Part shown: piece after piece, positions 1 to 26,341 of the stretch
How positions within the stretch are numbered: position 1 is the first letter of the stretch
How the letters are laid out: every line of letters starts with the position of its first letter
Assembly: GCA_965223665.1 (NCBI GenBank)
Contig: CBDCXH010000004.1
Coordinates: forward strand, 1-26,341
From: Nitrospinaceae bacterium
Lineage (GTDB): Bacteria > Nitrospinota > Nitrospinia > Nitrospinales > Nitrospinaceae
Direction: 5' to 3'
DNA length: 26,341 bases
The notes under the pieces: model-generated
What the model saw: only the letters and a program-made list of their open reading frames with translations
The model's database searches: none
Told to the model about the DNA's origin: nothing
Translations under genes and position numbers: made by a program

Positions 1-627
1 TTTTGGGCAAGAGTTAAAGTCCAACGTAATAGATTTGATTGGTAGAAATCACACAAATGAGAAAATAAACCGTAGGTCAATAAACTTAAGGCACTTTTGG
101 GTGTTAAAGCTCAAACTTCGAATGCGATCCCAGAGAAATCCTTGCTTTTCACGATCCCATTCTAAGTCTTTTAGGTTTATAGACAAATCCAATTTAGAGT
201 AAATTTCATTTAAAACGCAATCATCGACAATATCACTGACTTGATAATTAAGTGTCTCAATTTGCACCTGCAACCAGACGAGTCGATATAAGTTCCCACT
301 AATCTGATGCACTATCCGCATTAATAAAAGACTCCAGTTTTCCTGCTTTTCGATTTCCTGATAAACGCTTTTTCGTAATTTTGTGGTCAGCGGCCTTACA
401 GAAAAGCATGAAAAGTATTTATGAATATCCTCATAAACCTGAGCCAAGAGAAAATTGACTTGAATTGCTTCAAAAGGAGATGAACACCAAATAATAGGTG
501 GTGGTTTTTTGCCGAAAAACTGGTAAATTTCACACAACGAATTTTCAGCTTTTTCCCGATTGACTGGACCCGTGGCCCACTTTTGTTGTAGCCAGTTATT
601 TTTGAGGGTTGCAATTTCTTGATACAT
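1..627 (-). CDS. DUF6745-like protein, frameshifted near 95-100, runs off the left edge
   Basis: N-terminal TGPVNREKAE...IYQFFGKKPPPIIWCSSP matches the typical N-terminus of DUF6745-type proteins. RBS GAGAGGA upstream. The track ORF stops at 49, but a shifted frame stays open to base 1 (SALSLLTYGLFSHLCDFYQSNLLRWTLTLAQ). Confidence 0.6.
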
Positions 628-652
628 TTATCCTCTCTCTCGCTGTAGGGTT

Positions 653-979
653 TTAATCCTGGACATGGTTGTTTTTTTCAGGGGAGTATTCCCGTTGGCG
701 AATGACTTGATAAGCCCCTTTGGGTAATGAAATGGAATTATGTTCTTCGTGTTCTATAGGTACTTTGCTATTCACGACTAGTACTAAAAGGTTGTTATGG
801 CCTGCAAAGAGTTCTGCACCTTCTTTATTTATAGCGTGAGCATGGCCTGTGGCTTCACCTTCGGCTAAAACCAGTTTTTGGTCCCTGGAGTTTCCAACTT
901 TCTGTAGAGTGGGTTGATATTCTTGAAAGTATTTCCAACTAATTTCTCTCACTAAAACATCGCCTTGTCGATACTGCAT
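653..979 (-). CDS. Conserved ~108-aa His-rich protein (QGDV / EGEATGHAH / HEEH / LPxGxY / RQREY family), usual partner of DUF6745-like genes
   Basis: Motifs MQYRQGDVL, LAEGEATGHAH, HEEH, LPKGAYQVIRQREY. True start is ATG 979 with RBS GGGAGGA at 984-990; the track's extension to 1084 is unlikely. Confidence 0.8.
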   Translation of the reverse strand: MQYRQGDVLVREISWKYFQEYQPTLQKVGNSRDQKLVLAEGEATGHAHAINKEGAELFAGHNNLLVLVVNSKVPIEHEEHNSISLPKGAYQVIRQREYSPEKNNHVQD

Positions 980-1134
980 AGCATCCTCCCACATAAAAAA
1001 AATAACAATTGGATTTAAGATTGATTTAAAAAACACCAGGTTATGAACTAAAATAAATCTCTTCATACAACTCGTTTTTATCATTTACGGAAAGGAAAAG
1101 AAATCCAATTAGAAGGATGAATTGTCTTTGGGAA

Positions 1135-1191
1135 ATGGATGCATTTATTAATAAATTATTAAAATGAATAATTCATTTTGCATGCATCCAT
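1135..1191. promoter_or_regulatory. Nested palindromes in divergent promoter region (candidate operator)
   Basis: ATGGATGCAT (1135-1144) and ATGCATCCAT (1182-1191) form an inverted pair enclosing AAAATGAAT-A-ATTCATTTT (1161-1179). Confidence 0.45.
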
Positions 1192-1396
1192 ATTAATTAA
1201 TTTCCTTCTGGAATTTTTACTTTTTAAGTTTGAATGTTCAATCCATCTATTGTAGTAATGGATTCAAAATATTGTGTTTTGTTAAGTTGTTATTTTAAAT
1301 AAAGCAAATGGGAGATATTCATTCTTTTAATTTTCGAGGATAGTAAAAAATTAGCCCAGTGGTGCCATCTAAAATTTAGGTGAGTATTACCCGGCT

Positions 1397-1417
1397 CCTC
1401 AGAATTTAATTCTGAGG
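1397..1417. promoter_or_regulatory. Perfect 10-bp inverted repeat upstream of the 1489 gene
   Basis: CCTCAGAATT-T-AATTCTGAGG. Confidence 0.4.
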
Positions 1418-1488
1418 TTAAACTTTGAAAAATTAAGATCTGATATTTATTCAAGAATTAGTTTCTTAAAGGAAACAGTGGGAGAAGA

Positions 1489-2307
1489 ATGATGACAGAA
1501 TCCAGAGAATTAATTTTAAAGGCTAAATCCTTGAAGGAGGCGGAACAACTATTAGGCGATCAAATTCCAGAAGGTTTCTTTGTCAAATCGGGTGATGCGA
1601 GTTCCTATGGTCTGCTTGAGATGAAGACTTTTTTTGGAGAATCTGAGGATGAAGCTTTTGCGGAAGCTTTTACCTTAATATCACCCGAAGCCGAGATCCA
1701 GGATAAAACTTTATTAAATAAACCAGAGAGGCGGTATATTATCCTGAAAGAATATAGCGAACAAAGTGAGCCTGAGTTACATAAATTAATTAATCCTCAA
1801 CTTTCTGAAGGTGAGAAAATAGAATCCATTCAATTAAAAAAAACAGGAAGTAAAGGGTTTTTAGGTTTAGGACGTAGCCCTTACATTTATAATGTCGCTG
1901 TTGGAAAGCCAGCTACAGTCATAATTTCGTTTAGGGAACCGGTGGAGATAAAAATAAAAATTGAAGAACTTCCTTCGAAATCTGAACTCATATATTCTCT
2001 TGATGAATTGATAAGTAAGACTTCGAAGCAATGGCTAAAATTAGATAAACCGGTCCAGGGCCAAGGTCTTGCTTTATTGGTGATGCAAGGAGCTTTTGAA
2101 TTTTTAAAGAAGGAGGTGTCCGATCCTTTCAACATTATTCTTTCTGCAGCAAGGACAAAATTTAAAGATAATAAAAGCATTCAACTTTTTTCGCAATTGA
2201 AGCTTGGCCCTCCTGAAGTCTATGATGTGAATGATATCCCACTTGTGTCACAACAATTCAAGGAAGCAATTAATAGGATGATGCAACTTAGGGAAATCAT
2301 TTTTTAA
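1489..2307 (+). CDS. Hypothetical protein with Jag_N-like segments
   Basis: KAKSLKEA, FGESEDEAFAEA and KTGSKGFLGLGRSP..KPATV resemble the Jag/EloR N-terminal domain (GKTVEEA...KGFLGLG.KPA). No KH or R3H domain seen. RBS GGGAG present. Confidence 0.55.
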   Translation: MMTESRELILKAKSLKEAEQLLGDQIPEGFFVKSGDASSYGLLEMKTFFGESEDEAFAEAFTLISPEAEIQDKTLLNKPERRYIILKEYSEQSEPELHKLINPQLSEGEKIESIQLKKTGSKGFLGLGRSPYIYNVAVGKPATVIISFREPVEIKIKIEELPSKSELIYSLDELISKTSKQWLKLDKPVQGQGLALLVMQGAFEFLKKEVSDPFNIILSAARTKFKDNKSIQLFSQLKLGPPEVYDVNDIPLVSQQFKEAINRMMQLREIIF

Positions 2308-2495
2308 TGATTAAGTAAATTGAAAAACAAGTGGATTAAGGGAAAGATTTGATTTTATTTTAATATTTCTAATTTGCATAGATAAATAATTAAAATAAGT
2401 TTCCAAACTATGACAAAAGAGAAAAAGTTAGATTTTGATGATCTAAATCAAAAAATATTTATAGCTTGATTTGACGAAAACCTTTGATTCAAATT

Positions 2496-4682
2496 ATGAA
2501 TTTTTTAAAAGAATTATTCAATTTAAGAAAAACTAAACCTAAGCGTAAAAAAGAAGATCAATGGAGAAAAGGAGATTTGATCGGGGATCGTTATGAGGTT
2601 TATGATTTTAAATCTGGAGGAATGGGAATAGTTTACTTTTGCTATGATACCAAGTCTCAGGTTTCTGTTGCTCTTAAAACATTCCAAGACGCTTTGGAAA
2701 AAAACCCTTCCATAATGGGTCGCTTTTGTTCTGAAGCGGAAACCTGGGTGAGAATCGATAAACATCCCTTTGTGGTAAGGGCGGATTATGTGGAAAAAAT
2801 TTATAATCGACTATTTATTATTTTGGAATTAATCGTAGGTCATGAAAATTACGGAACAGATCTATCCGGTTGGATCAAGAAAAGAGGGCTAAGCATTAAT
2901 TTGGCTCTCCAATATGCCATTCAAATTTGCGGTGGCATGCTGCACGCTAAAAGGAAATTTGAAGAGATGGGCAAGGTTTTCGTTCATCGCGACCTCAAAC
3001 CAGGTAATATTTTAATAACCCAGGACAAACAGGCAAAGGTAACAGATTTTGGATTAGTAAAAGCTTTAGAGGATTCTTTTATGGAAAATATAACCTCTGA
3101 CCCAACATTAAAAAGGGGAAAGATTTCTTTTACAAATCTAGGAGAAGTCATGGGAAGCTTTTCTTATATTTCTCCAGAACAATGGTCAAAAGACAAGTTA
3201 GATGAACGCTCTGACATTTATTCGATGGGCTGTGTTCTTTATGAAATGTTTACTGGCCATCCCCCCTTTCATATTTCTAGTGTGGACGAATGGAAAAATT
3301 ACAAGGATGTTTCACCTGAGCCAATTGAAGATATTCCAAAAGAACTGAATGAAATAGTTTTGAAATGTTTGGGGAAAAAAAAGGTTGGTCGTTATCAAGA
3401 TTTTGAAAAATTAATGGAAGATCTTCAGGAAATATATTCTACAAGGAAGGGCGAGAAACTAAAAGTCGATTTTACAGAAACTGAATTAAATGCTGTAGAA
3501 CTTGGAAACAAAGGAGCTTCATTAAATTTCCTTGGATTCCAAAAAGAAGCAATAAAAATTTTTGATGAAGCAATAAATTTAGATCCCAATTTTGCTACGG
3601 CCTACAACAACCGGGGAAATGTTTATTTGGATATAAAAGAGCATCAACATGCCCTTGAGGATTATGATCGAGCCATAGCCCTCGATCCCAATTATGCTAT
3701 GGCCTACAATAATCGGGGAGCTGTTTATCATGATTTAAAAAAGTATCAGCAAGCCCTCAAGGAATTTAATCAAGCCATAGCCTTCGCCCCCAATTATGTT
3801 ATGGCCTACTATAACCGAGGAAATATATATAGGGATTTAAAGCAATATAAACAAGCCCTCGAGGATTATGATCAAGCCATTGCGTTCGATCCCAATGATG
3901 CTGAGGTCTACAATAACCGTGGTCTTGTTTATAGGGATTTAAAGCAATACAAGCAGGCTCTCCAGGATTTTGATCAAGCCATTGTGTTCGATCCCAATGA
4001 TGCTATGGCCTACAATAACCGTGGTCTTGTTTATAGGGATTTGAAGCAATATAAACAAGCCCTCGAGGATTACGATCAAGCCATTGCGTTCGATCCCAAT
4101 GACGCTGAGGCCTACAATAACAGGGGGAATGTTTATGCGGATTTAAAAGAGTATCAACAAGCCCTTGAGAATTTCGATAGAGCCATAACCCTCAATCCCA
4201 ATGACGCTGAGGCCTACAATAACAGGGGGAATGCCTATCTTGATTTAAAAATGTATCAACAAGCCCTGGAAGATTACGATCAGGCCCTATCCCTAGACCC
4301 CGATGATGCATTAGTCTACTATAATCGGGGAAATGTTTATAGGGATTTAAAAAAATATCAACAAGCCCTCAAGGATTATGATCGAGCCATTGCACTTGAT
4401 CCCAGTGTTGCTGAGGCCTACAATAACAGGGGGAATGCCTATCTTGATTTAAAAAAGTATCAACAAGCCCTGGAAGATTACGATCAGGCCATAAAACTGG
4501 ATCCCAATTTTTCTTTGGCTTACAACAACCGGGGAACTGCTTTTTTTTATATAGAAAATTTCAAAGAAGCATTAAATAATTATCAACTGTTCATTAAAAA
4601 AGCAGAAAATGTGCCAGAGTATGAAGGTTGCGTTGTTCAAGTAAAGGCGTTTATTGAAGAATTGAAATCAAAATTAAAATAA
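2496..4682 (+). CDS. Hanks-type Ser/Thr protein kinase with ~11 C-terminal TPR repeats
   Basis: GGMGIVY, VALK, HRDLKPGN, DFG, YISPE and SDIYSMG motifs, then 34-aa AYNNRG...A.EDYD.AI..DP repeats. No TM helix seen. Start ATG 2496 (or TTG 2484). Confidence 0.95.
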   Translation: MNFLKELFNLRKTKPKRKKEDQWRKGDLIGDRYEVYDFKSGGMGIVYFCYDTKSQVSVALKTFQDALEKNPSIMGRFCSEAETWVRIDKHPFVVRADYVEKIYNRLFIILELIVGHENYGTDLSGWIKKRGLSINLALQYAIQICGGMLHAKRKFEEMGKVFVHRDLKPGNILITQDKQAKVTDFGLVKALEDSFMENITSDPTLKRGKISFTNLGEVMGSFSYISPEQWSKDKLDERSDIYSMGCVLYEMFTGHPPFHISSVDEWKNYKDVSPEPIEDIPKELNEIVLKCLGKKKVGRYQDFEKLMEDLQEIYSTRKGEKLKVDFTETELNAVELGNKGASLNFLGFQKEAIKIFDEAINLDPNFATAYNNRGNVYLDIKEHQHALEDYDRAIALDPNYAMAYNNRGAVYHDLKKYQQALKEFNQAIAFAPNYVMAYYNRGNIYRDLKQYKQALEDYDQAIAFDPNDAEVYNNRGLVYRDLKQYKQALQDFDQAIVFDPNDAMAYNNRGLVYRDLKQYKQALEDYDQAIAFDPNDAEAYNNRGNVYADLKEYQQALENFDRAITLNPNDAEAYNNRGNAYLDLKMYQQALEDYDQALSLDPDDALVYYNRGNVYRDLKKYQQALKDYDRAIALDPSVAEAYNNRGNAYLDLKKYQQALEDYDQAIKLDPNFSLAYNNRGTAFFYIENFKEALNNYQLFIKKAENVPEYEGCVVQVKAFIEELKSKLK
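3580..4550 (+). repeat. Tandem 102-bp TPR-coding repeats in the kinase
   Basis: Recurring GATCCCAAT...GCCTACAATAACCG units at 102-nt period, several nearly identical. Confidence 0.9.
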
Positions 4683-4777
4683 TTGCTTGGAGCGCTTGAC
4701 TTCAAAAATAATAATTTTAATAATCAGTTGAATAAAATTATTTTTTTATTTCTTTTTAATCAACTCTATTAATGCAA

Positions 4778-5920
4778 TTATTCATTTCCTAACAGTTTCT
4801 CTAATTTGTCTGCCAACCCATTGCAACATAAAAGCTGATTAATCAAACCCAGGCGGATACAAGCAAGGACAAGTTCAGCTTTTTGGTCCCCCATAGCGAG
4901 AACTATCACACCTTTGGGTTTATTTTTGTTTTTGCTATTCTTGGAATTGTTAACGCAGTGCTTTAAATGATCCATAGTCAGAGTTGTGCATCGCTTTTGA
5001 ATTTGAGTTAAGGCTTTAATTTTTGTTGAATTTTTGGGAATAAGTACACCACCCAAATCTCCTAAAGCTAATTGGTTTAGTTGGGCGTCTTCTTTTATTT
5101 TTTTAGGGATCATTTCTTGATCTCCATAGCGAAACATTATTCCACCTCCCCCGAGGCTGGTTAACAACATATCCAACTGTTCGACTTTTGGTTTAGAAGG
5201 GTTCTTTTTTAATAAAGGACTTCCAAAAACTTTTTGGTAAGTTTCGACTTCAAAAATCATTTTCCGAATTCCCTTGAGTTCAGAAGCCGTTAAATTCATA
5301 GGTGAAATGAAAGCAGGAACCGCTGCTAAAGAAAAGGGTTCAGGTTTAGAGTTGCCATTGACAATTTTGTGAAGGCGGCAAGCTAAATTGGAACTAGAAA
5401 AATAACTGGGGGTGATTCCCAGTGGTTCTCCGGATAACGGGATAAATTCGGTTTTATTTCTTCGGGGTTTATTAATGATATATCCTTTTAAGGCCTTTGT
5501 AAGGCTGTCTAAATGAGTCCCCCAAGTAACCCCACAATGTCTGGAGGAGGAAAATAAATCTTTAACGTAACCCGCACATAAAGTGCCAAAGCGTTCCAAG
5601 CGCCACTTAGAAGAACCATTGGGCAATGTAAATACCCTTAGCCTAAAATTTGGATCTTGTGCCTCTTTGCATAATCGATTTTGTAATTCTTTCCTGGAGA
5701 TCCTATCCTGGACTAATTGCATGATTCCTTTAGGGTCGTCCTTATTTTCAATAAAAGTTTTAAAGGTTTTGATATAGGTGGTTCCATGATCTTTTAAAAT
5801 CCGATTCACTTTTGCTTGATTCAGCTTTAATGTATGGCTGATTTCCTCTTGTGTGTTTCCTTCCGCTGCCAACTTGCAAGCAGCAATTATATCAATTTGA
5901 GATTGGGGGATATTATCCAT
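4778..5920 (-). CDS. SorC/DeoR (LsrR-like) transcriptional regulator: HTH plus sugar-phosphate-binding domain
   Basis: N-terminal TQEEISHTLKLNQAKVNRIL HTH; GVTWGTHL, FIPLSG, DMLLTSLG, ALGDLGG and VLAMGDQKA...GLINQL typical of the sugar-binding domain. RBS AAGGAGG. Confidence 0.85.
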   Translation of the reverse strand: MDNIPQSQIDIIAACKLAAEGNTQEEISHTLKLNQAKVNRILKDHGTTYIKTFKTFIENKDDPKGIMQLVQDRISRKELQNRLCKEAQDPNFRLRVFTLPNGSSKWRLERFGTLCAGYVKDLFSSSRHCGVTWGTHLDSLTKALKGYIINKPRRNKTEFIPLSGEPLGITPSYFSSSNLACRLHKIVNGNSKPEPFSLAAVPAFISPMNLTASELKGIRKMIFEVETYQKVFGSPLLKKNPSKPKVEQLDMLLTSLGGGGIMFRYGDQEMIPKKIKEDAQLNQLALGDLGGVLIPKNSTKIKALTQIQKRCTTLTMDHLKHCVNNSKNSKNKNKPKGVIVLAMGDQKAELVLACIRLGLINQLLCCNGLADKLEKLLGNE

Positions 5921-5985
5921 AAACCCTCCTTAAACGATTTAGCAAAATTTAAAGGCCTTTGCTTGGTCGATAATATTAAAATGTC

Positions 5986-8900
5986 TTAGTATGTCATTCC
6001 CTTTAGAAGTCCATTCGAATCAAAATTAAAATTTTCTTGGACCACTCCATTCCGAATGTGAGCTATTTTGTCTTTGTCCCGTTTAATAACCCAATGTTCT
6101 CCATCGGCACGTTTAACTTCTTGTATGTTACCTTCAGAATCGTTATCAAATGTATCTGCTCTTTGATTACTATCTTCAAGTTTTACTAAGCTGCCATTTT
6201 CATAGGTATACTTTTGTTTAAACTTACCCTTTCGATTATTTATCGACCTCAATTCTCCTTTAGTGCCATAAGTAAATCGAATATCCTTTTCACCTGATCG
6301 GATTTTCTTAACCCTATTGTTTTTGTCATAGTGGTAAGACATTGTGGTAGAGTTTGATGAATCGCCAATGACCTCTTTTATTAATTGACCCTTTTCAAAA
6401 AAACGTTTCAACTCAACTAAACCTTCAGAAACCATTTTGTTGAGTTCCCCACTCTCGTTTTCATATTCAAAAGAACTTCTGATTTGTCCATTTGTCCCAT
6501 TATTACCGGTAAAATTGATTTTGATTAGATTGAAACTTTTGTTAAAAACCAATTCGGTCGTTTTATATTTTGTTTCTGTTTTTTCCATCCATTGATTGGT
6601 TTGAACAACTCCATTTTCAATAAGATTTCCATAAGTTTTTAGAAGTACAACTTTTTCACCATTGCGGATTCCTTTCAACTGACCCAACTCATCAAATATT
6701 AATGAGCGTTTTTTGCCTTCCTCATCAATCACTTCAATTTCTTGTTGGTCTTGCGAAAACTGGAGAGTTGTTTTCTTTCCATAGGAAGTTTGATGGTTTA
6801 TGGTTTTTAACATCCCGGAATCATAATATTCATAGCTGGATTGATTGCCGAAAGAATCAGACTGCTTCAATAATTTCCCCCCGATATCATAATGTTCCTG
6901 GCATTGTCATTTCGCCAAGAGTTTTAGTCGCAACCATGTGAGATCCTTTCTGTTGAATTTCGGTTGTCATCGTACCCCAATGTTTATTGTTTTCCTGGAT
7001 GACACGACCCAAATCATCATATTCCACGGAGGATATCTGTTCCCCATTATGCTGAATGGTAATTAATTGGTGTTTTGAGTTATATGAATATTCAGTGATC
7101 TTCTCTCCATGGGTGATTTTGGCAAGGTCTCCTTGTGTATTGTATTGATAAATAAACAATCCTTTTTCCGTTTCAGCATGCGTCACGCGATTCAAGGCAT
7201 CATAGGAAAAAGTGATTTTATGATTGGGTTTACCCTCAATTAACATTTGAATGCTTGCCAACCGATAGGAATCATCGTATTTATACGTATAGGTTTGAGA
7301 CTCGAATTCTTTTTGGATCAGGTTTCCCTTTGCATTAAACATTAGGACGGTTCCATTCCTATATTCCACTCGATTCTCATTTTTTGAAGTATTAGGTTTA
7401 AAAGAACGAATCCCCTGATTTTTTGGAATTCGGTAACTTATTCCCTCTTCTTTTTGTTCAACGGGAAAAGTTACGTTGTTCAAACCGAAGGGATGAACCA
7501 AGCGATAGGAGTGGTTAGCCAACTTTTCGCCTCCCGCATTATTGAGTAGGGGGGATAAAATTAAATAGGGAAGATCCCATTGCCAAGAAAATCCAAACGG
7601 CCCGGGAGAATTATGAAATGAAGAATAAGATCGCGAAATCAAACCTAACTCTTGGTCATTAAGAAGTTTTGCTCCAAAAGGCCGGGTTTGGGAAGTGGGA
7701 AGCGCCACCACTCTTTTTTTTCTTGCTTTCCCCGTTGGTAAACATTCCGGTTTCCACTTTGGCAGAAAGAGGAACAGCCTGAGTTGCGTTTTTCAAATAT
7801 TTTTTTATTTTTGTAGGATCTTCTTTGTAGAGTTTTACAGTCAGGTCGTTTCCTCCAAAAATGGAAATCCCTTTAGGCCAAGGATCTTTAGCAGTGAAAG
7901 AAGGTGTGCCTGTTTCAGTCTCATAAAAGGTTTCAAAATCCTTAAGCCAATCCAAATTAAGATTCACTTTTCTTAGTTTTAGCCATTTGGCTAGTGCCAC
8001 TAAATTGGCAAGAGATTTTACCTTTCTGAAAACAGGAAATTGTTCTGCATATTTGTCATAGTATTCTGTGAAGTGCCCAGCAAAGTATTCCGCTTTTTTA
8101 TCAATGTGATTTTTTCCCGCTGGGATCAATTTCCCTGTTTCATCGCTCCATCTCATAGTTTGAGTTTTTACGCGAATTTTTGTGTCTGTAAATGCAATGG
8201 AGTTCCCATCTTCTGTGAGTTGTACTACCACTCTGACAGGCTCCAACCAAAACCTTGAAAATAATTTCTTATCATGGTTCCCACCCATTTCGGTATATTC
8301 TAACTTTATTAAGTTGTGATAACCTTCTATGTCAGCGGAGACTGGTTGACGAGTGACATTATCCTCGCCCATGCTCAAAGCCTTCATCAGGCGATCCGAT
8401 TCCAAAAGGAGGTATCCGAAGTGTGTATTTTCCACTCCCCCAAAAAACTTGATCTCCATGCAATTTAAGGGAAGTTCTTTCCTCTGGTTTTTAACTTTCT
8501 TTTTACAATTCTCTGGATCCAAACCTTTGATATCCGCTTTCCCATGAGGGTTTTTGGGATTAGGATCAATGGTTACTCCAGGTTCGTGCAAATAATTACC
8601 AAACACGGTACGAAATGCTGTCGCTAAATGGTCCAAACGAACTGAAGATAAGGATCCTGTTTTAGAATCCGGACCAATGAAAAGAAGCCGCTGGCTATTC
8701 GGATCAAATGTGACGGTTTCAACTTCTCCGAGTTTGCCCAAAACCTCTGCAACCTTGTCTAAATAGACTCCGCCTACGTTGGGGCGTTGGTTTTTAAAAC
8801 TCGATAAATTTTTATAAGCGTAATATCCTCCTTTAAAACCTTTTTCTATTACTTTTCCTGCTTTCGATAGTTGGCCCCAATGGTTAGCAAAGGCAGCTCG

Positions 8901-11243
8901 AACAAAATGAAACTTAGCTGCATAGGGTTTGGTAGCTCTATGAAAATTCAACAAGGTTTTATTAATATGAAATTTTTCCGATTTTAATAAAGCTGAAAAA
9001 ATCTTCTGGCCAGCTCCTTTGTAATCTTTTTTCTAATAATTTGACTACAGCTTGACCGCCATTTAGGCCAATTTTAAAGGCTTCAGAAAGCTTTGAAATT
9101 TTTGAAAAGGTACTTTTGGACCTAACTCCATATTTTTGAAGCCATTTGAATTTTGGAAAGCGAATTGTAGAAAGGTTCCATGCTATGTCTGCAAGAGATT
9201 GGCCGTCATTAAAGTAGGTTCCAGGCAACCTTCCTCCTAATAAATCAAGCCCCGTGGCTTTCCAGCCTTTTCCTGACAAGATGGCTTTTTCTGATTGCTC
9301 CGAATACCATTGCTTTAAATCAGAAAAATCTCCTCCCCATCCAAATCTTAATAGATCATAGCCTGTTGCCTTCAATCCATTTCCCGATTCAATCGCTTGC
9401 TGTGACCGTTCTTTTAACCAATCATTTATCACAGAAGAATCCCCGCCTATTTGAAAATTTAACTCTTCAAATAAGAGCGCTCCCAATACATTTCCTGATT
9501 GGATGGCTTGTTCGGATTTCATCGAATACCATTCGCTAGCCGTGGTGGTGTTGAGCAAATCCCTGAGTCCGGAAAAAGCGGACTCAAAAAAGTAAGATGT
9601 GTATTGTCTGAACAAACCGGGTTTGTCAATAAAGTTCACAGGGGCATTGCCCACATAGTTGTAGCGGTTTTGTTTTCCTTCATCCATGAATTGATGCAGT
9701 ACCGGGTCTTTGGATAAAAACCGGCCTATATATGGATCATAATACCTGGCCCGCAAATATACTTTGCCGCTATCATCTTGTTCTTCTCCAGTGAATCCAA
9801 ACCGCACTCTAGGAATGCGTTTCACCGGAACACCGAAAGGCGTGTACTCGCCAACACCAATTAATTTTCCGGATGCATCGATAGCGCCACGGATGGATCC
9901 TAAATGATCTTCAAAATAGAACACAGGATTTTGCTGTTGATTAATGTGACCCAGGGGTTGCCCTTCGGACCAAATATATTTTTGAGTTTTTCTTCCCTTG
10001 GCAACGAATACATTGGGAATCTCTTTCTATGAAATGAAGGTACTGGTGAGATCCATTTTTTCCGTTAGATTTTACCCGCCAACCCAAAGCATTGTATTGA
10101 TATTGGGTGTTATCATCCTCGTTGCAATTCATCTTTAACATTGAAGGTAAAAGACGAACCTAAAACATGGGTTACATTGCCCGCCGGGTCATGTTTCACC
10201 GGTTGGTCATTAATAGTAATGAAGTTGATCCGTATCATTGTATGAAGCTTTTAAGTGGCCAGATGGACTGGTGGATTGGATCCGGTTGCCAAAAATATCA
10301 TACTTGTATTGATACAACCTGCCATCGGAATACCGGGCATTCAGTAATTGACCATACTTGTCGTACTCAAACTGAATTTTGAAGTTGCCGTCAGGGCGTC
10401 ATCTCCTGAATGGTTTTTAGTTGACCCGAATCCTCATATTCGTATTTAAATTCGAATAGGACCCTGTTGTTGGGAGCCACATGTTGAATCAATAGGGGTC
10501 GACCTTCTTCATTATAGGTAAACTGACTGAACGCTCCGTTAGGATACACCCGTTGCTTGAACCGGCGGTTGTAATCATTGCTGATTTTTAAATTCACCAA
10601 CAGGCGTTTGAATAGAAACCGGATTACCAAATAAATCGCGGGTGTATTTTAAAAAATGGTTTCCTTGCTGCCATTGGATGGAAGAGATTTTTCCATTTTC
10701 TGTATGAGCATAATGGATGACATCTCCACCCGGGTAGGTAATAGCTTTTTAAATTACCGAAGTCATCTTTTTGTAATTGAGTGGTTCCTGTTTTATCTGT
10801 AAATTTTTCAGGAAAACCCCAATCGTCAAATTCATAACTTTCTTCAAAATCACCATAGGAAACGGTGGAAGGAAAGGCCATTATCTTTATACAGGTAGGA
10901 TAATCCGCCTTTTACCAGGACCAAGGATGGATTGTAGACGGGATTGATCGTCATATTTAAAACGAATACGATCGCGTGGTGAGCCTGGGACTATTTTTTC
11001 GCTTTTCTGGTTAGCTTTTGAAGTTTTTTTGGATGCTTTTCTTTAAGTCCTAGATGTCTTGTTTTGCATTGATGTTTCTTTTAAGGTTTTTTTTGATCCT
11101 TGATAGTAGATGCTTCTTTTCCACAAGCCACGAGTAAAAATAAAAGAGAAATAAATACGATGCAGTATGATTTTGTCTTAGAAGAAAATTTTGAGCCGAA
11201 CATAAAAAAGGTCTCATTGGAATCACAATTATTTTCTGTCCAT
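5986..11243 (-). CDS. Giant Rhs/YD-repeat protein (~1,750 aa if repaired), split by multiple frameshifts; lipoprotein signal, Rhs core, DUF1598-like domain, second YD block
   Basis: Track ORFs 10624-10881, 10391-10630, 9941-10141, 8962-9924, 7659-8954, 6887-7711 and 5986-6870 join by single-base shifts (T6 at 9027-9032, T8 at 7714-7721, extra base near 6900). Core motifs DHLGSIR, YTPFG, FGFTGEEQD, YLRARYYDPYIGRFLSKDP and NRYNYVGNAPVNFIDKPGL. RBS GGAGGA before ATG 11243; alternative start ATG 11203. Confidence 0.8.
7750..8790 (-). other. DUF1598-like domain inside the Rhs reading frame
   Basis: VGGVYLD, PGVTIDP, FFGGVENTHFGYLLLESDRLMKALSMG, SRFWLEP, FAGHFTEYYD and LANLVALAKW resemble DUF1598 proteins (recalled, not searched). 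Confidence 0.6.
11120..11203 (-). other. Lipoprotein signal peptide of the Rhs protein
   Basis: MFGSKFSSKTKSYCIVFISLLFLLVA|CG: basic n-region, hydrophobic h-region and lipobox LVAC (Cys codon 11123-11125). Too short for the ORF track because a frameshift follows in an A run. Confidence 0.7.
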
Positions 11244-11295
11244 CTCTGCTTCCTCCTTTAACAATTTCGAAAATAAATTCATGCGAATGCGTTAT

Positions 11296-12026
11296 TTAAA
11301 GTTTTGTATCTTTGGAAAATAAAACCACCGCAATATTGTCTTCACCCCCATGATCATTAGCAGCATCAACTAAACGCATTGCAGCTTGTTTCAGATCATG
11401 GCTATGATTCCCGGATTATTTTTAGAATTTCAGAATCCTCCACCATGTCCGTTAACCCATCGCTGCATAGCAAAAAAATGTCCCCGGTTTGAATTCCTAA
11501 TCTTTGGACTTCCGGTGTGATAATGATCCTACCCAAACATTGGGTAATGATGTTTTTCTCTTCGTGAGTCCTGGCTTCTTCCTTGGTAATGCGACCGGCT
11601 TTTACTAAATTGTCGACTAAAGAATGATCTTCGGTCAGTTGTTTAATTTGATTTTTGCGGATTCGGTAGGCTCGGCTGTCGCCACAATGAGCAAAAATAA
11701 TTTGGTTTTCCTGTAGTAAAGTTAGAACTATGGTAGTACCCATTCCATACAAAGCCTTTCTTGCTCCGCTTTCTTAAGAATTATGGAGTTTGCGTAATCC
11801 ATAGCTTCTTTAACTGCAGACTCAGGATTCAAACTTTTCTCTAAATTCAGATCCTTTATAAATGTGTGTATGCTCGCAGTTGCAAGTTGACTCGCCACTT
11901 CACCTCCCGCAAGCCCCCCTACACCGTCTGCTACTATAAATAGGCCAAGAGTCTCATCGACCAAAAACAATCTTCATTAATGGTTCGTTCTTTGCCTTTA
12001 TCTTTATGTGTGCCTATTCGAATCAT
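11296..12026 (-). CDS. PP2C/PPM-family Ser/Thr phosphatase (Stp1/PrpC-like), three frameshifts
   Basis: Reassembled: MIRIGTHKDKGKERTINED / LFIVADGVGGLAGGEVAS / GMGTT...AHCGDSRAY...LTEDHS...LLCSDGL / LVDAANDHGGEDNIAVVL. All PPM motifs present; shifts near 11970, 11755 and 11410. Confidence 0.9.
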
Positions 12027-12085
12027 TGGGTTTCCTTGTGAAGAGATTTAATTGGTTTCATCCTTCATCTCACTTAACTTATAAG

Positions 12086-12101
12086 AGCAATTACCGTGCC
12101 A
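12086..12101 (-). promoter_or_regulatory. Sigma-54 (-24/-12) promoter for the PP2C-Rhs-SorC cluster
   Basis: Minus strand TGGCACGGTAATTGCT, an exact match to TGGCACG-N4-TTGCW, 60 bp upstream of the PP2C ATG. Confidence 0.9.
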
Positions 12102-12196
12102 GTAGGCAGTAACTTTTTTAAGTCCTTAGTTTTATGAGGGTTTTGTATTTTTAATTTATATCCTGGAAATTTGCTTCGCTTAAAATTAAAAAAAAC

Positions 12197-12211
12197 GTCT
12201 AGTAACTGGAC
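12197..12211. promoter_or_regulatory. Candidate enhancer (UAS) for the sigma-54 activator, copy 1
   Basis: GTCTAG-TAA-CTGGAC, ~96 bp upstream of the -24 element; a further GGACA-T-TGTCC palindrome at 12229-12239. Confidence 0.7.
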
Positions 12212-12608
12212 ATAGAGAATTATTTATTGGACATTGTCCTAATGAACATTGATTCTTCAGGAATGCTTCCGGGACAGTCGATGAAAATTTTTGCAGGACT
12301 TCAGATGTATCGTTCTAGTTCTGTTTTGATTCCCTTGAATTATTTTTTTTTATTCTCAGTTTTAGTAGAAGGTAGGGGATAATTGGGAATGGTAGGATTA
12401 TTAGCATCTGTGTTTTAGATAAATTCCAGCAATCTTTGCTTAAATTCAGCTTTAAATAATTTTTTTTCTTTAAGTTGGTTTACCTCGTCAGCACTAATTA
12501 GAAAATCAATATAAATGAAACTCAATTTATCTTGATTTTTTTGATCTCTTAAGCATTCAAGAAAAATGTTAGTTTTCTAAACACCGCACCCTTTTGTATT
12601 TTAGTTTA

Positions 12609-14483
12609 TTAGATTTTTTTTATGTCGCTTCCCAAAATGTCATCGGGAATTCCGTATTTTTTCATTTTGTCCAAAAAGGTTTGGCGACTTTTAATTCCTA
12701 AAATTTCACGTGCTTCATTTTTTGTTTTACTGCCTCTCAAAGCTTTCTCAATGCTTTCTTTTTCAGTTGGGATCTGAGATTTTAATGATTTATCCTTCCC
12801 ATCATTGGCATTAGGGTTTTTATCTTTTTTTACTTTTTTTAGAAATACCACTGATAAGTCTCGAAGCTGAATGATACCTCGACATTTACGGAATGCCTCC
12901 GAAACCACCGTCTCCAGTTCGCGAATATTACCCGGCCATGAATATTCCAGAAATAGCTTGATTACCTCGTTTGAAATTCCCCGGTTTTTAACAAACGTGT
13001 CTTCTAAAGCAACTTTATCTAAAAAGAAATGTGCTAATAAAGGAATATCTTTATTTCTTTCCCGGAGGGGGGGAATGACTAGAGGCTCTCCCAGACGATA
13101 ACTTAAGTCCTCTCTGAATTCTCCTGTTTCGATCTTTTTTTCAATGTCCTGGTTGGTCGCAGCTATCACATTCGTATTGAGGGTTCGGCCTTCTTTCTCG
13201 CCCATTCGAATCACAACTCGGAATTGAATCAATTGCAGTAATTTTAATTGAATTTTAATATCCAAATCTCCGATCTCATCAAAAAAAACACATCCATTTT
13301 TAGCCGCGTATTGTACTCGTCCATCTCTATCTCGATCTGCCATATTATGGGCACCTTTCCTCTCACCAAACAAGGTAGACTCTGCCGTGGTTTCGGGGAT
13401 TTGAGTACAAAAAACCACATTTTTCTCATTAAAATCTTTAAAGGAATGAGGGGTTTTATTATTTTTTTGTTCCCAAACTTGATAAAGATAATAGGCTATA
13501 AAGCTTTTTCCCACTCCAGTTTCTCCGCGCAGAAAAATATTTTTCGTTGTTTGTGCTTTAGTCTGCAACTGTTCATTAAATTTTGAATCGATAATCAGGT
13601 AGGGCCATTCGATGAAATCTGAACAACCCACAAGTGATTCGTCTTTATTGTCCCTATCAAGAAAATCTTCAATTTGTTTTCCTAATAATTTTAAAAAAAT
13701 AAATTCGTTTTCTTTTTCTTCAAACTTTTTCTGGGATTTCTTTTTTACAACCAAATAGTTTACAATTTTATCAGTTTTGTTTAGAGCCAGATAAAGTGTC
13801 CCATCCTCAATATGGTGATCATTTGCTAAAAGATTTTCTTTGATCTGGGTGCTAAAAGGAAGGTATCCAGAAGAATCAATTATTAAAGATTTTCTTTGAG
13901 GTAAACTTAAATCACCTTTGAAAATTTCAATTAGGATGCTTAATTTTTCGTTTAAGAGATTCTTGATTTTCAAGAGTATTTCTTGCTGGTTTAATCCATT
14001 CAAGTAAATCTCTATTTCTTCATATAAAATTCTCAATTCCTTAGGTAACTTTTTAATCAAAGAATTAGAAGAAGTTTTAACCTTGATTGGCCCAGTAAGT
14101 GAATTGTCTACATCTTTAAGTGGATATTTTTGATCTGTAAGTTCCGAAACATAATTTTTGCTGCTTGATAATTTGTCAAATAATGTTTCTATGCTTATTA
14201 TTTTTAAATCCAAATTCCCTATTTTAAATTTATCCTCCACCTCAAGAGTTTTTTGAAATATCTTTTGTTTCTTATATTCTATTCCATTAGTACTGCTGAG
14301 ATCCCTTAATATGTAGTCACCACTTGATTGTTGAAGGAATACTGCATGAAATCGAGATACTTTTTGGTCCAACAAACAAATATCATTGTATTTTGAGTTA
14401 CGGCCTAACCGAATTAATGGCTTGTCCAGTGGGAACCAACGATCTATCATTTTCTCTTTTTCAACCACCAAGACAATGTTCAT
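12609..14483 (-). CDS. FHA-domain sigma-54-dependent transcriptional activator (FHA, degenerate GAF-like region, AAA+, Fis-type HTH)
   Basis: FHA motifs LGRN, VSRFHA and DLSSTNG; Walker A GETGVGKS; ESTLFG..KGAHNMA; Walker B FFDEIGD; QLKLL, IAATN, FREDLSYRL, WPGNIREL; C-terminal HTH. RBS GGAGGA. Confidence 0.92.
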   Translation of the reverse strand: MNIVLVVEKEKMIDRWFPLDKPLIRLGRNSKYNDICLLDQKVSRFHAVFLQQSSGDYILRDLSSTNGIEYKKQKIFQKTLEVEDKFKIGNLDLKIISIETLFDKLSSSKNYVSELTDQKYPLKDVDNSLTGPIKVKTSSNSLIKKLPKELRILYEEIEIYLNGLNQQEILLKIKNLLNEKLSILIEIFKGDLSLPQRKSLIIDSSGYLPFSTQIKENLLANDHHIEDGTLYLALNKTDKIVNYLVVKKKSQKKFEEKENEFIFLKLLGKQIEDFLDRDNKDESLVGCSDFIEWPYLIIDSKFNEQLQTKAQTTKNIFLRGETGVGKSFIAYYLYQVWEQKNNKTPHSFKDFNEKNVVFCTQIPETTAESTLFGERKGAHNMADRDRDGRVQYAAKNGCVFFDEIGDLDIKIQLKLLQLIQFRVVIRMGEKEGRTLNTNVIAATNQDIEKKIETGEFREDLSYRLGEPLVIPPLRERNKDIPLLAHFFLDKVALEDTFVKNRGISNEVIKLFLEYSWPGNIRELETVVSEAFRKCRGIIQLRDLSVVFLKKVKKDKNPNANDGKDKSLKSQIPTEKESIEKALRGSKTKNEAREILGIKSRQTFLDKMKKYGIPDDILGSDIKKI

Positions 14484-14529
14484 GAAATCCTCCTTTTCAT
14501 ACTTTAGTGATTTTAAAAAGTATGTTTTT

Positions 14530-14563
14530 TATTGAGTCCTAAACCATAAGAAGGGACTCAATA
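14530..14563. promoter_or_regulatory. 10-bp inverted repeat upstream of the activator gene (terminator or operator)
   Basis: TATTGAGTCC-N14-GGACTCAATA flanked by T-rich sequence. Confidence 0.4.
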
Positions 14564-14728
14564 GATTCTTTTTTTAATACTTTTTAACATTTTTTTAACT
14601 GAAATCTCCATCCTTTGTAATAGAAACAAGGAGTAAAATTAGTATTTAAACTTAATAAAGCGTGCCATTCCAGTTGACTTTTAGAAACAGAGAAATACTT
14701 GGTCTAGAAGCTGCGAATCATAGTTTGC

Positions 14729-15065
14729 TTATTTCCACGGAATATTTATAACATCAACAGAGACACTACGCATTATTACTGAAATTTGTAAGGCATCAAT
14801 GTCTTCTTCAAATAACGAAGAAAACATTGGGGCTAGATTATGGTACATATCTATTACAAAGTTGTTATTGATTAGGCAATTGCAAATCCTAAAATGGTTT
14901 TCTGCCCTATTTAAATATTTTTTCAGAAATAATTGTTTAAATATAGCCTGTAGGCAATAGAATTCCTCTCATCACTTCGGTTTTTCTAAAAAACTTTTTG
15001 GTGACGTTATAACCTTGCTTCTGTTTGAGTCTTATTTGACTACCTTTTCCAATGTTTGTTCCCAT
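14729..15065 (-). pseudogene. Possible small gene, broken by a frameshift
   Basis: RBS-like AGGAAGGTGA then ATG 15065 gives 42 aa (stop 14937-14939); a shifted frame stays open to TAA at 14729-14731. No recognisable motif. Confidence 0.3.
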
Positions 15066-15085
15066 GCGTATCACCTTCCTTCTTT

Positions 15086-15892
15086 TTATAATGCATGCCA
15101 ATTAAAATCAGCCGCTCCGGTTAGATAGTATTCAGTCCACCAATCCTCAATAGATTTATTTTTTACGCTATTGGATAGTTCAAAAACTTCCACTTCTACT
15201 CCTTCTAATAAATCTTTTATTTGGACAAAATAATTTTTTTCATCCAATAAGGTATGAAACTTCTTAAAATTTTTGCGATACATAGATAAAACGTTAGAGT
15301 TCTCTTTTTTATCAGAGAAAACAACCATACTGGCTTGATTCCCCTTCAAGTAGGAACCGTCAATCACTTTCCTTAGAGTGACTAGTAAATTTGTGGTATC
15401 TGATTTTTGAGCTTTCGAACTATTTAAATTGGACATCACCTGGTTAATAGGTTGATCCCAATTTTTTTCTAACCCTTCAGCGTAGACAATGGACCCTTGA
15501 GTGAGGTTGCTTTTTTTGATGGGCTTACACGCGGACCAAACCCTTAAAGTTTCTTTACTCTGATCATCGGGTCCCATCCAAAAAATACTTAAACGATCAC
15601 CTCCTTGCAAGGTTTCTTTCAATGATAGAGTTCGAGATTTTGCGCTTTCCAACGCATGTTTTTTCATCAAATCGGTATTGTCATAAATAATGACAACCGA
15701 TTTTGAGGGTACTTTTTCGGTACTGCAATGGGTCGTCGGATCCACCATCGAAGAGGATGATACCTGAAAACTGATCAACCCTAAAAGAACAATCATCACC
15801 ATGATGAGAATCAATGATTTTGTATAATTATTCGAAAAAGCCGTTTTAAATTTAAACCAGTCAATTGATTTCATAAAGGGCCTCCATTTCAT
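15086..15892 (-). CDS. Membrane-anchored vWA-like (MIDAS-variant) protein
   Basis: N-terminal hydrophobic helix; VVIIYDNTD strand plus DxTD; DTTNLLVTL; MVVFSDKKENS. Overlaps the stop of the upstream gene. Confidence 0.55.
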   Translation of the reverse strand: MKWRPFMKSIDWFKFKTAFSNNYTKSLILIMVMIVLLGLISFQVSSSSMVDPTTHCSTEKVPSKSVVIIYDNTDLMKKHALESAKSRTLSLKETLQGGDRLSIFWMGPDDQSKETLRVWSACKPIKKSNLTQGSIVYAEGLEKNWDQPINQVMSNLNSSKAQKSDTTNLLVTLRKVIDGSYLKGNQASMVVFSDKKENSNVLSMYRKNFKKFHTLLDEKNYFVQIKDLLEGVEVEVFELSNSVKNKSIEDWWTEYYLTGAADFNWHAL

Positions 15893-17324
15893 TTCTCACC
15901 TGGCGGTGACCGTTATTTATGTGAAATTCATCCGTAAGTACATTGGTCTCTAATGCCAAAATCTTCTGGAAGGTTTGATTCTTCAATTTATTTAAACCTC
16001 GGAGAGCATTTTTGAATAATCGTTCATTTTTTTTACAGGATTTTAATGTCGAGTATGAAAGCATTGATAAATACGCCTTTGCTTGGTCAACATTCAAATG
16101 GTCATTTTCAACAGGATGAATTTGAGGAATGGCGATTTCCTGTTTGGGATATACTTCACCCAATTTATTCTTTACTCTTAATAATTCAGCTTGCAGAGAA
16201 TCCTGAATCGCGTTTTGTTCATTTTGAAATTCTTTATCCAGTTTGAGAATTTCCATGGAAGCTTCATACATCACAAAGATGGCTTCATCAATTTTAGTTT
16301 TCATTACCCTGAGATCTTTTTCCGATTTGTTGTATGCATTTTTATGAGCTGCTTTATAACCTTTTAACAGATGGTCCAATTCATTTTCCACTCTTAGCAA
16401 ATCCTTGCGTGCAATCATAACTTGTTTATAATCTCTAAATTTAGGACGAAATTTTTGTCCTGCGTACATCGCAAGAGCCGAAAAAAATAACCCGATCACC
16501 GCCATTGCATAATTTTCCAAGTTGTCAAACCTCCAATAAAAATCGAGGAACCAATTTAAAGCGGTTGAAGAGGGATTAGGATCTTGTACCACTAGTGCTT
16601 GACGATACCAGGAAACAGCTGAGAAGTAGGAAAACAGTACAAGTAAGTAAGCAAAGTGTAATCCATTCATAATTTGCTTATTAAACAATTTATTTTCTTT
16701 TAATAAAGCGGTGAAATAACCCCAGGAAAAAGAGCCGAAAACACCGATGGTAGCCACAATCAATGAAATTGTTCCTGCTTCTAAAAGTCCTCGGGTTAGA
16801 TAAGGACTGATAAAGATTCCAGAAAACACGGCTTCCATTAAAAGGAGAACGAAAAGTAAGGTGATTTCCCAAAGAATTTCCCCATTTTGGATGATGGTTG
16901 CTACATTTGCCTCTACCAAATTGAGTTGATGTTTTGCATTATCGCGTTCATGTTTCTTTTGTTGAATTTTGTGTTCCCAATCATTTTTCAGATTAATAAG
17001 TTGCATTTCATATTCACTAATTGGATTTGAACAAATACCCCAGTTAGTAAAAAACTGATAGGCTTTCATTTGGATCTCAAACTCTTTAACCTTAGTTTCG
17101 TAATAAGTTGCAACCTTTTCCTTAAATTGTTGGAAACAATTTTTTGCGGACTCAAACACCTCGGCTTCAACAATTTGTTCAGGATTGTTATTATGTCCTT
17201 TAACAATGGTTTCGTTGATAAATTGCTTGATTGATTGGTATGCCTCCGAAATTGCCGGCTTGATTCCCGGTTTCATTTTGAGTTCCATGATGTTGTCCCC
17301 TTTCAAATAAATAGAATGATTCAT
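15861..17324 (-). CDS. Coiled-coil membrane protein with four central TM helices
   Basis: Helical coiled-coil N- and C-termini around four hydrophobic segments. RBS before both ATG 17324 and ATG 17288. Confidence 0.75.
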   Translation of the reverse strand: MNHSIYLKGDNIMELKMKPGIKPAISEAYQSIKQFINETIVKGHNNNPEQIVEAEVFESAKNCFQQFKEKVATYYETKVKEFEIQMKAYQFFTNWGICSNPISEYEMQLINLKNDWEHKIQQKKHERDNAKHQLNLVEANVATIIQNGEILWEITLLFVLLLMEAVFSGIFISPYLTRGLLEAGTISLIVATIGVFGSFSWGYFTALLKENKLFNKQIMNGLHFAYLLVLFSYFSAVSWYRQALVVQDPNPSSTALNWFLDFYWRFDNLENYAMAVIGLFFSALAMYAGQKFRPKFRDYKQVMIARKDLLRVENELDHLLKGYKAAHKNAYNKSEKDLRVMKTKIDEAIFVMYEASMEILKLDKEFQNEQNAIQDSLQAELLRVKNKLGEVYPKQEIAIPQIHPVENDHLNVDQAKAYLSMLSYSTLKSCKKNERLFKNALRGLNKLKNQTFQKILALETNVLTDEFHINNGHRQVRNEMEALYEIN

Positions 17325-17347
17325 TTATCCTTTCCTCTAACCTTTAG

Positions 17348-17363
17348 AGCAAAAGGTTTGCCA
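17348..17363 (-). promoter_or_regulatory. Sigma-54 (-24/-12) promoter for the 4-TM/vWA-like pair
   Basis: Minus strand TGGCAAACCTTTTGCT with correct GG-N10-GC spacing, 24 bp upstream of ATG 17324. Confidence 0.75.
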
Positions 17364-17470
17364 ATCTCCTAAGAACTCAAAATTAATAAATTTCTCCTTT
17401 TTTTTTATATAGTTATCGGTAATCCTTCAACCAGGCCTTTCTTTGCAACATTAAAAAAACAAAATCCGGC

Positions 17471-17485
17471 GTCCAGAAACTGGAC
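17471..17485. promoter_or_regulatory. Candidate enhancer (UAS), copy 2
   Basis: Perfect palindrome GTCCAG-AAA-CTGGAC ~108 bp upstream of the -24 element; 16/18 identical to 12196-12213. Confidence 0.7.
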
Positions 17486-17826
17486 ATCGATAACCCCAGT
17501 AAACTTCAAAACCTATTCTTCTCAACGATAAGTAATTAAACTTTTTCGATCCTTATAACATAGTGAAACTAATTATGTGAATGGAAAGGAGTTACCTTAG
17601 TCTCGGACTGGTAAATATATTCGTTTTTGAGAACAGACTTGATTCTTAAAAAAAAGAATGGAGTTTAAGGATCGATCCAAAAGGATAAGGGGTCGGGGAG
17701 ATTTTTCCTCCGAGAGAATTAGATTTTTAATTTTGTATTCAGCGTCAAGATAGCACCATTTTCCAAAAGAAAGTTGGGGGGGTTGACCGTCTGAGTTTTG
17801 GGTATTAAGCTTCAAAAGGGAAAACA

Positions 17827-18051
17827 ATGGACGGGAATCATAAAGATATTTGGATGTGGATCGGCGGGGGTCTCGCTACTTTACTGACGTGGTTATTCAA
17901 AAAAGTGAATACCCGCATCGATCGCGCTCACGACCGCATAGAAAAACTGGGAAAAGATGTCTTTGAAGAATTCCGCAAATCCAACGATGATTCACATAAA
18001 AATATGAAAGACCAATTGAACCGAATTGAGGGGAAATTGGAAAAGAGATAA
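17827..18051 (+). CDS. Small single-TM plus coiled-coil protein, phage-like (XhlA/holin-accessory-like layout)
   Basis: WMWIGGGLATLLTWLF helix then heptad-rich tail ending QLNRIEGKLEKR; purine-rich RBS. Confidence 0.6.
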   Translation: MDGNHKDIWMWIGGGLATLLTWLFKKVNTRIDRAHDRIEKLGKDVFEEFRKSNDDSHKNMKDQLNRIEGKLEKR

Positions 18052-18055
18052 GGAG

Positions 18056-20323
18056 TTACTCAGAGGATTGCATTTGCTGATTTATGGAATCGATATTTTT
18101 TTGCACTATCTCCGCCTGATGATCTAAGCTTAACTTATTAAAAATGGCTAACGCCTTCTCAAAATACGCAATGGCTTGGTCGAAATCTCCTTTGTATTTC
18201 CAAGTTAATCCCAGGTTGATCCAATTAAGGGCTACATCGGGATGGTCTGTACCAAAAGTTTTTATATTGCTATGAAGGGCCTTCTCAAAATACGCAATGG
18301 CCTTTTCGTAATCTCCTTTGTTTATCCAAGCCTCTCCAAGGTTGTTCCAATTAAGGGCTACATTAGGATGCTCTTCACCGAAAGTCTTTATATTGCTGGC
18401 CAACGCTTTCTCGAAATACTCAATGGCTATGTCGTACTCGCCCTTGCAACTCCAAGAGACTCCCAAGTTGATCCAATTAAGGGCGACGTTGGGATGGTCT
18501 GCACCAAAAGTATTTATATTGCTGTGAAGAGATTTCTCGTGGTATTCAATGGCCTTGTCAAAATCTCCTTTGTTATCCCAAGCTGCTCCCAGGTTATTCC
18601 AAATTCGGGCGATATTGGGATGATCTTCACCGAAGGTTTTTAGATCACTGTGAAGCGCTTTCTTGAAGTATTCAATGGCTTGGTCGTAATCTCCTTTGTG
18701 TCTCCAAGCCGTTCCCAGGTTGTTCCAATTAATGGCGACATCGGGATGGTCTGCACCAAAAGTATTTATATTACTATGAAGGGCTTTCTCAAAATAAGCA
18801 ATTGCCTTTTCGTAATCTCCTTTTTTATTCCAAACCAAACCCAGGTTGTTCCAATTAATGGCGACATTAGGATGGCCTTCACCAAAAGTTTTTATATTGC
18901 TATGAAGGGCTTTCTCAAAATTCGCAATGGCCTTTTCGTAATCTCCTTTTTGTCTCCAAGCTTCTCCCAAGTTGTTCCATTTAAGAGCGACGTCGGGATG
19001 GTCTGCACCAAAAGTTTTTATATTACTGTGAAGAGATTTCTCGTAGTATTTAATGGCTTGGTCATAATCTCCTTTGATATCCCAAATTACTCCTAGGTTG
19101 TTCCAACTGGTGGCGACCTTAGGGTGATCTTCACCTAAGGTTTTCAGATCACTGTGAAGCGCTTTCTCGAAGTATTCAATGGCTTGGTTGGAATCTCCTT
19201 TGTCAGCCCAAGCCAATCCCAGGTTGTTCCAACGGTCGGCGATATTGGGGTGATCTTCACCAAAGGTTTTTAGATCACTGTGAAGCGCTTTCTTTAAGTA
19301 TTCAATGGCCTGGTCGTAATTTCCTTTATGTCTCCAAGCCAATCCCAGGTTGTTCCAATTAAGGGCAACATCGGGATGATCTGCACCAAAAGTTTTTATA
19401 TTGCTATGAAGGGCTTTCTCAAAATAAGCAATGGCTTGTTCGTAATCTCCTTTGTGTCTCCAAGTTTCTCCCAAGTTGTCCCAACGGATGGCAACGTTGG
19501 GGTGCTCTTCGTCAAAGTTTTTCAGATCACTGTGAAGCGCTTTCTTAAAGTATTCAATGGCCTGGTCGTAATCTCCTTTGTGTTTCCAAGCTAATCCCAG
19601 GTTGTTCCAATAGGTGGCGAAGTTAGGATGCCCTTCATCAATTGTTTGGAGATCGCTGGACAAGGCTTTTTCATAACAATTTATGGCATGATCGTATTTG
19701 CCTAAAGTAGCATAAATAAATCCAGTATCATTTAAATAAGTTCCAATCTCCGGTGCCAGTTGCGCCGCCCGTTCATATTGCTTCAAGGCCTCACGGTAAT
19801 TCACGGCATCCTCGGCAATTTTTCCTCTTCTATAATGAACCCGAGCCTGTTCCTCAATCAAAGACAACCGCTCTTTGTTTTCTTCCAATTCTTTAAATAA
19901 TTGATCCGCTTCCGACAAATCCCCACTGGCTAAAGCTTCTTCGGCTTGTTGCATTTGAAAAGGAGAAAACTGGTCTTTAAATTTCTGTAGATCCGAATTG
20001 GTGGCTTGTAGTTGTTCCAAGTGATCTTTATAGGATTGTTCCAGGTTGGCCTGTTTGCCTTCAATGGCACTTAACTCCAGTTCTAATTCCTGAATCCGAT
20101 CCTGATCTTTCCCACGCTCTTCAGCCAACTCGGCGCGGATCTCGGCTTCCCGTTTTTGCAAAAACGCATGGTGTTCTTCCAGGGTGATACCAATGACAAA
20201 TTTGTCACCTTCAACCTTATCGCCTATTACTTTGTCACCCGCCACATTATCGCCCATGACGGTGCCCTGGGTTTTGGGGTTGGCATTTTGAGGTTCTTGA
20301 TCTTTAGGGTTAGGTTCGGGCAT
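18056..20323 (-). CDS. TPR protein with ~12 tandem 42-aa repeats (kinesin-light-chain-like), N-terminal GDxV repeat and coiled coil
   Basis: FG.DHP.VA..WNNLG.AW..KGDY..AI.YFEKAL repeats at 126-nt period. Start ATG 20323 (track uses 20335). No NTPase motif seen. Confidence 0.92.
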   Translation of the reverse strand: MPEPNPKDQEPQNANPKTQGTVMGDNVAGDKVIGDKVEGDKFVIGITLEEHHAFLQKREAEIRAELAEERGKDQDRIQELELELSAIEGKQANLEQSYKDHLEQLQATNSDLQKFKDQFSPFQMQQAEEALASGDLSEADQLFKELEENKERLSLIEEQARVHYRRGKIAEDAVNYREALKQYERAAQLAPEIGTYLNDTGFIYATLGKYDHAINCYEKALSSDLQTIDEGHPNFATYWNNLGLAWKHKGDYDQAIEYFKKALHSDLKNFDEEHPNVAIRWDNLGETWRHKGDYEQAIAYFEKALHSNIKTFGADHPDVALNWNNLGLAWRHKGNYDQAIEYLKKALHSDLKTFGEDHPNIADRWNNLGLAWADKGDSNQAIEYFEKALHSDLKTLGEDHPKVATSWNNLGVIWDIKGDYDQAIKYYEKSLHSNIKTFGADHPDVALKWNNLGEAWRQKGDYEKAIANFEKALHSNIKTFGEGHPNVAINWNNLGLVWNKKGDYEKAIAYFEKALHSNINTFGADHPDVAINWNNLGTAWRHKGDYDQAIEYFKKALHSDLKTFGEDHPNIARIWNNLGAAWDNKGDFDKAIEYHEKSLHSNINTFGADHPNVALNWINLGVSWSCKGEYDIAIEYFEKALASNIKTFGEEHPNVALNWNNLGEAWINKGDYEKAIAYFEKALHSNIKTFGTDHPDVALNWINLGLTWKYKGDFDQAIAYFEKALAIFNKLSLDHQAEIVQKNIDSINQQMQSSE
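18150..19700 (-). repeat. Tandem 126-bp repeats coding the 42-aa TPR units
   Basis: Recurring GGATGGTCTGCACCAAAAG / GTTGTTCCAATTAA / CGTAATCTCCTTT blocks. Confidence 0.9.
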
Positions 20324-20492
20324 AGAATTTACCACTGAGAATTAACAGGTTTATAAGCCCATATAATATAGAACGGAAATTAACCCAAATCCTACTCCTT
20401 TCGGTTTGCGGATGCAAGCCCAAGCCGGGGATGAAAAAAAGGCAGGGTAGGTAGGTTCAATAAATAAGGGAAGAAAGGAAAATCTTTATAAA

Positions 20493-20603
20493 GAAAAACT
20501 CGAAAAAGATGTCTTCGAAGAATTCCGTAAATCCCACTATATATCCCACGAATGTTTTGGGAAACAATTGGATCGAATAGAAAATAAATTGGATGGGAAA
20601 TAA
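20493..20603 (+). pseudogene. 5'-truncated paralog of the 17827-18051 gene
   Basis: EKLEKDVFEEFRKSHYISHECFGKQLDRIENKLDGK* aligns without gaps to EKLGKDVFEEFRKSNDDSHKNMKDQLNRIEGKLEKR* (17941-18051). In-frame TAG at 20448 and no ATG upstream. Confidence 0.8.
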
Positions 20604-20703
20604 TTAAAAACACCCCAATTTTTACCCAGAATACTCAATTCTATTTCACCAGGGTTTAGGATGCCCGGGCGCAAAATCATTCAGTGCAACAAAATACAAC
20701 TAT

Positions 20704-21255
20704 TTATGGTTTGCTGGCTGTTTTTGACTGCTGCGCACATTGTTTAGCAATTTTTTGAGATTTCTTCTGAAATGAATCTGGAAACACTTGGTTAATTTCG
20801 AAAAATTTAAAATCTTCCTTTGTAATTTCTTTGCTTAATCTCGTGGATACGCAGGAACAATATCCTTGAATTTGTAAATCACTAAGTTGTGAGTTTTGTT
20901 TTAAAATACGTGAGGTAGAAAAACATGTTTCTTTAAAACCCTTTGAGAATGCAAGAAGTTCGGTTTTACTCAGGAAGTTGGTAAGAAATAATTGTTTAGC
21001 AATAAAAATAGATACAAGTATTACCGCTGAATTTAGGCTAAATCGGCGTACCTCGTAAGCATAATTATCCACTCGTGTGAACTTGTTTTTAAAAGCCCAA
21101 ATAATTGAACCTATTACTAATCCTGTCAAGATAGAACCAATGACCTCCCCAACAGTAAAAGCTATATTTTTAATATGTGGGTTTGTGGCAAATTTAAATG
21201 AAATAAAAGATAAGAACAACAATACAAGACCGAGAAAAAAACGTTGCAAACTCAT
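20704..21255 (-). CDS. Hypothetical 3-TM membrane protein with Cys-rich C-terminal domain
   Basis: Three hydrophobic segments, then FKETC...YCSCV...AKQC; RBS GAGGA. Confidence 0.75.
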   Translation of the reverse strand: MSLQRFFLGLVLLFLSFISFKFATNPHIKNIAFTVGEVIGSILTGLVIGSIIWAFKNKFTRVDNYAYEVRRFSLNSAVILVSIFIAKQLFLTNFLSKTELLAFSKGFKETCFSTSRILKQNSQLSDLQIQGYCSCVSTRLSKEITKEDFKFFEINQVFPDSFQKKSQKIAKQCAQQSKTASKP

Positions 21256-21666
21256 CTTTTGTTCCTCAGAAAAATTACTACCAATTTTTTCATATTCAAG
21301 TTAGTCATAATTTTTCGTGTTCCTTTGGGTGGGTAATGGCAGATCCTACTTTTTTCTGAAGAAAAATTGTTAATTCTGTTTCAAAATTTTCTAGAACTAT
21401 TAACCTAAAGGCTAATTTTTATTATTATTTAAATTGTCACTTAAGCGATTTTGGATTATTCTCATCTGTCATGATTATTCAATTTTATGAAAAATTTATC
21501 CATTAAAAAGATAGCTTGAAACAAAATGGCCTATACTGGGTAAATTGCTTACCCCCCAATCCACTAAACTCATTAGAAACTACTGGATACTTTCAAATTA
21601 ATTTTTCAGTTTGAAAAATTTCTAGAAAGTTTGGAAAGTTTATAACCCTTTTTGCAAATTCCGAGT

Positions 21667-22170
21667 CTAGTAGGGCCAAATAGCCGATTTGGGATATCCA
21701 TTAGCATCTTTATATTTTAGTAAAGTAATATCTTTTTTTCCGTTCCTCAAGTAGAGAAGAGTTGCGTTTCGTTCTGCTTCTGGAAACCCTGCAATATCTT
21801 TTTGAATAACCCAATAAGCATCTTCAATAAAAATATTTAAGTTTCTGTAATCAGAATAAAAGGTATTTATACCTGAAATTGTTTGGCCAAAAGTTGCCCC
21901 CGTATTCAGCTCTTTTCTATTCATAAGATTATAAAAACTTTTAGAATCATAGCTTTTGCTAACATTATTAAACTTAGAATCCATCATTTGTTGCCTATCT
22001 AATATTTTTACCCCATTGTAAACCCCAAGGTTAAAACCAATTGCAAATCCTATTTTATTCTGTTTTGTTAATTTGTTCCACGAATGCCCATCCCATTTTT
22101 CTTCCTCACAAATACCTGAGGTTATCCCTAAAAAAAAGAAAACGAAAACTCCAGCTATTATTTTCTTCAT
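21667..22170 (-). CDS. Hypothetical secreted protein
   Basis: Start ATG 22170 after GGAGG; signal peptide MKKIIAGVFVFFFLGITSGIC; WDGHSWNKL..K.GF..GF..G motif. Confidence 0.75.
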   Translation of the reverse strand: MKKIIAGVFVFFFLGITSGICEEEKWDGHSWNKLTKQNKIGFAIGFNLGVYNGVKILDRQQMMDSKFNNVSKSYDSKSFYNLMNRKELNTGATFGQTISGINTFYSDYRNLNIFIEDAYWVIQKDIAGFPEAERNATLLYLRNGKKDITLLKYKDANGYPKSAIWPY

Positions 22171-22272
22171 CCTCCACCCCATTCCTCGAAGAAGTTGATT
22201 TAAAGGAATCATTCTTTCGTCAATTTAAGATCAATATTTTTCCCCTACTCGGTGCTTTCAGGTTTTTATTAA

Positions 22273-22998
22273 TTATTCCCCGTTTTGATTTTTCTTACTT
22301 TCTGTAATGTCCTGCCTTAATGCTAATATTTTATTTCTTCTCTCTTCGCGGATCTGCGGTATCACGTAAATTTCATTTAAGATTTCTTGGATGGTGGAAA
22401 GAAAAACTCTGAGATGCGTTGATTGCCATCCATCGTAGGAATTTTCATGCACCTTGTCACTTGTTGCTTGTTGAATGGTCAAGAGTGTATCAAAATATTC
22501 AGGAACCACATCTGGTTTCTTTTCCTTTAAGGATTTAATTCTATCTTCGTAGTTTTCTCCACTTGCACCCTCTTTTATGGCAAGTTCATAGATGATCTTT
22601 CTCGCACAAGCGGAAGCCCCCGTAAGGAAATTACCCTGTAAACAACCTTCGGCTTCGGAAAATAGTTCTCTTAATATCTTTGGTATTCGTTCATCTAATG
22701 TAAAAAAAGAGGTAGGAACGGAGTAAAAAAATTTCTGGTCTAAATCGCAACCTTCCAGATCACAAAATTGGAATTGACCGCCATTATGTTCAGTCGGAAT
22801 ATTCTCATAAGATAAGTGTAAAGATTTTTTTAGACAGGACTGGCATATCACAAAAAAAACATAACATTTTTTGCTGTTTGTCCAATCAAAAACATGCGAG
22901 CTCTTTAATATATACCTCACATGATTTCTTTTGCAAAAGGGGCAATTGTAAACATAATTGTCTATAAAATACTTATTATCCAAATGAGATTGGTCCAT
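22273..22998 (-). CDS. Zn-ribbon plus DUF4145 (HEPN-like) protein
   Basis: CPFC...CQSC, then IPKILRELFSEAEGC...ASACARKIIYEL...DRIKSL...SDKVH, the usual DUF4145 layout. Confidence 0.7.
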   Translation of the reverse strand: MDQSHLDNKYFIDNYVYNCPFCKRNHVRYILKSSHVFDWTNSKKCYVFFVICQSCLKKSLHLSYENIPTEHNGGQFQFCDLEGCDLDQKFFYSVPTSFFTLDERIPKILRELFSEAEGCLQGNFLTGASACARKIIYELAIKEGASGENYEDRIKSLKEKKPDVVPEYFDTLLTIQQATSDKVHENSYDGWQSTHLRVFLSTIQEILNEIYVIPQIREERRNKILALRQDITESKKNQNGE

Positions 22999-23261
22999 CT
23001 CTTTCTCCCAATAAAATTAGACCTTTTCCCCCCAATCAATTTATCATAAGCAATCCAATGGAATTGGCTTATTTAGGCATAAGGAATTAAGGTTGTCAAG
23101 GTGGGAGGTTGCGAAAAATAATCGTGCGTGGAAGGTTATGCAAATAAAGGGGTTGAGCGAATTAGCCTTTACTTTTCAAAGTGGTAGCTTGATTTTTTTC
23201 GAGAATTGGTCTTTAATGAATTTGGATAAAAAATCGGCCCTGCATCTTGTATTGAAGTTCG

Positions 23262-23289
23262 TTGACAAATCAAAATGTAGTGTTAATCT
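23262..23289 (+). promoter_or_regulatory. Sigma-70 promoter pointing at the structured leader and tRNA
   Basis: TTGACA-N16-TAATCT with extended -10 TG at 23281-23282. Confidence 0.6.
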
Positions 23290-23319
23290 ACACAAGTATA
23301 AAGAGGGATTTCGTTCTCG

Positions 23320-23440
23320 AGGGGCCAAAAACAAAGGCTCCACGGTGATGCGACACCGTAGAGCCGAGGTCCAATAAAAAATTTTTTTTGACGATAGCTT
23401 GAGGACCAGAGTGGGGTTCTACACCCCCGTTTTCGTTTTA
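23320..23440 (+). ncRNA. Candidate structured RNA upstream of the tRNA
   Basis: Hairpin GGCTC-C-ACGGTG-ATGCGA-CACCGT-A-GAGCC (23336-23365) and T-arm-like GGGG-TTCTACA-CCCC (23413-23427); GC-rich in AT-rich surroundings. Confidence 0.4.
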
Positions 23441-23472
23441 GAGAGTATCATAGAAAGAAAGGGATTTTCAAT

Positions 23473-23501
23473 AAAAAACGGAGGCCCCCGAAAGGGCCTC
23501 C
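23473..23501 (-). terminator. Intrinsic terminator-like hairpin (U tract on the minus strand)
   Basis: GGAGGCCC-CCGAAA-GGGCCTCC (23480-23501) preceded by A6 on the plus strand. Confidence 0.6.
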
Positions 23502-23513
23502 ATCAAAGATTAG

Positions 23514-23586
23514 GGCACCGTAGCCAAAGGGCTAAGGCAACTTCCTTGCACGGAGTGGATTCCCGGTTCGAATCCGGGCGGTGCCT
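23514..23586 (+). tRNA. tRNA with anticodon UGC (Ala) but tRNA-Cys-like body; CCA not encoded
   Basis: Acceptor GGCACCG/CGGTGCC plus U73; D-arm GCC-AAAGGGCTAA-GGC; anticodon arm ACTTC-CTTGCAC-GGAGT (TGC at 23547-23549); T-arm CCCGG-TTCGAAT-CCGGG. Confidence 0.9.
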
Positions 23587-23810
23587 TTACCTTTTTTGAT
23601 TTTTGGGTTATTTAAATTTTATACTTCCATTGACCTTCAAACAAGAATTTTATTCCTTCATTTAAAACTAAGGAGTATTGCATTAAAAGTCAACGATTTA
23701 TAAGGAGCGTGTCTACCAAAGGGCCTATTTTATAATTATTTTCCCTAAAAAATAAAGGCTTTTATTGCCCAACCCTTATAGGTGGGGTGATTTGAGATTT
23801 TTTAATGCAG

Positions 23811-24263
23811 TTATTTGGGAAGGGGGTCAAGTCTAGGAATATTAGAAACCAAAAAGCATAATAAAGCAATGCTTCTTCGATATCTTTCACCTAAAGAACC
23901 CTCATTTGGTAATATAACTTCCTCAAAGGTTTCTAAAAGCTCTGATATAAGCTTCTCAACTTTTTGGGAATTTAAATTGTGAGCATATTCATTTCGGATT
24001 TTGTTTAATTTTTTTACACCAGCCCAAAATTGGTCATAACCAGTTTTATAAAAAAGTGCCTTGTAAATTTTGACTAACTGATGAAATTGCAATTCTGCAT
24101 CCTCTAAATATTTTGCGTGGTCAATTTCGCTTCTTAAAACTTTATAAATTTCTCTTTCAATTAAAAGATGACCTATTAATGTAAGAAGCTCTAGCTGATC
24201 TCCTTCGGGGAGAATTGAATTAATCTCCTCTATCAAATCATTTTCTTTTTCCCCAATATTCAT
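23811..24263 (-). CDS. HEPN-domain protein (MtlR-like type) with intact RxxxxH motif
   Basis: GHLLIE...FHQLVKI...KKLNKIRNEYAH; all-helical, 150 aa. Confidence 0.7.
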   Translation of the reverse strand: MNIGEKENDLIEEINSILPEGDQLELLTLIGHLLIEREIYKVLRSEIDHAKYLEDAELQFHQLVKIYKALFYKTGYDQFWAGVKKLNKIRNEYAHNLNSQKVEKLISELLETFEEVILPNEGSLGERYRRSIALLCFLVSNIPRLDPLPK

Positions 24264-24326
24264 CGAAACTTTCCCTCTTTACCAAGCATTTAATTCAGTT
24301 TGCCAAATTGCGCGAATTGCAAAAAT

Positions 24327-24473
24327 TTATTCTCTTGAATATTTTAATTTATTTAAAATTTCCTTTTGCAGTTCTACTAAAGTTTCAAGTCGGATATTAA
24401 TTTCTCTCACCTGCGGATAAATAAGTCCAACGAAAATAAATATTAAAATCTCCCAAATAGGTAAATTATCCAT
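24327..24473 (-). CDS. 48-aa single-TM small protein (not in ORF track)
   Basis: MDNLPIWEILIFIFVGLIYPQVREINIRLETLVELQKEILNKLKYSRE*, with GGGAG upstream. Confidence 0.5.
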   Translation of the reverse strand: MDNLPIWEILIFIFVGLIYPQVREINIRLETLVELQKEILNKLKYSRE

Positions 24474-24593
24474 GAGCTTCCACTCCCATAATATTTAGAT
24501 AGCAAAGACGATGCGCTTGTTTACTATATCAACCGGTTAGTGCACCCATTTTCTTGGAAATTAAATTTAGCACAAAACTAATCACAACTCTGG

Positions 24594-24620
24594 AATAAGG
24601 GTAGAATTTCTACCCTTATT
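24594..24620. repeat. Perfect 13-bp inverted repeat downstream of the NACHT gene (terminator or operator)
   Basis: AATAAGGGTAGAA-T-TTCTACCCTTATT. Confidence 0.55.
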
Positions 24621-24648
24621 TTCTTTCCATCCATAAAAAAATTCCCCC

Positions 24649-26341
24649 TCAATTTTTTCGGTAGGCTTGGCCGATTTCCGCATCAAACTCCGGCTTTAAC
24701 GGATCCATAACTTGGGGATGGGTTGTTTCCAAATCATTAAATAGATCTCGGGAAAGGGAGATGTTCTTCTTAATGAGTAAGGAAAAGAATTTTCCCAGAT
24801 TCCCATTAGGGTTGGGGGATTCCACCTGGTTCAGCAAAAATAGTTCCAGCATGGATTCCCAATCCCGTGTAACTTTGGGGGACGGGTTAGTTAATTCGGC
24901 CTCCCAATTGGAAACAAAGTATTTCATGGCCAGGCTCGCTCGGATCAAATCATGCTTAAATAAATAATGGGTCCCTCGTTTAATCAAAAATTTTTTTTCC
25001 AATAGCTGGTTCTGTATTTCTTTCAATAAGGGTTGTTCCGGACAATCAAAGGAAGGGTCGGGTTTGGCCAGCATTTCAAAAGCACGTTCATAAAGAATTC
25101 TGGAGAATTGCTGTTTGTCCTCATCCTGATTCCAGTTTTCCAATACCGGTTCAAACAACTTTTTATATAAAAGGTCCTTAGAGGGAGGCACTTCCTTTTT
25201 TTCTCTAGCAATTTGAATGGCAAACTCCAGTTCCTGCGGATTTTTATAAATGGTGTCATAATTTGAGGGAAAATATTTTATAACTGCTTCCACTTTTTCC
25301 TGATCGGTAGAAGTTTCCTCACCTGTGGGTTTTTCTTTTATGTGGGTATCCCGGTTTTCCTCGGCCAGCACTTTCTTTTGTATAAACTCTTTAATAGTTT
25401 CTTTGTCCAGTTGTGCCATCTCTTGATGTTCTAAATTCAAATCTTCATAAATAACCTGGGAACTGATGCAAATAAAATTAGATTTCCCATTAAAATTGAT
25501 AAAGTGTTTTACACTATCCCTTTTGTTATCTTCAATTTCATTCAATCCATCAATTAAAAATAAAAATCCGCCATCTTTAATGAACTCTATAACCAAATCC
25601 TTATCAGTGATTCCTCCATATGCTTGAAGTTGGTCATAAATAAGATCATTTAAATTTTTTTGCTCTCCAGAAAAAGCTTTTAAAGGAACCAACACCGGGA
25701 TGGATTTATTTAGTTTCTTTGAATATTTTGGATAAGAGAAGTGATGACAGAGGTATTTAAAAAAGGTTGTTTTCCCACCCCAGATTTACCCAAAAGCAAA
25801 AACTTGCGATTCTGTTTTATGGAATCCAAAAAAGCACTGGGATGGAATTTGTCTGAAGGAATCACAAAATCTTGTTCCCAACAGGAAAACTCTTCGTCCT
25901 TTTGTATTGTTTTTAAATAAGGTTTGAATAAATAACGTTGAAGCGCGGGAAACAAGCTGACAAATAAAGGAATCAAACCAAAAGAACCAATTCCCCTAAA
26001 CCTCTTATTCATCACTAGCTTTTGAAAAGTGGCAGAATATGGGGACAAGAGAAATGCCAGACAAGAAAAAAGTAGCCATGAGAAACTAATTATTAACCCA
26101 ATTATAATAGGTAATACAGGGCCAGAAGGGAGAATGAAAACCCCTAGCTTGCCTCCATGAATATCGATTGAATTTCCAAGTTCGTCTTTAACTTTATAAT
26201 AAAGTGTCTTTCTTCCCCATGAAAAAGGTTTTTGGAACTCTCCAATTGGATTAAGTGGACCGTCTAAAAATCTCTGTTGAAGTTTTTCTTTAGTGTCCTC
26301 TATGATAATTTCAAATCCACCAGGAAGAATATTGTTCTCCA
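24649..26341 (-). CDS. Membrane-anchored NACHT-family STAND NTPase, 5' end outside the window, two frameshifts
   Basis: Adding one A at 25770-25773 restores LLLGKSGVGKTTFFKYL (Walker A) and joins to IPVLVPLK...FLFLIDGLNE (Walker B)...YLFKHDLIR. Hydrophobic helices at ~25930-26130; open frame continues to the window edge. Confidence 0.8.

Follow-up and report, generated by a model that had tools for sequence, protein, structure and literature searches.

Window sequence and genome-wide profile searches together suggest that this contig carries a locally wired switch from phosphothreonine signalling to sigma-54 transcription, most likely acquired horizontally, a reading to which we give a probability of about one half. 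The window (the whole stretch of DNA analysed, 26,341 nucleotides) is an entire 26-kb accessory contig of a 4.35-Mb genome. On this small accessory piece of a marine bacterium's genome there appears to be a private on/off switch that governs a huge secreted repeat protein and a pair of membrane proteins; its parts are of known kinds, and the assembly of them was met here only. The earlier note had proposed a self-contained circuit, and as a local wiring diagram this stands. The contig holds the genome's sole full Hanks kinase (the other of two Pkinase matches is partial), its sole PP2C_2 match and one of its two FHA domains; the activator gene sits between two sigma-54-type promoters that have in common a palindrome unique in the genome; and a genome search located an intact rpoN on the chromosome. 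Three points count against the circuit as proposed: the neighbourhood is not conserved, the activator lacks the GAFTGA motif, and the target genes are frame-broken as assembled. The features are listed in Table 1.

Table 1. Positions of the candidate switch components in the window, with the evidence for each.
Feature	Position	Strand	Family or evidence
Hanks-type Ser/Thr kinase, cytoplasmic, 732 aa, intact	2484-4682	+	Pkinase E 1.2e-34, TPR families (Pfam)
SorC/DeoR-like regulator, 380 aa	4778-5920	-	Sugar-bind PF04198, 29.3 bits vs cut-off 27
Giant secreted Rhs/YD protein gene, 13 stop-free pieces as assembled	5986-11203	-	RHS_repeat, TIGR03696
PP2C phosphatase, first gene after P1, 4 frames as assembled	11296-12026	-	NF033484
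P1, sigma-54 type -24/-12 promoter TGGCACGGTAATTGC	12087-12101	-	0 mismatches
UAS1 palindrome TGTCCAGTTACTAGACG	12196-12212	-	centre 104 nt upstream of P1
Activator: FHA, ~200-aa linker without known family, sigma-54-type AAA+, C-terminal HTH; 624 aa, intact	12609-14483	-	Pfam
Single-pass membrane protein, conserved partner of 4TM protein, 268 aa	15086-15892	-	one TM; overlaps 4TM gene by 32 nt
4TM protein, 487 aa, four hydrophobic segments, coiled-coil flanks, first gene after P2	15861-17324	-	sequence scan
P2, -24/-12 promoter TGGCAAACCTTTTGC	17349-17363	-	1 mismatch, GG and GC kept
UAS2 palindrome TGTCCAGTTTCTGGACG	17470-17486	-	centre 116 nt upstream of P2

Both of the -24/-12 promoters claimed earlier were recovered in the correct orientation, each followed after 25-60 nt by a start codon that has a ribosome-binding site. 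P1, ~60 nt upstream of the PP2C start, is the only perfect -24/-12 site in the window and one of seven perfect TGGCAC-N5-TTGCW sites in the 4.35-Mb genome, and P2 lies 25 nt upstream of the first ATG of the 4TM gene. The shared upstream palindrome, TGTCCAGTT[A/T]CT[A/G]GACG, was likewise confirmed. Genome-wide it occurs with 0 mismatches at UAS1 and UAS2 only, two other sites having 2 mismatches, and the pattern GTCCAG-N3-CTGGAC with at most one mismatch has four sites in 4.35 Mb, two of them UAS1 and UAS2. A T-rich tract after UAS1 is common to UAS2. The palindromes stand at enhancer distance from the -24/-12 promoters, and the activator, with its C-terminal HTH, is predicted to bind them. 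Promoter-like sites with up to two mismatches were at chance level in the window (16 found against 13.9 expected), and the best 17-mer common to the two upstream regions (15/17) was equalled in 38 of 2000 shuffles. What carries the case is thus that P1 is perfect, that the sites are placed as they are and that the palindrome is unique in the genome.

The identification of a TPR kinase was borne out by a kinase domain at about residues 44-305 (Pkinase, 120 bits), followed by about 10 TPR repeats. The motifs VALK62, HRD168, DFG188 and SPE230 are present, the glycine loop reads GGMGIV rather than G.G..G, and a sequence scan of the 732 residues found no hydrophobic or transmembrane segment. The kinase gene lies 8 kb from the activator gene on the opposite strand, as a separate convergent transcription unit.

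FHA domains bind phosphothreonine through a pattern of Arg, Ser, His and Asn, and all four are found in the activator's FHA domain (E 1.9e-11; PF00498, 44.7 bits vs cut-off 20.7), where residues 24-70 include LGRN, SRFH and STNG. The AAA+ domain matches Sigma54_activat (PF00158, E 1e-38, about 133-136 bits vs cut-off 20.2) and AAA_lid_14, with Walker A as GETGVGK, Walker B as VFFDEI and the arginine-finger region kept. The FHA-sigma-54 activator is confirmed in its domains, but its sigma-54 contact loop departs from GAFTGA. The protein aligns to NifA and ZraR from AAA+ through HTH, to residues 601-607, and its L1 loop, GAHNMA, falls opposite their GAFTGA. This is the sole such variant among the 15 activator matches inspected in the genome; the other activators whose loop was located by script read G[AS]FT[GS]A, and the genome's canonical activators score 230-250 bits against 136 for this one. 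Loss of the F and T of GAFTGA is expected to impair sigma-54 remodelling, as in PspF and NifA. In the passages of PMC4641369 that concern NifA, a T-to-P change inactivates the protein. Residues 1-300 of the activator had no relative among 5.8 billion proteins.

The two target genes downstream of P1 are recognisable by content although broken in the assembly. The PP2C gene is readable as a Stp1-type match, with pieces aligning to NF033484 Stp1_PP2C at 1.7e-43 (profile 83-202) and 5.7e-13 (profile 21-85) and all catalytic motifs readable (NED, ADGVGG, GDSR, SDG, EDN), but the gene is not open as assembled. Similarly, the giant Rhs lipoprotein of the earlier note has its repeats, core and signal, but the assembled window holds no giant ORF under translation table 11. 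In order, the pieces encode a lipoprotein signal (a hydrophobic segment with lipobox LVAC), YD repeats, the Rhs-associated core (TIGR03696, 70.9 bits), a variable stretch of ~215 aa, a DUF1598-like module and more YD repeats. The core lies about one third along the protein, with ~1200 aa beyond it, the final ~570 aa being YD repeats. From core to YD-repeat tail is one ORF in relatives of the giant gene, and an intact 1,642-aa homologue (L005:7805-12733) is collinear with it across six frame switches. At the cleavage-motif position the window reads NAPVNFIDKPGL (DKPGL), not the canonical P-x4-DPxGL; DPxGL is canonical in one of the five aligned homologues that reach that motif, and the sequences diverge directly past the core. 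The naming of DUF1598 itself was not upheld, as PF07643 reaches 15.5 bits against a cut-off of 25 (12.5 in the L005 homologue, 25.0 in relative P0006). Since PF07643 is pre-annotated in distant relatives of the giant protein, we call the module DUF1598-like. We saw no PAAR or VgrG link for the giant protein.

The earlier note had counted the lack of a conserved neighbourhood in relatives against its own proposal, and our co-occurrence check found no such neighbourhood. The 4TM protein was found in none of the 40 nearest relatives, the 15-kb locus had no DNA match in four close genomes, and searches of relatives did not find an orthologous locus. Among nine loci with a homologue of the giant gene, none had the activator, PP2C, 4TM, partner or SorC-like gene and only one had a kinase; a -24/-12 site upstream of the homologue was found in 0 of 8 homologous loci. 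Instead, both cargo modules have their homologues in different settings, of conflict type and free of sigma-54 promoters, where other genomes wire them to CHAT, STAND, vWA, tubulin-like or restriction systems. The two outputs look like envelope or conflict-type effectors and not housekeeping genes. The island is a mosaic, some of whose parts are paralogues of C1:2669869-2672289 or of TPR gene families. Most likely, the locus is a one-off, horizontally assembled switch that uses, in altered form, the known logic of the Myxococcus FHA activators.

In the mechanism we propose, the soluble TPR kinase would bind a protein or peptide cue via its TPR array and autophosphorylate on threonine. The FHA domain of the activator would dock on a phosphothreonine of the kinase or of the activator's own linker, which would free the AAA+ domain to oligomerise. 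With its C-terminal HTH on the palindromes UAS1 and UAS2, the activator would hydrolyse ATP and open the sigma-54 holoenzyme complexes at both promoters. Transcription from P1 would yield PP2C and the giant secreted YD/Rhs/DUF1598-like protein, the SorC-like gene perhaps being included, and P2 would drive the 4TM gene together with that of the single-pass partner. Transcripts from P2 may continue into the activator gene, as no terminator-like site was seen ahead of it. As the first product of P1, PP2C would strip the phosphothreonine and reset the switch. Input sensing by the kinase, reading by the FHA domain and negative feedback by PP2C are all inferred. A bolder version, which we consider rather unlikely, is a transcription-level trigger in which the private kinase/PP2C/FHA-activator switch would turn on two conflict-type effector modules at once through the GAHNMA loop. 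If true, a GAHNMA activator implies another way of engaging sigma-54, with the Phe and Thr thought essential both lost.

The same loop could mean that the activator is a degenerate enhancer-binding protein, unable to remodel sigma-54, that binds the palindromes as a repressor, anti-activator or sigma-70-type regulator while P1 and P2 are silent or under another activator. Roles other than sigma-54 remodelling are known from TyrR, NtrX and VpsR-like proteins, and both GAHNMA in place of GAFTGA and the low family score agree with such a role. However, sigma-54 promoters require an activator, and two of them flank this gene with the same palindrome at enhancer distance and nowhere else in the genome; the Walker A/B motifs and the arginine-finger region are kept as well. 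The precedents fall on both sides. PMC6158489 describes V. cholerae VpsR as devoid of the residues that sigma-54 requires and as acting with a different holoenzyme, whereas D. vulgaris DVUA0100, with loop GVATGV, is still predicted to run sigma-54 promoters, which the relevant passages of PMC4641369 give as predicted targets only. Both proteins resemble the contig activator in keeping the AAA+ scaffold with a changed sigma-54 contact loop, but DVUA0100 keeps the threonine and GAHNMA is without both F and T. On balance, we judge a degenerate activator unlikely. The genes could also have come together by chance in an accessory island, so that the kinase and PP2C serve another target and the FHA domain reads another phosphoprotein, as would fit the unconserved neighbourhood, the separate convergent unit of the kinase and the mosaic island. 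This seems improbable, given that further Hanks kinase, PP2C or FHA partners are almost absent from the genome and that PP2C is the first gene of a promoter bearing the activator's presumed site.

A further doubt about the switch arises from the PP2C and giant genes, which change frame 15 times in 6 kb, against no breaks in the five other long genes next to them (7.5 kb). The P1 operon of the assembled strain could be an array of decaying pseudogenes and its circuit a relic, with intact copies preserved in a co-occurring sister strain. One would not expect random error, as the chromosome is otherwise cleanly assembled (88% in long open frames), and the contigs that mend five of the eight covered junctions represent a ~92-93% allele; both points would suit decay. 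Against it, short-read contigs from run X1 of the sample (depth 2-5, with 7 of 15 junctions without any contig) differ from the window by one base, in the frame-restoring direction, at 8 of 8 junctions covered, seven in the giant gene and one of three in PP2C (one base added at 11754), and the breaks are therefore probably consensus errors. One of these contigs is identical to the window over 291 nt apart from the indel. In the giant gene, 11 successive shifts run in the same direction, with one extra base each, and about 12 of the breaks are one-base insertions, several outside homopolymers, an uncommon pattern in natural decay. The breaks are all frame switches, no in-frame nonsense codon was seen in either gene, and PP2C retains its full set of catalytic motifs; of 24 listed substitutions relative to the ~92% allele, 19 fall at third codon positions, and the substitutions are mostly of synonymous type. 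We thus hold decay to be unlikely too. Co-assembly of two alleles most likely produced the 15 breaks as consensus errors, and both genes are therefore probably open in the cell.

The combination had been put forward as one not recognised as a described system, yet its signalling logic was already known: FHA-domain enhancer-binding proteins in Myxococcus xanthus were reportedly described by Jelsbak, Givskov and Kaiser in 2005. M. xanthus, which employs Hanks kinases, likewise has an N-terminal FHA domain as the input module of its sigma-54 AAA+ activators of this kind. The contig activator differs in having no detectable orthologue and no GAFTGA, and in sitting on one accessory contig with its own kinase, PP2C, promoters and enhancer. 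The threonine-phosphorylation pathway of T6SS (PpkA kinase, PppA PP2C and Fha1) acts post-translationally on a secretion machine for which Rhs proteins are cargo, and it likewise associates a Hanks kinase, a PP2C and an FHA reader with a Rhs-family protein. On the contig, by contrast, FHA is fused to an activator of transcription, and the Rhs protein bears a Sec/lipoprotein signal. The pathway was ruled out by 0 matches to TssC/VipB (PF05943) in the genome (98.6% complete), which extends genome-wide the earlier statement that the window has no T6SS. Rhs/YD polymorphic toxins, in which a core with a DPxGL cleavage site precedes a variable C-terminal toxin, have RHS repeats, an Rhs-associated core and divergence directly past the core, as does the giant protein, but the latter's core is internal and followed by the DUF1598-like module and more YD repeats. 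As outlined in sections of PMC11090510, the TerY-P triad is an operon for a vWA protein, a PP2C and a kinase that ends in a zinc ribbon or OB fold, and it resembles the contig in pairing a kinase with a PP2C in an accessory, defence-like context. Parts of PMC7159879 also present kinase/PP2C/vWA sets, and the term 'sigma-54' has 0 occurrences in its main text. The contig kinase ends in TPRs instead of a zinc ribbon or OB fold, the genes are spread over three transcription units and accompanied by a sigma-54 activator, and a vWA fold is unconfirmed for the 268-aa protein; TerY-P was accordingly rejected.

The four hydrophobic segments that gave the 4TM protein its name were confirmed. It belongs to an unannotated family with 51 distant relatives, none of the 20 scanned reaching a Pfam gathering cut-off, and 5 of 119 other genomes of the phylum have a member. 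A homologue of its partner follows the 4TM gene in 4 of 4 related loci. The assignment of this partner as a vWA protein found no backing: none of five partner-family members had a Pfam match at E up to 5, a PDB profile search of the 268-aa protein gave no match, and its AF2 model (pLDDT 41.6) did not support the fold. At the MIDAS position (DxSxS), relatives read DTSQS or DTTDP and the window DNTDL. For the 268-aa protein, the Atlas gives vWA as no more than a lead, at rank 26 with a score of 0.88.

The SorC-like gene follows the giant gene on the same strand at a distance of 66 nt, and whether it is part of the P1 operon is uncertain; a sigma-70-like site near it (5997-5970) is at chance level. 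Its SorC assignment passes the Sugar-bind cut-off by a small margin, with PF04198 covering 77 of 257 profile positions, and NCBIfam gives DeoR at E 0.0078. A paralogue 81% identical to the SorC-like protein is encoded on the chromosome at C1:2671172-2672302.

The earlier note had proposed a self-contained circuit in which a TPR kinase informs an FHA-bearing sigma-54 activator, the activator turns on two operons from -24/-12 promoters (P1 and P2), and PP2C, as the first gene behind P1, gives negative feedback. The kinase, the FHA/sigma-54 activator, the promoters and the palindrome upstream of both promoters are real, whereas PP2C is frame-broken as assembled and the activator is without GAFTGA. 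From these sequence features we argue that the locus would be, or would once have been, wired as drawn. This reading rests on the unique shared palindrome and on a kinase, PP2C and FHA domain that are nearly exclusive to the contig; against it stand the missing conservation and the lost GAFTGA.

Both promoters are correctly oriented and lie immediately 5' of ribosome-binding sites and start codons, and P1 is one of seven perfect sites of its type in 4.35 Mb. The proposed pair and their palindrome were found, but lax promoter matches (up to two mismatches) were no better than chance, with 16 observed and 13.9 expected. The case therefore rests on the perfect P1, on orientation and placement, and on the shared palindrome. 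The latter, TGTCCAGTT[A/T]CT[A/G]GACG, is located 104 nt upstream of P1 and 116 nt upstream of P2 and is followed at both sites by a T-rich tract. With one mismatch allowed, GTCCAG-N3-CTGGAC occurs at four sites in the genome, two of which are these palindromes; on its own, a 15/17 match between the A+T-rich regions upstream of both promoters was reached in 38 of 2000 shuffles. Sigma-70-like and terminator-like sites in the window were at chance level. The minus strand reads, in order, P2, the 4TM gene, its partner, the activator, the palindrome of P1, P1, PP2C, the giant Rhs/YD gene and the SorC-like gene (a label with marginal Pfam support), with the kinase gene convergent at the far end from P2 (see table).

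Features of the window and of homologous loci (L-prefixed coordinates belong to loci in other genomes)
Feature	Position	Strand	Details
First ORF	49-627		
Kinase	2484-4682	+	Pkinase E 1.2e-34; ~10 TPR repeats
SorC-like gene	4778-5920	-	
Giant Rhs/YD gene	5986-11203	-	
Variable stretch of giant gene	8962-9640	-	
PP2C	11296-12026	-	
P1	12087-12101	-	Perfect TGGCAC-N5-TTGC, 0 mismatches
Activator	12609-14483	-	FHA E 1.9e-11; Sigma54_activat E 1e-38; AAA lid
268-aa partner	15086-15892	-	
487-aa 4TM protein	15861-17324	-	
P2	17349-17363	-	1 mismatch; GG and GC kept
759-aa TPR protein	18056-20335	-	Directly upstream of P2; at least 8 chromosomal paralogue loci, 45-70% amino-acid identity
ORF	22273-22998	-	phrog_1305 'DNA binding protein' E 4.5e-12; weak PD-T7-4
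tRNA-Ala (TGC)	23513-23587	+	Sole Rfam match in window
ORF	23811-24263	-	phrog_5483; weak match to Csm6/Cas13b-type HEPN regions
4TM (~480 aa) + partner (~270 aa) strings, other Nitrospinota genomes	L021:8313-11665; L024:164-3721; L022:9010-12487; L023:5781-7936		
Long ORF with giant architecture	L005:7805-12733		Intact, 1,642 aa; Deltaproteobacteria MAG
Long ORF with giant architecture	L008:7133-12988		1,951 aa
Long ORFs with giant architecture	L009:7778-11629; L010:8399-11986		

Outside this contig the kinase, PP2C and FHA parts hardly occur: the whole genome holds two Pkinase matches (the second partial), one PP2C_2 match and two FHA matches. This near-restriction of the phospho-threonine parts is the best support for the description of the circuit as self-contained. 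The kinase keeps its VALK, HRD, DFG and SPE motifs and is without a membrane segment, and the FHA domain of the activator conserves the Arg, Ser-x-x-His and Asn-Gly pattern.

An intact rpoN is present on the chromosome, and the genome has 20 Sigma54_activat matches. From the AAA+ domain through the C-terminal HTH, the activator can be aligned to NifA and ZraR, and it retains Walker A, Walker B and the FREDLSYRL region; it scores 136 bits against Sigma54_activat, compared with 230-250 bits for the canonical activators of the genome. In the alignment, its L1 loop reads GAHNMA where NifA and ZraR have GAFTGA, and among the other activators of the genome whose loop was located by script the sequence is G[AS]FT[GS]A. 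No other evidence weighs as much against the simple model as this loop, which is also the locus's most interesting detail. According to one report (PMC4641369), a Thr-to-Pro change inactivates NifA, and sigma-54 promoters are still predicted as targets of D. vulgaris DVUA0100, which carries GVATGV. A natural activator with GAHNMA for GAFTGA that adjoins a perfect sigma-54-type promoter site could be of specialist interest. Chromosomal paralogy of the activator is confined to its AAA+ domain. Residues 1-300 had no relatives among 5.8 billion proteins, and a single metagenome scan with the activator returned only a generic activator fragment (40% identity, residues 397-612).

A conserved neighbourhood in relatives, on which the earlier note had made its proposal depend, was not found, and we take the locus to be a one-off assembly and not a family of systems. 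No orthologous locus was found in genome or metagenome contigs, and the 4TM protein was found in none of the 40 nearest relatives. The activator, PP2C and the SorC-like gene were absent from all nine giant-gene loci and four 4TM loci compared, a kinase being present in one, and none of eight homologous loci had a -24/-12 site upstream.

FHA-bearing enhancer-binding proteins are reportedly known from Myxococcus, and type VI secretion includes kinase, PP2C and FHA sets; TssC, however, is absent from this genome. TerY-P systems are built on kinase/PP2C/vWA triads (PMC11090510), but this locus falls outside their definition. Our non-exhaustive literature search turned up no account of an Rhs-type gene under an FHA activator that comes with a kinase and PP2C of its own. 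The signalling logic is already known; this version of it, with its unusual cargo and L1 loop, occurs in a single genome. To our knowledge, neither the feeding kinase nor the direct targets of FHA-bearing sigma-54 activators are well defined. Here every component, from the kinase and phosphatase to the activator, the enhancer and the two target promoters, can be read on one 15-kb piece of a genome with scarce competing Ser/Thr signalling, and the locus is thus a compact test bed, limited in value by being a singleton and by the doubt over its main-operon sequence.

This doubt concerns 15 frame changes in the ~6 kb of the P1 operon. As assembled, PP2C is spread over four frames and the giant gene consists of 13 stop-free pieces from 11257 to 5986; no frame changes occur in the 7.5 kb made up by the genes for the kinase, the SorC-like protein, the activator, the partner and the 4TM protein. 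A single giant gene is nonetheless the right model, since its pieces are collinear with the intact ORF of the Deltaproteobacteria MAG and also with the long ORFs of L008, L009 and L010.

We evaluated the breaks with short-read contigs from X1, a public run that is probably of the source sample, with a contig depth of only 2-5. These contigs span eight of the 15 junctions (6900, 7714, 10023, 10119, 10222, 10585, 10743 and 11754), leaving seven junctions and the stretches 8851-9304, 10894-11574 and 11802-12028 without cover. At each of the eight covered junctions, contig and window disagree by exactly one base, always within the overlap of both frames and in the frame-restoring direction. One contig equals the window over 291 nt save that base, and others represent a second allele of ~92-93% identity, for which third codon positions account for 19 of the 24 substitutions listed. 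In the giant gene, eleven shifts in a row go in the same direction, with one extra base each; a collapsed long-read consensus may tend to insert bases where two alleles differ. We therefore favour an assembly artefact (probability of about 0.8) and consider real decay of the operon unlikely, noting that several of the giant-gene shifts lie outside homopolymers and that the chromosome assembly is otherwise clean. An alternative genetic code for the region was rejected because the breaks are frame shifts and not stop codons of one kind. The shift cluster at 5986-12050, which is confined to the P1 operon and looks like the product of collapsed haplotypes, calls for caution in annotating the contig.

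The P2 operon had been described as a 4TM-vWA pair. The 4TM label holds, but vWA was unconfirmed: the 268-aa partner and its four homologues had no Pfam match, a PDB search with the family profile gave nothing meaningful, and the AF2 model of the partner (pLDDT 41.6) was unusable. The partner has one membrane segment and reads DNTDL where its relatives have DTSQS or DTTDP; on this basis it may have a vWA-like fold. The family of the 4TM protein is unannotated; it has 51 distant relatives, none of the 20 scanned reaching a Pfam gathering cut-off, and members occur in five of 119 further genomes from the phylum. A 25-row alignment of the family was too variable for use, and related-locus searches with the 4TM protein and with its best distant relative (P0013) yielded nothing. 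In the Protein Atlas, the look-alikes of the two P2 proteins are clusters without names. A partner homologue follows the 4TM gene in all four loci examined, and a MotA/ExbB-like gene comes next in two of them. Neighbours of these loci include CHAT-TPR, trypsin, ARPP-1, type I restriction, TraG and resolvase genes.

The giant protein begins with a lipoprotein signal (lipobox LVAC), followed by ~370 aa of YD repeats and then by an Rhs-associated core (TIGR03696) that ends in NAPVNFIDKPGL. A variable stretch comes next, before a ~340-aa DUF1598-like module and a further ~570 aa of YD repeats. This domain order is conserved in relatives. Nine related loci carry the labels Deltaproteobacteria, Acidobacteriota, 'proteobacterium', Verrucomicrobiota, cyanobacteria, Bacteroidales and Halanaerobiaceae, and five of them have an Rhs-core match immediately upstream of a DUF1598-like match. 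The neighbours of the homologues include vWA, tubulin-like, CHAT-TPR/NACHT and AAA_35 genes and a TrwC relaxase. The architecture is widespread and undescribed, occurring in several phyla beside conflict-system genes. Elsewhere, then, homologues of the P1 and of the P2 outputs are found alongside conflict or defence islands (compare PMC7159879), and the outputs may act in conflict. The DUF1598 name corresponds to a sub-threshold match in the window, but PF07643 is present in distant TPR-fused relatives. Although the core model of the module is of fair quality (pLDDT 66, pTM 0.70), no fold match emerged, with best values of E 0.14 (Foldseek/PDB) and Z 2.6 (VIA-align wide), which establishes the fold neither as new nor as known. 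A literature search on 'DUF1598' found no paper. In the variable stretch there seem, by eye in translation, to be three ~37-aa copies of the form W-x-S-E-x-S-x-x-A-I-x-S-G-x-G...

The window, 26,341 nt long, is one entire contig of a 4.35-Mb genome in six contigs, of which one of 4.24 Mb is the chromosome, and its G+C content is 36.5% compared with 38.2% for the chromosome. We considered a plasmid or phage origin, but with no terminal overlap and no recognised replication or structural genes (Pfam, NCBIfam, PHROGs) it was kept as an accessory contig. Chromosomal paralogues cover parts of it only. None was found for PP2C, the Rhs pieces, the 4TM protein or the 268-aa partner, and DNA matches to 2400-17500 in four close genomes (one of the same genus) were only 35-55-nt scraps. 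The contig is probably a horizontally acquired accessory piece, and the tRNA-Ala gene is a possible island attachment landmark. We judged the 759-aa TPR protein to be a lineage-specific expansion outside the circuit.

Positions 1-1274 and the SorC-like gene (DNA match at 4803-5939) resemble one contiguous chromosomal stretch (C1:2669869-2672289, 76-80% DNA identity). Compared with that stretch, the contig has the SorC-like gene in opposite orientation, with a 272-aa ORF and the kinase inserted between the two parts. The first ORF of the contig matches only the N-terminal part of a chromosomal 418-aa DUF6745 protein, and a primase/DUF3987 element lies on the chromosome 4-8 kb beyond the stretch. 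PADLOC gave only generic kinase, RtcR-type AAA and TPR matches on the window, and PHROGs had no match for the circuit genes. The two ORFs flanking the tRNA gene have a phage or defence flavour.

What the first reader, a model, noticed from the sequence alone, without database searches (positions are those of the whole stretch)
23514..23586. tRNA with Ala anticodon but Cys-type identity elements
Seen: a complete cloverleaf whose 5-bp stem and 7-nt loop (CUUGCAC) place UGC at 34-36. Known: AlaRS needs G3:U70 and A73, whereas this tRNA has G1:C72, G2:C71, C3:G70, U73 and a GCCAA..GG..AAGGC D-arm, typical of bacterial tRNA-Cys. GCA sits one base out of register (35-37). Inferred options: a mistranslating tRNA (compare the Ala-anticodon tRNA-ProA of Streptomyces), a non-ribosomal aminoacyl donor, a nuclease decoy or a pseudo-tRNA. 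It appears to have its own promoter, and all stems are intact.
Basis: partly seen in the sequence, partly recalled or inferred. Interest (0 to 1): 0.8.

Follow-up and report, generated by a model that had tools for sequence, protein, structure and literature searches.

The report
Register-shifted cysteine tRNA on accessory contig
A small accessory piece of bacterial DNA carries an intact transfer RNA built like a cysteine tRNA whose cysteine anticodon sits one base out of place, so it reads as alanine; it belongs to a rare family found in several phyla whose members may be loaded with cysteine yet stay out of, or corrupt, normal decoding.

Summary
Window 23514-23586(+) is a complete 7/5 cloverleaf (ARAGORN Ala-UGC; Rfam tRNA 58.9 bits). 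It has a tRNA-Cys body (G1:C72, G2:C71, C3:G70, U73, Cys-type D-arm) and a 7-nt loop, CUUGCAC, that puts GCA at 35-37. It is neither a decayed copy nor a one-off. Pattern scans found 14 such tRNAs in species genomes and 51 in metagenome contigs, from Acidobacteriota, Planctomycetota, Binatia and Bacteroidota. In 61 distinct sequences 98% of stem cells pair, 15 of 20 pairs change on both sides, the 15:48 tertiary pair covaries perfectly, and none has G3:U70. Position 34 varies. The tRNA is an extra copy: the host keeps canonical tRNA-Cys, two tRNA-Ala and a single CysRS. It was probably acquired horizontally: 85-86% identical to metagenomic members, 66% to host tRNA-Cys, and found in 1 of 120 genomes of its phylum. 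The closest known case is the His-bodied tRNA with GUG at 35-37 (Mukai et al. 2017), which HisRS charged but which did not decode. My best reading is a cysteine-chargeable tRNA-Cys paralogue that decodes poorly or not at all. Ala-to-Cys mistranslation is the main rival. Neither charging nor expression was tested. The claimed own promoter was not found.

The parts
23514..23586 (+). tRNA gene, 73 nt, 7/5 cloverleaf, tRNA-Cys-type body with U73. CCA is not encoded; a T-rich trailer follows.
   Evidence: ARAGORN; Rfam RF00005 58.9 bits; acceptor 7/7 pairs, C3:G70, U73; comparison with host tRNA-Cys and tRNA-Ala
23545..23551 (+). Anticodon loop CUUGCAC: U33, UGC at 34-36 (the formal Ala anticodon), GCA at 35-37 (the Cys anticodon displaced by one nucleotide).
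   Evidence: The register is supported across the family by covariation of all 5 anticodon-stem pairs.
23477..23504 (-). GC-rich 12-bp hairpin 10 nt upstream of the tRNA. It scores as an intrinsic terminator on the minus strand. On the plus strand it would be a leader hairpin of the tRNA precursor.
   Evidence: A structured 60 nt upstream is common in the family (mean z -1.86; 23 of 62 below -2, against 4 of 59 in a control segment).
23811..24263 (-). Context only: a 150-aa orphan ORF downstream of the tRNA on the opposite strand. It is all-helical and has an Rx4H motif (RNEYAH). HEPN-like only by weak sub-threshold hits.
   Evidence: HEPN_Cthe2314 E 0.01, HEPN_RiboL-PSP E 0.015, both under cut-off; CARF_HEPN 0.0018, Csm6 0.0034; no relatives; model pLDDT 44.8
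22273..22998 (-). Context only: a 241-aa ORF upstream with a zinc-ribbon-like N-terminus and a weak match to the PADLOC defence protein PD-T7-4.
   Evidence: E 9.4e-5, 20 bits; no Pfam or NCBIfam hit

Best explanation
This is a genuine, structurally intact tRNA gene of tRNA-Cys descent. The GCA triplet that CysRS recognises has been moved one nucleotide 3' within a normal 7-nt loop, to positions 35-37. With U33 in place, the ribosomal frame of the loop therefore shows UGC (Ala). It belongs to a rare family of such 'register-shifted' tRNA-Cys paralogues found in several phyla. These occur as extra genes beside a canonical tRNA-Cys, often next to other irregular tRNAs and transposases. Here the gene reached a 26-kb accessory contig by horizontal transfer. 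Most likely mechanism (inferred, not shown): the host's single CysRS still loads it with cysteine, using U73, the acceptor stem, the Cys-type core and the displaced GCA, as HisRS does with the analogous His-type tRNAs. The resulting Cys-tRNA then takes little or no part in decoding. It would be a chargeable but essentially non-translating tRNA carried by mobile DNA, and what it does after charging is unknown. Any leakage onto the ribosome would put Cys at GCN (Ala) codons.
For: Shown: an intact cloverleaf with the Cys body and shifted GCA. Family: of 107 stretches from the U34 pattern scans, 14 are Cys-bodied (7/7 acceptor pairs, U73, no G3:U70), 89 are true tRNA-Ala and 4 are chance. Of 58 metagenome contigs from the N34+U73 scan, 51 have at least 6 of 7 acceptor pairs. 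Selection on structure, in 61 distinct sequences: 98.0% of cells paired, against 51.5-53.9% when slid by 1; 15 of 20 pairs changed on both sides; all 5 anticodon-stem pairs covary in the shifted register; 3:70 is CG 51, GC 7, UA 2, UG 1, never G:U. The Levitt pair is G15:C48 in 53 and A15:U48 in 8, never mixed. The window and its nearest relative L153 differ by both-side changes at 4:69, 28:42 and 51:63 with no disruption. Position 34 is free where the pattern left it free: U 30, C 10, G 3, A 2 of 45. With the loop left unconstrained (251 Acidobacteriota genomes, 150 of 185 matches listed), I read about 144 canonical loops, 2 shifted, 1 other and 3 non-tRNA. It is an extra copy: the host has canonical Cys(GCA), Ala(UGC) and Ala(GGC), and canonical tRNA-Cys is also present in 3 of 5 other carrier genomes checked. 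There is one CysRS and no second copy. Horizontal origin: 86% and 85% identical to L153 and L160, 66% to host tRNA-Cys, and found in 1 of 120 genomes of its own phylum. Precedent: His-bodied tRNAs with GUG at 35-37 were charged by E. coli HisRS but did not insert His at ACC (PMC5389517, section 16 read in full). U73 and GCA are the major Cys determinants, and U73 alone suffices for minihelices (PMC9976931, passages).
Against: Charging was not tested, for this tRNA or any family member. CysRS reads all three anticodon bases (recalled from the E. coli CysRS-tRNA structure), and a one-base displacement may cost orders of magnitude in activity. The 'no decoding' step rests on one heterologous test of a different (His-type) tRNA. 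The same D-arm with a UGC loop appears to work as an ordinary Ala decoder in Caldilineaceae once G3:U70 and A73 are present. So the scaffold is not intrinsically unable to decode, which favours the mistranslation rival. In the window there is no detected promoter, no partner tRNA, no encoded CCA and no RNA data. GCA at 35-37 and U73 were imposed by my search patterns, so their invariance in the alignment is not evidence.
Confidence: 0.45

Rival explanations
1. A mistranslating tRNA. CysRS charges it with cysteine, EF-Tu delivers it, and its UGC anticodon reads GCA/GCG (perhaps GCN), placing Cys at Ala codons at a low or regulated level.
For: It has every general feature of an elongator tRNA: 7/5 structure, U8, A14, G18G19, R15:Y48, U33, a 7-nt loop, A37 and a TTCGAAT T-loop. 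Bodies with the same D-arm and a UGC loop seem to act as the housekeeping tRNA-Ala(UGC) in Caldilineaceae, where 0 of 2 complete chromosomes show a standard-bodied one with my pattern. Natural mistranslating tRNAs exist: tRNAProX (PMC11415595 and PMC10404621, passages). Every N34 variant still gives an Ala anticodon.
Against: The only tested analogue (His-type) was charged but did not decode. There is no dedicated synthetase, unlike tRNAProX/ProRSx. A34 occurs in 2 of 45, which is unusual for bacterial decoders (recalled). Family members sit stably in large chromosomal contigs, which argues against strong proteome-wide toxicity. Neither expression nor Ala-to-Cys peptides were tested.
Confidence: 0.28
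2. A working RNA with a non-ribosomal role tied to its neighbours: a decoy, substrate or antidote for an RNase of the HEPN type, or a dedicated aminoacyl donor for a tRNA-dependent enzyme.
For: The ORF at 23811-24263(-) has an Rx4H motif and several weak HEPN-family hits. The ORF at 22273-22998(-) weakly matches the defence protein PD-T7-4. The only minus-strand terminators found lie beyond the tRNA (23504-23477 and 23365-23336). A transcript of the downstream ORF would therefore run antisense across the tRNA (inference). Mukai et al. report irregular tRNAs near toxin-antitoxin genes.
Against: All HEPN hits are below the curated cut-offs. The protein has no relatives (1 hit, itself, of 53 candidates), and its model is unusable (pLDDT 44.8). 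No protein family recurs beside family members. Of 107 nearest ORFs, the commonest families are transposases (4 + 3) and histidine kinases (3), with no tRNA-dependent transferase or aaRS among the 25 of 27 families shown. No window ORF resembles any neighbour of the 14 genome-derived members at E 1e-5.
Confidence: 0.12
3. An inert passenger: a recently transferred copy that is not expressed or processed in this host and is on its way to decay.
For: No promoter-like site directly upstream. No partner tRNA, although 15 of 65 relatives have one 2-49 nt downstream. CCA is not encoded. The gene is a GC-rich island (62%) in a 36.5% GC contig. No RNA run is available.
Against: All four stems and the tertiary pairs are intact, and differences from the nearest relatives are compensated. 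About a dozen host tRNAs also lack encoded CCA, and the genome has two CCA-adding-type nucleotidyltransferase hits. The promoter scan covers only sigma-70-type consensus.
Confidence: 0.1
4. A true tRNA-Ala charged by AlaRS.
For: UGC anticodon. The loop CUUGCAC is identical to that of the host's tRNA-Ala(UGC).
Against: C3:G70 in place of G3:U70, and U73 in place of A73. 0 of 61 family members have G3:U70. The loop identity is shared with L153 from another source, and I would expect it in about 6% of family members from the family's own base frequencies (my arithmetic). It is therefore not an adaptation to this host.
Confidence: 0.03

Closest known systems
G-1 'tRNA1' irregular tRNAs of acidobacterial tRNA polycistrons (Mukai et al. 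2017, NAR, PMC5389517)
   Same: The design principle is the same. The body carries the identity elements of one amino acid, and that amino acid's anticodon triplet sits at 35-37 instead of 34-36, so the formal anticodon belongs to another amino acid (His body, GGU, GUG at 35-37). They are found with allo-tRNA-like genes and near transposon or toxin-antitoxin genes. 15 of 65 relatives of the window tRNA are followed within 2-49 nt by such an irregular tRNA.
   Different: The amino acid differs (Cys, not His), as does the synthetase class (class I CysRS, not class II HisRS). The window copy has a 7/5 structure and stands alone, with no polycistron. The main text of the paper describes no Cys-type. 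Its Supplementary Figure S6, which I could not open, may show one.
tRNAProX (tRNAProA/N/T) with ProRSx of Streptomyces and Kitasatospora
   Same: A bacterial tRNA whose body identity and anticodon disagree. An Ala anticodon occurs in tRNAProA.
   Different: tRNAProX has A33, an A15-A48 pair and a dedicated ProRSx gene (PMC11415595, passages). The window tRNA has U33 and A15:U48, and its host has only one CysRS. In tRNAProX the cognate anticodon is not retained out of register.
selC* tRNA-Cys with CysRS* (Desulfobacterales and others)
   Same: An extra tRNA-Cys species with U73 that CysRS-type enzymes may charge despite a non-GCA anticodon.
   Different: selC* has an 8/4 structure with a bulge, a long variable arm, a GCA or UCA anticodon and, in some lineages, an anticodon-blind CysRS* (PMC7609411 passages). 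None of these features is present here.
Canonical bacterial tRNA-Cys
   Same: G1:C72, G2:C71, C3:G70, U73, a GCCAA...AAGGC D-arm, A13/A22 and R15:Y48.
   Different: GCA lies at 35-37, not 34-36. The window tRNA is 66% identical to the host's own tRNA-Cys and 85-86% identical to shifted members elsewhere.
allo-tRNA (8/4 or 9/3 tRNAs, Mukai et al. 2017)
   Same: It occupies the same genomic neighbourhoods in relatives. Allo-tRNAs are also proposed to be missense suppressors or non-translating RNAs.
   Different: The window tRNA has a 7/5 structure, a 5-nt variable loop and no Ser identity.

Membership tests
Canonical tRNA-Cys (CysRS substrate, UGY decoder) | Discriminator U73 | tested here: met
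   T at 23586 follows the 7-bp acceptor stem
Canonical tRNA-Cys (CysRS substrate, UGY decoder) | GCA at positions 34-36 | tested here: not met
   UGC at 34-36 and GCA at 35-37. The register is supported by stem covariation.
Canonical tRNA-Cys (CysRS substrate, UGY decoder) | Cys-type acceptor and core (G1:C72, G2:C71, C3:G70; GCCAA...AAGGC D-arm; R15:Y48) | tested here: met
Canonical tRNA-Cys (CysRS substrate, UGY decoder) | Aminoacylated by CysRS | not testable with these tools
   Needs an in vitro or in vivo charging assay. The host has one CysRS.
tRNA-Ala (AlaRS substrate) | G3:U70 wobble pair | tested here: not met
   C3:G70; 0 of 61 family members have G3:U70
tRNA-Ala (AlaRS substrate) | A73 | tested here: not met
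   U73
tRNA-Ala (AlaRS substrate) | NGC anticodon | tested here: met
   UGC
Register-shifted irregular tRNAs (His-type tRNA1 of Mukai et al. 2017) | The anticodon triplet of the body's amino acid lies at 35-37 of a 7-nt loop | tested here: met
   GCA at 35-37 on a Cys body. The description of the His-type was read.
Register-shifted irregular tRNAs (His-type tRNA1 of Mukai et al. 2017) | Lies in a polycistron with allo-tRNA-like or other irregular tRNAs | tested here: not met
   There is no second tRNA in the window. The feature is met in 15 of 65 relatives.
Register-shifted irregular tRNAs (His-type tRNA1 of Mukai et al. 2017) | Near toxin-antitoxin or transposon genes | tested here: inconclusive
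   In the window there are only weak HEPN-like and PD-T7-4-like hits. Transposases account for 7 of 107 ORFs flanking relatives.
Register-shifted irregular tRNAs (His-type tRNA1 of Mukai et al. 2017) | Charged by the cognate synthetase but not used in decoding | not testable with these tools
   Needs charging and reporter assays
tRNAProX / ProRSx mistranslation system | Dedicated synthetase paralogue, A33, A15-A48 | tested here: not met
   One CysRS only; U33 and A15:U48
allo-tRNA / selC* tRNA-Cys | 8/4 or 9/3 acceptor/T arrangement and a long variable arm | tested here: not met
   7-bp acceptor stem, 5-bp T stem, 5-nt variable loop

The most novel reading that the evidence does not exclude
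Mobile DNA in at least five bacterial phyla carries a class of tRNA in which the synthetase-recognised triplet is slid one base out of the ribosomal frame. Here this uncouples cysteine charging from cysteine decoding. In its boldest form, the window tRNA delivers Cys at alanine codons as a programmed or conditional recoding or toxic device. Together with the His-type, this would show that 'anticodon register shift' is a general natural route to identity-anticodon uncoupling.
Probability: 0.28. Interest if true: 0.85.

Novelty: new variant of a known kind. Interest (0 to 1): 0.66.

Why it matters
If CysRS does charge these tRNAs, they form a second, independent case, with a different amino acid and a different synthetase class, of the design seen once in His-type tRNAs. 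That would make the register shift a rule and no longer a curiosity. It would also pose a sharp question: what use is a charged tRNA that the ribosome reads as another amino acid, or does not read at all? The family gives about 60 natural variants with clear covariation, which is enough to design charging and decoding tests. It also offers possible scaffolds for orthogonal or mistranslating tRNAs. For annotation, such genes are at present called tRNA-Ala by anticodon, and that call is probably wrong.

Tried and rejected
- BLAST of 23400-23700 against plasmid records found no match.
- A search of 41 relatives gave only the window itself, a canonical Gly-Cys tRNA pair (G032) and a 30-nt piece (G035).
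- Earlier-findings look-ups by place (near), words and sequence returned nothing.
- Homologues of the 150-aa neighbour: only itself, of 53 candidates.
- Its AlphaFold model has mean pLDDT 44.8, so I made no fold search. Atlas look-alikes are unnamed clusters, with DUF4145 in 18% and MtlR in 24% of members of two of them; these are leads only.
- Sequencing runs: no RNA holder is listed. The three runs are contigs from one study. X3 laid nothing. Expression, ends and strand could not be assessed.
- My guess that the host is an anammox planctomycete was dropped: there is no hydrazine-synthase domain.
- No conserved protein partner turned up.
- No second tRNA-like element lies at 22000-25000, even at E up to 5.
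- The contig ends do not overlap, so circularity, and therefore 'plasmid', is not shown.
- I first read the identity of the loop with the host's tRNA-Ala loop as a sign of a designed chimera. I dropped this because L153 has the same loop and the match is not rare within the family.
- I considered reading GCA at 35-37 as the anticodon through a U-turn at U34. I rejected it because a third of members have C, G or A at 34.

Full report
**1. The object**

The window is the whole of contig C5 (26,341 bp, 36.5% GC) of a six-contig, 4.35-Mb assembly whose main contig is 4.24 Mb at 38.2% GC. ARAGORN finds one tRNA in it, at 23513-23587(+), called Ala(tgc). Rfam's tRNA model matches 23514-23586 end to end at 58.9 bits, E 1.4e-10.

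The cloverleaf has these parts:
- a 7-bp acceptor stem;
- a 3-bp D stem closed by A13/A22;
- a 5-bp anticodon stem with one U-G pair;
- a 7-nt loop, CUUGCAC;
- a 5-nt variable loop;
- a 5-bp T stem with a TTCGAAT loop.

With U33 in place the anticodon is UGC, and GCA occupies 35-37. A script read 7 of 7 acceptor pairs, C3:G70 and U73. CCA is not encoded.

**2. The body is Cys-type and the tRNA is an extra copy**

The chromosome has 43 tRNAs, including a canonical Cys(GCA), an Ala(UGC) next to Ile(GAU), and an Ala(GGC). Compared with the host's tRNA-Cys, the window tRNA has the same acceptor stem apart from one compensated pair, almost the same D-arm, and the same U73. Its anticodon arm is different. 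Both host tRNA-Ala genes have G3:U70 and A73. The genome has one CysRS (464 bits, in a 484-aa frame). The other hits to that Pfam family lie in 647-943-aa frames and are probably other class I synthetases.

**3. It is not an assembly slip**

Contigs of two runs from one sample, which may be the sample the window was assembled from, cover 23300-23800 (X1) and 23468-23768 (X2) with no differing letter and no indel. This is presence in contigs of low depth. It is not independent confirmation, and no RNA run is listed.

**4. It is one of a family**

I scanned for a Cys-type D-arm, a loop of the form YUUGCAN, and a T-loop. This gave 98 stretches in the species-genome collection and 9 in viral contigs. 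Of these 107 stretches:

| Class | Count | Sources |
|---|---|---|
| Genuine-looking tRNA-Ala (G3:U70, A73) | 89 | Caldilineaceae, Blastocatellia and other Acidobacteriota, MAGs labelled Heliomicrobium, and all 9 viral hits |
| Chance matches without an acceptor stem | 4 | L029, L040, L057, L084 |
| Cys-bodied like the window (7/7 acceptor pairs, U73, C3:G70 or G3:C70) | 14 | see below |

The 14 Cys-bodied tRNAs are:
- Acidobacteriota: L018, L027, L037, L039, L052, L058, L063, L093;
- Planctomycetota: L051, L086, L089;
- Binatia: L068;
- an Ignavibacteriales MAG: L076;
- a Winogradskyella genome: L094.

A second pattern left position 34 free and required U73. It hit 58 metagenome contigs. Of these, 51 have at least 6 of 7 acceptor pairs, and 45 also have at least 4 of 5 anticodon-stem pairs. 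The same pattern hit one viral contig out of the whole viral collection.

**5. The family is under selection for a tRNA fold in the shifted register**

I aligned 61 distinct sequences. Of 62 distinct sequences I left out L115, whose extracted copy is cut at a contig end. On the window's cloverleaf:
- 98.0% of 1220 cells form standard pairs, against 51.5% and 53.9% with the partner slid by one column and 71.6% in shuffles.
- 15 of 20 pairs show changes on both sides.
- All 5 anticodon-stem pairs covary, with 92.5% paired.

I had filtered on the acceptor stem but not on the anticodon or T stems.

The tertiary Levitt pair is G15:C48 in 53 sequences and A15:U48 in 8, the window among them. It is never mixed. 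The 3:70 pair is C:G in 51, G:C in 7, U:A in 2 and U:G in 1. It is never G:U.

The invariance of GCA at 35-37, U33, U73, A13 and A22 was imposed by the patterns and is not evidence.

**6. What varies and what does not**

Where the pattern left position 34 free, it is U in 30, C in 10, G in 3 and A in 2 of 45. Every N-G-C anticodon means Ala, so the 'Ala anticodon' follows automatically from GCA standing at 35-37. L160 has the same anticodon stem as the window but G34.

For a less biased view I searched 251 Acidobacteriota genomes for the Cys-type D-arm plus U73, with the loop unconstrained. 174 genomes matched. Of the 150 matches listed (35 were not), I read by eye:
- about 144 with GCA at 34-36;
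- 2 with GCA at 35-37: G044, the centre I had chosen because it carries L058, and G303, whose loop is CCUGCAA with C33;
- 1 with a CUC loop;
- 3 that are not tRNA-like.

One canonical row comes from G276, a genome flagged as unpublished. On this evidence the shifted GCA is the only recurrent departure from the canonical loop on this body.

**7. The shifted tRNA is supplementary and mobile**

Canonical tRNA-Cys genes are also present in three of five carrier genomes checked (G041, G042, G045). The patterns found none in G043, and only a doubtful match in G044.

The window tRNA is 86% identical to L153 and 85% to L160 (both metagenome contigs). It is 78% identical to L089 and 77% to L086 (planctomycete MAGs). 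It is only 66% identical to its host's tRNA-Cys. Against L153 it differs by both-side changes at 4:69, 28:42 and 51:63 and by no disruptive change.

In the host's own phylum the pattern hits 1 of 120 genomes, G000 itself. None of 40 relatives has the locus. Earlier notes of this scan call the genome a marine Nitrospinaceae; I did not check that.

**8. Neighbours of the family**

In 15 of 65 non-window members, ARAGORN calls a second, odd tRNA 2-49 nt downstream on the same strand:
- 88-91-nt genes with a UAU anticodon (7 cases);
- a 90-nt 'Pro(agg)';
- an 89-nt 'Lys(ttt)';
- six small tRNAs of 66-75 nt with an 8-bp acceptor stem, a tiny D-arm and a UAU, UUA or CAU anticodon.

L137 and L159 carry three in a row. 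L153 has one 7 nt upstream with an 8-nt loop. This count is a lower bound, because contigs end and ARAGORN misses irregular tRNAs.

Of the 107 nearest flanking ORFs, 4 match DDE_Tnp_1, 3 match the IS1595 transposase and 3 match a histidine kinase. No synthetase or tRNA-dependent transferase is among the 25 of 27 families shown.

The window has no partner tRNA.

**9. Neighbours in the window**

- Upstream lies a 241-aa ORF (22273-22998, minus strand) with a weak match to the defence protein PD-T7-4 (E 9.4e-5).
- Downstream lies a 150-aa orphan ORF (23811-24263, minus strand) with an RNEYAH motif. It has concordant but sub-threshold hits to HEPN families. Its structure model is unusable.
- Further on, two ORFs (24649-26339, minus strand) carry P-loop and Walker-B-like motifs. 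I identified these by eye, and the labels are recalled.

The promoter scan finds nothing sigma-70-like directly upstream of the tRNA. The only minus-strand terminators in 22900-24400 lie just beyond the tRNA, at 23504-23477 and 23365-23336. A transcript of the 150-aa gene would therefore cross the tRNA in antisense (inference).

A structured segment in the 60 nt upstream is common in the family: mean z is -1.86, with 23 of 62 below -2, against 4 of 59 in a control segment. The shuffles were mononucleotide.

The lack of CCA is no bar. About a dozen host tRNAs lack it by a crude test, and the genome has two nucleotidyltransferase hits of the CCA-adding type.

**10. Comparison with what is known**

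Mukai et al. 2017 (PMC5389517; section 16 read in full, other passages by search) describe acidobacterial polycistrons of allo-tRNA-like and other irregular tRNAs near transposon and toxin-antitoxin genes. Two of these tRNAs have a His body (G-1), a Thr GGU anticodon and GUG at 35-37. E. coli HisRS charged them better than tRNA-His, yet they did not insert His at ACC. [quoted passage not shown]

The window tRNA is the same design for cysteine. U73 and GCA are the major Cys determinants, and U73 alone suffices for minihelices (PMC9976931, passages).

The main text of Mukai et al. names no Cys-type with an Ala anticodon. Nor did four full-text searches or the passages I read (27, 53, 74, 75).

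The window tRNA differs from the other known families as follows:
- tRNAProX has A33, A15-A48 and a dedicated ProRSx.

**11. Mechanism**

Shown:
- an intact tRNA of Cys descent with GCA displaced to 35-37;
- a conserved, covarying family;
- extra-copy status;
- foreign origin;
- one CysRS, and no AlaRS determinant.

Inferred:
- CysRS charges it through U73, the acceptor stem, the core and the displaced triplet.
- It then decodes poorly or not at all.

The alternative, Ala-to-Cys mistranslation, is strengthened by one observation. Bodies with the same D-arm and a UGC loop seem to serve as ordinary tRNA-Ala once they carry G3:U70 and A73. Two complete Caldilineaceae chromosomes show no standard-bodied tRNA-Ala(UGC) with my pattern. 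I put the non-decoding reading at 0.45 and mistranslation at 0.28.

**12. Verdict**

This is a real feature that is misnamed by its anticodon. It is a new, Cys-type variant of a kind known from a single His-type precedent, and it is documented here as a family found in several phyla. Its function remains untested.

Noticed in passing
L004-L110 (e.g. L009:6403-6475, L012:3164-3238, L103:8255-8327): 89 tRNA-Ala(UGC) genes with G3:U70 and A73 carry a Cys-type GCCAA...AAGGC D-arm in place of the usual Ala D-arm. They come from Caldilineaceae, Blastocatellia and other Acidobacteriota, MAGs labelled Heliomicrobium, and 9 viral contigs. Two complete Caldilineaceae chromosomes show no standard-bodied tRNA-Ala(UGC) with my pattern. 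This could mean that a Cys-derived body was recruited as tRNA-Ala.
   Followed up: partly
L012:2533-5668, L022:2500-7994, L091:6278-7954, L103:2004-8473: There are dense tRNA arrays of 35, 26, 13 and 13 genes. The two acidobacterial arrays each include a 90-nt 'Ile(tat)' gene of the allo-tRNA type, and L012 also has a tRNA with a 4-base 'aaaa' anticodon call.
   Followed up: no
L153:~112-186 on the minus strand (7 nt upstream of its shifted tRNA); L076, L118, L144, L156: Some relatives have an 8-nt anticodon loop (CUCGCAAA in L153's upstream tRNA; UUGGCAAA is possible in L156), or can be drawn with a 6-bp stem and a 6-nt loop (the Ignavibacteriales-type L076, L118, L144). These may be intermediates between the canonical and shifted loops, or quadruplet-type readers.
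   Followed up: no
window 23477-23504 and 23336-23365 (minus strand): Two strong minus-strand terminator-like hairpins lie just upstream of the plus-strand tRNA, and none lies between the tRNA and the minus-strand ORF at 23811-24263. That ORF's transcript would therefore contain the antisense of the tRNA.
   Followed up: partly
60 nt upstream of family members (62 loci): The upstream 60 nt are more structured than shuffled sequence (mean z -1.86; 23 of 62 below -2), unlike a control segment 200-260 nt upstream (4 of 59). A leader hairpin or an upstream terminator may belong to the unit.
   Followed up: partly
window 24649-25695 and 25710-26339 (minus strand): Two adjacent ORFs carry a P-loop (GKSGVGK) and a Walker-B-like LIDGLNE motif, as in NACHT/STAND NTPases. 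They look like one gene split by a stop or a frameshift, and the upstream ORF runs off the contig end. Pfam and NCBIfam give no significant hit.
   Followed up: partly
window 2484-4682(+), 5986-9924(-), 12609-14483(-), 18056-20335(-): The contig also encodes a Ser/Thr kinase fused to about ten TPR repeats, RHS-repeat ORFs with an RHS-associated core domain, a sigma-54 activator with an FHA domain, and a 759-aa TPR protein. No replication, partition or integrase gene was recognised.
   Followed up: partly
G296:C1:2944399-2944462 and G303:C1:2100464-2100527: One acidobacterial tRNA-like match with the Cys-type D-arm and a T at position 73 has a UUCUCAU loop (anticodon CUC). Another has the shifted GCA but C33 in place of U33 (loop CCUGCAA), so my YU-anchored patterns undercount the family.
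   Followed up: no
window 23601-23620, 23961-23980, 24342-24361: Three copies of a 20-nt AT-rich direct repeat (80% identity to the reference copy), spaced 360 and 381 nt apart downstream of the tRNA. This may be chance in AT-rich DNA.
   Followed up: no
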